Shown here piece after piece: positions 1 through 64,000 of a stretch of 64,000 bases of DNA. The notes under the pieces are model-generated. The model saw only the letters and a list, made by a program, of their open reading frames with translations. It was not told the origin of the DNA and did not search any database. Numbering within the stretch: position 1 is the first letter of the stretch; the number at the start of each line of letters is the position of its first letter. Source of the DNA: Macrostomum lignano. Its lineage: Eukaryota. Position numbers and translations under genes: made by a program. The DNA lies in contig NIVC01001070.1 of assembly GCA_002269645.1 (NCBI GenBank), positions 58,492 to 122,491 on the forward strand, given 5' to 3'.

Positions 1-2
1 AT

Positions 3-833
3 GAGGAGCAGGAGGCTGAGGCCGGAACCAACGTTGCCAAGGTATCGGAAGGCAAGAAGGCAGGTCACAAGGGCTCCTACGTGACAATCCACAGCTCAGG
101 ATTCAGGGACTTCCTGCTGAAGCCGGAGCTGCTGCGGGCCATCGTGGACTGCGGCTTTGAGCACCCCAGCGAGGTGCAGCACGAGTGCATTCCGCAGGCC
201 ATCCTGAGCATGGATGTGCTCTGCCAGGCCAAGTCAGGCATGGGCAAAACTGCCGTGTTTGTGCTGGCCACTCTGCAGCAGCTGGAGAGCGTTGATGAGG
301 CCGAGCCGAGGGTTCTTGTGCTGTGCCACACCAGAGAGCTGGCCTTCCAGATCTCCAAGGAGTACGAGAGGTTCTCCAAGTACATGCCGGGGGTGAACAT
401 TAGCGTGTACTTTGGCGGAGTGCCGGTCAAGAAGGACATCGAAGCGCTGAAGAAGTCGATGCCCCACATCGTTGTTGGCACACCTGGCAGGGTGCTCGAC
501 CTCGTGCGCAACAAAGCGCTGAGCCTGAAGTCCGTGAAGCACTTTGTGCTGGACGAGTGCGACAAGATGCTGGACCAGCTGGACATGCGCAGGGATGTGC
601 AGGAGATCTTCAAGATGACGCCTCATCAGAAACAGGTGATGATGTTCAGCGCCACGCTGAGCAAGGAGATCCGGCCAATCTGCAAGAAGTTCATGCAGGA
701 CCCGCTGGAGATTTACATTGATGACGAGAGCAAGCTGACCCTTCACGGTCTCAAGCAGCACTACCTGAAGGTGAAGGAGAATGAGAAGAACCGCAAACTG
801 TTTGAGCTGATCGACGTTCTGGAGTTTAACCAG
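3..833 (+). CDS. DDX39B: DEAD-box (DECD) RNA helicase DDX39/UAP56, first visible exon; start codon lies upstream of the window
   Basis: Translates to [44 protein letters not shown]...AKSGMGKT...[10 protein letters not shown]...MFSAT. Ends at CAG|GTGAGA donor (intron 834-1627). Confidence 0.97.
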
Positions 834-865
834 GTGAGAACAAAGCGGACTGGCAGCTGGGGTCT

Positions 866-1605
866 GCACAGATGAGGCTTGCTCAGCAATGCAGACAGCT
901 GCTGACTCAGTGAGCACAGATGAGGCCTGCTCAGCAATGCAGACAGCTGACTCAGTGAGCACAGATGAGGCCTGCTCAGCAATGCAGACAGCTGACTCAG
1001 TGAGCACAGATGAGGCCTGCTCAGCAATGCAGACAGCTGACTCAGTGAGCACAGATGAGGCCTGCTCAGCAATGCAGACAGCTGCTGACTCAGTGAGCAC
1101 AGATGAGGCCTGCTCAGCAATGCAGACAGACAGCTGACTCAGTGAGCACAGATGAGGACTGCTCAGCAATGCAGAGAGCTGACTCAGTGAGCACAGATGA
1201 GGCCTGCTCAGCAATGCAGACAGCTGGTGACTCAGTGAGCACAGATGAGGCCTGCTCAGCAATGCAGAGAGCTGACTCAGTGAGCACAGATGAGGCCTGC
1301 TCAGCAATGCAGACAGCTGGTGACTCAGTGAGCACAGATGAGGCCTGCTCAGCAATGCAGACAGCTGGTGACTCAGTGAGCACAGATGAGGCCTGCTCAG
1401 CAATGCAGACAGCTGGTGACTCAGTGAGCACAGATGAGGCCTGCTCAGCAATGCAGACAGCTGGTGACTCAGTGAGCACAGATGAGGCCTGCTCAGCAAT
1501 GCAGACAGCTGCTGACTCAGTGAGCACAGATGAGGCCTGCTCAGCAATGCAGACAGCTGGTGACTCAGTGAGCACAGATGAGGCTCAGCAATGCAGACAG
1601 CTGAC
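866..1605. repeat. 42-45 bp intronic minisatellite, about 17 units
   Basis: Tandem GACTCAGTGAGCACAGATGAGGCCTGCTCAGCAATGCAGACAGCT(GCT/GGT) filling the DDX39 intron. Confidence 0.95.
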
Positions 1606-1627
1606 CTGCCGGCCCCAATTCCCGCAG

Positions 1628-1882
1628 GTGATCATCTTCGTCAAGTCCGTGCAGCGCTGCATGGCTCTGTCGCAGCTGCTTGTTGAGCAGAACTTCCCCG
1701 CCATCGCCATCCACCGCGGCATGACTCAGGAGGAGCGGCTGGAGAAGTACCAGAGCTTCAAGAACTTCGAGAAGAGGATCATGGTGGCCACGAACTTGTT
1801 CGGCAGAGGCATGGACATCGAGCGGGTGAACATCGTCTTCAACTACGACATGCCCGAGAACTCGGACACCTACCTGCACAGG
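1628..1882 (+). CDS. DDX39B: DDX39/UAP56 middle exon (helicase C-terminal domain)
   Basis: Acceptor CCCGCAG|GTG. Encodes [11 protein letters not shown]...[15 protein letters not shown]...DTYLHR, 85 codons, phase 0. Donor AGG|GTGAGC. Confidence 0.95.
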
Positions 1883-1960
1883 GTGAGCAGCTGGGATGAT
1901 GGGGAATCTCGGACACCTACCTGCACAGGGTGAGCAGCAGGGATTATGGCATCTCGGACA
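1861..1960 (+). repeat. Tandem duplication (47 bp, 45 bp, partial) spanning the exon end and 5' splice site
   Basis: CTCGGACACCTACCTGCACAGGGTGAGCAGC at 1861 and 1908, and CTCGGACAC again at 1953. Confidence 0.9.
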
Positions 1961-2086
1961 CTTCATAAACCTAAATTTTTGGTTTTAAGCACAAAAATGC
2001 ACAGAAATGTATTACTGGCTACTTTCCAATTCTCTCAGTAGTGCAGTTCGGACACGCAATCTAAATTATTTCCAATCTCTTCCCAG

Positions 2087-2248
2087 GTGGCCCGCGCAGG
2101 CCGTTTCGGCACGAAGGGCCTGGCCATCACCTTCGTGTCTGACGAGGCCGACGTGAAAATCCTCAACGATGTGCAGAACCGCTTCGAAGTGAACATCACT
2201 GAGCTGCCCGAGGAGATTGAGATCTCGTCCTACATCGAGGGCCGCTAG
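2087..2248 (+). CDS. DDX39B: DDX39/UAP56 last exon
   Basis: Acceptor TCTCTTCCCAG|GTG. Encodes [19 protein letters not shown]...SSYIEGR*, completing motif VI (HRVARAGR). Confidence 0.95.
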
Positions 2249-2350
2249 GCCGCCGACTGGGTGTGTTGCAAGTCAGTCGCTTGCCTAATAATAACAAAAC
2301 TACTTTCTAGTTCCATTTTTTCCGGTGGGTTCGCCAGAGCTGCCTGCTTT

Positions 2351-2356
2351 AATAAA
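2351..2356 (+). terminator. Candidate polyadenylation signal of DDX39
   Basis: AATAAA about 100 nt after the stop codon, followed by GT/T-rich sequence. Confidence 0.5.
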
Positions 2357-3470
2357 TAGGATGTGTTTGTTATGGGGGTGAACTTAATATAAATTAATTA
2401 GCTTTACATAGCAGTACTTATAATGCAATTGTATCTTGTTTGGCCTGTGCGTTTGTTTTTACTGTCTAATCTGTGTTGGCTTTTTTTACTAAACATTATC
2501 TCTCATAAACTGAAAGTTCTTGTTGTACTTTTAATCTTGTTTTCGTTTTAGTGGCGGCTGCTGTGTAGGCAAAGCCGATGCCCAATTCTAAAATAAAATA
2601 ATTTCAAATCGCTCGAGCCCAGCTGGCAGTTTGGCAACTCTAATTGAGTATGAAATTGACAAAAAACTGTAAAGCTTATATATTTATTTTATTTACTATA
2701 TATCTGGTGCAAGCTGTTAAACTGCCAGTCTACAGGATAAAACTTTAAAATAGCAGAGCTTTGGAATGGTTGATTAATTTAAGCAGATATCAGTTTAGGC
2801 TTTAAATTAAACGACTTCGATCATTATGTTTGGTTAGGGGTGTTCAAAAAACAGTGATACTTTTGTTGGTATAGCTTGAATGCAGGGCTCGGCAAACTTA
2901 AAAATAAAAATGTTTGGTCTTTAAAAAGCGGAAAATACGCTCGTAGCAGCTTTAATGTGTCAAAACATCCATTCTGATACGTTGGTTTAAACGTTTAAAA
3001 AACCCTCGTAAATCAGAATTTTTACTATCGATTTTTATGCGCTAGTTGAGACAACTTGCCATCAATTGAAGACAATTGGCAGACAGAGCCTGATGTCTAT
3101 GGCCAAAACTTGTGTTTAGTGGACCCATAGACATGACAACTTAAACGTTCCATAGACAATATGCGCTTACTGATAGAAAATGGGCTCATTATTGCCATAG
3201 ACAATTGAGAAATCAAAGCAGCACACAACTGTTGTTAAAAAAGCTCTCCATTGTTTCATTCATAATGATCTAACGCCCGAAGTTTCATCTCAACTCGTCG
3301 GAAATTTTCCTCATCCTGTGTCTCCATGGCAACGCAACCCTGGTCCTTGACAATTTGAAATTGATTCATGCAGAACTGCAAATCGCTTGACCTGTCGCTG
3401 TAGTGAGCCAGAGTGAGCAGCTCCTCCAAGTCGGGGTCCTCTATCAGGTCTGGCAGCCAAGTTTCGAACT

Positions 3471-4660
3471 TTAATGCTCCACAGTTTTGGAGCAGCTCAG
3501 ACAGCGGAAGTTCACGTACAGGTGGGAGGACCGGGGCTGCGACAGCCTGGCTCTGAGCAGCGTCTGCGTGAACTTCGGCAGGAATTCAAAGCGAGGCTGT
3601 GCGCTGATGGGGAAGCAAAACCTCCATGCCCAGTCCACGCCCAGCGGGCACTTAAAGCTTTTGAGGCCGGATGTTTTGTTCCACTGGGTGTGCTGCTCCA
3701 TCTGCCAGCCTGAGGATATGCTGCAGTACTGCAGGTTAACGCTGATTCTCTTAGCCTTCTCAGTTTCTCCGAACTTCAAGTGCGTCATGACCATCAGGCA
3801 CGTGGTGGCGCATCGGCACCACTGCAAGCAGTCCAGATGACCCAGCTGCCTCGTCAGGGTTTCCTTATCGGCGGTGTCTGACTGCAGCTCTCGCAGGCAG
3901 TCGTGAATCATGCTGAAGCCATCGATTAGGTGCTGGCGCGATCTGTAATCTGGCTCTCGAATTTGAGCAGTCACAGCTGGCAGCGGCTTCAGCGGCAGCA
4001 AAGTGAACGGGTGACAATAGAAACAGTCGGACTGCAAAGGTTGCACATGGCTCAGTAGGTGACCAACCACGATATTAATTGCATTTCTAAGCTCGTGCAG
4101 TCTGCTTCGAACTCTCGTCTTCGTGTCCTTAAAGTGTCTGCCGATGCCAGCATTCTTAAAGTACAACGGGGCGTCCTTCATAAAAAAGTGCGGCATGCAC
4201 TCGTCAGGAGAGCGGCTCGAATCAATGAAGCGCAGCATCATTGTGAGCGAATCCTTCAACAGTTGGACGAGATTGTCCGGCTGCCAGGCTGCAGCGTTGG
4301 AGACGCCGTGCTTTTCCAGCATGAAGAAGAGCAGAGTCTTGGCATGGTAGGTCTTCAATCCGGGTGTCGCGAAGTTGTCTGGCAGAAGGCGCTTGAATAT
4401 AAATTTGATGATCGTGAACAGCTGGCCCTGAACTGTGCTGAGGTTTCTTAGAATGACCTTCTCTTGGAAGCTGAAACTCAATCTAAGCTCATTATCCATC
4501 TGGGGCCGCGTGGCGCTGACGAGATGCACTTTGCACTTCTCAGCCGACTCCACCAGTTGGATGCCGCCGTCTGTGAAGCCGCTGCAGCACTGGAATGCGT
4601 GGCACCTGTCCTGGGAGGGCCTGACGCCACTGGCTGGGGATCTGACAGCTGGCTGACTGC
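3471..4660 (-). CDS. Ankyrin-cGLR (Mab-21/cGAS-like nucleotidyltransferase), 3' exon
   Basis: Mab-21-type motifs LRLSFSFQEKVIL, KTYHAKTLLFFMLE and CMPHFF. Acceptor TTTCACACAG|GC matches the phase-1 donor at 5330. A frameshifted extension may run to 3256. Confidence 0.8.
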
Positions 4661-4778
4661 CTGTGTGAAATTGCATGACCACTCTGACGCGTTCAGTGCT
4701 TCACTTACATATATGATTGTTTCTAAGGATTGCTGTGGCGGTAGTTTCTAATCCGTATGAAATTAGATTGTGCATCTT

Positions 4779-5258
4779 GTATCTGACAGGACATTAGAGA
4801 CATATTGATGTTGTGTTGTGTCTGACGGGACATTAGAGACATATTGATGTTGTGTTGTGTCTGACGGGACATTAGAGACATATTGATGTTGTGTTGTGTC
4901 TGACGGGACATTAGAGACATATTGATGTTGTGTTGTGTCTGACGGGACATTAGAGACATTAATGTTGTGTTGTGTCTGGCAGGACATTAAGGACATTAAT
5001 GTTTTGTTGTGTCTGGCAGGACATTAGAGACATTGATGTTGTGTTGTGTCTGGCAGGACATTAGAGACATTGATGTTTTGTTGTGTCTGGTAGGACATTA
5101 GATCGAGACATTGATGTTGTGTTGTATCTGATAGGACATTAGAGACATTGATGTTGTGTTGTGTCTGGCAGGACATTAGAGACATATTGATGTTGTGTTG
5201 TGTCTGGCAGGACATTAGAGACATTGATGTTGTGTTGTGTCTGATGGGACACTAAGGA
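4779..5258. repeat. 37-39 bp intronic minisatellite
   Basis: Tandem CATATTGATGTTGTGTTGTGTCTGACGGGACATTAGAGA and shorter variants inside the cGLR intron 4661-5330. Confidence 0.93.
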
Positions 5259-5330
5259 CAACCGGAATATTCAGAAGCCTTTAGCAGTTATCAACAATCA
5301 ATAATGATCAACTTCTTCGTTCACCCGTAC

Positions 5331-5722
5331 CTGTTTCAACTGGCACCTGCGCGTGGCCCTGTATGACGGCGAGTTTTCTGGCATCTCTGCACTCGACGCC
5401 TCTGTTAGTGCAGCCGCCCTCAATGTGAAACTGCCTCCCAGAGACCATGACCGTCCAGTCAATGTCCGAGTCGGCAGCTGTTCTGCCGTTCAGCTGCACC
5501 AGACTGCTGGCCCAGCCATCAGCGTAGCTGCCCGTCATCTGCCACTCTTCAGGCTTACTGAGCTCCTGAGCCAAGCCCTCAACCAGGTCAGCCAGCTCCT
5601 GCTGACTCCTGGCTCTGGACGCCGTGAATCCCGCATTGCAAAGCTCTTGGTGCAGCTGAACGCTCTGGTCACGCTCCAGCTCTGCGTCCCGTTGGACTTC
5701 GACATCAAGAGGACATTTTATG
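5331..5722 (-). CDS. Ankyrin-cGLR middle exon containing the nucleotidyltransferase signature
   Basis: TGSYADG...DSDIDW gives the GS...DxD motif. Bounded by acceptor CTCCCCTTTCTTCAG and donor ACAG|GTACGG. Phases fit both neighbouring exons. Confidence 0.8.
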
Positions 5723-5793
5723 CTGAAGAAAGGGGAGATCAGCATATCGGACTTGTTCATCACCTGAGCGTCTTCATTGAATGATCTGCTCAC

Positions 5794-6347
5794 CTCGCTA
5801 TCCGACCAGGACTGAACAAATTCAGCACATCCTGATGCTTGAACTTCTCAGCCAGATCCGCGCAGGTCAGCCCGCGCCCGTCCGCGTGGCTCGGATCGGC
5901 GCCCCGGTCTACCAGGCACTTGGCCACTCGCACGTGGCCGGCCTCGCACGCGTGCGACAGCGCCGTCCTGCCCAGCTTGTCCTCAGCCAGGACGGACGCA
6001 CCGTAGCTCAGCAGCTTGCCGACCAGCTGGTGATGTCCGGCATCGGCTGCCAGCATCAGCGCCGTGGCGCCGCTGTCATCTGGCCAATCAACGTCCTGAC
6101 GTCCGATCCGAGGGATCAGAATGAGAGCCAGAGCCACGTGACCGCAGGCGATGGAGAGCAGCAGCAGCTGGGCAATCTCAACCGACTGCATTCTGTCAAG
6201 AGTTTGGCTGACAATCCCATCGTCATTGGTGATGGCCTGAGTGGCTAAAAAGTTGAGAGTTGATGGGTCGCGGAACAGCCACTCGGGCTGGATGCCAACC
6301 TCTCGGACCAGCTTAGCTTGGCCTCGGAGAGCCGCCTGGGCGATCAC
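5794..6347 (-). CDS. Ankyrin-repeat exon of the ankyrin-cGLR gene; true start uncertain
   Basis: Ankyrin repeats GATALMLAADAGHHQLVGKLL and GRTALSHACEAGHVRVAKCLV. Donor AG|GTGAGC at 5793 begins a 71-nt intron that joins in frame to the next exon. Confidence 0.8.
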
Positions 6348-6379
6348 CTTTAAATGATTTCAAAAACTTTGAGCGCCTG

Positions 6380-6760
6380 TTGGACTCGAGCCGCAACGTG
6401 GAGGGCGAATTCCAGAGCCTGCAGACGGACTACAAGCGGTTCCTGGACTACTCTGACGGCCACTTTCACTCTGACTACATGATGAAGCTCAAGCAGGCCT
6501 GTCTGGATGCTGCATCGGACATTGGCCGGTCGCTGGCTCCGTCGCCCGCTCCCGCCAGCGTGTCGGACTGGCCGCCCTCCTCAGCCAAGTCGCCAACCGG
6601 CATTTCGCCCAACCGCCAGCGTCTGTCGGTCCTGGCCGCCGCTCCTCCAGCCGTTAGGCGTCGTCGGGATCGACCTGCCACGGCGGTGTCGACAACGGAA
6701 AACCGACCACGGCTGACTAAAAATGTCGAAGTCTACACTGAAGAGGAGGATGTTTTCTGA
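6380..6760 (+). other. Unidentified coding-like segment, possibly a 3' fragment of another gene
   Basis: GC-rich open frame (FERLLDSSRNVEGEFQSLQTDYKRFLDYSDGHFHSDYMMKLKQACL) ending at an abrupt change to AT-rich DNA. Family not recognised. Confidence 0.35.
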
Positions 6761-8989
6761 TTGGTTTGATGTTGATTTTTTTGTTTTTCTTTATCTTTGG
6801 TCTTCCTACTTTAAGTAGCTTTGAGAAAATCCCTATCCTTAATTACATTCGAACATCGCCTTTGTGTCGTATTTTTAGAAAACTTTTATATTTATAGTTT
6901 TTGCTCAGTAATAATAAACTCTGCAGCCATGTTTTTTGGCCTTTTGCCAGCAGCTGTTTCTTCTTTTTTCAAAACTTCAGTGCTGTGATAGCTCCAACAA
7001 ATACTGTTTTTTTAGATTACCGCTGCCTACTATAAGTAGAGCTAGCTGTGCGATAACTGCAGCTTTTTAGTGTATAGCTGTAAATTGTGTAGCATTTTTC
7101 ATTTTATCTAAGAAATCGATTGAGCGTTTATTTTAAAGCACTGCCATTCAGATTCAACCAGTGATTCTGCTTTTTTCTATGGCCAAAACACCCTCAATTA
7201 TCTTGACCTCAAGGACACAGCCGTTAAGTCCGAGTTCAGCTGTTCTTCCCATACCCGGTTTTGGCCATAGACAATCTTCAAAGCATGGATTGAATTTATG
7301 GTTTGCCTCGTCAATTAAAGTGAGTGCTCGACTTCTTACATAAAATGATAAAAATGCTATTTTTAGACTCGCCTAGGGTGCACTCAGTTTTATTGCTTAT
7401 TCTTCCCCTAGATTATATTTTCTAATTATTGTCTAACAAGATTTTTTTTCCGAATATAAGCATGTAAATATATAGATATATGTCTGTCTGACTACTTGCT
7501 AAGTAGCTGATTTAGCGCCACATTTTTTCTACTATATAGCTTTTTGCTGAAAGATTAACTGTAAACCAGTCAGCAAGTGTTTTTTCTTGTGTTTTTTCAC
7601 AATCTGGAAAAGTCGCCATCACAGAAGATTCTGTCACGTTATTTGCGTAGTGGCTAGGACCCTTAAAAGGGTCGTTTAACGGGAATCGTCGTAAGTCGTT
7701 GTAGTCCCAAAATGAATCGAAGTCAATTCTTGTAAAGCGGATTGTGTAGCGGAGCACTTGGCGTATAAGGGCAGGAAACTGCCGTAGTTAATTTATTGTT
7801 GAGATCAATATTAGAACTGGTTAATGTCAATACAAAACTTATTGCGCTTTGGGACACTGGCGGCTGCAACAATGGTTTCAATGGTTTGGAAGGTAATTTC
7901 GAATGATGAAGTCGAGTAGCAGGCGAAGGATACAATGGCGACGCAACGTAGTGAGTGATGGCGATGAGCACAGTGGAGGCAGTGAGTAGTAAGTAAACAG
8001 GCAGATAAGTAGCGGTGAGAGTGGCGTTAGCTGTGGCAGTACACTGGAGTACAGTGTGTAAACAGGCTGGCCCAGACAGAGGAGCCGTGGCGAGAGATAA
8101 GGAGACTCGAGGTAGCCAGGAGAGGGAGAAGGAAAACGAGAGCCAGACGCCGAAGCCAGAAGTGAGGAGGCCCCCAGCCCGCCGCCAGGCGGGGGTTAAT
8201 AAAGAGCGCAGAAGGGTTAGCATAAAACACGGAGAGTTTTCATTGGCTGGCGAGAGAACTTGAAATTATCGATCGTGCTAAAATTTACAGACGAACGCAA
8301 GGCCTACCAAATACACAGTGAATTAGCCATTGATACAGATTATTTGCACGCTACTACAAGTAACCGTTAAAATAAACTATTGGAGAAATTAAAATGAGAA
8401 ATTGCAAGGGAAACTACAGTCCAACGGCCCTTTTGCGGGACCACCTTAAACTAGCAACGTCACAATTCCCTTTGTGGTGGTAAGGTCGTAGAGTGCAGCT
8501 AAAGTCTCTCAAGGCGGACTTGAGTTGAGGAATGAAGTGCGGAGCGGTGTGCGAGGTTTGGACGGATTAAAGCCGTCCCAATCAGTTTTGTCGCATCTTT
8601 TATTTCAAATTAGTCCCAGAGAAATTGCTCTGGCGCATAGAGGCGACTTTTCAGTTTTACTGAGTAGCTTGCATTGTGCTAATTAGATAGCAAGACATAA
8701 TTAGCCGTAATAATAGCCAAAGTTACTCCTGCCGTTTACCCGAAGTTGCGTTAATTTTACTTAGTTTTCTTTCATAGGTAAGTGAGTCGCATTTTCGGTA
8801 AAAAAGGTAAGCGCCCTGACGAATCCGGCCTGAACCGGTGTAATGCCAACCATTATCCTAGGCAGAGCCTAGCAACGCCATCAAGGATAAAAGCCATCCG
8901 ACCGGGCGGGAGATCTAGCTTGGACAACTCCGCCTGCCACTCGGCCAGATTGAGATCAGAGGATAAAACAGGAGGAATAAAATTCGCGC

Positions 8990-10060
8990 TATGATCGAGT
9001 CAGTGTTGCGGTTTCTCCTCACCGCTCGATTCGTCGCGGTGGAAGGCTGCCTCAGAGTGCGCCAGGCCGCATCTTCGGCAGCGATGCAGGAACCGACAGC
9101 TCTTTCGTTCGCACCCGCGTATCCTGTTGTAGTCGAAGCAAACCAGTTGATTGCGCTTCTGGGCACCACCCCCGATTGCTGCTTCTGGGGAGCCATGAGG
9201 TACGCCGCAACCAGACTCAGGTCCGAGCTGTGCGACTCCCACTTGCCATCAGTCGCTTGGCTGAGCCGGCACTCGTCATCAAATCTCATGACACGGCTCT
9301 TGTCGAAGCCCAGGTCCAACAACTCGCCAATGCGTGCGGTGTACCTGAGACAGTCTCTGAGCTCTGCCACATCCAATCGACCATGCTGATCCAGTCTGAC
9401 TAGACGCCCGTCAGTCAGCATCTGAAGCATCACCTGCGCATTGCCCGTCACCCAATCGCCTAACGAACGCGCCTCGACCGCCACTTCTTTAGACTTACTC
9501 TGGCTTAGAAGACACTGCTTGCGCTTACTGACGAAGTCAACGATTCGGTAGACGCTACTGGTACTTCTCCCTGAGGCTCCCATGTTCTCATGCTGCTGCC
9601 CAACTTCATGCTGCACACATCCAGTTAGGCAATTTAGCAACTCACCCGGTACATCACGTGCCTCAGAACGGCCGACCCGTAGCTGCGCGAACTTGGATTC
9701 CAGCTGCGCTTCTTCTTTGCGCAGCTTCAGCAGACGGATTCGCTTCTCCGCCTCCAGCAGCTGTTCGTCCAGGCCGCCAGCCGCGCCAGACCCACCGTTC
9801 TCGACCTGTCGCCGATTTGGGGGGCTGCCCCCGCTGCTCGCTACCGCCGAGTTCTGCCCTGTAGCTCGCAGAATGGCCTGAACGTTCGTCAGCTCGTCAC
9901 TCTCGACAGAGGTCTCCACGTCTTGCATATGGGCGCGAAGCCTTTGGACTAGTTTTGCTTTGTTGCCAGAGGTTGGCAAACCAAGCTCCTTTAGTTTCCC
10001 TCGCAGTGCTGGCACAGTTGTGGGGACGGAATCGGCTGACTGGCTACGGGTGCGGTTCAT
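8990..10060 (-). mobile_element. DIRS/Ngaro-like gag relic with N-terminal SAP motif; no RT or recombinase seen
   Basis: SAP motif LRGKLKELGLPTSGNKAKLVQRL and gag-like YTARIGELL...FDDECRLSQA...W. Cys/His finger VCFDYN..GC...CRFLHRCRRCGLAH lies in a shifted frame. Confidence 0.6.
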
Positions 10061-10479
10061 GACTCAGCAAAAGTTTCTATTTCCAAGTCAAAAAAATTCA
10101 CTGCGAGAAGGCAAAGTGAGCCGCCAGTAGAGCGCGACGGGGGTTTAAAAACACCCCTGCCACCCAACGGGGGGGGCAGGCGACGATGTACAATCAACGC
10201 GCTGGGCACTAAAGCCGGTTTGTGCACTTTCGCCGCACAAACCAGTCCATTAAATACGGCACGGCACAAGTCATGCCAAGCGCACTCCTAAGCTGATTTC
10301 TCTCTGGGGTTTACGAGATTAAAGACCTGTCAATAATCACTGTTTTTAGCCGTGATCTGATATCACGTAAATGAATACTGCCGAATCTTTTATAAGCGCG
10401 CATTCTTGTCCGCAAGTCTGTTAACAAAATTTCATAGTACGTTCAGATTCAGAAGTACGCGTCTGCCAGCAGCCTCAGC

Positions 10480-10701
10480 TTTAAAGTCGGTGGTGACAAG
10501 GTGCTGCTGCGAACTTTGTCCGTGCCGATCGGAAAGGCGGCGAAACTGAAGACACCGTGGTGTACCAAGGTATACACGGTCGAACGTGTCGTCCTAAACA
10601 ACAACCTGTACGGACTCGAGAGGGAAATGTACAGCGATCAATGGCCACCACCTCAAGAAATACCACGAATAGTTAATGTAACGTCGTCGCTTCTGTATTG
10701 A
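10480..10701 (+). mobile_element. Gypsy integrase C-terminal relic
   Basis: FKVGGDKVLLR...GKAAKLKTPW...YTVERV...LYGL resembles the integrase C-terminal GPY/F module. Confidence 0.6.
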
Positions 10702-10865
10702 AAATGTTCAATTTCGGATTTATGGTTTTTGCAATTAATATTTAAAACTATATCTATTTTGGTCTAATGTTTGTGACTATTTTTTAGTTACCTTCCCCAT
10801 TTGGTTTAATTTTGTTTTTCTATTTTCAATTAGTGCGGTTATTCAAATTTTGCTTCTTAATAGCA

Positions 10866-11339
10866 CTAACTGAAGATAAACTTTCCCAAAGCTTTAATAA
10901 CGAGAAATACCTAGTGAAAAAGCACCTCAAGATACACAGAGAAAGAGAACTTAGCCAAAAGCTAGAGAATCAGCAACATATTAAACTCTACAAAAACGCC
11001 TATCTCTACAAAAAAATCTGCAGGCCCGACCTTTCAGATTACTTTCCATGCACTTTTAGAAACAAAAAATTCTTAACAACCCTCCTAAAACTGAAATGCG
11101 AAATTACACCCAACATTTTCTCTCATGAAGCATGTAGACTGTGTGGAGCGAGAAATGGTTCCGATATCCTACACTACTTGACCGAATGTCCACAAACTGA
11201 AAAGATCAGAAAAAAATACTTCTGTCAGTACCTCTTAAATGACAAGCAAGTACACAAGTTAGGATATGCTACAAATGAAAAAAGAGTCAGAAAAGAGCTC
11301 ACTGGTGTAGCTAAAATATATGAAGTCATGAATAGCTAA
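10866..11339 (+). mobile_element. 5'-truncated non-LTR retrotransposon ORF2 C-terminus
   Basis: AT-rich ORF with CRLCG...DILHYLTEC zinc knuckle, typical of LINE ORF2 ends. Confidence 0.55.
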
Positions 11340-13810
11340 AACAGTTATGCAAACTGAAACAGACATATCAGCAGTGTAATAAATCCGCTTTTCTTTTGTT
11401 TATTCATTTACTGCCTTTTTAATTTCCTATTTAATTAGCATTTAATTAATATTTAATTAGTTTCCTATCTAATACCTATTTAAATTGTCGCTATTCGTTT
11501 AACGTAAATTTCTTTCGAAGTTCGTTTTTGTTCATTTTTCGTTCGTTTTTCACGCTTTGAAATATTGCGCGCTTGCAAAATACTATATCTTTTTACAAAA
11601 AAACGCTCTTTCAAATACCTTAATAATTTTACAAATATCGTAACTCGCATCGTAACTCGTGTAAAAATTTAACCTTTTGAACAAATTTAACCTTTTGAAC
11701 TTAATCGTAATTAAACAACTAATACTAAAATAACTTAAATACACAGAAATATACTGGCCAAACAGGCTTCTTGCCTGAGCCAACTTACTACTACTACTAC
11801 TTTGTGTATAGTCCTGCGCTCTGGGTGTTGGTCTTAGTACCCGTAGGCTTGGTGGCATTAGCATTATATTATCGTCTCAGATTACCCTTTGGTAAATAGT
11901 TGGCATTGCCATACTGCTTCTGACCTACTCGCCATTATTCAGACTACTAGCTAGCAATTGAGTTGTTAAATTAATAATACGTATATTGGCCTAGGACAAG
12001 ATCAACACTCAGACTCAGCACGCGCACGCGCATCAGTCCCATGTTCTCGAACTAAATAAACTCGTCACATAAATTTCAAAAATTTCTAATATTTTGAGTA
12101 ATTTTAGGCTTAAACTTAATGGGAAGATCTAGAAAGTAGGACTTAAACGATAAGGAAGTTTGATAATTGAATATACGCTCGAAATTTATTTGCGTAGTCT
12201 TTAAAGCGTGCAGGATTTATCTTAAGGACAGGCTAAATTATTAGCTATTTGCGGTTAATTTATTTTTCACATCAAGGCTTATAATACCATAAAGTGCATT
12301 AATTAATTTTGTGTACGAGTACAATTCATTCAGTTCTGGATTGTTGTTGTCTCTGTTGAAATGTACTTTGTACTCGTATTAATAATTTATTGTTCTACTT
12401 GCAATGTTGTCGGAATATTTTAAGACGTATAAAATAAGGCCATAAGATAGTTTCTGCTAAGTGAGAGAGTTCAAGATGACCAAGTGAGTTTGGATAACTG
12501 AAAAGTATTTGGCCAAATAGGTTTGTCGTCTTATTTCATTCAGCCGAATAAAACAACGCAAATTTTTTTAAGACGTGACATCTGTGCAATTACTCTGACA
12601 TCAGTGACACCGGTGTGTCGTGTCACAGAGACAAGAGAGGAGAGATGATAGGGAAGAAGGGAGAGAATAAGAGGGGAAGAAGAGAGAAGAGAGCAGAAAA
12701 GAGACACAATAAACCTTAAGCGAGTAGGATTGCTATTGCGAAGTTTCAAAAGGACCCGAGTAGGATATATGTCAAACCATCGCATTATTTATAAGTTTTC
12801 CCCACGCAACCAAGTTTCCCCAGGTTGAATCCCGCGGCTTCAAATAATTTCCAAAGAAGACTTTTAGGGCGGCCTGCACTCACCCTTTACAATGCGTCAT
12901 CAAGTTAATGTGGCTTTGTGGCTTTTTGCAAGACTTCAGCTGTACAGAACTGCTATAAACTCAACCACGCTTTGATAACACCGTAAATTTCCTAATTTCC
13001 TAGCATAAAAACCTAAATCCTTTTCTAAATGGCCCTACAATAGTCCCTACATTATATTATATTAAATGTGATCCTTATACAGGGCGGGAGAAGTCATTTG
13101 ATATCAGTCATTTTGACTAGTTTAGGTTAAAGTGATTAGGGATCGTCCAGTCAAGTACAATTTTCGCGCGCATCGGACCGCCGTTCGAGCTCTTCAGTTG
13201 CTATGCTCCTTGGGGTCGGCCGCTGCTCCTCACTCTCCGGTCGGCCCGATCTCTCGCCGTCTTGCTTTGCTTGGCACCGAGCCAACTGGCTCTGTCTGTA
13301 CCTCAGCTGGCGCTGACGTCATCTCTCTTTGCCAGGCATCCGGAATGGGTGGTGGCTTTTTCACTCTTGTCATGCTTATGTTTCATCGTCATCAACCTCC
13401 ACTTGTTTCAGGCACCTTATTTTTTCAGCTTCACTTATTGCTCTCCGAACCTAACCTCAGCTCGCTTTGGATTCATTTACTTTGGCTACATTTTATGTGG
13501 CCTACACTCGTATTCTCGCAAAATACCAAGCCGTTATACAAAAATTTTCATATGCATATATGTATAGAACAGTTTAGCTCGAGAACAAGGGGGGGTAAAG
13601 ATAAACTTTGAAAAAAGATCGATAATTTCGAAAGTAGCGAAAAATAACGCTTATGAAATAGCAGGCAGCTAGAATACTGTATGCAGACTCATTTTCGAAA
13701 CATCTAGCCACTGTAGCAAAGGTTTCGGATGCACTGGCTTCGACTGACTCACGACATTGCGACTTTCAGTATTAGACGGCATCAGTCCCCCCCAAACCCT
13801 GTGTGAGCTC

Positions 13811-13817
13811 TATATAA
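13811..13817 (+). promoter_or_regulatory. TATA box candidate for the fibrinogen-domain gene
   Basis: TATATAA about 125 nt upstream of ATG 13940. Confidence 0.45.
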
Positions 13818-13939
13818 GCCGGTGCAGCGCACAGCCCGCATTTCGCTTCTGACTTGGCTGCGTCCACACACTGCGATACGCATCAGAATTCCATTGTGCA
13901 AATCAAAGCAAAAAAAGTCAACCGGCCTTGCATCTAGCC

Positions 13940-15074
13940 ATGCAGCTCTTTCAGTTGCGAGTTTCTGCAGCGTCGGCTCTGCTGCTCTGCTCGCTGGCAG
14001 CCGGCCAGGTCTCCCAGTGCGCTCCCGCTGACTCTCCGCGGCTCCGCTTCGTGGCGCAGCTCAGCGTGAACGGCTGCGCGCTGTTCGTGCACGACACGGG
14101 AGCGAGCGACGGTCCGCACTTGGCAGTCGAGCCGCTCATGTGCGTGACGGACAGCCTGAGAGGCATTGTTCCCCGATTCGACTTCATCACCCAGCAGCTG
14201 TACTTCAGCGTTCCTGTATTGATGAGGGATGCTGGGATGCTCGCAGAGGCTCAGCGTCAACTGCGGCATCTGTCACCGAGGTCTGTGAGCTTCGCCACGG
14301 TGACCAACATCAGCGTCTCAGCCGACACCCGCTCATCGGTTCGGGTTTTGAGTTCTTGTGGACTCCGGATGAGCAGTAGCCACTCTGAGACTCGGCTTCA
14401 AAATGATTATTTCAAAGAAAATCCAAGTTTCAGTTTCAGAACTGGTACACAAAAGTTTTTCGCTGCAGAACTGGCAGTCAGCAAATACCCAGCTGAAGCG
14501 CAGTGATGACTTTGGAAGCTCACCACAAGAGGCTCTTGAAAAAAGTGAAGATATCAGCTTTTATCGTTTCAAACGGATCTTGTCATGAGGTTCAGAGCCG
14601 CGTCCTGCTGCAAAACGACAGCATTTTCGATCTGGACTTGCACCGGCAAAGATTCTCCCCTCTGCCGACATGCCGACAGCTGAAATTCATCCGCACCGTC
14701 AATCTCGAGAACTGCTCTGCCCGAGTGCACCAGAGACTCGACATCAAGGGCCACTTCCTCATCGAGCCTCTTCTGTGCCACAACATCTCCAGCTTGAGCA
14801 GCGAGTCAGTCAGGTATGACTACAGCCGAGACGTGCACTACCTGAAGCTGGATCTGGTGCTGCAAGATGAGGCCACACGCGATGCTGTGAGGACTCAGTT
14901 GGCCGACTTGTCGCCTCGCTCGGTCGATTTCATGCGGCTGTGGACTGCTGAGAGATCGGTGAGCTCTTCGTTGAGTGCTCGGTTCGAGGTCGGTCCGCTG
15001 ATGGCGTCGGCAGACTGGAGGTCCGCTCAGCTGCGGCTGCTCTGCGGAAACTTGAGGAGTTGCCGCAAACTCAG
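13940..15074 (+). CDS. 5' coding region of a secreted fibrinogen-related (FReD) protein; join between the two ORFs unresolved
   Basis: Signal-peptide-like MQLFQLRVSAASALLLCSLAAG. ORFs 13940-14506 and 14503-15074 are in different frames, so an intron or frameshift is needed. Donor AG|GTCAGC at 15075. Confidence 0.55.
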
Positions 15075-15177
15075 GTCAGCGTGTTTGCTGTCGATAAAGA
15101 TTTTCTTTTCACGATCTATTTATCAAAGCGCGTTTTTGCACGTATAAAATAATTTTATGTATTTTCACTAAATTCAG

Positions 15178-15515
15178 GACTGCACTTTTGGCGGAGCCCG
15201 CTGACCTGTGGCGACACGTGCAGTGGCGGGTGACATCGCTGGTTGCTGAGCAGTGCCTCTCCAATTCCAGCCGAATCACTTCATCATGGAGAATGAAACG
15301 TCTGAAGATGCAGAGCTGCTCCAGTTTGAAATCCTGCGCCAGACTGCAATGCGCCTCTGCTCAGCGCACAGCGGGTTCTTCCAGTGCGGTTCAACTGCAG
15401 CCAGACGGTCGCTGCTTCCTGAAGATTCAGCAGCGACTTACTGGCATAGTGAGTTTCCAACGAAGCTGGACTGAGTACGAGACTGGGTTCGGTGACGGCA
15501 CTGACTTCTGGATCG
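15178..15515 (+). CDS. FReD gene exon with start of the fibrinogen C-terminal domain
   Basis: Acceptor AATTCAG, phase 2. Encodes IQQRLTGIVSFQRSWTEYETGFGDGTDFWI. Donor G|GTGGGC. Confidence 0.85.
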
Positions 15516-15868
15516 GTGGGCGGCAGTTTTGTACCAGCTAATATTGTGTGTCAGTAGTGGGAGCAGATTTTGAACCGCTCCTTCTAAACGAAGGCTAGGT
15601 GACTCATTCTAAGTGAATGGCGGAATGCATTAAACTGATGATGGAATGTTGATTGAAGGATTGGCTGCTCAGCTGATTAAAAATGTTTTTTTTAAAGTTA
15701 AAAACATGTTACTGTCATCAGGATCACTGGTGTTCTGGAGGCTGCTGCCATTTTCGAGTGCGACAAAAAGATGAGACCATCAATTCTTTTATTTTTTGTT
15801 TCAGGAGACCTGAATCCATACTCCATGTTTTAAGATGATTTTGAGTTTTACCATGAACATAAAATATA

Positions 15869-16609
15869 GCATTTTGCAGCCCATTTGGGCTTACGCGCAT
15901 TTAATTTAATCCAAGATACGTTTGCCAATGTAACAGAGCTTTTGTCTATGGTAGCAGGGCTGGCGCAGCGGCATTTGATTTGGTCCAACAGGCATCCATT
16001 TGGTCCAAACACTCGTGAGCCATTGGACAAACTCTTGCCTTCTCTCAACCGTCTGCAGGTTGTTGCGCACCGCTGGAATGTCAGCGTCTCTACCAAAAAT
16101 TTTCAGTTGCTTTTCCAGAGCTCTGCTGATAGTCGAAATCTGATAACCAACTGGAGCTGTTCCCTCAACTTCTGCTGCATTTCGGCAACGTCAACAAAGG
16201 GTTCGTCTCTACTGCATCGAGTAGCAGTTGGACCTGAGGCTCTCGAGCAACTTTCCTTGGCGATTGCCACCCTTTCGCAGGCAATCTCTGCCGGCAGAGT
16301 TTCAAGGCGCTGCTGGATGCTGTAAACCACCTTTCCTTTTACATTCAGCAACCTTGCAATGTCCTTTGGGTGTTCACCTCCGTCGAGTGCTTCGATCACA
16401 AGCCAATGACATTCGTTCAACAGCCTAGCATATGGTCCACAATTCTGGGACTGAGCTGCAAATGAACTAAATGGACCAAATTGATGCTTGTTGGACTAAA
16501 TTAAATGCCGCTGTGCCAGCCTTGCTACCATAGAAAAAAGCTCCATTACTTTGACAAACATATCTTGGATTAAATTCGATGCGCGTAAGCCCAAATGGGA
16601 TGCAAAAAG
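15869..16609 (-). mobile_element. Tc1/mariner-like deletion derivative in the FReD intron
   Basis: About 140-bp imperfect TIRs (15869-16007 and 16472-16609), flanked by TA. The internal ORF starts with an HTH-like segment (LVIEALDGGEHPKDIARLLNVKGKVVYSI). Confidence 0.7.
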
Positions 16610-17272
16610 TATATTTATTTGCATGTTTTCAGTGAAACCAAAGTATTGCGAAGGAGTTACCTGGTTAAAAATCGGTTAGTGGCTGAGTTGGTATCGCTCG
16701 CTTCAAGCATTGACAGAAGAAAGACCATGGAGGTGCATTTCAAATACACACATTTTTCCTTTGTCTGGATCTCCAAAAAATATTAAACCAATTGCCATGA
16801 AAAGCCTGGGGAACGAAAGCAAAAACGAACCTTCGCATTTTTTCTTTAATAATGCCAAATTACAATTTACCGGTATTATTCTTCGTGTGACATGTTTCGC
16901 CGAACAATCGGCATCTTCAGGCAATAATATAAATGCAGAGAGATGGTAAATTTTTAAAGTCTAGTAAGCCAAAATGATGCAGGTGGTGCATGAGCTTGAA
17001 GCTGCGGGAGAACGGGAGCACAATAACTGGTATTTTCAATTTATCATCGCAAAAAATCATAGCTATATATGAATCAGCAGAATTCATTTGCGCATTAATC
17101 CAGATTGCCAGCACAAAAATGCTAAAGTTAAACTGAATTTATCTGCACTATCTTCAGTGTAACACCCTGTGCGTTTTCATCAATTATGACTCATCTGAAA
17201 TGCCACTCACCTGACAGCAGCGGCGACAAGCCGAGCAGAAGTGACTCAGACTCAGCCGCTCTCCTCCCGCAG

Positions 17273-17691
17273 GTCTCTCCGCCATCCACTCGCTCAGCCA
17301 GGGCGGCGTCACCCTCAGAGTGGAGATGAAGCTGTGGAACGGCTCTGAGCTGCATGCGGAGTACGCGGGATTCCAGGTGGGAGACGCCAGCACTGGGTAT
17401 CGGATGACGTACCGAGAGATGCTGAGGGACAGGTCCAGTGTCAGCTTTGACGCTTTGGAGCGCCACAAAGGCATGCGGTTCTCCACAATGGACAGGGACA
17501 ATGACAAAGCGAGTTACTCATGCTCAAAAAAACAGGGAAAAGGAGGCTGGTGGTTCAACTACTGTCATAACTTCAACCCTAACGGAGTTTTTTCTTGTCG
17601 ATGGAAGATAACAGATCACAGCTATATGTGCTGGTACTCTCGCCCTGTCTGGCTGTCTCTTTGTGAAGTGCGGCTGATGCTGCAGATTTGA
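17273..17691 (+). CDS. FReD gene last exon (fibrinogen C-terminal domain)
   Basis: Acceptor CTCCTCCCGCAG, phase 1, giving FWIG-LSAIHSL. Encodes LRVEM...FSTMDRDND...GGWWFNYC...NPNG. Confidence 0.88.
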
Positions 17692-18003
17692 GCATCAAAA
17701 TTGAGCAACTCAACAATGCACTCTGCTGAATGAAATAAAATTGTATCGAGTCGGAGTTTTACTAAATTGTTATTTTTAGTAAAACTAAAATGTTCATGCA
17801 AATATGTCGCTACAAAACAATGCTGTCTGAAATCTCCCTAATAGCAAGAGCTTTAATTTTATGGACAGAAACTGAATACATTTTTGCCAGTTTTAACTCA
17901 ACAAACCTAAGTTAATGGACGCAAACTATTTTGAACAATAAACAAACAAGAAAAGGTCAGCAAGTAATCTACGAATCAACTATTCTATCCGTCCTGTGTT
18001 TTT

Positions 18004-18840
18004 TGTTCTATCAGTATTGTGCTGTCTGTTCTATCAGTATTGTGCTGTCTGTTATATCAGTATTGTGCTGTCTGTTCTATCAGTATTGTGCTGTCTGTTA
18101 TATCAGTATTGTGCTGTCTGTTCTATCAGTATTGTGCTGTCTGTTCTATCAGTATTGTGCTGTCTGTTCTATCAGTATTGTGCTGTCTGTTCTATCAGTA
18201 TTGTGCTGTCTGTTCTATCAGTATTGTGCTGTCTGTTCTATCAGTATTGTGCTGTCTGTTCTATCAGTATTGTGCTGTCTGTTCTATCAGTATTGTGCTG
18301 TCTGTTCTATCAGTATTGTGCTGTCTGTTCTATCAGTATTGTGCTGTCTGTTCTATCAGTATTGTGCTGTCTGTTCTATCAGTATTGTGCTGTCTGTTCT
18401 ATCAGTATTGTGCTGTCTGTTCTATCAGTATTGTGCTGTCTGTTCTATCAGTATTGTGCTGTCTGTTCTATCAGTATTGTGCTGTCTGTTCTATCAGTAT
18501 TGTGCTGTCTGTTCTATCAGTATTGTGCTGTCTGTTCTATCAGTATTGTGCTGTCTGTTCTATCAGTATTGTGCTGTCTGTTCTATCAGTATTGTGCTGT
18601 CTGTTCTATCAGTATTGTGCTGTCTGTTCTATCAGTATTGTGCTGTCTGTTCTATCAGTATTGTGCTGTCTGTTCTATCAGTATTGTGCTGTCTGTTCTA
18701 TCAGTATTGTGCTGTCTGTTCTATCAGTATTGTGCTGTCTGTTCTATCAGTATTGTGCTGTCCGTTCTATCAGTATTGTGCTGTCTGTTCTATCAGTATT
18801 GTGTTCTCTGTTCTATCAGTATTGTGCTGTCTATTCTATT
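18004..18840. repeat. 23-bp minisatellite, about 36 units; target of the Gypsy insertion
   Basis: Tandem TGTTCTATCAGTATTGTGCTGTC. Confidence 0.97.
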
Positions 18841-21398
18841 TGTTGTAACCCGGGTCGGCTTGGGTGCCCAGTCCCGAGTACAATATATATTATATGTGAT
18901 ATAACAGGCGTTGTGACGCTCTGTCTGTACTTTTATGAATACGACGAGCAGGCGTGGCGACGCTCTGCGATAATAATTCGATCCCTCTGGTGTTGTGACA
19001 CTCAGAGTTCACGCTGCGGCTCGAGGTGTGGTGACACTCTCGAGTGCTTCTATTCTCTATACCGTAGGGCGTACGCAATATATATGGTAAACGGTACCGT
19101 ACTACAGAAGCTATATGGTCTCCCGGCGTTATGACGCTCTGGCAAGAATTCGGCCTAGCAAGCTTCCCGAAAAGAAAGGACTCAAACAGCAGGCGGCTTA
19201 CCAGTGGCCAGATGACTGTTCACCGTTTATTATTCGCAGGTCTCAAGCGCAGTTTCCGACTTCTTCTTAATTCTCCAAGACTCTTCTCAATTAGGCTATT
19301 GTGTTTCTTTTATCGAAGTGGCTAATGTTGCTGTTTCTTTTATCCAAGTAGCTAATGTTGCTGTTTCTTTTATCGAAGTAGCTAATGTTGCTGTTTCTTT
19401 TATCGAAGTAGCTAATGTTGCTGTTTCTTTTATCGAAGTAGCTAATGTTGCTGTTTCTTTTATCCAAGTAGCTAATGTTGCTGTTTCTTTTATCGAAGTA
19501 GCTAATGTTGCTGTTTCTTTTATCGAAGTAGCTAATGTTGCTGTTTCTTTTATCGAAGTAGCTAATGTTGCTGTTTCTTTTATCGAAGTGGCTAATGTTG
19601 CTGTTTCTTTTATCGAAGTAGCTAATGTTGCTGTTTCTTTTATCGAAGTAGCTAATGTTGCTGTTTCTTTTATCGAAGTAGCTAATGTTGCTGTTTCTTT
19701 TATCGAAGTAGCTAATGTTGCTGTTTCTTTTATCGAAGTAGCTAATGTTGCTGTTTCTTTTATCGAAGTGGCTAATGTTGCTGTTTCTTTTATCGAAGTA
19801 GCTAATGTTGCTGTTTCTTTTATCCAAGTAGCTAATGTTGCTGTTTCTTTTATCGAAGTAGCTAATGTTGCTGTTTCTTTTATCGAAGTGGCTAATGTTG
19901 CTGTTTCTTTTATCGAAGTAGCTAATGTTGCTGTTTCTTTTATCCAAGTAGCTAATGTTGCTGTTTCTTTTATCGAAGTAGCTAATGTTGCTGTTTCTTT
20001 TATCGAAGTAGCTAATGTTGCTGTTTCTTTTATCGAAGTAGCTAATGTTGCTGTTTCTTTTATCGAAGTGGCTAATGTTGCTGTTTCTTTTATCCAAGTA
20101 GCTAATGTTGCTGTTTCTTTTATCCAAGTAGCTAATGTTGCTGTTTCTTTTATCGAAGTAGCTAATGTTGCTGTTTCTTTTATCGAAGTAGCTAATGTTG
20201 CTGTTTCTTTTATCGAAGTAGCTAATGTTGCTGTTTCTTTTATCCAAGTAGCTAATGTTGCTGTTTCTTTTATCCAAGTAGCTAATGTTGCTGTTTCTTT
20301 TTATCGAAGTGGCTAATGTTGCTGTTTCTTTTATCGAAGTAGCTAATGTTGCTGTTTCTTTTATCGAAGTAGCTAATGTTGCTGTTTCTTTTATCGAAGT
20401 GGCTAATGTTGCTGTTTCTTTTATCGAAGTAGCTAATGTTGCTGTTTCTTTTATCGAAGTAGCTAATGTTGCTGTTTCTTTTATCCAAGTAGCTAATGTT
20501 GCTGTTTCTTTTATCGAAGTAGCTAATGTTGCTGTTTCTTTTATCGAAGTGGCTAATGTTGCTGTTTCTTTTATCGAAGTAGCTAATGTTGCTGTTTCTT
20601 TTATCCAAGTAGCTAATGTTGCTGTTTCTTTTATCGAAGTAGCTAATGTTGCTGTTTCTTTTATCGAAGTAGCTAATGTTGCTGTTTCTTTTATCGAAGT
20701 AGCTAATGTTGCTGTTTCTTTTATCGAAGTGGCTAATGTTGCTGTTTCTTTTATCCAAGTAGCTAATGTTGCTGTTTCTTTTATCGAAGTAGCTAATGTT
20801 GCTGTTTCTTTTATCGAAGTAGCTAATGTTGCTGTTTCTTTTATCGAAGTAGCTAATGTTGCTGTTTCTTTTATCGAAGTAGCTAATGTTGCTGTTTCTT
20901 TTATCCAAGTAGCTAATGTTGCTGTTTCTTTTATCGAAGTAGCTAATGTTGCTGTTTCTTTTATCCAAGTAGCTAATGTTGCTGTTTCTTTTATCGAAGT
21001 AGCTAATGTTGCTGTTTCTTTTATCGAAGTAGCTAATGTTGCTGTTTCTTTTATCAAAACACCAAAACACAAAAAGCACGCAGGAGGTGGGCAAGAGCCA
21101 GAGTCGCACCATAAATAGCACCCAAACCCTGGGGCAGACGGCCCCACCGGCTAAGCTCACCAAAACAAACCACGCCGGCCAGCTAATCAAAACCCCGCCT
21201 AAGGGGGGGAGGGGCAGCACCCGCGCCAAAGCTGGCCCGGCCGCAGCCAACCAGCCCTGAGCACGGGGCAGGGGCACGGCTGGGGAGGGGCACGCGCAAA
21301 GCCCGGCCGGCGGCCAAACCCTGCCACGCCTGCCAACCCCCCCAACCAGCCCCAAAGTGCAACGCGCCCTGCCAACTGACAAGGGCGCATGCACTACA
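18841..21398 (-). repeat. Gypsy 3' LTR (2558 bp) containing an internal 30-bp array
   Basis: Minus strand starts TGTAGTG right after the PPT and ends TTACAACA. 18841-19301 matches 28975-29435, and 21056-21398 matches 40388-40730. Confidence 0.92.
19302..21055. repeat. 30-bp satellite array inside the 3' LTR, about 58 units
   Basis: Unit GATAAAAGAAACAGCAACATTAGCTACTTC (minus strand) with C/G and CTA/CCA variants. Confidence 0.97.
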
Positions 21399-21410
21399 CC
21401 CTCCCCTCCT
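21399..21410 (-). promoter_or_regulatory. Gypsy polypurine tract
   Basis: AGGAGGGGAGGG immediately before the TG of the 3' LTR. Confidence 0.88.
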
Positions 21411-21618
21411 AAAAAAAACAGGGCGGAGCTCGAACCACGGCGACTGGGATTCCAAATTTCAAATAACAAAGCAAAAAAAATCAAAAACAACAAAAAAATT
21501 GGAAACAAACTAATGCAAAAAAAGAAAAATGGTTGCCGCAAAAGAAATATAAAAAAAATACTGGTTTTCTGCACGCAAGTTCGTCAGAGCAACCACGGGG
21601 CACGGAATAGGCTTTACA

Positions 21619-23109
21619 TCAAAGCTGGCGCCACAGAAAACCATCGCAGGTGGCCGGCAGGACGCGCAGGTGGCCGGCAGGAAGCGCAGATGGCCGGCAG
21701 GAAGTGCAGATGGCCGGCAGGGCACGCAGGTGGCCGGGCGGGACGCGCAGGTGGCCGGCAGGACGCGCAAGTGGCCGGCAGGACACGCAGGTGGCCGGCA
21801 CGCGCAGGTGCCGGCAGGACGCGCAAGTGGCCGGCAGGACACGCAGGTGGCCGGCAGGAAGTGCAGATGGCCGGCAGGGCACGCAGGTGGCCGGCAGGAA
21901 GCGCAGATGGCCGGGCGGAAAGCGCAGGTTGCCGACGCAGAAGCCGGCAGGAAGCGCACGTGGCCGCCGCAGAAGCCGGCAGGAAGCGCAGGTGGCCGTC
22001 GCAGAAGCCGGCAGGAAGCGCAGGTGGCCGCCGCAGAAGCCGCTGAGCCATTCCCCCAGGAAGCTTGACCCCACTAGCAAGCAAATAAACCCATACAGTA
22101 CGAGCGTAACAACATACATACAAGTAAGCAGAAAATACAGTATGAATCGGAACTGGGCACCCCAGCGAACCCGAAGTCCAGGGAGACCGACGCAGCTTTT
22201 CAGGACCTCGAGCAGCCTGCCGGGCCGGCGCAAACCGAACAGCGGGATGAGCTCGTGACAGAGCTGTCGGACGAAACAATCAAAACTCTGCCTAGACCAG
22301 TAACGGCGGCCTGCTCTCTGACGCTTTACCGGAGCGATATCTCTGCGGATGAAGAACAACGCCTGCAGCAGGACCATTGACAGTGCGCTCCTCGGTTCTC
22401 GCTGCGAGTCTCGAAACAGCCGTCTCATAGCCGTGAGCACTGACACGATTCCGTCCGACTGTCCAGCCAAAATATGCTTCATCAAACGATGGCGGAGCTG
22501 ACGCGCAGCTGCCGATAACGACAGCTTTTCATCATCCCATATTGCTCCCGACGCGCGATGTGAGACAACCTCCTTGCTTTCCGGTACATCGATCTCCATA
22601 GCTTCTGACTCACTACTTCCGGAGGAGCCATCCGATGCCAGCAACTCGTCTTCTTCTTCTGTGTCGATGCTACACTCATCCGACTCCTCGCTCTCATCGT
22701 CGTCCGAGATTAGAATGTAGCCATCCGCTTCGTAATCGTTCCTCTGTCCCTGTCTCCCCTGCCTGAGACCAGCTTCCTTGCGCTGAGCTTCTTCAACTTC
22801 TCGCCTTTGCTGTACTCCCTCTTCGATGTCCGCCGGCATTCTTACACCAGTAGGAGGTATGAACGTCATTGCGAAGGTTACAGCCTCGTCATACGGGATT
22901 GATTTATCGCCCAACTGGTCGTACATCGCTCGGCGATATGGACACGATAGAATTCTACCAGCAGTCTCAATTTCTTGGAAACGGCGTCCTGCGAGTTCCT
23001 TGTCCGGGTGCTTGTCCGGGTGCCAGAAGAGCGCTAGCTGTCGATAGACTCGCCTGATCTCGGCACGTTCGGCTGTGTGTCCGACTTGGAGGACAGCGTA
23101 CAAATCCAT
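21619..23109 (-). CDS. Retrotransposon-borne J-domain (DnaJ/Hsp40-like) accessory ORF; C-terminal extent uncertain
   Basis: MDLYAVLQV...EIRRVYRQLALFWHPDKHPD...FQEI...ILS.P.RRAMYDQLG is a complete J-domain with HPD. It is intronless and lies between the integrase stop and the PPT. Confidence 0.85.
   Translation of the reverse strand: MDLYAVLQVGHTAERAEIRRVYRQLALFWHPDKHPDKELAGRRFQEIETAGRILSCPYRRAMYDQLGDKSIPYDEAVTFAMTFIPPTGVRMPADIEEGVQQRREVEEAQRKEAGLRQGRQGQRNDYEADGYILISDDDESEESDECSIDTEEEDELLASDGSSGSSESEAMEIDVPESKEVVSHRASGAIWDDEKLSLSAAARQLRHRLMKHILAGQSDGIVSVLTAMRRLFRDSQREPRSALSMVLLQALFFIRRDIAPVKRQRAGRRYWSRQSFDCFVRQLCHELIPLFGLRRPGRLLEVLKSCVGLPGLRVRWGAQFRFILYFLLTCMYVVTLVLYGFICLLVGSSFLGEWLSGFCGGHLRFLPASATATCASCRLLRRPRALPAGFCVGNLRFPPGHLRFLPATCVPCRPSALPAGHLRVLPATCASCRHLRVPATCVSCRPLARPAGHLRVPPGHLRALPAICTSCRPSALPAGHLRVLPATCDGFLWRQL
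21646..22045. repeat. GC-rich tandem repeats (about 20 bp, then about 32 bp units) in the Gypsy 3' region
   Basis: GCAGGTGGCCGGCAGGACGC-type units, followed by CGCAGAAGCCGGCAGGAAGCGCAGGTGGCCGC-type units. Confidence 0.9.
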
Positions 23110-23532
23110 CTGCAAAGCAACGTACTCAAACCTGCGACACACTGTCCCTGACTCCAGATTCTACTCCTGCTCCCCTCTTGCCAGAGCGTCATCTCCTCGG
23201 ACCGTGGCCCGCGGTACCCTGCATCGTAAAGTCCCAGCGCAAATTCGAGTTGTCACCGGATGCCATTCCGAATACCCTCCACCGATGCATAGATTTTGTA
23301 GGCAAAATTTGATTCTCGTCAAAACTTCGATGAAGATGCGATTAAAATGACTTAATGACGCATTAACGAATTTCTTGAATGACGCATTGGCGAACTGCTC
23401 GTACTCACGATGAATGATGCATTGATGAAGTACTCGTATTTATGATGAATGACGCATTCGCGAAATATTTTTCTGGCTTTTAACGATAATCGCATATGAA
23501 ACTGATGAGACTTCACGATGACGAGTAACCCA

Positions 23533-24590
23533 TTAGAATGTCACTGGCTGGCCGTAGCGATCCGGCGGCCGTCGCAACCTTCCGGACCTTCGAGGCTCAG
23601 GTGCAGCTTCCACCGGGTTATGAGTAGGCTGCGGGTCGTCAACCAACTCCATCTGCTCTTCCAGCACCTCGGCGACTTCCTCAGCGTCCTGTGGCGGCAT
23701 CAGTTGAGGCCGAGTCCAAGTCTCGCCTTCCGCATCTGCCTCCGAGTCCGTCTCGTCGACCACTTCCGGCGGTGCCGCGGTCCTAACTGGTGTTTCCAGG
23801 GCGGCCGGTCGAGCGAACTTCCGGAGGTTGTTGAAGTGGACGAACTTCGACTTTTTACGATTTGACGGGTTTTCCACTTTGAAGAGCACCTCGGATCTTC
23901 TTTCGAGCACCTTCACTGGGCCGAGCCAGCTTACGTGAAACTTTGCGGCTTCGTCTGGTTTCAGGGCGGGGCTGTAGACGAAGACATGGTCACCCTCCTG
24001 AATATCGGATCCTCGGGTTCTTTTATCGTACTGGTCCTTCTGTCGCCGCTGATAAGTGTTCAACTGCTGTCGAGCAGCGCGATGAGCTGTCTGCAATTTG
24101 TCTTCTAGCTCCTTGACGAAATTTACATGCGAATCGACAGGCTGTGGCGGCTGGTCAGTCAAGTCTATCGGTAGGCGCATCTCCGTGCCATAGACCATGT
24201 AGTGGGGAGTATAACCCGTTGCTCGATGCACGCTTGATCGGTACGCCATTAACGCAGAGCTGACGAATTCTTCCCAGTCGTTTCGTCCTGAGTCCTCTAG
24301 GCAGCACTTGAGGATGGATTTTAAACTTTTATTGAAGTTTTCTACTTGTCCATTTCCGCTCGGATGATAAGCTGTTGTTCTGGACTTGCGGATCTCGAGT
24401 ATCCTGCACATTTCGCGCATCACTTGCGATTCGAAGTTTCTTCCTTGGTCGCTGTGCAAAGTACTCGGACACCCATGCTGGCTAATCCATCGATTGAAAA
24501 GCGCCCTTGCCACCGTCCTTGCCTTCTGGTTGCGAAGCGGGTACGCGTCAGGCCACTTCGTAAACGAATCTTGGACTGTCAGGAGATAAT
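23533..24590 (-). CDS. Gypsy integrase core and C-terminus, separated from pol by a 1-nt frameshift near 24588
   Basis: Restoring one base gives GN.YLLTVQDSFTKWPDAYPL. Catalytic D, D and E are in DIVGP, SDQG and VENFN. Confidence 0.9.
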
Positions 24591-27500
24591 GTTTCCAGCC
24601 TTACTCCGCGGTAGCGGCCCGACAATGTCCATCATGACGCAATCGAATGGTGCTGCGAATGTCAACGGTTGCAGGGGTGCTCGGTTTCGCTTGCCCGGCT
24701 TTGACTTGCAGCAGGTGGCACAACCGCGAATATATTCTTCAATGGCACGAGACAATCCTGGACGCCAGTAGCGCTGAAGCACTTTAAATTTTGTCTTCGC
24801 AAAGCCCATGTGGCCACCTCCCACTCCCTCGTGTAGGGTTTTCAAGATACGATCCAATGCCTTTCGTGGCAGCACCATTTGATACTCATCGCGCCTGTCT
24901 TTGTGTCTCACAAGGAGCACGTTCTCTTGCAGCACCAGGTCGTCTTTTCGAGTCCAGACGGCTCTAGCCAGTGGACTCCAAGCTGTCTCGCTTTTATCTG
25001 GAACTGGGTTTGAGCCAAGCGCTTCCTTTACTGTTCTCAAATCGTCGTCTTGATCCTGCTCGCTTGCCAGATTGCCGGCTGAGAATCGTTCAAATTCGAC
25101 TGCATTTAGTCCTTCTGGATGCTGCGCACATGCCGGGCATGTCTCCGCTCCGAAATGTCTCCGTACTGGCTTCCTCGACATTGCGTCCGCGTTGCCATGC
25201 GATCGACCTGGTCTGTGAACGATGCGGTACTGAAATGGAGCCAACTTCTCCAACCAGCGAGCAACCTGTCCCTCGGCGTCACTGAAGTTTTTTAACCATT
25301 GCAGGCTGCTGTGGTCCGTTCGCAGACAGAACGCTTTTCCAAGCAGATAATATCTGAACTTCATGATGAAAGTCACAACCGCTAGTAGTTCTAAACGAGT
25401 CGTAGAATAGTTGCGTTCGGCTTGATTTAGTGTCTTGGACCCATAGGCGATCACTCGTTCTGCTCCATCTGGCTGGACTTGAGAAAGTACCGCTCCTATG
25501 CCCATCTTCGAACTGCCATCAGTATCGAGGATAAACTCTCCGGCATCCGGGGAGAAATCCGGATGAGCCATAACCTCTGAACTTGTCATTCGTTCCTTCA
25601 ATGTTTTGAACGCCAGCTGCTGTTCCGTTTTCCATTCAAACTTTGCGTCTTTTGTTGTCAATCGAGTTAGAGGCGCTGCTATTGCGGCGAAATCTTTAAT
25701 AAACTTTCTGTAATAGCCACACAGGCCCAAGAATGAATGCAGCTCCGTCGAGGATCGCGGTGTTGGCCAGTTCTTCACTTCTTGAACTTTCTCCTCATCG
25801 GTACTGATGCCAGCAGCCGACAGCGTGTGACCGAGAAATTTCACTTGCTTTTGCAAAAAGTGACACTTCTGGGGCTTCAGGCACAAATTTGCTTGCCGCA
25901 ACTTGCTGAATATTTCCTCCAGTCTTCTCAGGTGTTCATCCACGTCGGTTGACCAAACCAGTAGATCGTCGATGTAGACGAGACAGGTTTTCCACATCTG
26001 CTTGTCCAGAACGGCTGCCATCAACCTGGTGAATGTTGCTGGGCTGTTCACTAAGCCGAACGGCATAACCTTCCATCGAAATTGTCCGCGATGCGGCACT
26101 GCAAACGCCGTCTTGTCCTGATCCTGAGGTCTCACCCCTACTTGCCAAAACCCGCTGTGAAGGTCCATTGTCGAGAAGATCTTGGCTCCGTGTACTGCCT
26201 CCAGCGCATCATCGACCCTCGGCATCGGCACTGCATCCTTGACGGTGACCTCATTCAACTTCCGATAATCGACGCACATCCTCATTTCCCCTGATTTCTT
26301 CTTTACGCACACCAAAGGAAAGCACCATGGTGACTGTGCTTCTTCGATCTGCCCCTTTTCCAGCAACTCGTTGACTTGACGATCTACTTCTGGCTGTAAG
26401 TGGGGAGGCAGACGACGCGGTGGGATCTTGATTGGGCGCGCATTCTCGGTGTTAATTTCATGCTCCACCACGGTAGTTAACTTGCTTGAAGTCTGCTTGG
26501 TCGTGAACACATCGCTGTAACTCCGGACAAGGATTCTAAATTCTTCGTCTTCTTTCGTCGACAGTCCACAGTCGCCGTACGAGTTTGGTAGCAAGTCTGC
26601 TTCCGAAGGGCTGTTGCTGCCTTGGACCTTCGGCTCTTCCTGTGAATCGTCTCCTGACTCTACGGCTAAGAGCTTGATGGTGTTCAACGGTTCGGTGGAT
26701 TCTAGGGGGCAGAACCACCCGAGCGTACAACCTTGGCGAATTCTGACTGGCTCTTCCGTGATATTGATGAGTCGAGTCGGCAGACGGCTGCCGCTATTTG
26801 GGATCACTAAGGCCTTAGCAAGCCAGCGGCCAGCTGCCAAATCGTTCGCTCCGAGATTCTCAGTTAGACCGACACACCCTCTGTTCCGTCGTCCTTTGCT
26901 CTCCAGCCTTGCTGACAGAACTGCTTGATGACCTGGCGGTATTGTGCTGGACCTTGTCGCCAAAATTCTGCAAACGATCGGGCGCTCAGCTTGCCATCGG
27001 AACGGGATTGCAGTGTCCTGCACTGAAAAGACAGCTGTCTTGTAGTCGATGACGCAACTGTTGTCCCTGCAGAAGTCGGATCCCAATACCAGTTGGTACT
27101 TCACTCCGCTGACTACCAAGGCTGGAGTATCTATTACTTTATCAGCGATTGACAGTCGCAACAGGACTGTTCTCTCGATTTCGATCGGGCTGCCGTTTGC
27201 TAAGCTAACATAGCCTTCAGCACCGGCCAAATCTCTGACGCTCTGTTTCGGCATACTTTGGTAGGCTTCCCGTGAGATAATGGTGCAGGAAGCTCCCGAG
27301 TCCACTAGCGCGTTCACCCTCCGCCCTGCGATTGAGGCCGTAACATATATCGACGCAGGATTGATTTGAATTGACTGAGGTGCGTTGACGGTGATTGGGC
27401 GCTGCGACTGTGCAAAACCGGCTAGTTGATGGTGAGGTGCAGTACCGGACGCTGGAGGCTGATGAGGCACTGTAACGGACACTGGATGCTGATGAGACTC

Positions 27501-27848
27501 AGTACCGGACACTGTATGCTGATGAGGCGCAGTACCGGACACTGGAGGCTGATGAGGCACTGTACCGGACACTGGATGCTGATGAGACGCTGTACCGGAC
27601 ACTGGATGCTGATGAGGCGCAGTACCGGACACTGGATGCTGATGAGGCGCAGTACCGGACACTGGAGGCTGATGAGATGAAGTACCGGACACTGGATGCT
27701 GATGAGGCGCAGTACCGGACACTGGAGGCTGATGAGACGCAGTACCGGGCGTTTGATGATGATGAGATGAGATGACGACTTGTTCGGAGGCTGACGAATT
27801 GCAGGGGCTCACTTGCCTCCAGCTGGTGGGCCCCTCTTGCCTTTTCCC
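24579..27848 (-). CDS. Gypsy pol: protease, reverse transcriptase, RNase H, integrase zinc finger
   Basis: ALVDSGAS, CVDYRKLN, MPFGL, YIDD, FILDTDGS, ELLAVV, TDHSSL, GGHMG...CATC. Confidence 0.95.
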   Translation of the reverse strand, partial: GKRQEGPTSWRQVSPCNSSASEQVVISSHHHQTPGTASHQPPVSGTAPHQHPVSGTSSHQPPVSGTAPHQHPVSGTAPHQHPVSGTASHQHPVSGTVPHQPPVSGTAPHQHTVSGTESHQHPVSVTVPHQPPASGTAPHHQLAGFAQSQRPITVNAPQSIQINPASIYVTASIAGRRVNALVDSGASCTIISREAYQSMPKQSVRDLAGAEGYVSLANGSPIEIERTVLLRLSIADKVIDTPALVVSGVKYQLVLGSDFCRDNSCVIDYKTAVFSVQDTAIPFRWQAERPIVCRILATRSSTIPPGHQAVLSARLESKGRRNRGCVGLTENLGANDLAAGRWLAKALVIPNSGSRLPTRLINITEEPVRIRQGCTLGWFCPLESTEPLNTIKLLAVESGDDSQEEPKVQGSNSPSEADLLPNSYGDCGLSTKEDEEFRILVRSYSDVFTTKQTSSKLTTVVEHEINTENARPIKIPPRRLPPHLQPEVDRQVNELLEKGQIEEAQSPWCFPLVCVKKKSGEMRMCVDYRKLNEVTVKDAVPMPRVDDALEAVHGAKIFSTMDLHSGFWQVGVRPQDQDKTAFAVPHRGQFRWKVMPFGLVNSPATFTRLMAAVLDKQMWKTCLVYIDDLLVWSTDVDEHLRRLEEIFSKLRQANLCLKPQKCHFLQKQVKFLGHTLSAAGISTDEEKVQEVKNWPTPRSSTELHSFLGLCGYYRKFIKDFAAIAAPLTRLTTKDAKFEWKTEQQLAFKTLKERMTSSEVMAHPDFSPDAGEFILDTDGSSKMGIGAVLSQVQPDGAERVIAYGSKTLNQAERNYSTTRLELLAVVTFIMKFRYYLLGKAFCLRTDHSSLQWLKNFSDAEGQVARWLEKLAPFQYRIVHRPGRSHGNADAMSRKPVRRHFGAETCPACAQHPEGLNAVEFERFSAGNLASEQDQDDDLRTVKEALGSNPVPDKSETAWSPLARAVWTRKDDLVLQENVLLVRHKDRRDEYQMVLPRKALDRILKTLHEGVGGGHMGFAKTKFKVLQRYWRPGLSRAIEEYIRGCATCCKSKPGKRNRAPLQPLTFAAPFDCVMMDIVGPLPRSKAGNIIS
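27440..27750 (-). repeat. In-frame 30-bp coding repeat, about 10 units, upstream of the protease
   Basis: Encodes (HQHPVSGTAP)n-like decamers in the pol frame. Confidence 0.9.
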
Positions 27849-28729
27849 GGCTTTGGGCACTGGAATGAGAGATGGCCTATCTCCCCGCAGTTGTAGCACT
27901 TGACACCGCTACGCTGCTTCGAGCTGGACGGAGCCGCCTGCTTGGATTGTTGCTTGTCTTGAAGGCCGGGTTCGGGCGGCTCCTGCTGGCCCTGCTGCAT
28001 CTGCTCCATCCGTCGGATCTTTTCTTCCATTTCCTTTACTTTTTGACGCAGTTGCCGTAGCTCCTCGTCTTTGCCGGTGTCACCTGTCGACGTTTCGGTG
28101 GCAAAGGCATTCAGCCCAGCCCTGGGTCTGGCTTTGGACTGGGTCGAAGACGCCTTCTGGGCTGCTTCAAGTTGTCTTACTGTTCGAATGGCATCGGTGA
28201 GGTTGGCCGGCTGCTGCAGGTACAGTCTTTCTCGGACAGTGTCGGTTACTCGAACGCCTTTTAGAAATCTGTCTTTCGCCAGCTCTGTCCTGGTGTCGGC
28301 ATCCGCGGTGGGGAAGGCATTGCGCACCAACTCCAGCAGCTCGTCCCCGTAGGTCTCCACAGACTCCTTGTCTAGCTGATCTCGATTCGATAATTCAAAA
28401 CGGTAGTCCTGGGCTGTTCTGTTCATGGTGAACCGCGCCAGCAGTGCATCCGTGAATTCCCCGTACTCGATGTCGTCTGCCAAGTCCAGCTTATCAACGG
28501 CAGCGTAGGCTGTTGTGAGGTCGAGTAGGCCGATCAGGTGCGGCCGCCTGGCTTCTTCTTCTATACCGACAGCCTCGCAGTACTCGTTGAAACTCTGCAG
28601 CCATAGGCTGAAATTCATCGTTGGTATGTACTTGGGCGGCTTCGAGAGTCGTGGCGCTGCTCGGTCGGCGTTGGCTCTGAGGCGCGCAGCCAGCGCATCG
28701 ATCAGTTGGTCCATAGCTTGATCACCCAT
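27809..28729 (-). CDS. Gypsy gag
   Basis: Capsid-like PPKY...FSLWLQSF and C-terminal CCHC knuckle CYNCGEIGHLSFQC. Confidence 0.92.
   Translation of the reverse strand: MGDQAMDQLIDALAARLRANADRAAPRLSKPPKYIPTMNFSLWLQSFNEYCEAVGIEEEARRPHLIGLLDLTTAYAAVDKLDLADDIEYGEFTDALLARFTMNRTAQDYRFELSNRDQLDKESVETYGDELLELVRNAFPTADADTRTELAKDRFLKGVRVTDTVRERLYLQQPANLTDAIRTVRQLEAAQKASSTQSKARPRAGLNAFATETSTGDTGKDEELRQLRQKVKEMEEKIRRMEQMQQGQQEPPEPGLQDKQQSKQAAPSSSKQRSGVKCYNCGEIGHLSFQCPKPGKGKRGPPAGGK
27842..27848 (-). promoter_or_regulatory. Candidate -1 ribosomal frameshift site for gag-pol
   Basis: G GGA AAA heptamer in the gag frame, and pol is in the -1 frame. An AGGGGC...GCCCCT stem starts 6 nt downstream. Confidence 0.7.
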
Positions 28730-28953
28730 GGCCGAAGTCACTGAATACCGTTGCTACTCTTTACTCTGAGGTGGTGATAGCTATCAATCTCTGATAACCA
28801 ATCAGTTGCCTGTCACCGTGATCAATGTCTTTTGCGGTAGGGCAATAGCCGCAGGCGATAAGCAAAAGTCGTTTTAATAAGAAAAAACGCTCACAATATG
28901 ACAGCAATTTTCATAGAAAGCAACTGCGCCGACTTTCAATCTTTGGGGACAGG

Positions 28954-28971
28954 GTCCCTGTTCGGGCGCCA
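28954..28971 (-). promoter_or_regulatory. Gypsy primer-binding site (tRNA-Lys)
   Basis: TGGCGCCCGAACAGGGAC, 3 nt from the LTR end; the classic tRNA-Lys PBS. Confidence 0.92.
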
Positions 28972-28974
28972 ATT

Positions 28975-29435
28975 TGTTGTAACCCGGGTCGGCTTGGGTG
29001 CCCAGTCCCGAGTACAATATATATTATATGTGATATAACAGGCGTTGTGACGCTCTGTCTGTACTTTTATGAATACGACGAGCAGGCGTGGCGACGCTCT
29101 GCGATAATAATTCGATCCCTCTGGTGTTGTGACACTCAGAGTTCACGCTGCGGCTCGAGGTGTGGTGACACTCTCGAGTGCTTCTATTCTCTATACCGTA
29201 GGGCGTACGCAATATATATGGTAAACGGTACCGTACTACAGAAGCTATATGGTCTCCCGGCGTTATGACGCTCTGGCAAGAATTCGGCCTAGCAAGCTTC
29301 CCGAAAAGAAAGGACTCAAACAGCAGGCGGCTTACCAGTGGCCAGATGACTGTTCACCGTTTATTATTCGCAGGTCTCAAGCGCAGTTTCCGACTTCTTC
29401 TTAATTCTCCAAGACTCTTCTCAATTAGGCTATTG
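28975..29435 (-). repeat. Gypsy 5' LTR, PBS-proximal part (copy 1)
   Basis: Matches 18841-19301 with no difference seen by eye. Confidence 0.92.
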
Positions 29436-29700
29436 TGTTTCTTTTATCGAAGTGGCTAATGTTGCTGTTTCTTTTATCCAAGTAGCTAATGTTGCTGTTT
29501 CTTTTATCGAAGTGGCTAATGTTGCTGTTTCTTTTATCGAAGTAGCTAATGTTGCTGTTTCTTTTATCGAAGTGGCTAATGTTGCTGTTTCTTTTATCGA
29601 AGTAGCTAATGTTGCTGTTTCTTTTATCGAAGTGGCTAATGTTGCTGTTTCTTTTATCGAAGTAGCTAATGTTGCTGTTTCTTTTATCGAAGTAGCTAAT
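29436..29700. repeat. 30-bp satellite, 9 units
   Basis: Same unit, lying between the Gypsy LTR part and the BEL LTR. Confidence 0.96.
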
Positions 29701-29993
29701 TGTTTGGGAGGTAGATTGAAGCATTGATTTTCTTTCCAATTCCACTGCGTGATTTAATGTACGTACGTGTTTATTATTCAATTTTCTATGTACGCTGATT
29801 TAGCCCAGGCCCATCTCACCCACCCCCCTCCACGCTGGCTGATTCTGACTGACTGCAATATATATATCATCGAGAGGGCTTATTAGCCCTGTGTACGGTT
29901 TTACGCTTTTCGTTTTGTTAGCGTCTCGCTTGAGCCTCAGCTCCAAAATAGTTATTGGCGGACCATCGGTCTTTTCATTTCTATAGTACATTT

Positions 29994-30011
29994 TGGTAGC
30001 AGAGCGTGGTT
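29994..30011 (+). promoter_or_regulatory. BEL primer-binding site, initiator tRNA-Met-like
   Basis: TGGTAGCAGAGCGTGGTT, 3 nt after the LTR. TGGTAGCAGAG is complementary to the animal tRNA-iMet 3' end. Confidence 0.75.
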
Positions 30012-30076
30012 GGACAAGCCTAAATTACCACTGACGTGGCAAGCAATAGAATCCTACTGTGAAACGAAGGACCAAG

Positions 30077-33000
30077 ATGGACAGTGACGACGCCAATGAA
30101 CAACAACAGGAAGCCCAAGACGATGCCGGCGCGCTGCGTTTAGAGAAGCTGCGCTTCGAGAAATCCCGAAAAAAAGCAGCGTTCACTCGTTGCAAAAACA
30201 AGTTGTCTTGGCTGCTAAAGACGCGCGCCTCTGATGACGAAGTGCAAGCTACCTGCGATGCTCTATCCGACCTGCAAGACCTGGTCAGCGCCATCCAGGA
30301 AGAACTGCATCAAGGCTACGCCGACGCCAAGGACAACGAGAGGCGACAACGCCTACTAGAAGAGATGGAGGAGACTGAGCGCGACTACCAAGCTGCCATT
30401 CAGCGCGTCGAAAGTTCTAGAAACCGGGGATTGCAGCGCGCCCAAGAAGCCCCTCCTGCCGCGAGTTCAAGCGGTGAGAACGCTGCGGGTGACCAAGAAG
30501 AAGCAGCTGGTGAGTTAGACAAACTTTCTGGCAGTGCTGCGTCCAGCAAAGGATCCAACCCGAAGGAGCTTTCAAAGGATTTGTGGAAGATACTGAAGCG
30601 TGTTGAAATCCCAACGTTTAGTGGAGAAAAGCAGAAGTATGAAAACTGGAAGGCAGCCTTTGTTGCGTGCATCGACAGCGCCCCTGCAACACCAGAATTC
30701 AAGTTGCTGCAGCTTAGGCAGTACCTCGGCGGTGAAGCTTTGAAGGTTATAGAACATCTAGGACACTCCGCTGCTGCATATGAGGCTGCAAAAGAGAGAC
30801 TAGAGAGAGAATTTGGTGGACAGCGTAGGCAACTTGCTCTGCACTTGGAAGAGCTGGACAGCTTCCCGATCGTGCGAAATGGAAACGCCAAGGATCTGAA
30901 AAGCTTTGCTAATCTACTGGATGTGGCTGTCGTCAACCTTGAGGAGGCGGGAAAAGAGGCAGAGCTTCAAGATGGGATGTTGTATGTGAGGCTGCAGAAA
31001 AAGTTGCCTGAGCAGATGGTTGCCAGCTACCGGAGGTGGATCTTTGAGCAGCGGAAGCCGGAGAGTGTTAGAAATCTGAGAATTTGGGTGCTGCAAGAAG
31101 CAGAGTTTCAGACTGAAGCGTCAGAGATTGTGCAGGGCGTTGCCACCATGCAGCAGGAGCGTCAAAAGCGAGAGCAGCGACCAAAGACTTTCGTTACTAC
31201 GGACAGTGACAAGAAGGTACAGCGAAAGATTTGCATTGTTTGTCAAGGTGATCACGAGCTGTGGTCCTGCAGTGAGTTCAAGGAGCTTCCGGTGGAAAAA
31301 CGCTGGGACGCGGCGCAGAGCTCGAAGTGTTGTTTCCGGTGCTTGGGCCAAGGACATCTTGGTAGCCAATGTCGGCGTGGTCGTCGGTGCGGCATCAGCA
31401 GCTGCACAAAGTTCCATCATCGCCTGCTTCATGCAGAAAAAGTGTTGGCCAAGTCTGGTGAAGCGAAGCAGACTGCATCCAAGGACGCTAAATCCGCTTC
31501 CAGTTCAGGAAAGACTGGACCGGTGACGCTTCTGTCGGCTGGTGAAACGGCAATCTCGCTACGAACGGTACCTGTAGTCCTACGGAACGGGTCCCGGAAG
31601 CTGAAGGTGAATGCCTTGCTCGACGATGCCAGTACCAGGAGCTACGTCAACATCGGGATAGCAGAAGCGCTTGGAGTGCATGGAGCGCTCGAAAAGGTGA
31701 AAGTCGGAGTCATCAATGGCCAAACAGAGACCTTCATGACAGCCCCAGTCTGCTTTAGCTTGGAAAGTCTGGATGGTCAGACCAGCTCAATGATCGTCGC
31801 CTTCACCGCTGATCACGTGACCGGGTCCCTCAAAGGCGTCGACTGGCACGAAGAAGCGCAGCAGTGGCCTCATCTGAGAAATGTACCGTTTCCGAAGCTG
31901 TGTGAGCCTGCAGTAGTGGACTTGCTGATTGGTGCTGATCACCCGGATCTTCACGTGTCCCTCAAGGAAATCGTCGGACAGCCGCTGGAGCCAAAGGCGC
32001 GCCTGACTCCCCTGGGTTGGACGTGCATCGGTCGCACAGAGCAGGACAATTCTGAGATGCAGAACGCCCATTTTGCTGCCACTTTCTTCAGCTGCGATTC
32101 CGAATCTGGTCAGGTGGCTAAGATCCTGCGGCAGTTTTGGGAGATCGAGAACGTCTCAGAAGGTGCCAATCGAAGTCCGCTGACCGCCGATGAGGAGAGA
32201 GCCGTCCAGCAAGCCAAGTCGTCGCTAAAGTACACGAAGGGCCGTTACCAGATCGGGATTCCATGGAAAAAGGATCGGCTGGCTCCAGCAGGCACTTTCT
32301 CAATGGCCTTGAAGCGACTAAAGAACACCGAACAGCGGCTGATTAAGGATATGAACGTCTGCAAGCAGTATCAGGAGATCCTTGAAAAGTATGAACAGCA
32401 AGGGTATATCCGAAAAGTGTCGCAAGCTGAGACTGAAGGCCGCTGTTTCCTGCCGCACTTCCCAGTGCTGCGGCCAGACAAGGCTACAACAAAATTGCGG
32501 ATAGTCTTTGATGCATCGGCTGCCAGATTGAACGACCAGATCCTCCAGGGCCCCAAACTGCAGAGGGATTTGGTTGACGTGCTGCTTCGGTTCCGCCGAC
32601 ACCCGATTGCGATCGCATGCGACGTAGCGGAAATGTATCTCCAGATCGAGATGGACCCGAAGGATAGGCCGCTGCACAGTTTCCTTTGGCGGGACGCCGA
32701 TCCTTCAAAGCAACCGGATGTCTACGAGTTCAACAGAGTGGTGTTCGGCGTCACCAGCTCTCCTTTCTTGGCACAGTTCGTTACCCGCTGCCATGCTGAA
32801 AAGTTAAAAGGTGAGCTTCCAGAGGCGGCCGAGACAGTACTGCACTCTACCTATATGGATGATAGCCTGGACTCTGCGCCCACCGAGGCAGCCGCCTGCA
32901 GGCTGTACGATCAACTCAGTGAGCTCTGGAGGCGCGCCGGCATGCACGCGCGCAAGTGGGTCTCGAACTCGAGAGCTGTGCTCGATAGAATCCCACCTGA

Positions 33001-33742
33001 AGACCGTGCAGCCGAAGTTACCTTGGACAGCAAAGAACTACCATGCACCAAGACACTGGGTGTCACGTGGCAGAGTGAGCAGGACGAATTTACCTTTAAA
33101 GATGAAAACGTCTTGGATACCCAGAAGCTTCAACAGCGAACGGCTTCTCAGCAGTTGCGATGGCATTTCAACCCGCCCGCTGCGCCGCACTTCGGTGGGG
33201 TGCACGAAATCATGATCAAAGCAGCGAAGAAGGCAATCTGGGCAATTCTGAAGGAGGCGGACGTCACGGATGAGGAGCTGCTAAGCGCGTTTGCTGGAGC
33301 GGAGGCACTTCTGAATTCAAGGCCGTTGACGTACCAGACGGCGCATCCGAGTGATGATGTGCCGCTGACGCCGAATCACTTCCTCATCGGGCAAGTCGGC
33401 GGGAAGTTTGCACCGGAGGTCGACGCTGCCATCGCCCGCAGTCCTTCAAGAAGATGGCGTCACGTTCAGCAGCTGGTGTCGCAGATCTGGCGCCGGTGGT
33501 TGCGCGAGTGGCTGCCGGGACTCGCACCGCGGAGCAAGTGGCGCCGCGAGCTGCCTGACCTACAACCTGGAGACGTGGCGCTGCTGGTGAGCCCCGACTC
33601 GCCTCGGGGTCACTGGCCGCTGGCTCGCGTGCTGGAGGTCATGCGCGGTCCTGACGGTCACGTGAGAGTCGCCCCAATCAGAGTCGGTGATCGCACAATG
33701 ACGAGACCAATAACAAAGTTGTGTCCAATATCTGCAGGTTAG
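30077..33742 (+). CDS. BEL gag-pol polyprotein lacking RNase H and the integrase N-terminus
   Basis: Three Cys/His knuckles (CIVCQGDH, CFRCLGQGH, C..C.KFHHRLLH), LLDDAS, RIVFDAS, YMDD, WHFNPPAAPHFGG, PLTPNHFL. Confidence 0.92.
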   Translation: MDSDDANEQQQEAQDDAGALRLEKLRFEKSRKKAAFTRCKNKLSWLLKTRASDDEVQATCDALSDLQDLVSAIQEELHQGYADAKDNERRQRLLEEMEETERDYQAAIQRVESSRNRGLQRAQEAPPAASSSGENAAGDQEEAAGELDKLSGSAASSKGSNPKELSKDLWKILKRVEIPTFSGEKQKYENWKAAFVACIDSAPATPEFKLLQLRQYLGGEALKVIEHLGHSAAAYEAAKERLEREFGGQRRQLALHLEELDSFPIVRNGNAKDLKSFANLLDVAVVNLEEAGKEAELQDGMLYVRLQKKLPEQMVASYRRWIFEQRKPESVRNLRIWVLQEAEFQTEASEIVQGVATMQQERQKREQRPKTFVTTDSDKKVQRKICIVCQGDHELWSCSEFKELPVEKRWDAAQSSKCCFRCLGQGHLGSQCRRGRRCGISSCTKFHHRLLHAEKVLAKSGEAKQTASKDAKSASSSGKTGPVTLLSAGETAISLRTVPVVLRNGSRKLKVNALLDDASTRSYVNIGIAEALGVHGALEKVKVGVINGQTETFMTAPVCFSLESLDGQTSSMIVAFTADHVTGSLKGVDWHEEAQQWPHLRNVPFPKLCEPAVVDLLIGADHPDLHVSLKEIVGQPLEPKARLTPLGWTCIGRTEQDNSEMQNAHFAATFFSCDSESGQVAKILRQFWEIENVSEGANRSPLTADEERAVQQAKSSLKYTKGRYQIGIPWKKDRLAPAGTFSMALKRLKNTEQRLIKDMNVCKQYQEILEKYEQQGYIRKVSQAETEGRCFLPHFPVLRPDKATTKLRIVFDASAARLNDQILQGPKLQRDLVDVLLRFRRHPIAIACDVAEMYLQIEMDPKDRPLHSFLWRDADPSKQPDVYEFNRVVFGVTSSPFLAQFVTRCHAEKLKGELPEAAETVLHSTYMDDSLDSAPTEAAACRLYDQLSELWRRAGMHARKWVSNSRAVLDRIPPEDRAAEVTLDSKELPCTKTLGVTWQSEQDEFTFKDENVLDTQKLQQRTASQQLRWHFNPPAAPHFGGVHEIMIKAAKKAIWAILKEADVTDEELLSAFAGAEALLNSRPLTYQTAHPSDDVPLTPNHFLIGQVGGKFAPEVDAAIARSPSRRWRHVQQLVSQIWRRWLREWLPGLAPRSKWRRELPDLQPGDVALLVSPDSPRGHWPLARVLEVMRGPDGHVRVAPIRVGDRTMTRPITKLCPISAG

Positions 33743-34757
33743 TTTGCGAACCTTTGCTAGAGAATTAGACTTTGTCAGGTTTTGCAATTTTTCTGATGAG
33801 TTGTTCAATTTTCCTGTTTGTTGCATTGTTCGTAAAGTCTTCTTTCCCTTTCATGCTAATAGGAATCACCCTGTTTTTGCCGTCTTAACCCAATTTTCGT
33901 TTTCAGTGTTCAACGCGATTAACATTCATTATTTAGCTATTTATTTTCTTGCGTGAATTTTGCTGAACAGCAGTCGTTACGGTTTAGTGAATTTGTCGGC
34001 AAGTTTGTCTTTTGCGTTTTTTGAGTTTTTTACGAGCGATGTTTGCATTATTTGAGCTCTACTTAATATTGCTTGATTTTCTGCGCTTAGAAGTACCATA
34101 GTTTATGCGCCAGTTCCGACCTTTTGATAGCCCAATGCTTACAATTGTTGTTTCAGTTTTTGTTTCAGTTGCGTTTGGTGGCGGAAGTCTGCGTTCGTGT
34201 TCAATTTTGAAATTTTATATGATAGCTGACGTACTTCTGCAAAATTTTCGATTGTCATCTACGATCTGCGTACTTATCTTCACCTTTTGCTCTATTTTTC
34301 TACCATTCACAATGTCGCCATCAATGTTTCATGCAACGTTGTTTTTTTGCTTTTTGAGTTCGATTTTGTATCACGCATCGTTTTCGAATATTTTCCTAAT
34401 ACCGTATTCGTTTTCATTGTTTCATCCCTCGAATAGTTTTTGTCATTGTCATGCCAAGGTGGGGGTATGTTTGGGAGGTAGATTGAAGCATTGATTTTCT
34501 TTCCAATTCCACTGCGTGATTTAATGTACGTACGTGTTTATTATTCAATTTTCTATGTACGCTGATTTAGCCCAGGCCCATCTCACCCACCCCCCTCCAC
34601 GCTGGCTGATTCTGACTGACTGCAATATATATATCATCGAGAGGGCTTATTAGCCCTGTGTACGGTTTTACGCTTTTCGTTTTGTTAGCGTCTCGCTTGA
34701 GCCTCAGCTCCAAAATAGTTATTGGCGGACCATCGGTCTCTTCATTTCTATAGTACA

Positions 34758-37700
34758 CTAATGTTGCTGTTTCTTTTATCGAAGTAGCTAATGTTGCTGT
34801 TTCTTTTATCGAAGTAGCTAATGTTGCTGTTTCTTTTATCGAAGTAGCTAATGTTGCTGTTTCTTTTATCCAAGTAGCTAATGTTGCTGTTTCTTTTATC
34901 GAAGTAGCTAATGTTGCTGTTTCTTTTATCCAAGTAGCTAATGTTGCTGTTTCTTTTATCGAAGTGGCTAATGTTGCTGTTTCTTTTATCGAAGTAGCTA
35001 ATGTTGCTGTTTCTTTTATCCAAGTAGCTAATGTTGCTGTTTCTTTTATCGAATTGGCTAATGTTGCTGTTTCTTTTATCGAAGTAGCTAATGTTGCTGT
35101 TTCTTTTATCCAAGTAGCTAATGTTGCTGTTTCTTTTATCGAAGTAGCTAATGTTGCTGTTTCTTTTATCCAAGTAGCTAATGTTGCTGTTTCTTTTATC
35201 GAAGTAGCTAATGTTGCTGTTTCTTTTATCGAAGTAGCTAATGTTGCTGTTTCTTTTATCGAAGTAGCTAATGTTGCTGTTTCTTTTATCGAAGTAGCTA
35301 ATGTTGCTGTTTCTTTTATCGAAGTAGCTAATGTTGCTGTTTCTTTTATCGAAGTGGCTAATGTTGCTGTTTCTTTTATCGAAGTAGCTAATGTTGCTGT
35401 TTCTTTTATCGAAGTAGCTAATGTTGCTGTTTCTTTTATCGAAGTAGCTAATGTTGCTGTTTCTTTTATCGAAGTAGCTAATGTTGCTGTTTCTTTTATC
35501 GAAGTAGCTAATGTTGCTGTTTCTTTTATCGAAGTAGCTAATGTTGCTGTTTCTTTTATCCAAGTAGCTAATGTTGCTGTTTCTTTTATCGAAGTAGCTA
35601 ATGTTGCTGTTTCTTTTATCGAAGTAGCTAATGTTGCTGTTTCTTTTATCGAAGTAGCTAATGTTGCTGTTTCTTTTATCGAAGTAGCTAATGTTGCTGT
35701 TTCTTTTATCGAAGTAGCTAATGTTGCTGTTTCTTTTATCGAAGTAGCTAATGTTGCTGTTTCTTTTATCCAAGTAGCTAATGTTGCTGTTTCTTTTATC
35801 GAAGTAGCTAATGTTGCTGTTTCTTTTATCGAAGTAGCTAATGTTGCTGTTTCTTTTATCGAAGTAGCTAATGTTGCTGTTTCTTTTATCGAAGTAGCTA
35901 ATGTTGCTGTTTCTTTTATCGAAGTAGCTAATGTTGCTGTTTCTTTTATCGAAGTAGCTAATGTTGCTGTTTCTTTTATCGAAGTAGCTAATGTTGCTGT
36001 TTCTTTTATCGAAGTAGCTAATGTTGCTGTTTCTTTTATCGAAGTAGCTAATGTTGCTGTTTCTTTTATCCAAGTAGCTAATGTTGCTGTTTCTTTTATC
36101 GAAGTAGCTAATGTTGCTGTTTCTTTTATCGAAGTAGCTAATGTTGCTGTTTCTTTTATCGAAGTAGCTAATGTTGCTGTTTCTTTTATCGAAGTAGCTA
36201 ATGTTGCTGTTTCTTTTATCGAAGTAGCTAATGTTGCTGTTTCTTTTATCGAAGTAGCTAATGTTGCTGTTTCTTTTATCGAAGTAGCTAATGTTGCTGT
36301 TTCTTTTATCGAAGTAGCTAATGTTGCTGTTTCTTTTATCGAAGTAGCTAATGTTGCTGTTTCTTTTATCGAAGTAGCTAATGTTGCTGTTTCTTTTATC
36401 GAAGTAGCTAATGTTGCTGTTTCTTTTATCCAAGTAGCTAATGTTGCTGTTTCTTTTATTTTAAGTAGCTAAGCTGTAATCGAAGTAGCTGTTTGCTGTT
36501 TATTATCGAAGTAGCTAATGTTGCTGTTTCTTTTATCGAAGTAGCTAATGTTGCTGTTTCTTTTATCGAAGTAGCTAATGTTGCTGTTTCTTTTATCGAA
36601 AGTAGCTAATGTTGCTGTTTCTTTTATCGAAGTAGCTAATGTTGCTGTTTCTTTTATCGAAGTAGCTAATGTTGCTGTTTCTTTTATCGAAGTAGCTAAT
36701 GTTGCTGTTTCTTTTATCGAAGTAGCTAATGTTGCTGTTTCTTTTATCGAAGTAGCTAATGTTGCTGTTTCTTTTATCGAAGTAGCTAATGTTGCTGTTT
36801 CTTTTATCGAAGTAGCTAATGTTGCTGTTTCTTTTATCGAAGTAGCTAATGTTGCTGTTTCTTTTATCGAAGTAGCTAATGTTGCTGTTTCTTTTATCGA
36901 AGTAGCTAATGTTGCTGTTTCTTTTATCGAAGTAGCTAATGTTGCTGTTTCTTTTATCGAAGTAGCTAATGTTGCTGTTTCTTTTATCGAAGTAGCTAAT
37001 GTTGCTGTTTCTTTTATCGAAGTAGCTAATGTTGCTGTTTCTTTTATCGAAGTAGCTAATGTTGCTGTTTCTTTTATCGAAGTAGCTAATGTTGCTGTTT
37101 CTTTTATCGAAGTAGCTAATGTTGCTGTTTCTTTTATCGAAGTAGCTAATGTTGCTGTTTCTTTTATCGAAGTAGCTAATGTTGCTGTTTCTTTTATCGA
37201 AGTAGCTAATGTTGCTGTTTCTTTTATCGAAGTAGCTAATGTTGCTGTTTCTTTTATCGAAGTAGCTAATGTTGCTGTTTCTTTTATCGAAGTAGCTAAT
37301 GTTGCTGTTTCTTTTATCGAAGTAGCTAATGTTGCTGTTTCTTTTATCGAAGTAGCTAATGTTGCTGTTTCTTTTATCGAAGTAGCTAATGTTGCTGTTT
37401 CTTTTATCGAAGTAGCTAATGTTGCTGTTTCTTTTATCCAAGTAGCTAATGTTGCTGTTTCTTTTATCGAAGTAGCTAATGTTGCTGTTTCTTTTATCGA
37501 AGTAGCTAATGTTGCTGTTTCTTTTATCGAAGTAGCTAATGTTGCTGTTTCTTTTATCGAAGTAGCTAATGTTGCTGTTTCTTTTATCCAAGTAGCTAAT
37601 GTTGCTGTTTCTTTTATCGAAGTAGCTAATGTTGCTGTTTCTTTTATCGAAGTAGCTAATGTTGCTGTTTCTTTTATCGAAGTAGCTAATGTTGCTGTTT

Positions 37701-40207
37701 CTTTTATCGAAGTAGCTAATGTTGCTGTTTCTTTTATCGAAGTAGCTAATGTTGCTGTTTCTTTTATCGAAGTAGCTAATGTTGCTGTTTCTTTTATCGA
37801 AGTAGCTAATGTTGCTGTTTCTTTTATCGAAGTAGCTAATGTTGCTGTTTCTTTTATCCAAGTAGCTAATGTTGCTGTTTCTTTTATCGAAGTAGCTAAT
37901 GTTGCTGTTTCTTTTATCGAAGTAGCTAATGTTGCTGTTTCTTTTATCGAAGTAGCTAATGTTGCTGTTTCTTTTATCGAAGTAGCTAATGTTGCTGTTT
38001 CTTTTATCGAAGTAGCTAATGTTGCTGTTTCTTTTATCGAAGTAGCTAATGTTGCTGTTTCTTTTATCGAAGTAGCTAATGTTGCTGTTTCTTTTATCGA
38101 AGTAGCTAATGTTGCTGTTTCTTTTATCGAAGTAGCTAATGTTGCTGTTTCTTTTATCGAAGTAGCTAATGTTGCTGTTTCTTTTATCGAAGTAGCTAAT
38201 GTTGCTGTTTCTTTTATCGAAGTAGCTAATGTTGCTGTTTCTTTTATCGAAGTAGCTAATGTTGCTGTTTCTTTTATCGAAGTAGCTAATGTTGCTGTTT
38301 CTTTTATCGAAGTAGCTAATGTTGCTGTTTCTTTTATCGAAGTAGCTAATGTTGCTGTTTCTTTTATCGAAGTAGCTAATGTTGCTGTTTCTTTTATCGA
38401 AGTGCTAATGTTGCTGTTTCTTTTATCGAAGTAGCTAATGTTGCTGTTTCTTTTATCGAAGTAGCTAATGTTGCTGTTTCTTTTATCGAAGTAGCTAATG
38501 TTGCTGTTTCTTTTATCGAAGTAGCTAATGTTGCTGTTTCTTTTATCGAAGTAGCTAATGTTGCTGTTTCTTTTATCGAAGTAGCTAATGTTGCTGTTTC
38601 TTTTATCGAAGTAGCTAATGTTGCTGTTTCTTTTATCGAAGTAGCTAATGTTGCTGTTTCTTTTATCGAAGTAGCTAATGTTGCTGTTTCTTTTATCGAA
38701 GTAGCTAATGTTGCTGTTTCTTTTATCGAAGTAGCTAATGTTGCTGTTTCTTTTATCGAAGTAGCTAATGTTGCTGTTTCTTTTATCGAAGTAGCTAATG
38801 TTGCTGTTTCTTTTATCGAAGTAGCTAATGTTGCTGTTTCTTTTATCGAAGTAGCTAATGTTGCTGTTTCTTTTATCGAAGTGCTAATGTTGCTGTTTCT
38901 TTTATCGAAGTAGCTAATGTTGCTGTTTCTTTTATCGAAGTAGCTAATGTTGCTGTTTCTTTTATCGAAGTAGCTAATGTTGCTGTTTCTTTTATCGAAG
39001 TAGCTAATGTTGCTGTTTCTTTTATCGAAGTAGCTAATGTTGCTGTTTCTTTTATCGAAGTAGCTAATGTTGCTGTTTCTTTTATCGAAGTAGCTAATGT
39101 TGCTGTTTCTTTTATCGAAGTAGCTAATGTTGCTGTTTCTTTTATCCAAGTAGCTAATGTTGCTGTTTCTTTTATCCAAGTAGCTAATGTTGCTGTTTCT
39201 TTTATCGAAGTAGCTAATGTTGCTGTTTCTTTTATCGAAGTAGCTAATGTTGCTGTTTCTTTTATCGAAGTAGCTAATGTTGCTGTTTCTTTTATCGAAG
39301 TAGCTAATGTTGCTGTTTCTTTTATCGAAGTAGCTAATGTTGCTGTTTCTTTTATCGAAGTAGCTAATGTTGCTGTTTCTTTTATCGAAGTAGCTAATGT
39401 TGCTGTTTCTTTTATCCAAGTAGCTAATGTTGCTGTTTCTTTTATCGAAGTAGCTAATGTTGCTGTTTCTTTTATCGAAGTAGCTAATGTTGCTGTTTCT
39501 TTTATCGAAGTAGCTAATGTTGCTGTTTCTTTTATCGAAGTAGCTAATGTTGCTGTTTCTTTTATCGAAGTAGCTAATGTTGCTGTTTCTTTTATCGAAG
39601 TAGCTAATGTTGCTGTTTCTTTTATCGAAGTAGCTAATGTTGCTGTTTCTTTTATCGAAGTAGCTAATGTTGCTGTTTCTTTTATCGAAGTAGCTAATGT
39701 TGCTGTTTCTTTTATCGAAGTAGCTAATGTTGCTGTTTCTTTTATCGAAGTAGCTAATGTTGCTGTTTCTTTTATCGAAGTAGCTAATGTTGCTGTTTCT
39801 TTTATCGAAGTAGCTAATGTTGCTGTTTCTTTTATCGAAGTAGCTAATGTTGCTGTTTCTTTTATCGAAGTAGCTAATGTTGCTGTTTCTTTTATCGAAG
39901 TAGCTAATGTTGCTGTTTCTTTTATCGAAGTAGCTAATGTTGCTGTTTCTTTTATCGAAGTAGCTAATGTTGCTGTTTCTTTTATCGAAGTAGCTAATGT
40001 TGCTGTTTCTTTTATCGAAGTAGCTAATGTTGCTGTTTCTTTTATCGAAGTAGCTAATGTTGCTGTTTCTTTTATCGAAGTAGCTAATGTTGCTGTTTCT
40101 TTTATCGAAGTAGCTAATGTTGCTGTTTCTTTTATCGAAGTGGCTAATGTTGCTGTTTCTTTTATCGAAGTAGCTAATGTTGCTGTTTCTTTTATCGAAG
40201 TAGCTAA
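34758..40207. repeat. 30-bp satellite, about 182 units (left arm)
   Basis: Continuous array with a short degenerate patch at about 36460-36510. Confidence 0.97.
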
Positions 40208-40387
40208 AGACAGCACAATACTGATAGAACAGACAGCACAATACTGATAGAACAGACAGCACAATACTGATAGAACAGACAGCACAATACTGATAGAACA
40301 GACAGCACAATACTGATAGAACGGACAGCACAATACTGATAGAACAGACAGCACAATACTGATAGAACAGACAGCACAATACTAATA
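40208..40387. repeat. 23-bp minisatellite in reverse orientation, about 8 units; outer flank of the Gypsy 5' LTR
   Basis: GACAGCACAATACTGATAGAACA is the reverse complement of the 18004-18840 unit. It ends in AATA before the LTR TG. Confidence 0.95.
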
Positions 40388-40754
40388 TGTAATGCATGCG
40401 CCCTTGTCAGTTGGCAGGGCGCGTTGCACTTTGGGGCTGGTTGGGGGGGTTGGCGGGCGTGGCAGGGTTTGGTCGCCGGCCGGGCTTTGCGCGTGCCCCT
40501 CCCCAGCCGTGCCCCTGCCCCGTGCTCAGGGCTGGTTGGCTGCGGCCGGGCCAGCTTTGGCGCGGGTGCTGCCCCTCCCCATCTTAGGCGGGGTTTTGAT
40601 TGGCTGGGCCGGCGTGGTTTGTTTTGGTGAGCTTAGCCGGTGGGGCCGTCTGCCCCAGGGTTTGGGTGCTATTTATGGTGCGACTCTGGCTCTTGCCCAC
40701 CTCCTGCGTGCTTTTTGTGTTTTGGTGTGCTCCGAGAGTGCAAGCGCGAGACCT
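40388..40754 (+). repeat. Gypsy 5' LTR U3-like part (copy 2)
   Basis: Starts TGTAATGCATGCGCCC and matches the reverse complement of 21056-21398 with about 7 differences. Confidence 0.9.
40586..40676 (+). promoter_or_regulatory. Candidate LTR promoter: GC box, inverted CCAAT, TATA-like motif
   Basis: AGGCGGGG at 40586, ATTGG at 40599 and TATTTAT at 40670. Motif match only. Confidence 0.45.
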
Positions 40755-43700
40755 GATAAAAGAAACAGCAACATTAGCTACTTCGATAAAAGAAACAGCA
40801 ACATTAGCTACTTGGATAAAAGAAACAGCAACATTAGCTACTTGGATAAAAGAAACAGCAACATTAGCCACTTCGATAAAAGAAACAGCAACATTAGCCA
40901 CTTCGATAAAAGAAACAGCAACATTAGCTACTTCGATAAAAGAAACAGCAACATTAGCTACTTCGATAAAAGAAACAGCAACATTAGCTACTTGGATAAA
41001 AGAAACAGCAACATTAGCTACTTCGATAAAAGAAACAGCAACATTAGCTACTTCGATAAAAGAAACAGCAACATTAGCTACTTCGATAAAAGAAACAGCA
41101 ACATTAGCTACTTCGATAAAAGAAACAGCAACATTAGCTACTTCGATAAAAGAAACAGCAACATTAGCTACTTCGATAAAAGAAACAGCAACATTAGCCA
41201 CTTCGATAAAAGAAACAGCAACATTAGCCACTTCGATAAAAGAAACAGCAACATTAGCTACTTGGATAAAAGAAACAGCAACATTAGCTACTTCGATAAA
41301 AGAAACAGCAACATTAGCTACTTCGATAAAAGAAACAGCAACATTAGCTACTTCGATAAAAGAAACAGCAACATTAGCTACTTCGATAAAAGAAACAGCA
41401 ACATTAGCTACTTCGATAAAAGAAACAGCAACATTAGCTACTTGGATCAAAGAAACAGCAACATTAGCTACTTGGATAAAAGAAACAGCAACATTAGCTA
41501 CTTCGATAAAAGAAACAGCAACATTAGCTACTTGGATAAAAGAAACAGCAACATTAGCTACTTGGATAAAAGAAACAGCAACATTAGCTACTTGGATAAA
41601 AGAAACAGCAACATTAGCTACTTCGATAAAAGAAACAGCAACATTAGCTACTTGGATAAAAGAAACAGCAACATTAGCTACTTGGATAAAAGAAACAGCA
41701 ACATTAGCCACTTCGATAAAAGAAACAGCAACATTAGCTACTTCGATAAAAGAAACAGCAACATTAGCTACTTCGATAAAAGAAACAGCAACATTAGCTA
41801 CTTCGATAAAAGAAACAGCAACATTAGCCACTTCGATAAAAGAAACAGCAACATTAGCTACTTGATAAAAGAAACAGCAACATTAGCTACTTGATAAAAG
41901 AAACAGCAACATTAGCTACTTCGATAAAAGAAACAGCAACATTAGCCACTTCGATAAAAGAAACAGCAACATTAGCTACTTCGATAAAAGAAACAGCAAC
42001 ATTAGCTACTTCGATAAAAGAAACAGCAACATTAGCTACTTCGATAAAAGAAACAGCAACATTAGCTACTTCGATAAAAGAAACAGCAACATTAGCTACT
42101 TCGATAAAAGAAACAGCAACATTAGCTACTTCGATAAAAGAAACAGCAACATTAGCCACTTCGATAAAAGAAACAGCAACATTAGCCACTTCGATAAAAG
42201 AAACAGCAACATTAGCTACTTGGATAAAAGAAACAGCAACATTAGCTACTTCGATAAAAGAAACAGCAACATTAGCTACTTCGATAAAAGAAACAGCAAC
42301 ATTAGCTACTTCGATAAAAGAAACAGCAACATTAGCTACTTCGATAAAAGAAACAGCAACATTAGCTACTTCGATAAAAGAAACAGCAACATTAGCTACT
42401 TCGATAAAAGAAACAGCAACATTAGCTACTTCGATAAAAGAAACAGCAACATTAGCTACTTCGATAAAAGAAACAGCAACATTAGCTACTTGGATAAAAG
42501 AAACAGCAACATTAGCTACTTCGATAAAAGAAACAGCAACATTAGCTACTTCGATAAAAGAAACAGCAACATTAGCTACTTCGATAAAAGAAACAGCAAC
42601 ATTAGCTACTTGATAAAAGAAACAGCAACATTAGCTACTTGATAAAAGAAACAGCAACATTAGCTACTTCGATAAAAGAAACAGCAACATTAGCTACTTC
42701 GATAAAAGAAACAGCAACATTAGCTACTTGATAAAAGAAACAGCAACATTAGCTACTTCGATAAAAGAAACAGCAACATTAGCTACTTCGATAAAAGAAA
42801 CAGCAACATTAGCTACTTCGATAAAAGAAACAGCAACATTAGCTACTTCGATAAAAGAAACAGCAACATTAGCTACTTCGATAAAAGAAACAGCAACATT
42901 AGCTACTTCGATAAAAGAAACAGCAACATTAGCTACTTCGATAAAAGAAACAGCAACATTAGCTACTTCGATAAAAGAAACAGCAACATTAGCTACTTCG
43001 ATAAAAGAAACAGCAACATTAGCTACTTCGATAAAAGAAACAGCAACATTAGCTACTTCGATAAAAGAAACAGCAACATTAGCTACTTCGATAAAAGAAA
43101 CAGCAACATTAGCTACTTCGATAAAAGAAACAGCAACATTAGCTACTTCGATAAAAGAAACAGCAACATTAGCTACTTCGATAAAAGAAACAGCAACATT
43201 AGCTACTTCGATAAAAGAAACAGCAACATTAGCTACTTCGATAAAAGAAACAGCAACATTAGCTACTTCGATAAAAGAAACAGCAACATTAGCTACTTCG
43301 ATAAAAGAAACAGCAACATTAGCTACTTGATAAAAGAAACAGCAACATTAGCTACTTCGATAAAAGAAACAGCAACATTAGCTACTTCGATAAAAGAAAC
43401 AGCAACATTAGCTACTTCGATAAAAGAAACAGCAACATTAGCTACTTCGATAAAAGAAACAGCAACATTAGCTACTTCGATAAAAGAAACAGCAACATTA
43501 GCTACTTCGATAAAAGAAACAGCAACATTAGCTACTTCGATAAAAGAAACAGCAACATTAGCTACTTCGATAAAAGAAACAGCAACATTAGCTACTTCGA
43601 TAAAAGAAACAGCAACATTAGCTACTTCGATAAAAGAAACAGCAACATTAGCTACTTCGATAAAAGAAACAGCAACATTAGCTACTTCGATAAAAGAAAC

Positions 43701-46700
43701 AGCAACATTAGCTACTTCGATAAAAGAAACAGCAACATTAGCTACTTCGATAAAAGAAACAGCAACATTAGCTACTTCGATAAAAGAAACAGCAACATTA
43801 GCTACTTCGATAAAAGAAACAGCAACATTAGCTACTTCGATAAAAGAAACAGCAACATTAGCTACTTCGATAAAAGAAACAGCAACATTAGCTACTTCGA
43901 TAAAAGAAACAGCAACATTAGCTACTTCGATAAAAGAAACAGCAACATTAGCTACTTCGATAAAAGAAACAGCAACATTAGCTACTTCGATAAAAGAAAC
44001 AGCAACATTAGCTACTTCGATAAAAGAAACAGCAACATTAGCTACTTCGATAAAAGAAACAGCAACATTAGCTACTTCGATAAAAGAAACAGCAACATTA
44101 GCTACTTCGATAAAAGAAACAGCAACATTAGCTACTTCGATAAAAGAAACAGCAACATTAGCTACTTCGATAAAAGAAACAGCAACATTAGCTACTTCGA
44201 TAAAAGAAACAGCAACATTAGCTACTTCGATAAAAGAAACAGCAACATTAGCTACTTCGATAAAAGAAACAGCAACATTAGCTACTTCGATAAAAGAAAC
44301 AGCAACATTAGCTACTTCGATAAAAGAAACAGCAACATTAGCTACTTCGATAAAAGAAACAGCAACATTAGCTACTTCGATAAAAGAAACAGCAACATTA
44401 GCTACTTCGATAAAAGAAACAGCAACATTAGCTACTTCGATAAAAGAAACAGCAACATTAGCTACTTCGATAAAAGAAACAGCAACATTAGCTACTTCGA
44501 TAAAAGAAACAGCAACATTAGCTACTTCGATAAAAGAAACAGCAACATTAGCTACTTCGATAAAAGAAACAGCAACATTAGCTACTTCGATAAAAGAAAC
44601 AGCAACATTAGCTACTTCGATAAAAGAAACAGCAACATTAGCTACTTCGATAAAAGAAACAGCAACATTAGCTACTTCGATAAAAGAAACAGCAACATTA
44701 GCTACTTCGATAAAAGAAACAGCAACATTAGCTACTTCGATAAAAGAAACAGCAACATTAGCTACTTCGATAAAAGAAACAGCAACATTAGCTACTTCGA
44801 TAAAAGAAACAGCAACATTAGCTACTTCGATAAAAGAAACAGCAACATTAGCTACTTCGATAAAAGAAACAGCAACATTAGCTACTTCGATAAAAGAAAC
44901 AGCAACATTAGCTACTTCGATAAAAGAAACAGCAACATTAGCTACTTCGATAAAAGAAACAGCAACATTAGCTACTTCGATAAAAGAAACAGCAACATTA
45001 GCTACTTCGATAAAAGAAACAGCAACATTAGCTACTTCGATAAAAGAAACAGCAACATTAGCTACTTCGATAAAAGAAACAGCAACATTAGCTACTTCGA
45101 TAAAAGAAACAGCAACATTAGCTACTTCGATAAAAGAAACAGCAACATTAGCTACTTCGATAAAAGAAACAGCAACATTAGCTACTTCGATAAAAGAAAC
45201 AGCAACATTAGCTACTTCGATAAAAGAAACAGCAACATTAGCTACTTCGATAAAAGAAACAGCAACATTAGCTACTTCGATAAAAGAAACAGCAACATTA
45301 GCTACTTCGATAAAAGAAACAGCAACATTAGCTACTTCGATAAAAGAAACAGCAACATTAGCTACTTCGATAAAAGAAACAGCAACATTAGCTACTTCGA
45401 TAAAAGAAACAGCAACATTAGCTACTTCGATAAAAGAAACAGCAACATTAGCTACTTCGATAAAAGAAACAGCAACATTAGCTACTTCGATAAAAGAAAC
45501 AGCAACATTAGCTACTTCGATAAAAGAAACAGCAACATTAGCTACTTCGATAAAAGAAACAGCAACATTAGCTACTTCGATAAAAGAAACAGCAACATTA
45601 GCTACTTCGATAAAAGAAACAGCAACATTAGCTACTTCGATAAAAGAAACAGCAACATTAGCTACTTCGATAAAAGAAACAGCAACATTAGCTACTTCGA
45701 TAAAAGAAACAGCAACATTAGCTACTTCGATAAAAGAAACAGCAACATTAGCTACTTCGATAAAAGAAACAGCAACATTAGCTACTTCGATAAAAGAAAC
45801 AGCAACATTAGCTACTTCGATAAAAGAAACAGCAACATTAGCTACTTCGATAAAAGAAACAGCAACATTAGCTACTTCGATAAAAGAAACAGCAACATTA
45901 GCTACTTCGATAAAAGAAACAGCAACATTAGCTACTTCGATAAAAGAAACAGCAACATTAGCTACTTCGATAAAAGAAACAGCAACATTAGCTACTTCGA
46001 TAAAAGAAACAGCAACATTAGCTACTTCGATAAAAGAAACAGCAACATTAGCTACTTCGATAAAAGAAACAGCAACATTAGCTACTTCGATAAAAGAAAC
46101 AGCAACATTAGCTACTTCGATAAAAGAAACAGCAACATTAGCTACTTCGATAAAAGAAACAGCAACATTAGCTACTTCGATAAAAGAAACAGCAACATTA
46201 GCTACTTCGATAAAAGAAACAGCAACATTAGCTACTTCGATAAAAGAAACAGCAACATTAGCTACTTCGATAAAAGAAACAGCAACATTAGCTACTTCGA
46301 TAAAAGAAACAGCAACATTAGCTACTTCGATAAAAGAAACAGCAACATTAGCTACTTCGATAAAAGAAACAGCAACATTAGCTACTTCGATAAAAGAAAC
46401 AGCAACATTAGCTACTTCGATAAAAGAAACAGCAACATTAGCTACTTCGATAAAAGAAACAGCAACATTAGCTACTTCGATAAAAGAAACAGCAACATTA
46501 GCTACTTCGATAAAAGAAACAGCAACATTAGCTACTTCGATAAAAGAAACAGCAACATTAGCTACTTCGATAAAAGAAACAGCAACATTAGCTACTTCGA
46601 TAAAAGAAACAGCAACATTAGCTACTTCGATAAAAGAAACAGCAACATTAGCTACTTCGATAAAAGAAACAGCAACATTAGCTACTTCGATAAAAGAAAC

Positions 46701-49700
46701 AGCAACATTAGCTACTTCGATAAAAGAAACAGCAACATTAGCTACTTCGATAAAAGAAACAGCAACATTAGCTACTTCGATAAAAGAAACAGCAACATTA
46801 GCTACTTCGATAAAAGAAACAGCAACATTAGCTACTTCGATAAAAGAAACAGCAACATTAGCTACTTGATAAAAGAAACAGCAACATTAGCTACTTCGAT
46901 AAAAGAAACAGCAACATTAGCTACTTCGATAAAAGAAACAGCAACATTAGCTACTTCGATAAAAGAAACAGCAACATTAGCTACTTCGATAAAAGAAACA
47001 GCAACATTAGCTACTTCGATAAAAGAAACAGCAACATTAGCTACTTCGATAAAAGAAACAGCAACATTAGCTACTTCGATAAAAGAAACAGCAACATTAG
47101 CTACTTCGATAAAAGAAACAGCAACATTAGCTACTTGATAAAAGAAACAGCAACATTAGCTACTTCGATAAAAGAAACAGCAACATTAGCTACTTCGATA
47201 AAAGAAACAGCAACATTAGCTACTTCGATAAAAGAAACAGCAACATTAGCTACTTCGATAAAAGAAACAGCAACATTAGCTACTTCGATAAAAGAAACAG
47301 CAACATTAGCTACTTCGATAAAAGAAACAGCAACATTAGCTACTTCGATAAAAGAAACAGCAACATTAGCTACTTCGATAAAAGAAACAGCAACATTAGC
47401 TACTTCGATAAAAGAAACAGCAACATTAGCTACTTCGATAAAAGAAACAGCAACATTAGCTACTTCGATAAAAGAAACAGCAACATTAGCTACTTCGATA
47501 AAAGAAACAGCAACATTAGCTACTTCGATAAAAGAAACAGCAACATTAGCTACTTCGATAAAAGAAACAGCAACATTAGCTACTTCGATAAAAGAAACAG
47601 CAACATTAGCTACTTCGATAAAAGAAACAGCAACATTAGCTACTTCGATAAAAGAAACAGCAACATTAGCTACTTCGATAAAAGAAACAGCAACATTAGC
47701 TACTTCGATAAAAGAAACAGCAACATTAGCTACTTCGATAAAAGAAACAGCAACATTAGCTACTTCGATAAAAGAAACAGCAACATTAGCTACTTCGATA
47801 AAAGAAACAGCAACATTAGCTACTTCGATAAAAGAAACAGCAACATTAGCTACTTCGATAAAAGAAACAGCAACATTAGCTACTTCGATAAAAGAAACAG
47901 CAACATTAGCTACTTGATAAAAGAAACAGCAACATTAGCTACTTCGATAAAAGAAACAGCAACATTAGCTACTTCGATAAAAGAAACAGCAACATTAGCT
48001 ACTTCGATAAAAGAAACAGCAACATTAGCTACTTCGATAAAAGAAACAGCAACATTAGCTACTTCGATAAAAGAAACAGCAACATTAGCTACTTCGATAA
48101 AAGAAACAGCAACATTAGCTACTTCGATAAAAGAAACAGCAACATTAGCTACTTCGATAAAAGAAACAGCAACATTAGCTACTTGATAAAAGAAACAGCA
48201 ACATTAGCTACTTCGATAAAAGAAACAGCAACATTAGCTACTTCGATAAAAGAAACAGCAACATTAGCTACTTCGATAAAAGAAACAGCAACATTAGCTA
48301 CTTCGATAAAAGAAACAGCAACATTAGCTACTTCGATAAAAGAAACAGCAACATTAGCTACTTGATAAAAGAAACAGCAACATTAGCTACTTCGATAAAA
48401 GAAACAGCAACATTAGCTACTTCGATAAAAGAAACAGCAACATTAGCTACTTCGATAAAAGAAACAGCAACATTAGCTACTTCGATAAAAGAAACAGCAA
48501 CATTAGCTACTTCGATAAAAGAAACAGCAACATTAGCTACTTCGATAAAAGAAACAGCAACATTAGCTACTTCGATAAAAGAAACAGCAACATTAGCTAC
48601 TTCGATAAAAGAAACAGCAACATTAGCTACTTCGATAAAAGAAACAGCAACATTAGCTACTTCGATAAAAGAAACAGCAACATTAGCTACTTCGATAAAA
48701 GAAACAGCAACATTAGCTACTTCGATAAAAGAAACAGCAACATTAGCTACTTCGATAAAAGAAACAGCAACATTAGCTACTTCGATAAAAGAAACAGCAA
48801 CATTAGCTACTTCGATAAAAGAAACAGCAACATTAGCTACTTGATAAAAGAAACAGCAACATTAGCTACTTCGATAAAAGAAACAGCAACATTAGCTACT
48901 TCGATAAAAGAAACAGCAACATTAGCTACTTCGATAAAAGAAACAGCAACATTAGCTACTTCGATAAAAGAAACAGCAACATTAGCTACTTCGATAAAAG
49001 AAACAGCAACATTAGCTACTTCGATAAAAGAAACAGCAACATTAGCTACTTCGATAAAAGAAACAGCAACATTAGCTACTTGATAAAAGAAACAGCAACA
49101 TTAGCTACTTCGATAAAAGAAACAGCAACATTAGCTACTTCGATAAAAGAAACAGCAACATTAGCTACTTCGATAAAAGAAACAGCAACATTAGCTACTT
49201 CGATAAAAGAAACAGCAACATTAGCTACTTGATAAAAGAAACAGCAACATTAGCTACTTCGATAAAAGAAACAGCAACATTAGCTACTTCGATAAAAGAA
49301 ACAGCAACATTAGCTACTTCGATAAAAGAAACAGCAACATTAGCTACTTCGATAAAAGAAACAGCAACATTAGCTACTTCGATAAAAGAAACAGCAACAT
49401 TAGCTACTTCGATAAAAGAAACAGCAACATTAGCTACTTCGATAAAAGAAACAGCAACATTAGCTACTTCGATAAAAGAAACAGCAACATTAGCTACTTG
49501 GATAAAAGAAACAGCAACATTAGCTACTTCGATAAAAGAAACAGCAACATTAGCTACTTCGATAAAAGAAACAGCAACATTAGCTACTTCGATAAAAGAA
49601 ACAGCAACATTAGCTACTTCGATAAAAGAAACAGCAACATTAGCTACTTCGATAAAAGAAACAGCAACATTAGCTACTTCGATAAAAGAAACAGCAACAT

Positions 49701-50539
49701 TAGCTACTTGATAAAAGAAACAGCAACATTAGCTACTTGATAAAAGAAACAGCAACATTAGCTACTTCGATAAAAGAAACAGCAACATTAGCTACTTCGA
49801 TAAAAGAAACAGCAACATTAGCTACTTCGATAAAAGAAACAGCAACATTAGCTACTTGATAAAAGAAACAGCAACATTAGCTACTTCGATAAAAGAAACA
49901 GCAACATTAGCCACTTCGATAAAAGAAACAGCAACATTAGCCACTTCGATAAAAGAAACAGCAACATTAGCTACTTCGATAAAAGAAACAGCAACATTAG
50001 CTACTTCGATAAAAGAAACAGCAACATTAGCTACTTCGATAAAAGAAACAGCAACATTAGCTACTTCGATAAAAGAAACAGCAACATTAGCTACTTGATA
50101 AAAGAAACAGCAACATTAGCTACTTCGATAAAAGAAACAGCAACATTAGCTACTTCGATAAAAGAAACAGCAACATTAGCTACTTGGATAAAAGAAACAG
50201 CAACATTAGCTACTTCGATAAAAGAAACAGCAACATTAGCTACTTCGATAAAAGAAACAGCAACATTAGCTACTTGGATAAAAGAAACAGCAACATTAGC
50301 TACTTCGATAAAAGAAACAGCAACATTAGCTACTTCGATAAAAGAAACAGCAACATTAGCTACTTGGATAAAAGAAACAGCAACATTAGCTACTTCGATA
50401 AAAGAAACAGCAACATTAGCTACTTGGATAAAAGAAACAGCAACATTAGCTACTTCGATAAAAGAAACAGCAACATTAGCTACTTCGATAAAAGAAACAG
50501 CAACATTAGCTACTTCGATAAAAGAAACAGCAACATTAG
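40755..50539. repeat. 30-bp satellite, about 326 units (right arm, inverted relative to the left arm)
   Basis: Continuous GATAAAAGAAACAGCAACATTAGCTACTTC array on the plus strand. Confidence 0.97.
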
Positions 50540-53500
50540 TGTACTATAGAAATGAAGAGACCGATGGTCCGCCAATAACTATTTTGGAGCTGAGGCTCAA
50601 GCGAGACGCTAACAAAACGAAAAGCGTAAAACCGTACACAGGGCTAATAAGCCCTCTCGATGATATATATATTGCAGTCAGTCAGAATCAGCCAGCGTGG
50701 AGGGGGGTGGGTGAGATGGGCCTGGGCTAAATCAGCGTACATAGAAAATTGAATAATAAACACGTACGTACATTAAATCACGCAGTGGAATTGGAAAGAA
50801 AATCAATGCTTCAATCTACCTCCCAAACATACCCCCCACCTTGGCATGACAATGACAAAAACTATTCGAGGGATGAAACAATGAAAACGAATACGGTATT
50901 AGGAAAATATTCGAAAACGATGCGTGATACAAAATCGAACTCAAAAAGCAAAAAAACAACGTTGCATGAAACATTGATGGCGACATTGTGAATGGTAGAA
51001 AAATAGAGCAAAAGGTGAAGATAAGTACGCAGATCGTAGATGACAATCGAAAATTTTGCAGAAGTACGTCAGCTATCATATAAAATTTCAAAATTGAACA
51101 CGAACGCAGACTTCCGCCACCAAACGCAACTGAAACAAAAACTGAAACAACAATTGTAAGCATTGGGCTATCAAAAGGTCGGAACTGGCGCATAAACTAT
51201 GGTACTTCTAAGCGCAGAAAATCAAGCAATATTAAGTAGAGCTCAAATAATGCAAACATCGCTCGTAAAAAACTCAAAAAACGCAAAAGACAAACTTGCC
51301 GACAAATTCACTAAACCGTAACGACTGCTGTTCAGCAAAATTCACGCAAGAAAATAAATAGCTAAATAATGAATGTTAATCGCGTTGAACACTGAAAACG
51401 AAAATTGGGTTAAGACGGCAAAAACAGGGTGATTCCTATTAGCATGAAAGGGAAAGAAGACTTTACGAACAATGCAACAAACAGGAAAATTGAACAACTC
51501 ATCAGAAAAATTGCAAAACCTGACAAAGTCTAATTCTCTAGCAAAGGTTCGCAAACTAACCTGCAGATATTGGACACAACTTTGTTATTGGTCTCGTCAT
51601 TGTGCGATCACCGACTCTGATTGGGGCGACTCTCACGTGACCGTCAGGACCGCGCATGACCTCCAGCACGCGAGCCAGCGGCCAGTGACCCCGAGGCGAG
51701 TCGGGGCTCACCAGCAGCGCCACGTCTCCAGGTTGTAGGTCAGGCAGCTCGCGGCGCCACTTGCTCCGCGGTGCGAGTCCCGGCAGCCACTCGCGCAACC
51801 ACCGGCGCCAGATCTGCGACACCAGCTGCTGAACGTGACGCCATCTTCTTGAAGGACTGCGGGCGATGGCAGCGTCGACCTCCGGTGCAAACTTCCCGCC
51901 GACTTGCCCGATGAGGAAGTGATTCGGCGTCAGCGGCACATCATCACTCGGATGCGCCGTCTGGTACGTCAACGGCCTTGAATTCAGAAGTGCCTCCGCT
52001 CCAGCAAACGCGCTTAGCAGCTCCTCATCCGTGACGTCCGCCTCCTTCAGAATTGCCCAGATTGCCTTCTTCGCTGCTTTGATCATGATTTCGTGCACCC
52101 CACCGAAGTGCGGCGCAGCGGGCGGGTTGAAATGCCATCGCAACTGCTGAGAAGCCGTTCGCTGTTGAAGCTTCTGGGTATCCAAGACGTTTTCATCTTT
52201 AAAGGTAAATTCGTCCTGCTCACTCTGCCACGTGACACCCAGTGTCTTGGTGCATGGTAGTTCTTTGCTGTCCAAGGTAACTTCGGCTGCACGGTCTTCA
52301 GGTGGGATTCTATCGAGCACAGCTCTCGAGTTCGAGACCCACTTGCGCGCGTGCATGCCGGCGCGCCTCCAGAGCTCACTGAGTTGATCGTACAGCCTGC
52401 AGGCGGCTGCCTCGGTGGGCGCAGAGTCCAGGCTATCATCCATATAGGTAGAGTGCAGTACTGTCTCGGCCGCCTCTGGAAGCTCACCTTTTAACTTTTC
52501 AGCATGGCAGCGGGTAACGAACTGTGCCAAGAAAGGAGAGCTGGTGACGCCGAACACCACTCTGTTGAACTCGTAGACATCCGGTTGCTTTGAAGGATCG
52601 GCGTCCCGCCAAAGGAAACTGTGCAGCGGCCTATCCTTCGGGTCCATCTCGATCTGGAGATACATTTCCGCTACGTCGCATGCGATCGCAATCGGGTGTC
52701 GGCGGAACCGAAGCAGCACGTCAACCAAATCCCTCTGCAGTTTGGGGCCCTGGAGGATCTGGTCGTTCAATCTGGCAGCCGATGCATCAAAGACTATCCG
52801 CAATTTTGTTGTAGCCTTGTCTGGCCGCAGCACTGGGAAGTGCGGCAGGAAACAGCGGCCTTCAGTCTCAGCTTGCGACACTTTTCGGATATACCCTTGC
52901 TGTTCATACTTTTCAAGGATCTCCTGATACTGCTTGCAGACGTTCATATCCTTAATCAGCCGCTGTTCGGTGTTCTTTAGTCGCTTCAAGGCCATTGAGA
53001 AAGTGCCTGCTGGAGCCAGCCGATCCTTTTTCCATGGAATCCCGATCTGGTAACGGCCCTTCGTGTACTTTAGCGACGACTTGGCTTGCTGGACGGCTCT
53101 CTCCTCATCGGCGGTCAGCGGACTTCGATTGGCACCTTCTGAGACGTTCTCGATCTCCCAAAACTGCCGCAGGATCTTAGCCACCTGACCAGATTCGGAA
53201 TCGCAGCTGAAGAAAGTGGCAGCAAAATGGGCGTTCTGCATCTCAGAATTGTCCTGCTCTGTGCGACCGATGCACGTCCAACCCAGGGGAGTCAGGCGCG
53301 CCTTTGGCTCCAGCGGCTGTCCGACGATTTCCTTGAGGGACACGTGAAGATCCGGGTGATCAGCACCAATCAGCAAGTCCACTACTGCAGGCTCACACAG
53401 CTTCGGAAACGGTACATTTCTCAGATGAGGCCACTGCTGCGCTTCTTCGTGCCAGTCGACGCCTTTGAGGGACCCGGTCACGTGATCAGCGGTGAAGGCG

Positions 53501-55597
53501 ACGATCATTGAGCTGGTCTGACCATCCAGACTTTCCAAGCTAAAGCAGACTGGGGCTGTCATGAAGGTCTCTGTTTGGCCATTGATGACTCCGACTTTCA
53601 CCTTTTCGAGCGCTCCATGCACTCCAAGCGCTTCTGCTATCCCGATGTTGACGTAGCTCCTGGTACTGGCATCGTCGAGCAAGGCATTCACCTTCAGCTT
53701 CCGGGACCCGTTCCGTAGGACTACAGGTACCGTTCGTAGCGAGATTGCCGTTTCACCAGCCGACAGAAGCGTCACCGGTCCAGTCTTTCCTGAACTGGAA
53801 GCGGATTTAGCGTCCTTGGATGCAGTCTGCTTCGCTTCACCAGACTTGGCCAACACTTTTTCTGCATGAAGCAGGCGATGATGGAACTTTGTGCAGCTGC
53901 TGATGCCGCACCGACGACCACGCCGACATTGGCTACCAAGATGTCCTTGGCCCAAGCACCGGAAACAACACTTCGAGCTCTGCGCCGCGTCCCAGCGTTT
54001 TTCCACCGGAAGCTCCTTGAACTCACTGCAGGACCACAGCTCGTGATCACCTTGACAAACAATGCAAATCTTTCGCTGTACCTTCTTGTCACTGTCCGTA
54101 GTAACGAAAGTCTTTGGTCGCTGCTCTCGCTTTTGACGCTCCTGCTGCATGGTGGCAACGCCCTGCACAATCTCTGACGCTTCAGTCTGAAACTCTGCTT
54201 CTTGCAGCACCCAAATTCTCAAATTTCTAACACTCTCCGGCTTCCGCTGCTCAAAGATCCACCTCCGGTAGCTGGCAACCATCTGCTCAGGCAACTTTTT
54301 CTGCAGCCTCACATACAACATCCCATCTTGAAGCTCTGCCTCTTTTCCCGCCTCCTCAAGGTTGACGACAGCCACATCCAGTAGATTAGCAAAGCTTTTC
54401 AGATCCTTGGCGTTTCCATTTCGCACGATCGGGAAGCTGTCCAGCTCTTCCAAGTGCAGAGCAAGTTGCCTACGCTGTCCACCAAATTCTCTCTCTAGTC
54501 TCTCTTTTGCAGCCTCATATGCAGCAGCGGAGTGTCCTAGATGTTCTATAACCTTCAAAGCTTCACCGCCGAGGTACTGCCTAAGCTGCAGCAACTTGAA
54601 TTCTGGTGTTGCAGGGGCGCTGTCGATGCACGCAACAAAGGCTGCCTTCCAGTTTTCATACTTCTGCTTTTCTCCACTAAACGTTGGGATTTCAACACGC
54701 TTCAGTATCTTCCACAAATCCTTTGAAAGCTCCTTCGGGTTGGATCCTTTGCTGGACGCAGCACTGCCAGAAAGTTTGTCTAACTCACCAGCTGCTTCTT
54801 CTTGGTCACCCGCAGCGTTCTCACCGCTTGAACTCGCGGCAGGAGGGGCTTCTTGGGCGCGCTGCAATCCCCGGTTTCTAGAACTTTCGACGCGCTGAAT
54901 GGCAGCTTGGTAGTCGCGCTCAGTCTCCTCCATCTCTTCTAGTAGGCGTTGTCGCCTCTCGTTGTCCTTGGCGTCGGCGTAGCCTTGATGCAGTTCTTCC
55001 TGGATGGCGCTGACCAGGTCTTGCAGGTCGGATAGAGCATCGCAGGTAGCTTGCACTTCGTCATCAGAGGCGCGCGTCTTTAGCAGCCAAGACAACTTGT
55101 TTTTGCAACGAGTGAACGCTGCTTTTTTTCGGGATTTCTCGAAGCGCAGCTTCTCTAAACGCAGCGCGCCGGCATCGTCTTGGGCTTCCTGTTGTTGTTC
55201 ATTGGCGTCGTCACTGTCCATCTTGGTCCTTCGTTTCACAGTAGGATTCTATTGCTTGCCACGTCAGTGGTAATTTAGGCTTGTCCAACCACGCTCTGCT
55301 ACCAAAATGTACTATAGAAATGAAAAGACCGATGGTCCGCCAATAACTATTTTGGAGCTGAGGCTCAAGCGAGACGCTAACAAAACGAAAAGCGTAAAAC
55401 CGTACACAGGGCTAATAAGCCCTCTCGATGATATATATATTGCAGTCAGTCAGAATCAGCCAGCGTGGAGGGGGGTGGGTGAGATAGGCCTGGGCTAAAT
55501 CAGCGTACATAGAAAATTGAATAATAAACACGTACGTACATTAAATCACGCAGTGGAATTGGAAAGAAAATCAATGCTTCAATCTACCTCCCAAACA
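50540..55597 (-). mobile_element. BEL/Pao element, copy 2
   Basis: LTRs at 50540-50829 and 55308-55597, flanked by ATTAG (CTAAT TSD). Near-identical to copy 1. Confidence 0.95.
51556..55221 (-). CDS. BEL gag-pol of copy 2, with the same deletion
   Basis: Translation is identical to the copy 1 ORF in the supplied track. Confidence 0.92.
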   Translation of the reverse strand: MDSDDANEQQQEAQDDAGALRLEKLRFEKSRKKAAFTRCKNKLSWLLKTRASDDEVQATCDALSDLQDLVSAIQEELHQGYADAKDNERRQRLLEEMEETERDYQAAIQRVESSRNRGLQRAQEAPPAASSSGENAAGDQEEAAGELDKLSGSAASSKGSNPKELSKDLWKILKRVEIPTFSGEKQKYENWKAAFVACIDSAPATPEFKLLQLRQYLGGEALKVIEHLGHSAAAYEAAKERLEREFGGQRRQLALHLEELDSFPIVRNGNAKDLKSFANLLDVAVVNLEEAGKEAELQDGMLYVRLQKKLPEQMVASYRRWIFEQRKPESVRNLRIWVLQEAEFQTEASEIVQGVATMQQERQKREQRPKTFVTTDSDKKVQRKICIVCQGDHELWSCSEFKELPVEKRWDAAQSSKCCFRCLGQGHLGSQCRRGRRCGISSCTKFHHRLLHAEKVLAKSGEAKQTASKDAKSASSSGKTGPVTLLSAGETAISLRTVPVVLRNGSRKLKVNALLDDASTRSYVNIGIAEALGVHGALEKVKVGVINGQTETFMTAPVCFSLESLDGQTSSMIVAFTADHVTGSLKGVDWHEEAQQWPHLRNVPFPKLCEPAVVDLLIGADHPDLHVSLKEIVGQPLEPKARLTPLGWTCIGRTEQDNSEMQNAHFAATFFSCDSESGQVAKILRQFWEIENVSEGANRSPLTADEERAVQQAKSSLKYTKGRYQIGIPWKKDRLAPAGTFSMALKRLKNTEQRLIKDMNVCKQYQEILEKYEQQGYIRKVSQAETEGRCFLPHFPVLRPDKATTKLRIVFDASAARLNDQILQGPKLQRDLVDVLLRFRRHPIAIACDVAEMYLQIEMDPKDRPLHSFLWRDADPSKQPDVYEFNRVVFGVTSSPFLAQFVTRCHAEKLKGELPEAAETVLHSTYMDDSLDSAPTEAAACRLYDQLSELWRRAGMHARKWVSNSRAVLDRIPPEDRAAEVTLDSKELPCTKTLGVTWQSEQDEFTFKDENVLDTQKLQQRTASQQLRWHFNPPAAPHFGGVHEIMIKAAKKAIWAILKEADVTDEELLSAFAGAEALLNSRPLTYQTAHPSDDVPLTPNHFLIGQVGGKFAPEVDAAIARSPSRRWRHVQQLVSQIWRRWLREWLPGLAPRSKWRRELPDLQPGDVALLVSPDSPRGHWPLARVLEVMRGPDGHVRVAPIRVGDRTMTRPITKLCPISAG

Positions 55598-57252
55598 ATT
55601 AGCTACTTCGATAAAAGAAACAGCAACATTAGCTACTTCGATAAAAGAAACAGCAACATTAGCTACTTCGATAAAAGAAACAGCAACATTAGCTACTTCG
55701 ATAAAAGAAACAGCAACATTAGCTACTTCGATAAAAGAAACAGCAACATTAGCTACTTCGATAAAAGAAACAGCAACATTAGCTACTTGGATAAAAGAAA
55801 CAGCAACATTAGCTACTTCGATAAAAGAAACAGCAACATTAGCTACTTCGATAAAAGAAACAGCAACATTAGCTACTTCGATAAAAGAAACAGCAACATT
55901 AGCTACTTCGATAAAAGAAACAGCAACATTAGCTACTTGGATAAAAGAAACAGCAACATTAGCTACTTCGATAAAAGAAACAGCAACATTAGCCACTTCG
56001 ATAAAAGAAACAGCAACATTAGCCACTTCGATAAAAGAAACAGCAACATTAGCTACTTCGATAAAAGAAACAGCAACATTAGCTACTTCGATAAAAGAAA
56101 CAGCAACATTAGCTACTTCGATAAAAGAAACAGCAACATTAGCTACTTCGATAAAAGAAACAGCAACATTAGCTACTTCGATAAAAGAAACAGCAACATT
56201 AGCTACTTGGATAAAAGAAACAGCAACATTAGCTACTTGGATAAAAGAAACAGCAACATTAGCTACTTCGATAAAAGAAACAGCAACATTAGCTACTTCG
56301 ATAAAAGAAACAGCAACATTAGCTACTTCGATAAAAGAAACAGCAACATTAGCTACTTCGATAAAAGAAACAGCAACATTAGCTACTTCGATAAAAGAAA
56401 CAGCAACATTAGCTACTTGGATAAAAGAAACAGCAACATTAGCTACTTGGATAAAAGAAACAGCAACATTAGCTACTTCGATAAAAGAAACAGCAACATT
56501 AGCTACTTCGATAAAAGAAACAGCAACATTAGCTACTTCGATAAAAGAAACAGCAACATTAGCTACTTGGATAAAAGAAACAGCAACATTAGCTACTTCG
56601 ATAAAAGAAACAGCAACATTAGCCACTTCGATAAAAGAAACAGCAACATTAGCCACTTCGATAAAAGAAACAGCAACATTAGCTACTTCGATAAAAGAAA
56701 CAGCAACATTAGCTACTTCGATAAAAGAAACAGCAACATTAGCTACTTCGATAAAAGAAACAGCAACATTAGCTACTTCGATAAAAGAAACAGCAACATT
56801 AGCTACTTGGATAAAAGAAACAGCAACATTAGCTACTTCGATAAAAGAAACAGCAACATTAGCTACTTCGATAAAAGAAACAGCAACATTAGCTACTTGG
56901 ATAAAAGAAACAGCAACATTAGCTACTTCGATAAAAGAAACAGCAACATTAGCCACTTCGATAAAAGAAACAGCAACATTAGCTACTTGGATAAAAGAAA
57001 CAGCAACATTAGCTACTTCGATAAAAGAAACAGCAACATTAGCCACTTCGATAAAAGAAACAGCAACATTAGCTACTTGGATAAAAGAAACAGCAACATT
57101 AGCTACTTCGATAAAAGAAACAGCAACATTAGCTACTTGGATAAAAGAAACAGCAACATTAGCTACTTCGATAAAAGAAACAGCAACATTAGCTACTTCG
57201 ATAAAAGAAACAGCAACATTAGCTACTTCGATAAAAGAAACAGCAACATTAG
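55598..57252. repeat. 30-bp satellite, about 55 units, between BEL copies 2 and 3
   Basis: Variant-rich array with ATTAG at both BEL junctions. Confidence 0.96.
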
Positions 57253-60200
57253 TGTACTATAGAAATGAAGAGACCGATGGTCCGCCAATAACTATTTTGG
57301 AGCTGAGGCTCAAGCGAGACGCTAACAAAACGAAAAGCGTAAAACCGTACACAGGGCTAATAAGCCCTCTCGATGATATATATATTGCAGTCAGTCAGAA
57401 TCAGCCAGCGTGGAGGGGGGTGGGTGAGATGGGCCTGGGCTAAATCAGCGTACATAGAAAATTGAATAATAAACACGTACGTACATTAAATCACGCAGTG
57501 GAATTGGAAAGAAAATCAATGCTTCAATCTACCTCCCAAACATACCCCCACCTTGGCATGACAATGACAAAAACTATTCGAGGGATGAAACAATGAAAAC
57601 GAATACGGTATTAGGAAAATATTCGAAAACGATGCGTGATACAAAATCGAACTCAAAAAGCAAAAAAACAACGTTGCATGAAACATTGATGGCGACATTG
57701 TGAATGGTAGAAAAATAGAGCAAAAGGTGAAGATAAGTACGCAGATCGTAGATGACAATCGAAAATTTTGCAGAAGTACGTCAGCTATCATATAAAATTT
57801 CAAAATTGAACACGAACGCAGACTTCCGCCACCAAACGCAACTGAAACAAAAACTGAAACAACAATTGTAAGCATTGGGCTATCAAAAGGTCGGAACTGG
57901 CGCATAAACTATGGTACTTCTAAGCGCAGAAAATCAAGCAATATTAAGTAGAGCTCAAATAATGCAAACATCGCTCGTAAAAAACTCAAAAAACGCAAAA
58001 GACAAACTTGCCGACAAATTCACTAAACCGTAACGACTGCTGTTCAGCAAAATTCACGCAAGAAAATAAATAGCTAAATAATGAATGTTAATCGCGTTGA
58101 ACACTGAAAACGAAAATTGGGTTAAGACGGCAAAAACAGGGTGATTCCTATTAGCATGAAAGGGAAAGAAGACTTTACGAACAATGCAACAAACAGGAAA
58201 ATTGAACAACTCATCAGAAAAATTGCAAAACCTGACAAAGTCTAATTCTCTAGCAAAGGTTCGCAAACTAACCTGCAGATATTGGACACAACTTTGTTAT
58301 TGGTCTCGTCATTGTGCGATCACCGACTCTGATTGGGGCGACTCTCACGTGACCGTCAGGACCGCGCATGACCTCTAGCACGCGAGCCAGCGGCCAGTGA
58401 CCCCGAGGCGAGTCGGGGCTCACCAGCAGCGCCACGTCTCCAGGTTGTAGGTCAGGCAGCTCGCGGCGCCACTTGCTCCGCGGTGCGAGTCCCGGCAGCC
58501 ACTCGCGCAACCACCGGCGCCAGATCTGCGACACCAGCTGCTGAACGTGACGCCATCTTCTTGAAGGACTGCGGGCGATGGCAGCGTCGACCTCCGGTGC
58601 AAACTTCCCGCCGACTTGCCCGATGAGGAAGTGATTCGGCGTCAGCGGCACATCATCACTCGGATGCGCCGTCTGGTACGTCAACGGCCTTGAATTCAGA
58701 AGTGCCTCCGCTCCAGCAAACGCGCTTAGCAGCTCCTCATCCGTGACGTCCGCCTCCTTCAGAATTGCCCAGATTGCCTTCTTCGCTGCTTTGATCATGA
58801 TTTCGTGCACCCCACCGAAGTGCGGCGCAGCGGGCGGGTTGAAATGCCATCGCAACTGCTGAGAAGCCGTTCGCTGTTGAAGCTTCTGGGTATCCAAGAC
58901 GTTTTCATCTTTAAAGGTAAATTCGTCCTGCTCACTCTGCCACGTGACACCCAGTGTCTTGGTGCATGGTAGTTCTTTGCTGTCCAAGGTAACTTCGGCT
59001 GCACGGTCTTCAGGTGGGATTCTATCGAGCACAGCTCTCGAGTTCGAGACCCACTTGCGCGCGTGCATGCCGGCGCGCCTCCAGAGCTCACTGAGTTGAT
59101 CGTACAGCCTGCAGGCGGCTGCCTCGGTGGGCGCAGAGTCCAGGCTATCATCCATATAGGTAGAGTGCAGTACTGTCTCGGCCGCCTCTGGAAGCTCACC
59201 TTTTAACTTTTCAGCATGGCAGCGGGTAACGAACTGTGCCAAGAAAGGAGAGCTGGTGACGCCGAACACCACTCTGTTGAACTCGTAGACATCCGGTTGC
59301 TTTGAAGGATCGGCGTCCCGCCAAAGGAAACTGTGCAGCGGCCTATCCTTCGGGTCCATCTCGATCTGGAGATACATTTCCGCTACGTCGCATGCGATCG
59401 CAATCGGGTGTCGGCGGAACCGAAGCAGCACGTCAACCAAATCCCTCTGCAGTTTGGGGCCCTGGAGGATCTGGTCGTTCAATCTGGCAGCCGATGCATC
59501 AAAGACTATCCGCAATTTTGTTGTAGCCTTGTCTGGCCGCAGCACTGGGAAGTGCGGCAGGAAACAGCGGCCTTCAGTCTCAGCTTGCGACACTTTTCGG
59601 ATATACCCTTGCTGTTCATACTTTTCAAGGATCTCCTGATACTGCTTGCAGACGTTCATATCCTTAATCAGCCGCTGTTCGGTGTTCTTTAGTCGCTTCA
59701 AGGCCATTGAGAAAGTGCCTGCTGGAGCCAGCCGATCCTTTTTCCATGGAATCCCGATCTGGTAACGGCCCTTCGTGTACTTTAGCGACGACTTGGCTTG
59801 CTGGACGGCTCTCTCCTCATCGGCGGTCAGCGGACTTCGATTGGCACCTTCTGAGACGTTCTCGATCTCCCAAAACTGCCGCAGGATCTTAGCCACCTGA
59901 CCAGATTCGGAATCGCAGCTGAAGAAAGTGGCAGCAAAATGGGCGTTCTGCATCTCAGAATTGTCCTGCTCTGTGCGACCGATGCACGTCCAACCCAGGG
60001 GAGTCAGGCGCGCCTTTGGCTCCAGCGGCTGTCCGACGATTTCCTTGAGGGACACGTGAAGATCCGGGTGATCAGCACCAATCAGCAAGTCCACTACTGC
60101 AGGCTCACACAGCTTCGGAAACGGTACATTTCTCAGATGAGGCCACTGCTGCGCTTCTTCGTGCCAGTCGACGCCTTTGAGGGACCCGGTCACGTGATCA

Positions 60201-62306
60201 GCGGTGAAGGCGACGATCATTGAGCTGGTCTGACCATCCAGACTTTCCAAGCTAAAGCAGACTGGGGCTGTCATGAAGGTCTCTGTTTGGCCATTGATGA
60301 CTCCGACTTTCACCTTTTCGAGCGCTCCATGCACTCCAAGCGCTTCTGCTATCCCGATGTTGACGTAGCTCCTGGTACTGGCATCGTCGAGCAAGGCATT
60401 CACCTTCAGCTTCCGGGACCCGTTCCGTAGGACTACAGGTACCGTTCGTAGCGAGATTGCCGTTTCACCAGCCGACAGAAGCGTCACCGGTCCAGTCTTT
60501 CCTGAACTGGAAGCGGATTTAGCGTCCTTGGATGCAGTCTGCTTCGCTTCACCAGACTTGGCCAACACTTTTTCTGCATGAAGCAGGCGATGATGGAACT
60601 TTGTGCAGCTGCTGATGCCGCACCGACGACCACGCCGACATTGGCTACCAAGATGTCCTTGGCCCAAGCACCGGAAACAACACTTCGAGCTCTGCGCCGC
60701 GTCCCAGCGTTTTTCCACCGGAAGCTCCTTGAACTCACTGCAGGACCACAGCTCGTGATCACCTTGACAAACAATGCAAATCTTTCGCTGTACCTTCTTG
60801 TCACTGTCCGTAGTAACGAAAGTCTTTGGTCGCTGCTCTCGCTTTTGACGCTCCTGCTGCATGGTGGCAACGCCCTGCACAATCTCTGACGCTTCAGTCT
60901 GAAACTCTGCTTCTTGCAGCACCCAAATTCTCAATTTCTAACACTCTCCGGCTTCCGCTGCTCAAAGATCCACCTCCGGTAGCTGGCAACCATCTGCTCA
61001 GGCAACTTTTTCTGCAGCCTCACATACAACATCCCATCTTGAAGCTCTGCCTCTTTTCCCGCCTCCTCAAGGTTGACGACAGCCACATCCAGTAGATTAG
61101 CAAAGCTTTTCAGATCCTTGGCGTTTCCATTTCGCACGATCGGGAAGCTGTCCAGCTCTTCCAAGTGCAGAGCAAGTTGCCTACGCTGTCCACCAAATTC
61201 TCTCTCTAGTCTCTCTTTTGCAGCCTCATATGCAGCAGCGGAGTGTCCTAGATGTTCTATAACCTTCAAAGCTTCACCGCCGAGGTACTGCCTAAGCTGC
61301 AGCAACTTGAATTCTGGTGTTGCAGGGGCGCTGTCGATGCACGCAACAAAGGCTGCCTTCCAGTTTTCATACTTCTGCTTTTCTCCACTAAACGTTGGGA
61401 TTTCAACACGCTTCAGTATCTTCCACAAATCCTTTGAAAGCTCCTTCGGGTTGGATCCTTTGCTGGACGCAGCACTGCCAGAAAGTTTGTCTAACTCACC
61501 AGCTGCTTCTTCTTGGTCACCCGCAGCGTTCTCACCGCTTGAACTCGCGGCAGGAGGGGCTTCTTGGCGCGCTGCAATCCCCGGTTTCTAGAACTTTCGA
61601 CGCGCTGAATGGCAGCTTGGTAGTCGCGCTCAGTCTCCTCCATCTCTTCTAGTAGGCGTTGTCGCCTCTCGTTGTCCTTGGCGTCGGCGTAGCCTTGATG
61701 CAGTTCTTCCTGGATGGCGCTGACCAGGTCTTGCAGGTCGGATAGAGCATCGCAGGTAGCTTGCACTTCGTCATCAGAGGCGCGCGTCTTTAGCAGCCAA
61801 GACAACTTGTTTTTGCAACGAGTGAACGCTGCTTTTTTTCGGGATTTCTCGAAGCGCAGCTTCTCTAAACGCAGCGCGCCGGCATCGTCTTGGGCTTCCT
61901 GTTGTTGTTCATTGGCGTCGTCACTGTCCATCTTGGTCCTTCGTTTCACAGTAGGATTCTATTGCTTGCCACGTCAGTGGTAATTTAGGCTTGTCCAACC
62001 ACGCTCTGCTACCAAAATGTACTATAGAAATGAAAAGACCGATGGTCCGCCAATAACTATTTTGGAGCTGAGGCTCAAGCGAGACGCTAACAAAACGAAA
62101 AGCGTAAAACCGTACACAGGGCTAATAAGCCCTCTCGATGATATATATATTGCAGTCAGTCAGAATCAGCCAGCGTGGAGGGGGTGGGTGAGATAGGCCT
62201 GGGCTAAATCAGCGTACATAGAAAATTGAATAATAAACACGTACGTACATTAAATCACGCAGTGGAATTGGAAAGAAAATCAATGCTTCAATCTACCTCC
62301 CAAACA
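57253..62306 (-). mobile_element. BEL/Pao element, copy 3, with apparent frameshifts
   Basis: LTRs at 57253-57542 and 62018-62306. The ORF is split by 1-nt losses near 60933 and 61566. Confidence 0.93.
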
Positions 62307-62570
62307 ATTAGCTACTTCGATAAAAGAAACAGCAACATTAGCTACTTCGATAAAAGAAACAGCAACATTAGCCACTTCGATAAAAGAAACAGCAACATTA
62401 GCTACTTCGATAAAAGAAACAGCAACATTAGCCACTTCGATAAAAGAAACAGCAACATTAGCTACTTCGATAAAAGAAACAGCAACATTAGCCACTTCGA
62501 TAAAAGAAACAGCAACATTAGCTACTTGGATAAAAGAAACAGCAACATTAGCCACTTCGATAAAGAAACA
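62307..62570. repeat. 30-bp satellite, 9 units, mirror of 29436-29700
   Basis: Same order of variant units as the left arm. Confidence 0.96.
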
Positions 62571-63031
62571 CAATAGCCTAATTGAGAAGAGTCTTGGAGA
62601 ATTAAGAAGAAGTCGGAAACTGCGCTTGAGACCTGCGAATAATAAACGGTGAACAGTCATCTGGCCACTGGTAAGCCGCCTGCTGTTTGAGTCCTTTCTT
62701 TTCGGGAAGCTTGCTAGGCCGAATTCTTGCCAGAGCGTCATAACGCCGGGAGACCATATAGCTTCTGTAGTACGGTACCGTTTACCATATATATTGCGTA
62801 CGCCCTACGGTATAGAGAATAGAAGCACTCGAGAGTGTCACCACACCTCGAGCCGCAGCGTGAACTCTGAGTGTCACAACACCAGAGGGATCGAATTATT
62901 ATCGCAGAGCGTCGCCACGCCTGCTCGTCGTATTCATAAAAGTACAGACAGAGCGTCACAACGCCTGTTATATCACATATAATATATATTGTACTCGGGA
63001 CTGGGCACCCAAGCCGACCCGGGTTACAACA
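62571..63031 (+). repeat. Gypsy 5' LTR, PBS-proximal part (copy 2), with AATAAA at 62641
   Basis: Reverse complement of 28975-29435; ends TTACAACA. Confidence 0.92.
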
Positions 63032-63034
63032 AAT

Positions 63035-63052
63035 TGGCGCCCGAACAGGGAC
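63035..63052 (+). promoter_or_regulatory. Gypsy primer-binding site (tRNA-Lys), copy 2
   Basis: TGGCGCCCGAACAGGGAC. Confidence 0.92.
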
Positions 63053-63275
63053 CCTGTCCCCAAAGATTGAAAGTCGGCGCAGTTGCTTTCTATGAAAATT
63101 GCTGTCATATTGTGAGCGTTTTTCTTATTAAAACGACTTTTGCTTATCGCCTGCGGCTATTGCCCTACCGCAAAAGACATTGATCACGGTGACAGGCAAC
63201 TGATTGGTTATCAGAGATTGATAGCTATCACCACCTCAGAGTAAAGAGTAGCAACGGTATTCAGTGACTTCGGCC

Positions 63276-64000
63276 ATGGGTGATCAAGCTATGGACCAAC
63301 TGATCGATGCGCTGGCTGCGCGCCTCAGAGCCAACGCCGACCGAGCAGCGCCACGACTCTCGAAGCCGCCCAAGTACATACCAACGATGAATTTCAGCCT
63401 ATGGCTGCAGAGTTTCAACGAGTACTGCGAGGCTGTCGGTATAGAAGAAGAAGCCAGGCGGCCGCACCTGATCGGCCTACTCGACCTCACAACAGCCTAC
63501 GCTGCCGTTGATAAGCTGGACTTGGCAGACGACATCGAGTACGGGAATTCACGGATGCACTGCTGGCGCGGTTCACCATGAACAGAACAGCCCAGGACTA
63601 CCGTTTTGAATTATCGAATCGAGATCAGCTAGACAAGGAGTCTGTGGAGACCTACGGGGACGAGCTGCTGGAGTTGGTGCGCAATGCCTTCCCCACCGCG
63701 GATGCCGACACCAGGACAGAGCTGGCGAAAGACAGATTTCTAAAAGGCGTTCGAGTAACCGACACTGTCCGAGAAAGACTGTACCTGCAGCAGCGCCAAC
63801 CTCACCGATGCCATTCGAACAGTAAGACAACTTGAAGCAGCCAGAAGGCGTCTTCGACCCAGTCCAAAGCCAGACCCAGGGCTGGGCTGAATGCCTTTGC
63901 CACCGAAACGTCGACAGGTGACACCGGCAAAGACGAGGAGCTACGGCAACTGCGTCAAAAAAGTAAAGGAAATGGAAGAAAAGATCCGACGGATGGAGCA
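63276..64000 (+). pseudogene. Gypsy gag copy 2, frameshifted as assembled and truncated by the window edge
   Basis: Mirror of 28729 downwards, with small deletions near 63545, 63797 and 63840, some in homopolymer runs. Confidence 0.8.

What the first reader, a model, noticed from the sequence alone, without database searches (positions are those of the whole stretch)
19302..21055. A 30-bp satellite built into the LTR, probably inside the R region
Seen: both LTRs have the order GC-rich segment, 30-bp array, unique segment. TATA-like, CCAAT and GC-box motifs lie 5' of the array (40586-40676) and the AATAAA lies 3' of it (62641; mirror 19226-19231). Established: R lies between the transcription start and the poly(A) site and mediates the first strand transfer. 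Inference: R is itself a tandem array, so out-of-register strand transfer could change copy number at each retrotransposition, and the element would seed this satellite wherever it inserts.
Basis: partly seen in the sequence, partly recalled or inferred. Interest (0 to 1): 0.85.

Follow-up and report, generated by a model that had tools for sequence, protein, structure and literature searches.

The report
LTR minisatellite blown up at one locus
A 30-bp motif that normally occurs one to three times inside the long terminal repeat of a flatworm (Macrostomum lignano) Ty3/Gypsy retrotransposon has grown to 58-390 copies at this one insertion, a good but ordinary example of satellite DNA arising from a mobile element.

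Summary
19302-21055 is 58.4 units of a 30-bp repeat, and it lies inside a true LTR (18841-21398, minus strand) of a Ty3/Gypsy element of Macrostomum lignano. The LTR is bounded by TGT..ACA ends, a polypurine tract, a primer-binding site and a 4-bp target duplication. The unit sits between a conserved CCAAT/TATA-like block and the LTR's only AATAAA, so an R location is plausible. No transcript ends could be examined, so it stays unproven.

Eight other insertions of the family carry 1.4, 2.4 or 3.4 units, never an array. Paired LTRs always agree, and sub-lineages keep their state. Here the two LTRs disagree strongly: 58 units against at least 190 (arm 1) or 390 (arm 2). The growth therefore happened in the chromosome after integration, by unequal exchange or slippage, not by strand transfer. 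The same locus carries a nested BEL/Pao element, a tandem duplication of BEL plus array, and an inverted duplication that may be an assembly misjoin. Two other tandem arrays inside the element, outside any R, vary as much between copies.

Known parallels are the IAP R-region repeats and the Ogre-derived plant satellites. This is a new member of a known kind.

The parts
17983..18839 (.). 23-bp tandem array (37 units), the DNA into which the Gypsy element inserted (3' flank of the element). The target-site duplication AATA, read on the minus strand, is 18837-18840.
   Evidence: the array phase continues at 40208-40387
18841..21398 (-). 3' LTR of the Ty3/Gypsy element. It consists of C' (21398-21059, GC-rich, with a TATA-like box), the 30-bp array, and B' (19301-18841, with AATAAA at 19231-19226).
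   Evidence: Polypurine tract plus TGTAGTG start...TTACAACA end and target duplication; homology to LTRs of L001-L013
19302..21055 (-). The finding: 58.4 units of GATAAAAGAAACAGCAACATTAGCTACTTC (sense strand). Variant order: AABABAAAABCAAABACABAACAA.BAAABBCAAABACABACAAAAACAAABAAABC.
21399..28974 (-). Internal region of the Gypsy element. The polypurine tract is 21399-21410. The primer-binding site TGGCGCCCGAACAGGGAC is 28971-28954.
21619..23142 (-). ORF3: a J-domain (DnaJ) protein with an acidic region and a hydrophobic stretch. Its C-terminus is encoded by GC-rich 20/32-bp arrays (21645-22042).
   Evidence: Pfam DnaJ 1.2e-17; present in all copies and in L009
23533..27899 (-). pol (protease, reverse transcriptase, RNase H, integrase). 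It is broken once (one frameshift) relative to the 1361-aa product P0040 of another copy. It contains a coding 30-bp array at 27433-27766 (11.1 units).
27809..28741 (-). gag, with a CCHC zinc knuckle.
   Evidence: relatives at 46-63% identity
28975..40207 (-). 5' LTR, arm 1, lacking its C' start. It consists of B' (28975-29435), 8.8 units (29436-29700), a BEL/Pao insertion, then about 182 units (34758-40207). It ends abruptly against the inverted 23-bp array.
29701..34757 (+). BEL/Pao-like element: 5,057 bp, 290-bp LTRs with TGT..ACA ends, 5-bp target duplication CTAAT, and an intact 1227-aa ORF. It is inserted in the 30-bp array.
40208..40387 (+). 23-bp array (7.8 units) in the opposite orientation. 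It is the 5' flank of the Gypsy insertion. The target duplication AATA is 40384-40387. 40207/40208 is the inversion junction.
40388..63031 (+). Complete 5' LTR, arm 2. It consists of C' (40388-40754, with ATTGG at 40599 and TATTTAT at 40670), 326.8 units (40755-50539), BEL/Pao, 55.2 units (55598-57252), BEL/Pao, 8.8 units (62307-62570), and B' (62571-63031, with AATAAA at 62641).
50540..55597 (-). Second copy of the same BEL/Pao insertion (same CTAAT flanks). The ORF is intact.
57253..62306 (-). Third copy of the same BEL/Pao insertion. The ORF is broken (at least two frame changes).
63032..64000 (+). Start of the internal region of arm 2 (primer-binding site, leader, start of gag). It runs off the window. 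It is 99.6% identical to the reverse complement of 28002-28974.

Best explanation
The array is the middle of the 3' LTR of a young Ty3/Gypsy retrotransposon of Macrostomum lignano.

The family's LTR is about 870-930 bp. It natively carries a short seed of 1.4-3.4 units of a 30-bp motif. The seed lies between a GC-rich promoter block (CCAAT-like and TATA-like boxes) and a segment that holds the only AATAAA.

One copy inserted into a 23-bp minisatellite, leaving the target duplication AATA. After integration the seed in each LTR expanded independently in the chromosome, to 58 units in the 3' LTR and several hundred in the 5' LTR. The likely process is unequal exchange or replication slippage between units, the usual way minisatellites grow in this minisatellite-rich genome.

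A BEL/Pao element then landed in the 5' array. Exchange between the arrays on either side of it duplicated the BEL-plus-array block. The whole region was then duplicated in inverted orientation, or assembled that way.

Shown:
- the LTR boundaries;
- the seed state in other copies;
- concordance of paired LTRs elsewhere and discordance here;
- the nested insertion and the duplications.

Inferred:
- the molecular mechanism of growth;
- the R location of the units;
- that such long arrays would disable the copy, because the AATAAA of the 5' LTR ends up kilobases from the start site.
For: - Organism and family: pol is 99% identical to M. lignano PAA55822.1, in a cluster of 17 members.
- LTR ends: polypurine tract, primer-binding site and TGT..ACA termini in the window and in L001-L013. 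4-bp target duplications in 6 of 7 complete elements: GAAG, CTTA, TTTT, CCCT, CCAC and TAAT.
- Unit counts at 8 independent sites: 1.4 five times, 2.4 twice, 3.4 once. All 7 complete elements have the same number and the same variants in both LTRs.
- Window LTRs: 58 units against 8.8+182 (arm 1) or 326.8+55.2+8.8 (arm 2). The variant strings share only the last two units next to B'.
- The large arrays are nearly pure consensus in the middle and rich in variants at the edges.
- All three BEL copies have the same CTAAT flanks, so they stem from one insertion. The tails of the arrays next to them resemble each other.
- Paired-LTR substitution divergence is 0.62% here against 0-0.36% elsewhere, so this insertion has had the longest time in the chromosome.
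- Other arrays in the element also vary between copies, and even between two assemblies of one locus (34.1 against 33.1 units).
- The flanking DNA of the other loci is full of 19-51-bp arrays. Tandem and simple repeats make up 15% of the genome (PMC5730564).
Against: - Only 8 other sites were read, all from one older assembly (Mlig_3_7) and all reached through annotated pol proteins. Copies with long arrays could be collapsed or missing there.
- The number of units at the moment of integration is unknown. Part of the array could have been present in the template.
- A noisy patch in the arm 1 array, and small frame breaks in otherwise 99.9% identical copies, suggest imperfect assembly. Exact unit counts may be off.
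- No data distinguish unequal crossing-over from slippage or break-induced replication.
Confidence: 0.72

Rival explanations
1. The units lie in R, so the RNA carries them at both ends. Out-of-register minus-strand transfer changes the number at each replication cycle, and this is how the array is built and spread.
For: - The layout CCAAT / TATA-like / units / AATAAA is conserved in 13 of 13 LTRs scanned and is mirrored in the related family L010.
- Unit number differs between elements (1.4, 2.4, 3.4) while paired LTRs agree. The changes therefore occurred before or during DNA synthesis.
- Abnormal strand transfer has been proposed for tandem repeats in plant Ogre elements (PMC7004042).
- IAP elements have variable tandem repeats in R (PMC2861705).
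Against: - No family member other than this locus has more than 3.4 units.
- Independent insertions of one sub-lineage keep the same state (L003 and L005; L001/L007 and L006). Change is therefore rare, not per cycle.
- The two LTRs of this insertion are grossly unequal, which reverse transcription cannot produce.
- Arrays outside the LTR vary more.
- The inferred R has about 55 nt of unique sequence 5' of the units and about 95 nt 3' of them. These would hold a full-length transfer in register.
- The candidate R RNA shows no special structure (z = +1.26).
- The R boundaries were not measured.
Confidence: 0.12
2. Much of the odd architecture is an assembly artefact. The two inverted arms would be two versions (haplotigs or homeologues) of one locus, joined head to head inside an unresolved array. 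The unit counts would then be unreliable.
For: - The arms are 99.5-99.9% identical. They share the same BEL insertion and together supply the two halves of a single target duplication.
- The junction at 40207/40208 is not the symmetry axis of the arms.
- A roughly 40-bp noisy patch sits in the arm 1 array 57 units from BEL, exactly where arm 2 has a second BEL.
- M. lignano assemblies are known to be redundant (PMC5730564; PMC12801592).
- Isolated frame breaks occur in one BEL copy and in pol.
Against: - The arms differ in structure: one BEL against two, and 182 units against 326.8+55.2. They are therefore not one sequence written twice.
- Real inverted duplications are common in repeat-rich regions.
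- Even under this model each arm still has a kilobase-scale array inside an LTR, and the 58-unit 3' LTR array is unaffected.
Confidence: 0.3
3. The 30-bp array is an older satellite of the host, and the retrotransposon merely inserted into it or captured it.
For: The element does sit in satellite DNA, and arrays lie on both sides of the unique LTR parts.
Against: - The flanking satellite is a different, 23-bp unit, and it carries the target duplication.
- The 30-bp unit is inside the LTR at the same position in all 17 other LTRs, at unrelated loci.
- The unit occurs nowhere else in about 260 kb of fetched M. lignano DNA.
- It is absent from the metagenome collection and from the related families L008-L010.
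Confidence: 0.03

Closest known systems
Satellites derived from tandem sub-repeats of plant Ogre/Tat Ty3/Gypsy elements (Lathyrus sativus FabTR families; PMC7004042, citing Macas et al. 2009)
   Same: Short arrays of a unit are carried inside many copies of a Ty3/Gypsy family, and the same unit is found expanded to long arrays. Both stages are seen in one genome. Abnormal strand transfer is discussed as the origin of the short arrays.
   Different: There the repeats lie in the 3' untranslated internal region, not in the LTR. The hosts are plants. Many expanded arrays exist there, free of the element. Here a single locus is expanded, and it is still bracketed by the LTR parts.
Variable tandem repeats in the R region of mouse IAP LTRs (13-bp core TCTCTCTTGCTTC as printed in PMC2861705)
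   Same: A tandem motif sits between the promoter and the poly(A) site of an LTR, and its number differs between copies (IAP LTRs range from 322 to 456 bp). This is the nearest precedent for the idea that R is itself a tandem array.
   Different: In IAP the R region is defined by transcripts. Here it is only inferred from motifs. IAP variation is tens of bases, not kilobases, and no satellite-scale array is reported there.
Tandem repeats derived from centromeric retrotransposons in maize (PMC3648361; known to me from title and abstract only)
   Same: Parts of Ty3/Gypsy elements are turned into tandem arrays.
   Different: Those repeat units are long pieces of the element, generated differently. 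They are not a pre-existing 30-bp sub-repeat of the LTR.
Repeated enhancer units in the U3 of retroviral LTRs (my own knowledge, not checked here)
   Same: LTR-internal direct repeats whose number varies between isolates.
   Different: Those lie upstream of the TATA box. Here the units are downstream of the TATA-like box.

Membership tests
Ty3/Gypsy (Ty3/Mdg4) LTR retrotransposon | Two direct LTRs with TG..CA termini, flanked by a short target-site duplication | tested here: met
   TGTAGTG...TTACAACA termini. 4-bp duplication in the window (AATA) and in 6 of 7 complete relatives.
Ty3/Gypsy (Ty3/Mdg4) LTR retrotransposon | Primer-binding site next to the 5' LTR and polypurine tract next to the 3' LTR | tested here: met
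   TGGCGCCCGAACAGGGAC lies 3 nt after the LTR, and AGGAGGGGAGGG abuts the 3' LTR. That this site is of the tRNA-Lys type is my own knowledge. No tRNA gene was available to compare.
Ty3/Gypsy (Ty3/Mdg4) LTR retrotransposon | gag with zinc knuckle; pol in the order protease, reverse transcriptase, RNase H, integrase | tested here: met
   Pfam zf-CCHC, Asp_protease_2, RVT_1, RT_RNaseH, Integrase_H2C2 and rve, in that order. The clade within the superfamily was not determined.
Retrotransposon-derived satellite DNA (Ogre type) | The same unit is present as a short array inside ordinary copies of the element | tested here: met
   1.4-3.4 units in 17 LTRs at 8 sites.
Retrotransposon-derived satellite DNA (Ogre type) | Long arrays of the unit that exist at many loci or are free of element flanks (a true satellite) | not testable with these tools
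   Only this locus is seen expanded, and every block is bounded by LTR parts, a nested BEL or the inversion junction. No eukaryotic genome-wide search was available. The metagenome scan returned 0 hits.
LTR with tandem repeats in R (IAP type) | Units lie between the mapped transcription start and the mapped poly(A) site | not testable with these tools
   Motif positions only. The TATA-like box is about 85 bp 5' of the units and the single AATAAA about 70 bp 3' of them, in 13 of 13 LTRs. No transcript data were available.
LTR with tandem repeats in R (IAP type) | Unit number varies among family members | tested here: met
   1.4, 2.4 and 3.4 units, with variant differences.
BEL/Pao LTR retrotransposon (the nested element) | LTRs, target duplication, and BEL/Pao-type protein domains | tested here: inconclusive
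   290-bp LTRs with TGT..ACA ends and a 5-bp duplication CTAAT. Pfam DUF1759, RVT_1 and DUF5641 were found. No protease or integrase-core hit was found, and the element is only 5.06 kb, so it may be an internally shortened member.

The most novel reading that the evidence does not exclude
The 30-bp units really lie in R, and their number (1.4, 2.4, 3.4) is occasionally reset during reverse transcription by premature, out-of-register minus-strand transfer. On this reading the family would be a natural record of transfer register. The window would show, in an animal, the full path from an R-region sub-repeat to a kilobase-scale satellite still embedded in its LTR.
Probability: 0.25. Interest if true: 0.55.

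Novelty: new member of a known kind. Interest (0 to 1): 0.35.

Why it matters
The locus shows both ends of a known process in one family. Ordinary young copies carry a 1-3-unit seed in the LTR. One older copy has that seed grown to hundreds of units, with a nested insertion and block duplications that record unequal exchange.

This is a clean animal example of satellite birth from a retrotransposon. Most documented cases are from plants. M. lignano has public 5'-end and 3'-end RNA libraries, so the question of whether the units are in R could be answered from existing data.

It does not reveal a new mechanism. The idea that the element spreads a satellite wherever it lands is not borne out.

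Tried and rejected
- Transcripts that would mark R: the M. lignano gag is not in the protein collection (best hit 63% identity). No RNA-derived contig could therefore be fetched. The look-ups returned only genomic contigs.
- The unit in public metagenome contigs: 0 hits.
- More relatives via a gag alignment in metagenome contigs: 221 pattern matches, none confirmed.
- The unit in the literature, both strands: 0 papers. A search for M. lignano satellite papers found nothing relevant.
- Rfam and tRNA scans of the window and loci: nothing.
- Special RNA structure in the candidate R: none (z = +1.26).
- Alternative rejected, LTR = B' only with the array in the internal 3' region: the polypurine tract and the TGT start lie at C', and the target duplications bracket C'...B' in six elements.
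- Alternative rejected, a start site in B' (TATA-like runs near the LTR end): the only AATAAA would then lie upstream of the start, leaving no terminal redundancy. This is inference.
- Heat-shock elements of the kind reported for other M. lignano families (PMC12801592): by eye I saw none in this LTR. No regular-expression scan was run.
- ORF3 in the word-indexed protein search: no hits. The full HMMER search found about five full-length relatives.
Full report
**1. What is at the coordinates**

Tandem Repeats Finder gives 19302-21055 as 58.4 copies of a 30-bp unit, 97% matches, score 3345. The same unit forms five further blocks:
- 29436-29700: 8.8 units
- 34758-40207: about 182 units
- 40755-50539: 326.8 units, opposite strand
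- 55598-57252: 55.2 units, opposite strand
- 62307-62570: 8.8 units, opposite strand

I masked the arrays and compared the window with itself. This shows the unique pieces around them:
- B: 18840-19301 = 28974-29435 = reverse complement of 62571-63032, 100% identical.
- C: 21059-21398 = reverse complement of 40388-40728, 97.9% identical.
- A 5,058-bp unit with 290-bp terminal direct repeats, present three times: 29701-34757, 50540-55597 and 57253-62306.

**2. Which elements these are**

Pfam on the long ORFs shows a Ty3/Gypsy element on the minus strand between 21399 and 28974:
- gag with a zinc knuckle;
- protease, reverse transcriptase, RNase H and integrase;
- a third ORF with a J domain.

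The 5-kb unit is a BEL/Pao-like element (DUF1759, RVT_1, DUF5641).

The Gypsy pol is 99% identical to a Macrostomum lignano protein, PAA55822.1, from a cluster of 17 members. The window is therefore M. lignano DNA.

**3. The LTR boundaries**

On the element's sense strand, the polypurine tract AGGAGGGGAGGG is followed directly by TGTAGTGCATGC at 21398. The LTR ends ...GGGTTACAACA. In the 5' LTR this is followed by AAT and the primer-binding site TGGCGCCCGAACAGGGAC.

I fetched twelve further M. lignano loci from assembly GCA_002269645.1 through members of the pol cluster. They represent eight independent insertion sites, because L001/L007 and L004/L011 are duplicate versions of the same sites. 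All show the same termini, polypurine tract and primer-binding site. Six of the seven complete elements have a 4-bp target duplication.

In the window:
- the 3' LTR is 18841-21398 (minus strand);
- the complete 5' LTR is 40388-63031 (plus strand);
- the flanks on both sides are one 23-bp minisatellite in continuous phase, with AATA duplicated at 40384-40387 and 18837-18840.

The array is therefore inside a true LTR.

**4. The state of the family**

In all 17 LTRs of the other loci the same unit sits at the same place, between C' and B'. It is present only as 43, 73 or 103 bp, which is 1.4, 2.4 or 3.4 units:
- 1.4 units at five sites
- 2.4 units at two sites
- 3.4 units at one site

In all seven complete elements the two LTRs have the same number and the same variants.

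Unit state follows LTR sub-lineages:
- L003 and L005 share one variant.
- L004/L011 and L012 share another, with a diagnostic change in the partial unit.
- L001/L007 and L006 both have 2.4 units.

The number therefore changed a few times in the history of the family, before integration of the copies seen, and is otherwise inherited stably.

The unit occurs nowhere else in the fetched loci. It is absent from the related families L008-L010 and from the metagenome collection.

**5. This locus is the exception**

The two LTRs of this one insertion carry 58 units (3') against 326.8+55.2+8.8 units (5', arm 2) or at least 8.8+182 units (5', arm 1). The variant strings share only the last two units next to B'. 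The large arrays are almost pure consensus inside and variant-rich at the edges.

Both LTRs of an element are copied from one template, and they are identical in every other copy. The inequality must therefore have arisen in chromosomal DNA.

Other observations at this locus fit growth after integration:
- The 3' LTR has lost 23 bp just upstream of the array and carries a changed CCAAT-like box.
- Paired-LTR divergence is 0.62% here against 0-0.36% elsewhere.
- A BEL/Pao element inserted into the array, with target duplication CTAAT. That same insertion is now present three times with identical flanks.
- The array tails next to the three BEL copies resemble each other. This is what unequal exchange between the arrays on either side of BEL would produce.

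**6. A control inside the element**

The element has two other tandem arrays that are not in the LTR.
- A coding 30-bp array near the start of pol has 11.1 units in the window and 18-47 in the other copies. It differs by one unit (34.1 against 33.1) between the two versions of one locus.
- The GC-rich 20/32-bp arrays at the end of ORF3 also vary.

The host DNA around the other copies is full of 19-51-bp arrays. Tandem and simple repeats are reported as 15% of this genome (PMC5730564).

Array instability here is a general property of the genome. It does not require a position in R.

**7. Is the unit in R?**

Every one of the 13 LTRs scanned has this layout:
- an ATTGG box near position 210;
- CTATTTATGG near position 280;
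- the units from about position 366;
- a single sense-strand AATAAA about 70 bp after the units, followed by a T/GT-rich stretch.

A related family (L010, gag 59% identical) has GATTGGCTG, a TACTTAAGG box, about 115 bp containing a CT-rich low-complexity stretch, and then AATAAA. L009 has the boxes but no canonical AATAAA.

TATA-like runs also exist in B'. A start there would leave the only AATAAA upstream of it, with no terminal redundancy. R spanning the units is therefore the most economical reading. I put it near 55%. It rests on motifs only. The candidate R RNA is not unusually structured.

If the inferred start and poly(A) site are right, R has unique sequence on both sides of the units. 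Only premature transfers could then slip register. That fits the rare one-unit steps and not the kilobase arrays.

**8. The architecture of the window and a caution**

Arm 1 (28002-40207, minus sense) and arm 2 (40208-64000, plus sense) are 99.5-99.9% identical. Together they supply the two halves of one target duplication. They are therefore copies of one insertion.

Several features make me cautious:
- The junction at 40207/40208 joins the 30-bp array directly to the inverted 23-bp array. It is not the symmetry axis of the arms.
- A noisy patch lies in the arm 1 array 57 units from BEL, where arm 2 has its second BEL.
- One BEL copy and the Gypsy pol carry small frame breaks. There is one frameshift in pol and at least two frame changes in the third BEL. 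The other two BEL ORFs are intact.

A real inverted duplication and a head-to-head misjoin of two versions of one locus are both possible. Neither changes the main conclusion.

**9. Comparison with what is known**

- Variable tandem repeats inside the R region are documented for mouse IAP LTRs (PMC2861705).
- Short tandem sub-repeats inside Ty3/Gypsy Ogre elements that expand into satellites are documented in Lathyrus, with abnormal strand transfer discussed as their origin (PMC7004042).
- The recent survey of M. lignano LTR retrotransposons mentions neither tandem repeats nor a J-domain ORF in its main text (PMC12801592).

The finding is therefore a new member of a known kind.

**10. Verdict**

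- LTR-resident unit: yes.
- R location: plausible but untested.
- Strand-transfer-driven growth and seeding of a satellite at every insertion: not supported.

Interest is 0.35.

Noticed in passing
window 21619-23142 (-); L009 5865-6659: The Gypsy element carries a third ORF after pol that begins with a J domain (DnaJ, 1.2e-17), followed by an acidic stretch and a hydrophobic segment. It is present in all M. lignano copies and in a divergent relative (gag 51-54% identical). Similarity reaches well past the J domain (30% identity over 261 aa). A full HMMER search found only about five full-length relatives among 1.8 billion representatives. I know of no described J-domain gene in an LTR retrotransposon. 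A literature search found none.
   Followed up: partly
window 18841-19160 (rc) = 62712-63031; L010 600-800; L009 465-730: The U5-like part of the LTR holds five spaced copies of a small palindrome, GAG-YGTC-N3/4-ACRC-C (GCGT..ACGC). Two copies read GTGT..ACAC, changed on both sides. The same motif recurs 3-4 times at the same place in two related families whose LTRs are otherwise unalignable. It could be a set of small RNA hairpins or a protein-binding site.
   Followed up: partly
window 27433-27766; e.g. L006 6036-7444: A 30-bp (10-codon) array inside the pol ORF varies from 11 to 47 units between copies of the family. It differs by one unit between two assemblies of the same locus (L004 against L011).
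   Followed up: yes
window 29701-34757, 50540-55597, 57253-62306: A 5.06-kb BEL/Pao-like element (290-bp LTRs, target duplication CTAAT, one 1227-aa ORF without detectable protease or integrase core) inserted in the 30-bp array. It was then copied with it. Two copies are in tandem in arm 2, separated by 55 units.
   Followed up: yes
window 40207/40208 and 36473-36510: There is an abrupt junction of the 30-bp array to the inverted 23-bp array. There is also a roughly 40-bp degenerate patch in the arm 1 array, exactly where arm 2 has its second BEL copy. This may be a misjoin or collapse in the assembly.
   Followed up: partly
window 21056-21080 and about 21183 (3' LTR) against 40729-40754 and 40599 (5' LTR): The 3' LTR lacks 23 bp just upstream of the array and has the CCAAT-like box changed (GATTGG to GATTAG). 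C' differs by about 2% between the two LTRs, while B' is 100% identical.
   Followed up: partly
window 17983-18839 and 40208-40387: The element inserted into a 23-bp minisatellite (37 and 7.8 units on the two sides). Other arrays lie nearby: a 48-bp unit at 866-1603 and a 37-bp unit at 4777-5251.
   Followed up: no
window 3471-4682 (-), 8915-10060 (-): Probable host ORFs to the left of the element, one with a Mab-21 C-terminal domain hit and one with a SAP domain. I did not examine them further.
   Followed up: no

What the first reader, a model, noticed from the sequence alone, without database searches (positions are those of the whole stretch)
21619..23109. Gypsy retrotransposon carrying a J-domain (Hsp70 co-chaperone) gene in the env position
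Seen: an intronless, co-oriented ORF between the integrase stop (23533) and the PPT/3' LTR (21410), beginning with a complete J-domain with an intact HPD. Established: J-domains stimulate Hsp70 through HPD; polyomavirus T antigens and pestivirus-captured Jiv sequences use J-domain proteins; this slot holds env in errantiviruses. Inference: a captured and retained co-chaperone that recruits host Hsp70 for particle assembly, uncoating or anti-silencing. I do not know of a described Gypsy lineage with this cargo.
Basis: partly seen in the sequence, partly recalled or inferred. Interest (0 to 1): 0.92.

Follow-up and report, generated by a model that had tools for sequence, protein, structure and literature searches.

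The report
Flatworm retrotransposons carrying an Hsp70 co-chaperone
A whole branch of jumping genes in a marine flatworm keeps a third gene, under purifying selection, for a protein built like a partner of the cell's Hsp70 chaperone, possibly to turn that chaperone against the cell's own silencing of transposons.

Summary
The ORF sits between integrase and PPT of a Ty3/Gypsy element of Macrostomum lignano (organism from named homologs). The conserved protein is 315 aa (23109-22162): J-domain with HPD, acidic linker, and a basic five-helix domain with no Pfam or fold match. The window copy's 496 aa is a minority read-through. The genome holds 24 near-identical full-length matches. The same gene follows the integrase in at least six divergent families that form one RT clade: 95 of 112 integrase hits at 48% identity or more, 0 of 33 below. 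dN/dS is 0.10-0.25 between subfamilies, and relatives occur in unnamed public assemblies. The cargo is modular. One family adds an HP1-like chromodomain. Others add a degenerate TatD barrel, and one of these has lost HPD. A splice-acceptor motif precedes the start codon, but no junction was seen. It is not env-like. Best reading (0.4, inferred): a nuclear accessory factor that tethers Hsp70 to chromatin or nucleic acid to counter silencing. Particle remodelling is the main rival. My literature searches found no described LTR element with J-domain cargo.

The parts
22162..23109 (-). ORF3, conserved 315-aa coding region: J-domain (aa 2-64) with HPD, helical extension to about aa 115, acidic disordered linker (about 117-190), basic five-helix C-terminal domain (about 192-306)
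22918..23106 (-). J-domain with intact HPD
   Evidence: Pfam PF00226 E 1.2e-17; fold match Z 11.6
21619..22161 (-). read-through tail of this copy (aa 316-496); minority state, runs into 3' tandem repeats, not conserved
23110..23115 (-). splice-acceptor-like motif (YTNCAG) directly before the ATG; putative cis- or SL-trans-splice acceptor
   Evidence: motif named in PMC8629364 (passages); use not shown
23110..23532 (-). 423-nt spacer between integrase stop and ORF3; holds the switch point between 92% (pol) and 69% (ORF3) identity to subfamily A2
23533..27908 (-). pol (PR-RT-RH-IN); broken in this copy by a frameshift near 24590
27809..28729 (-). gag with one CCHC knuckle
28954..28971 (-). primer-binding site (tRNA-Lys type; the tRNA label is recalled)
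21399..21410 (-). polypurine tract
18841..21398 (-). 3' LTR (TG...CA): 340-bp unique 5' part, 58 x 30-nt array, 461-bp unique 3' part
28975..40207 (-). 5' LTR remnant: unique 3' part 28975-29435, 30-nt array interrupted by a BEL/Pao element (29701-34757), cut at the inversion junction 40207/40208

Best explanation
ORF3 is an element-encoded accessory protein of one Gypsy clade: a class C J-domain protein made from its own mRNA, cut out at the acceptor before the ATG by cis- or spliced-leader trans-splicing (inferred). SHOWN: clade-wide retention, purifying selection, J fold with HPD, acidic linker, strongly basic helical C-terminal domain, no membrane anchor, and optional HP1-like chromodomain or TatD-like modules. 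INFERRED: the basic domain, helped in some families by the chromodomain or pseudo-TatD, docks the protein on chromatin or element nucleic acid in the nucleus. The J-domain then makes host Hsp70 hydrolyse ATP there and loosen repressive protein complexes, so the element is transcribed or its cDNA or provirus escapes silencing. That the gene is a selected, clade-wide cargo is about 0.95 likely. The confidence given is for the nuclear anti-silencing mechanism.
For: Retention: 24 full-length matches at 98-100%. 17 of 20 loci fetched around divergent hits have a co-oriented integrase directly upstream. 95 of 112 integrase hits at 48% identity or more have the ORF or its T1-type homolog downstream, against 0 of 33 below 48% (with one spacer-only match removed). 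The carriers form one RT clade, SH-aLRT 98. Selection: dN/dS 0.10 for the J-domain (A vs A2, Fisher p 8e-13), 0.25 for the C-terminal domain, 0.25 for B1 vs B2, 0.16 for E vs E2. HPD is present in A, A2, B, E, G, H and in 5 of 5 outside homologs that have an N-terminus. Chromatin or nucleic-acid pointers: C-terminal domain net charge +7 to +17, pI 9.6-11.9, in 9 of 9 proteins, with basic clusters in 6 of 11. Family G and P0011 carry a chromodomain (Pfam E 1e-12; best PDB matches Swi6 and HP1). The T families carry a TatD-like domain. Precedent: Arabidopsis DNAJ1/2 are essential for SUVH1/3 anti-silencing, and tethered DNAJ1 raises reporter expression (PMC6711733, one passage read).
Against: No localisation, binding or activity data exist. 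The window's own family has neither chromodomain nor TatD. The third aromatic-cage position of the chromodomain is V or L (alignment; cage positions recalled), so H3K9me binding is doubtful. T1 keeps the ORF without HPD. A basic domain fits packaged RNA as well as chromatin. In the plant precedent DNAJ1 did not reactivate the stably silenced FWA locus. No spliced or SL junction appeared in the contigs of 4 runs, 3 of which bridge integrase and ORF3.
Confidence: 0.4

Rival explanations
1. Particle chaperone (auxilin-like). The basic domain binds packaged RNA, cDNA or Gag, and the J-domain brings Hsp70 to assemble, mature or uncoat the virus-like particle, or to remodel the pre-integration complex. 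The chromodomain of family G would then guide integration.
For: Env-slot position and acceptor motif. A basic domain suits nucleic acid. Chromodomains guide integration in chromoviruses, and auxilin/Hsc70 uncoats clathrin (both recalled; the auxilin papers were seen only as search listings).
Against: Most Gypsy elements, including the 33 more distant integrase hits here, show no such ORF. ORF3 was exchanged between subfamilies whose pol stayed 92% identical, which is unexpected for a partner tuned to its own capsid.
Confidence: 0.25
2. Decoy or scaffold. The C-terminal domain is the working part and binds a host defence factor or nucleic acid. The J-domain diverts Hsp70 from small-RNA (PIWI/Argonaute) loading or serves as a dispensable scaffold, so HPD can be lost when another module is gained.
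For: T1 retains the full architecture without HPD (hhalign probability 96.9, E 1e-10 over ORF3 positions 2-296), with a 571-codon open frame in 9 of its best loci. Module swapping and fast divergence (25-35% identity between families) look like an arms race. The role of Hsp70/Hsp90 in Argonaute loading is recalled.
Against: HPD is invariant in six families and five outside homologs, and the J-domain is under stronger constraint (0.10) than the C-terminal domain (0.25) in A vs A2.
Confidence: 0.2
3. Stress-circuit tuning. The protein modulates the HSF1-Hsp70 feedback loop or general proteostasis, so that the element is expressed or tolerated under heat stress.
For: Other M. lignano LTR families are strongly heat-induced through HSEs (PMC12801592, parts 1-2 of 6 read).
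Against: There is no canonical HSE in this element's LTRs. The two hits near family E lie in flanking DNA outside the LTR. The HSE-bearing Gmr1/Osvaldo family Mlig-id38 has a different LTR of about 337 bp.
Confidence: 0.08
4. Neutral passenger (a transduced host gene or separate insertion), or an env-like membrane protein.
For: Within young family A, variants look neutral: 5 nonsynonymous and 2 synonymous sites in 17 copies. Two decayed orphan copies give dN/dS 0.44 and 2.1, neither significant. The read-through tail has a hydrophobic stretch (KD19 2.4).
Against: Same slot in families whose pol is only 46-57% identical; dN/dS 0.10-0.25; ORF inside LTR pairs with 4-bp TSDs in 9 of 11 loci. The conserved proteins peak at KD19 0.9-1.6, and the hydrophobic tail is a minority read-through.
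Confidence: 0.04

Closest known systems
Non-env ORF3 cargo of bdelloid rotifer LTR retrotransposons (GDSL esterase, DEDDy exonuclease; PMC5408684, passages read)
   Same: Family-specific third ORF after pol; the paper says ORF3s are typically expressed from spliced messages; modular gain and loss.
   Different: Cargo here is a J-domain protein with an unassigned helical domain. The paper has 0 mentions of DnaJ or chaperone.
Errantivirus env / plant sense aORFs (PMC7264820, part 1 of 3 read)
   Same: Position between pol and 3' LTR, sense orientation, acceptor before the ORF. The review mentions a proposed chaperone role for plant env-like proteins.
   Different: No transmembrane-strength segment in the conserved protein; it is a recognisable Hsp70 co-chaperone domain.
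Viral J-domains: polyomavirus T antigens, pestivirus Jiv insertions (recalled, not tested)
   Same: A genetic parasite encodes a J-domain to use host Hsp70 at a chosen target.
   Different: Not an LTR retrotransposon. No sequence or fold link beyond the J-domain; the C-terminal model has no viral fold match at E <= 0.001.
Arabidopsis DNAJ1/2-SUVH1/3 anti-silencing complex (PMC6711733, passage) and SILENZIO (abstract starts in a search listing)
   Same: J-proteins tethered to silent chromatin by a reader domain change transcription. Family G puts J-domain and chromodomain in one chain.
   Different: Host genes of plants; a functional analogy only, no homology shown outside the J-domain.
DnaJ + DnaJ-X proteins (PF14308)
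   Same: N-terminal J-domain with a helical C-terminal domain; Atlas look-alike score 0.75-0.77.
   Different: The score is below the tool's noise level; no PF14308 match in 11 C-terminal domains or in the genome.

Membership tests
Ty3/Gypsy LTR retrotransposon | gag then PR-RT-RH-IN order | tested here: met
   Pfam
Ty3/Gypsy LTR retrotransposon | LTRs TG...CA, PBS, PPT, TSD | tested here: met
   4-bp TSDs in 9 of 11 B/E/G loci. The window copy's 5' LTR is cut by an inversion.
Osvaldo/Gmr1 clade of Gypsy | RT groups with named Osvaldo/Gmr1 references | tested here: inconclusive
   The RT tree held no named references. The Lys-type PBS and long LTR fit is recalled.
J-domain protein (Hsp40) | four-helix J fold with HPD between helices II and III | tested here: met
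J-domain protein (Hsp40) | stimulates Hsp70 ATPase | not testable with these tools
   needs a biochemical assay
Class A/B DNAJ | G/F region, zinc finger and/or beta-sandwich client domain | tested here: not met
   Pfam finds only DnaJ; the rest is an acidic linker and a helical domain, so class C
Errantivirus env | ORF after pol in sense orientation | tested here: met
Errantivirus env | transmembrane anchor / signal peptide | tested here: not met
   max KD19 0.94-1.56 in 9 of 9 conserved proteins (hydropathy only)
Errantivirus env | expressed from a spliced subgenomic RNA | tested here: inconclusive
   acceptor motif enriched; no joint in contigs, and the likely donor region was outside the stretch laid
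DnaJ-X proteins (PF14308) | PF14308 match in the C-terminal domain | tested here: not met
   0 of 11 members at E <= 10; 0 matches in the genome
HP1-type chromodomain (family G only) | chromodomain sequence | tested here: met
   Pfam E 1.4e-12; Swi6/HP1 best in PDB
HP1-type chromodomain (family G only) | complete three-residue aromatic cage | tested here: not met
   third position V or L (cage positions recalled)
TatD nuclease (T families only) | TatD barrel sequence | tested here: inconclusive
   Pfam E 7.6e-8 for L043 and 0.0027 for L056, below cut-off; 10 element-linked hits just over cut-off. Metal ligands look mostly lost (positions recalled).

The most novel reading that the evidence does not exclude
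An animal LTR-retrotransposon clade encodes its own modular anti-silencing chaperone adaptor. A J-domain is aimed at chromatin or nucleic acid by exchangeable reader modules (a new basic helical domain, an HP1-like chromodomain, a pseudo-TatD) and makes host Hsp70 dismantle repressive complexes. It is released from the genomic RNA by the host's spliced-leader trans-splicing, so the element behaves as an operon.
Probability: 0.25. Interest if true: 0.92.

Novelty: new variant of a known kind. Interest (0 to 1): 0.76.

Why it matters
Extra ORFs in the env slot of Gypsy elements are known, but few have an assignable biochemistry. A J-domain gives a precise, testable one (HPD-dependent Hsp70 activation), and the clade supplies natural variants with and without HPD, chromodomain or TatD. 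If the anti-silencing reading holds, this is an animal retrotransposon-encoded counter-defence that works through the chaperone system, in a worm where transgenesis is established (PMC12801592). If it is a particle factor, it shows how LTR elements use Hsp70 for assembly or uncoating. The C-terminal domain is an unassigned family, and these ORFs inflate the species' apparent DNAJ gene count.

Tried and rejected
Expression: no RNA holder listed (19 of 24 runs hold the stretch, none on record as RNA). Contigs of 4 runs laid on 22050-27400 gave no joints or loose ends; contigs drop rare forms and the 5' leader was not in the stretch, so splicing is neither shown nor excluded.

Context of the outside homologs: metagenome scans with P0010 and P0009 found nothing. 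That pol P0023 and J-protein P0010 lie on one contig is inferred only from the same source and the same 7,008-nt contig length.

Donor gene: the J-domain tree (27 rows) needs 3 changes; one origin is not rejected (p-AU 0.275) but not shown.

C-terminal fold: best Z 8.5 over 80 residues (cobalamin-binding cap), within the range of common helical bundles. No viral match, no natural PDB sequence match, and the Atlas gave a weak DnaJ-X lead and then nothing. Four of the 11 deep-search hits (P0012-P0015) are long repetitive helical proteins and were rejected. The single-sequence search found only 4 J-domain-level hits.

Heat-shock link: no HSE in this LTR. The two DnaJ-only transcripts of similar score in the heat-stress table could not be tied to ORF3.

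Dropped rows: one dN/dS control (RT, A vs A2) was out of frame and discarded; between-family dN/dS values are saturated, and two are not significant. One 'J' co-location (C33) was only a spacer match and was removed.

No integrase DNA was held for families H and T or for the carriers' ORF-less relatives, so losses were not placed on a tree.

Literature: six searches touched the question and none listed an LTR element with J-domain or TatD cargo. Term counts for DnaJ were 0 in the main texts of PMC12801592, PMC5408684, PMC8775202, PMC10468722 and bioRxiv 10.1101/2023.10.26.564294. Subscription papers, Repbase and GyDB entries, the authors' earlier M. lignano classification paper and bioRxiv supplements were not searchable and could hold a mention. 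The scan's own notes held nothing on this.

Full report
OBSERVATION. The minus strand carries gag (28729-27809), pol (27908-23533, frameshifted near 24590 in this copy), a 423-nt spacer, and an open frame from ATG 23109 to 21619. PPT 21410-21399 and a 2.56-kb 3' LTR follow. Pfam gives zf-CCHC, protease, RT, RNase H and integrase in Gypsy order, and DnaJ at aa 2-64 of the third ORF (E 1.2e-17). The genome has 764 Mb in 5,269 contigs. Named homologs are Macrostomum lignano gene models.

TRUE LENGTH. A DNA search gave 36 matches, 24 of them full-length at 98-100%, the window included. The assembly is redundant (PMC12801592), so these are not all separate insertions. I held 20 of the 24. HPD is intact in 20 of 20, and 17 of 20 are open to codon 315. 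At codon 316, 12 of 20 stop and 8 read through; the read-through forms give 496, 504 or 566 aa in three copies, 344 aa in four, and one is already broken. The main contig of 4 of 4 runs has the stop-bearing form. Subfamily A2 and the unnamed Logan protein P0016 (50% identical) end at the same place. The gene is therefore 315 aa.

A CLADE-WIDE CARGO. Protein searches of the genome found intronless homologs at 25-35% identity. Of 20 ten-kb loci fetched around them, 17 have a co-oriented integrase just upstream, with pol 46-57% identical to the window's outside A2. Three are decayed orphans. In 9 of 11 B/E/G loci the ORF lies inside an LTR pair with a 4-bp TSD; six of these nine LTR pairs are over 99% identical, so the families are young. 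I joined the 145 integrase places (only 145 of 4,283 candidates were scored) with the ORF hits. An ORF3 homolog lies downstream of 27 of 30 hits at 89% identity or more, 23 of 23 at 55-59%, 45 of 59 at 48-54% and 0 of 33 below 48% (one spacer-only match removed). Misses may be truncations, losses or unscored candidates. An RT-RNase H tree (41 rows: 34 of the 120 listed homologs plus 7 from held DNA; quick method, no named references) puts A, A2, B, E, G, H, T1 and two JGI pols on one branch, SH-aLRT 98. T1 and H were assigned through annotated models.

SELECTION AND EXCHANGE. Pairwise Nei-Gojobori on natural open stretches gives dN/dS 0.10 (J-domain, A vs A2, p 8e-13), 0.25 (C-terminal domain), 0.25 (B1 vs B2, p 3e-6), 0.17-0.25 (B vs D) and 0.16 (E vs E2). 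Against: two decayed orphans give 0.44 and 2.1 (not significant), deep pairs are saturated, and variants inside young family A look neutral. A and A2 are 92% identical through pol but 69% in ORF3, with dS 0.17 versus about 1.0-1.2. I infer that the ORF3 module was exchanged by recombination in the spacer.

ANATOMY. The model (mean pLDDT 68; J-domain about 90) shows a J-domain, two more helices, a disordered acidic linker (117-196) and a helical C-terminal domain. A homolog's C-terminal domain folded alone gives five helices, pLDDT 89, pTM 0.82, with no convincing fold match. It is strongly basic in 9 of 9 proteins, and none has a transmembrane-strength segment. A profile search of 1.84 billion representatives found 11 hits. 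Seven are ORF3 relatives: one M. lignano model, four Logan and two JGI proteins whose hosts are unknown. Four are repetitive noise. Family G and its outside relative P0011 (76% identical) insert an HP1/Swi6-like chromodomain with an incomplete cage. Family H has J-domain with HPD plus a divergent C-terminal domain (weak match, hhalign probability 24). Family T1 (21 co-located loci, including three of a related family whose J state I did not see) has an HPD-less J-like domain, the same C-terminal domain and a degenerate TatD barrel, then a PPT. The C150 family keeps only the TatD C-terminal half. The host donor of the J-domain is unresolved.

EXPRESSION ROUTE. YAG abuts the ATG in 4 of 7 lineages (background 3.6% of 2,944 ATGs), and YTNCAG lies within 22 nt in 5 of 7 (background 3.6%). 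The lineages share ancestry, so the binomial p values overstate the case. YTNCAG is the top motif at M. lignano SL trans-splice sites, and 30% of its genes are trans-spliced (PMC8629364, passages); it is also an ordinary cis acceptor. No junction was seen in the run contigs. Family G's ORF exists as a separate 328-aa NCBI model.

MECHANISM. Established knowledge (recalled): J-domains trigger Hsp70 ATP hydrolysis through HPD at sites chosen by their other domains. The question is therefore what the other domains bind. A basic helical domain, an acidic tract, an HP1-type chromodomain and a pseudo-nuclease barrel all point to chromatin or nucleic acid, not membranes. I rank nuclear counter-silencing first (0.4; plant precedent in PMC6711733, passage), particle or pre-integration-complex remodelling second (0.25), decoy or scaffold third (0.2; raised by the HPD-less T1), stress tuning 0.08 and passenger or env 0.04. 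None was tested directly.

COMPARISON AND NOVELTY. It is a Ty3/Gypsy member with a class C J-protein as ORF3; it is not an env and not a DnaJ-X protein; the Osvaldo label is untested. Non-env ORF3 cargo is a known kind (PMC5408684, passages; PMC7264820, first third). Six searches listed no LTR element with J-domain or TatD cargo. The M. lignano LTR paper has no DnaJ mention in its main text. In its supplements the term occurs only as annotation of host-transcript clusters; I saw the file list, term searches and part 1 of 8 of file 5. UniRef names these models 'J domain-containing protein' without a transposon link. Verdict: real, selected, apparently undescribed variant of a known kind; mechanism open; interest 0.76.

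Noticed in passing
window 40208-64000 vs 28002-40207: The contig ends in an inverted duplicate of the same insertion. The 4-nt flank beyond the 3' LTR (18840-18837) equals the flank before the LTR start at 40388, and the contig ends at the window end. This is likely a fold-back or assembly artefact, or a real inverted duplication.
   Followed up: partly
window 29701-34757, 50540-55597, 57253-62306: Three 99.9% identical BEL/Pao elements (290-bp LTRs, internally shortened pol) sit inside the Gypsy LTR's own 30-nt array, so the array acts as a landing site.
   Followed up: partly
window 19302-21055, 34758-40207, 40755-50539: The family-A LTR holds a 30-nt tandem array of very variable length (58 to over 300 units); family E LTRs hold a 53-nt array.
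   Followed up: no
L042:720-2001, L056:1-492, L043:1024-1566: TatD-like pseudo-nuclease cargo in sister Gypsy families. One search found no paper holding TatD, retrotransposon and Gypsy together. It deserves its own study.
   Followed up: partly
L026, L030, L035, L037, L039 and window 18004-18839: Many elements of this clade sit in or beside host minisatellites; preference versus chance was not tested.
   Followed up: no
L035, L036, L037 (5' leader): Family G has a different primer-binding site from A, B and E although it is in the same RT clade.
   Followed up: no
P0026 (NCBI model BOX15_Mlig034239g2), P0005, P0018: Public gene models fuse pol or integrase pieces to ORF3; they are probably annotation artefacts or deleted copies.
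   Followed up: no
window 17245-17691 (+), 1097-1933 (+), 8915-10063 (-): By eye only, labels recalled: a fibrinogen-like C-terminal domain exon, an exon of a DEAD-box helicase (UAP56-like), and a SAP-domain ORF resembling a DIRS/Ngaro-type gag.
   Followed up: no

Follow-up and report, generated by a model that had tools for sequence, protein, structure and literature searches.

A J-domain third open reading frame behind a conserved candidate splice acceptor in gypsy-type retrotransposons of Macrostomum lignano

Introduction

In Drosophila gypsy, the start codon of env is created by the splice (PMC2585583; 10.1101/2023.08.03.551782). LTR elements of bdelloid rotifers carry third open reading frames (ORF3s) that do not encode envelopes (GDSL esterase, DEDDy exonuclease, coiled coil) and are typically expressed from spliced messages (PMC5408684), and the gypsy-type element Cer1 of Caenorhabditis elegans forms a spliced accessory mRNA, partly SL1-capped, for the nuclear regulatory protein CERV (PMC3315495, PMC10309623). 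In foamy virus, 5' polyadenylation is suppressed through U1 by a donor in the LTR (PMC3694450). For all sources cited here, statements refer to the portions of the text that were available. Polyomavirus T-antigen is an example of a mobile genome that brings its own HPD J-domain and aims Hsp70 at host complexes.

Here, a 64,000-nt stretch of M. lignano DNA (contig NIVC01001070.1, positions 58,492 to 122,491; 'the window') was analysed. A Ty3/gypsy LTR retrotransposon lies on its minus strand and contains an ORF3 with a J-domain and a candidate splice acceptor at its start. A preliminary description of the locus had proposed that this ORF is expressed from an env-style spliced subgenomic mRNA with a donor in the leader between primer-binding site (PBS) and gag.

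Materials and methods

Searching the genome at the protein level yielded 121 matches; 47 stretches were taken first and 16 more later. The start region was read at 41 loci, and 10 host DnaJ genes and 2 loci without a start were set aside. Families were numbered F1 (window family) to F9. Donors in element leaders were counted in nine families, the leaders of F4 and F9 being unreadable and left out. All statements on reading frame and start context are hand counts. For the RNA check, contigs of four runs out of 24 listed, each from a different study and presumed to be RNA, were placed on window positions 22060-29430.

Results

Anatomy of the window element

The element was assigned to Ty3/gypsy by the presence of LTRs, PBS (which we take to be of the Lys-tRNA type) and polypurine tract (PPT), and by gag followed by PR-RT-RH-IN in the order of the Pfam matches (Table 1). 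ORF3 is situated downstream of the integrase, as the third ORF is in errantiviruses, and was found after the integrase in other copies wherever pol was preserved. The poly(A) signal and the candidate donor of the 5' LTR recur in the 3' LTR, the donor at 19201. At least 24 near-full matches to the window element were present in the genome at 98-100% identity. ORF3 was 315 aa long in 14 of 26 copies read, and the longer frame of the window copy extends into repeats. The window copy is probably not the expressed one, because its 5' U3 is missing.

Several repeats accompany the element. A 30-bp array occupies window positions 19302-21055, 29436-29700, 34758-40207, 40755-50539, 55598-57252 and 62307-62570, with about 327 units in one LTR; it is located downstream of the TATA-like box, hence probably transcribed, and has no ATG on its sense strand. 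Three BEL/Pao elements, 99.9% identical to each other (29701-34757, 50540-55597 and 57253-62306), are all inserted in this array of the gypsy LTRs, a possible target preference; in the second gypsy copy the array is expanded and interrupted by two of them. Both gypsy copies, which stand head to head, adjoin a 23-bp satellite (18004-18839 and 40208-40383), and another LTR end (L173) adjoins a different short tandem repeat. A separate 30-bp coding repeat of 10.5 units (27433-27748) lies at the start of the pol frame and overlaps the gag end region.

Table 1. Features of the gypsy copies in the window (position 1 is the first letter of the window).
Feature	Position	Strand	Basis or remark
3' splice acceptor (...TTGCAG), directly before the ORF3 ATG	23110..23124	-	AG at 23111-23110; kept in 10/10 family rows
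ORF3, J-domain protein, 496 aa in window copy	21619..23109	-	ORF list, Pfam
J-domain, residues 2-64, HPD at residues 30-32	22918..23106	-	Pfam PF00226
Hydrophobic-Ser-acidic motif, residues 131-139	22693..22719	-	alignment rows F1, F2, F3, F4, F8
Five-helix C-terminal domain, common to all families	22189..22512	-	structure model, homology searches
Candidate LTR donor GTAAG, starts at 29335	29330..29335	-	counterpart in 10/10 LTR types
AATAAA poly(A) signal in LTR	29360..29365	-	read from sequence
Leader donor-like GTGAGC, possible second donor	28889..28894	-	counterpart in 5/9 families
Leader GTAAAG	28759..28764	-	conserved in F1/F2 alone
Primer-binding site (PBS)	28954..28971	-	read from sequence
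gag with CCHC knuckle	27809..28729	-	ORF and Pfam
pol (PR-RT-RH-IN), frameshift in integrase region of window copy	23533..27908	-	Pfam
Polypurine tract (PPT)	21399..21410	-	read from sequence
3' LTR, 2.56 kb	18841..21398	-	sequence comparison
TATA-like box in U3 of 3' LTR	21117-21111	-	
30-bp tandem array in 3' LTR	19302-21055	-	
5' LTR remnant, U3 missing, array interrupted by BEL/Pao element (29701-34757)	28975..29700	-	
Second copy, opposite orientation: 5' LTR, leader, gag start	40388..64000	+	LTR donor at 62671

Families carrying ORF3

Reverse transcriptases of the ORF3-carrying elements fell into five lineages (F1/F2, F3, F5/F6, F7 and F8), 54-64% identical to the window RT; in the tree, which held no reference-clade sequences, each of the five was supported and their grouping as one clade was not resolved. 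F2 is a recombinant sister of the window family: both share leader, gag and pol closely and differ in U3/R and ORF3 (L061, L063 and L172 compared with the window). Mosaics of the same kind were seen in F3a/F3b and F8a/F8b, resembling module exchange by recombination. A metagenome scan with P0009 gave no matches.

Pairwise dN/dS of ORF3 was 0.09-0.35 at a dS of 1.15-2.14 in eight of nine comparisons, the ninth being saturated, and the HPD motif is kept across families. On this evidence, the earlier suggestion that ORF3 is functional rather than a passenger holds.

The ORF3 protein

ORF3 matched Pfam DnaJ (E 1.2e-17); the four-helix J fold with its HPD was found, and the predicted fold superimposes on known J-domains at about 1 A rmsd. 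Behind the J-domain come a helical extension, an acidic linker and a five-helix domain (pLDDT 87). The linker contains a conserved hydrophobic-Ser-acidic motif, which presumably resembles a SUMO-interacting motif (SIM). DnaJ was the sole Pfam match and the model consists of a J-domain and a soluble helical domain, so that of the 'env-style' label only the proposed expression route stands; the protein is not an envelope. Two lineages carry additional parts. In F5, a chromodomain (E 1.4e-12) is placed between J-domain and helical domain (L083:7994-8977) and occurs likewise in the public protein P0010; in F8, a TatD-like region is appended, with E 1e-6 in the deletion derivative L140. In L140 (7871-8413) and the further F8 deletion derivatives L141, L142 and L145, only this TatD-like tail of ORF3 is left, by eye apparently without the usual catalytic motifs.

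The helical domain found seven proteins at E < 1e-10 among 1.84 billion representatives, and those read look like ORF3; a UniRef protein nearly identical to that of the window element is labelled Macrostomum lignano. The best matches in a fold search with the C-terminal domain were helical bundles (Z up to 7.9, under the meaningful level), and a comparison with viral structures gave no match at E 0.001. Against DnaJ-X (PF14308), the Atlas score was 0.77, under the lead level of 0.9, with no Pfam match at E 1. A protein word search gave three weak J-domain matches only.

The acceptor at the start of ORF3

The acceptor was found where the preliminary description had placed it, as a 21-mer at 23124-23104 of the minus strand with AG at 23111-23110 and ATG at 23109. 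It had been called pyrimidine-rich; the AG does end exactly at the ATG, but only 7 of the 11 bases before the CAG are pyrimidines, which is weak. By arithmetic, about 1 in 16 ATGs should be preceded by AG, and a single copy is not beyond chance. Conservation across copies, named earlier as a check, was found at two depths. CAG precedes the ATG in all 26 close loci holding the start (27 examined), which says little because the copies are 98-100% identical. Diverged families put the acceptor above chance: all 10 family rows end in AG, 7 of them in TGCAG, and AG was present at the start region in 29/29 element loci, while alignment of the 52 bases further upstream did not exceed that of shuffled sequences for 44 of 45 family pairs (p < 0.02 in the remaining pair). 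Judged from these alignments, acceptor and ORF3 are under selection across families, because the AG is kept next to unalignable flanks and dN/dS of ORF3 is low (0.09-0.35).

The distance between AG and reading frame differs among families. AG stands directly before the ATG in F1-F5 and one F6 copy, 1 nt further upstream in the other F6 copy and 16 nt upstream of the J-domain ATG in F7. It is also 16 nt upstream in F9, which has no ATG at the domain start, and in F8 the acceptor is followed by TG and no ATG (all 11 distinct F8 places at which the own start region was read). Without an ATG at the domain start, F8 and F9 would need an upstream exon.

These positions bear on the reading that no splicing takes place and that the AG is a relic of a DnaJ exon captured from the host or belongs to an internal promoter, ORF3 being translated from an unspliced internal transcript. 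The host DnaJ loci L096, L102 and L104 indeed have acceptors 6-15 nt before their ATG, and the weak pyrimidine tract and the unbroken contigs described below fit as well. Between sister families, however, dS is at or beyond saturation and the flanks are unalignable, so that a neutral relic should have decayed, and F8 and F9 offer no ATG from which such a transcript could be read; this reading is therefore considered very improbable.

A candidate donor in the LTR

Donor-like sites had previously been listed in the leader, GTGAGC at 28894 and GTAAAG at 28764 with plus-strand mirrors at 63112 and 63241, and all four are present. As to their conservation, GTGAG occurs in 5 of 9 readable leaders (F1, F3a, F3b, F5 and F7; one of these leaders is only 36 nt long), but GTAAAG is confined to the window family and F2. 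A better conserved site had been missed: GTAAG is found in the 3' part of all 10 LTR types (F1, F2, F3a, F3b, F4, F5, F6, F7, F8a and F8b), with GTGAG at the corresponding place of F9 (one LTR, decayed copy L122). This LTR donor stands upstream of the PBS at a distance of about 240-460 nt. It usually follows closely on a poly(A)-like hexamer; in the window family, it comes 25 nt after the poly(A) signal. The chance of GTAAG per 300 nt is about 0.25 by arithmetic, and GT[G/A]AG is the top donor motif of the host (PMC8629364). By eye, no such donor was seen in the 338-nt LTR of a published ORF3-less Gmr1/Osvaldo family of M. lignano (n = 1). The unrelated gypsy element L105, which is uninformative as a control, had by eye no GTAAG or GTGAG in 650 nt of LTR and one donor of this type in its leader.

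From these signals and their conservation, ORF3 is probably expressed from an LTR-to-ORF3 cis-spliced subgenomic mRNA. The transcript would start in the 5' LTR, and cis-splicing from the GTAAG donor (29335) to the acceptor before 23109 would remove about 6.2 kb and, with this intron, PBS, gag and pol. The spliced message would encode ORF3 alone and, because these parts are removed, could not be reverse-transcribed. We infer both the splice and the donor used from sequence signals and their conservation; the LTR donor could also be kept for U1-mediated poly(A) suppression without splicing.

The families whose ORF3 starts differently show what such a splice would make. F8 LTR donors are preceded by a final exon A in 7/7 and 17/17 pattern matches of two different LTR types (three further pattern matches of one type were set aside as an unrelated repeat), and joining this A to the TG behind the acceptor would create AUG. 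The fit is necessary but not improbable, because an A also ends the exon in F3a, F3b and F4, families with an ATG of their own (5/11 donors in all). In F7, an ATG precedes the LTR donor by 26 nt in 42/43 matches; adding the 16 nt from acceptor to J-domain ATG gives 42 nt, or 14 codons, which are in frame when counted by hand. The five codons preceding the J-domain ATG are conserved with F9. In the F9 LTR (decayed copy L122), the exon ATG lies 22 nt before the donor and is out of frame by one base, which counts against splicing from the LTR. The LTR exon of the F8 deletion derivatives is open for about 33 codons.

The alternative donor is GTGAGC at 28894, downstream of the PBS, from which ORF3 would be cis-spliced as insect errantivirus env is. 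Its presence in more than one family, including the one with the 36-nt leader, speaks for it, as does the position of errantivirus donors near gag in the available text of 10.1101/2023.08.03.551782. With the leader donor, 3 of 4 families having their own ATG would show a purine at position -3, compared with 2 of 7 families with the LTR donor (hand reading); the leader donor gives the better context in F1, F3a and F5. Start context was dropped as an argument for splicing in general and retained for this alternative alone. However, F2 and F6 (each read from a single decayed copy) lack the leader GTGAG, as do F8a and F8b, whose leaders have no donor able to make the start codon. Splicing from the leader donor is considered decidedly unlikely as an alternative, although the element may use both donors. 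With the leader donor, a short ATG frame further upstream in the window leader (28900-28917) would run out of frame into the start of ORF3.

Contigs of public sequencing runs

In all four runs, contigs extend without a break across acceptor, leader sites and LTR donor. They show no joint between these sites, and no loose end was found at 23110. Such contigs show unspliced sequence only and drop rare forms, and are thus silent on the absence or level of splicing. Loose ends joining LTR to flank were DNA-like or unspliced material. Among the F1 matches scored, there was no spliced retro-copy.

Spliced leader and leader DNA in LTRs

In M. lignano, 30% of genes are trans-spliced, with an enriched acceptor motif [T/C]TNCAG (PMC8629364). 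The 35-nt leader printed in that paper had 57 matches in the genome and none in a reversed control; at L159 and L161 it is followed by a donor as in an SL RNA gene, so that the host has such a gene. The leader and the UniRef label mentioned above both point to M. lignano as the host. Leader DNA was also found within F7 LTRs (6 loci listed and L153) and within the F2 LTR type, where copies are fresh, old or in tandem. One of the fresh copies is joined at the point where leader-free, position-matched LTRs have a preceding AG. The presence of old, fresh and tandem copies suggests more than one event in which genomic RNA carrying a trans-spliced leader was reverse-transcribed.

Leader copies in LTRs (L074:2101-2144, L074:9932-9975 and L152:9170-9216, further L148, L156, L163, L167, L170 and L172-L174) lie 45-60 nt upstream of the LTR donor. 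At L149, L151, L155, L157, L158, L160 and L164, the leader stands in front of a repeat that these loci have in common and that is unrelated to the LTRs described here; this is another repeat family with a captured leader.

ORF3 might be cut out like a downstream gene of an operon, gaining by trans-splicing the 35-nt leader that ends in AUG. Acceptors in 8 of the 10 family rows fit the host motif, the leader DNA in LTRs of two lineages indicates that element RNA meets the machinery, a 35-nt leader would not show in contigs, and the spliced Cer1 mRNA is SL1 trans-spliced (PMC3315495). Hand counts put the leader AUG in frame with ORF3 in F1-F5 and out of frame in F7, F8 and F9. Upstream of the first helix, F8 and F9 lack any other start codon; trans-splicing cannot be the general route, because these two families would be left without a start. 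An unpaired acceptor is stated as a requirement in the available text of PMC8629364, yet strong donors are present upstream of ORF3, and ORF3 follows the leader in none of 24 leader loci read (of the 57 matches). Trans-splicing to ORF3 is thus regarded as decidedly unlikely, although the 5' end of this element RNA may receive a leader in this way.

Discussion

Selection across five deep lineages, together with many young copies, means that ORF3 does something for the element. By its domains, ORF3 appears to be an Hsp70 co-chaperone module joined to targeting modules. A nuclear role is most likely, because the chromodomain and the SIM-like motif point there. ORF3 would bring Hsp70 to SUMO- or chromatin-bound host complexes and ease silencing or RNA retention of the element; that Hsp70 is recruited to remodel host silencing or RNA-retention complexes is put forward tentatively, as somewhat doubtful, and a role in particle or RT maturation is ranked next. 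Taken as a whole, the picture of a clade-encoded nuclear anti-silencing co-chaperone, in which a spliced ORF3 with a SUMO motif (in one lineage a chromodomain) brings Hsp70 to repressive complexes on the element while the genomic RNA is repeatedly leader-capped and copied into the LTR, is conceivable and rather doubtful. M. lignano is genetically tractable and its LTR elements respond to heat stress. In this animal, one can test directly if Hsp70 serves a retrotransposon in evading silencing or in assembly.

Expressing a third ORF by splicing is an established strategy. In the openly available literature covered by the search, no report of a J-domain protein as the third ORF of a retrotransposon was found; the main text of PMC12801592 does not mention DnaJ, J-domain, ORF or splicing, and the available text of PMC13524379 contains no reference to an element with a J-domain ORF. 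The Ty3/Mdg4 Gmr1/Osvaldo clade described in PMC12801592 lives in the same host, and its pol and promoter layout are alike by eye.

The element resembles insect errantiviruses in having ORF3 after the integrase, the subgenomic message being spliced there and predicted here. In errantiviruses the start codon is either created by splicing or comes with a short upstream peptide, varying by subclade, and F8, F7 and F1 may be compared with this range. The element is not an errantivirus, because its ORF3 is no envelope: the cargo is a soluble J-domain protein and not an F-type envelope, and the proposed donor, known here from splice signals, is within the LTR and not near gag (10.1101/2023.08.03.551782). 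With the bdelloid rotifer elements it shares a captured host-like domain as ORF3; no DnaJ or chaperone is mentioned for them in the available text, and here one scaffold gains a chromodomain or a TatD-like tail (PMC5408684).

Like Cer1 with its CERV message, the element is gypsy-type and lives in a trans-splicing host; the CERV exons, unlike ORF3, are carved from gag-pol (PMC3315495, PMC10309623). Genomic RNA of Cer1 is not trans-spliced, whereas leader DNA in the LTRs described here implies trans-spliced packaged RNA; these fossils would document, at the DNA level, trans-splicing of packaged retrotransposon RNA. As in foamy virus, the donor is within both LTRs and may be able to serve splicing and poly(A) control, but it is upstream of the poly(A) signal there and downstream here (PMC3694450).

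Polyomavirus differs in being a DNA virus, and the likeness of ORF3 to T-antigen drawn here is one of presumed function. If the anti-silencing reading is true, ORF3 would be an animal retrotransposon counterpart of the T-antigen J-domain.
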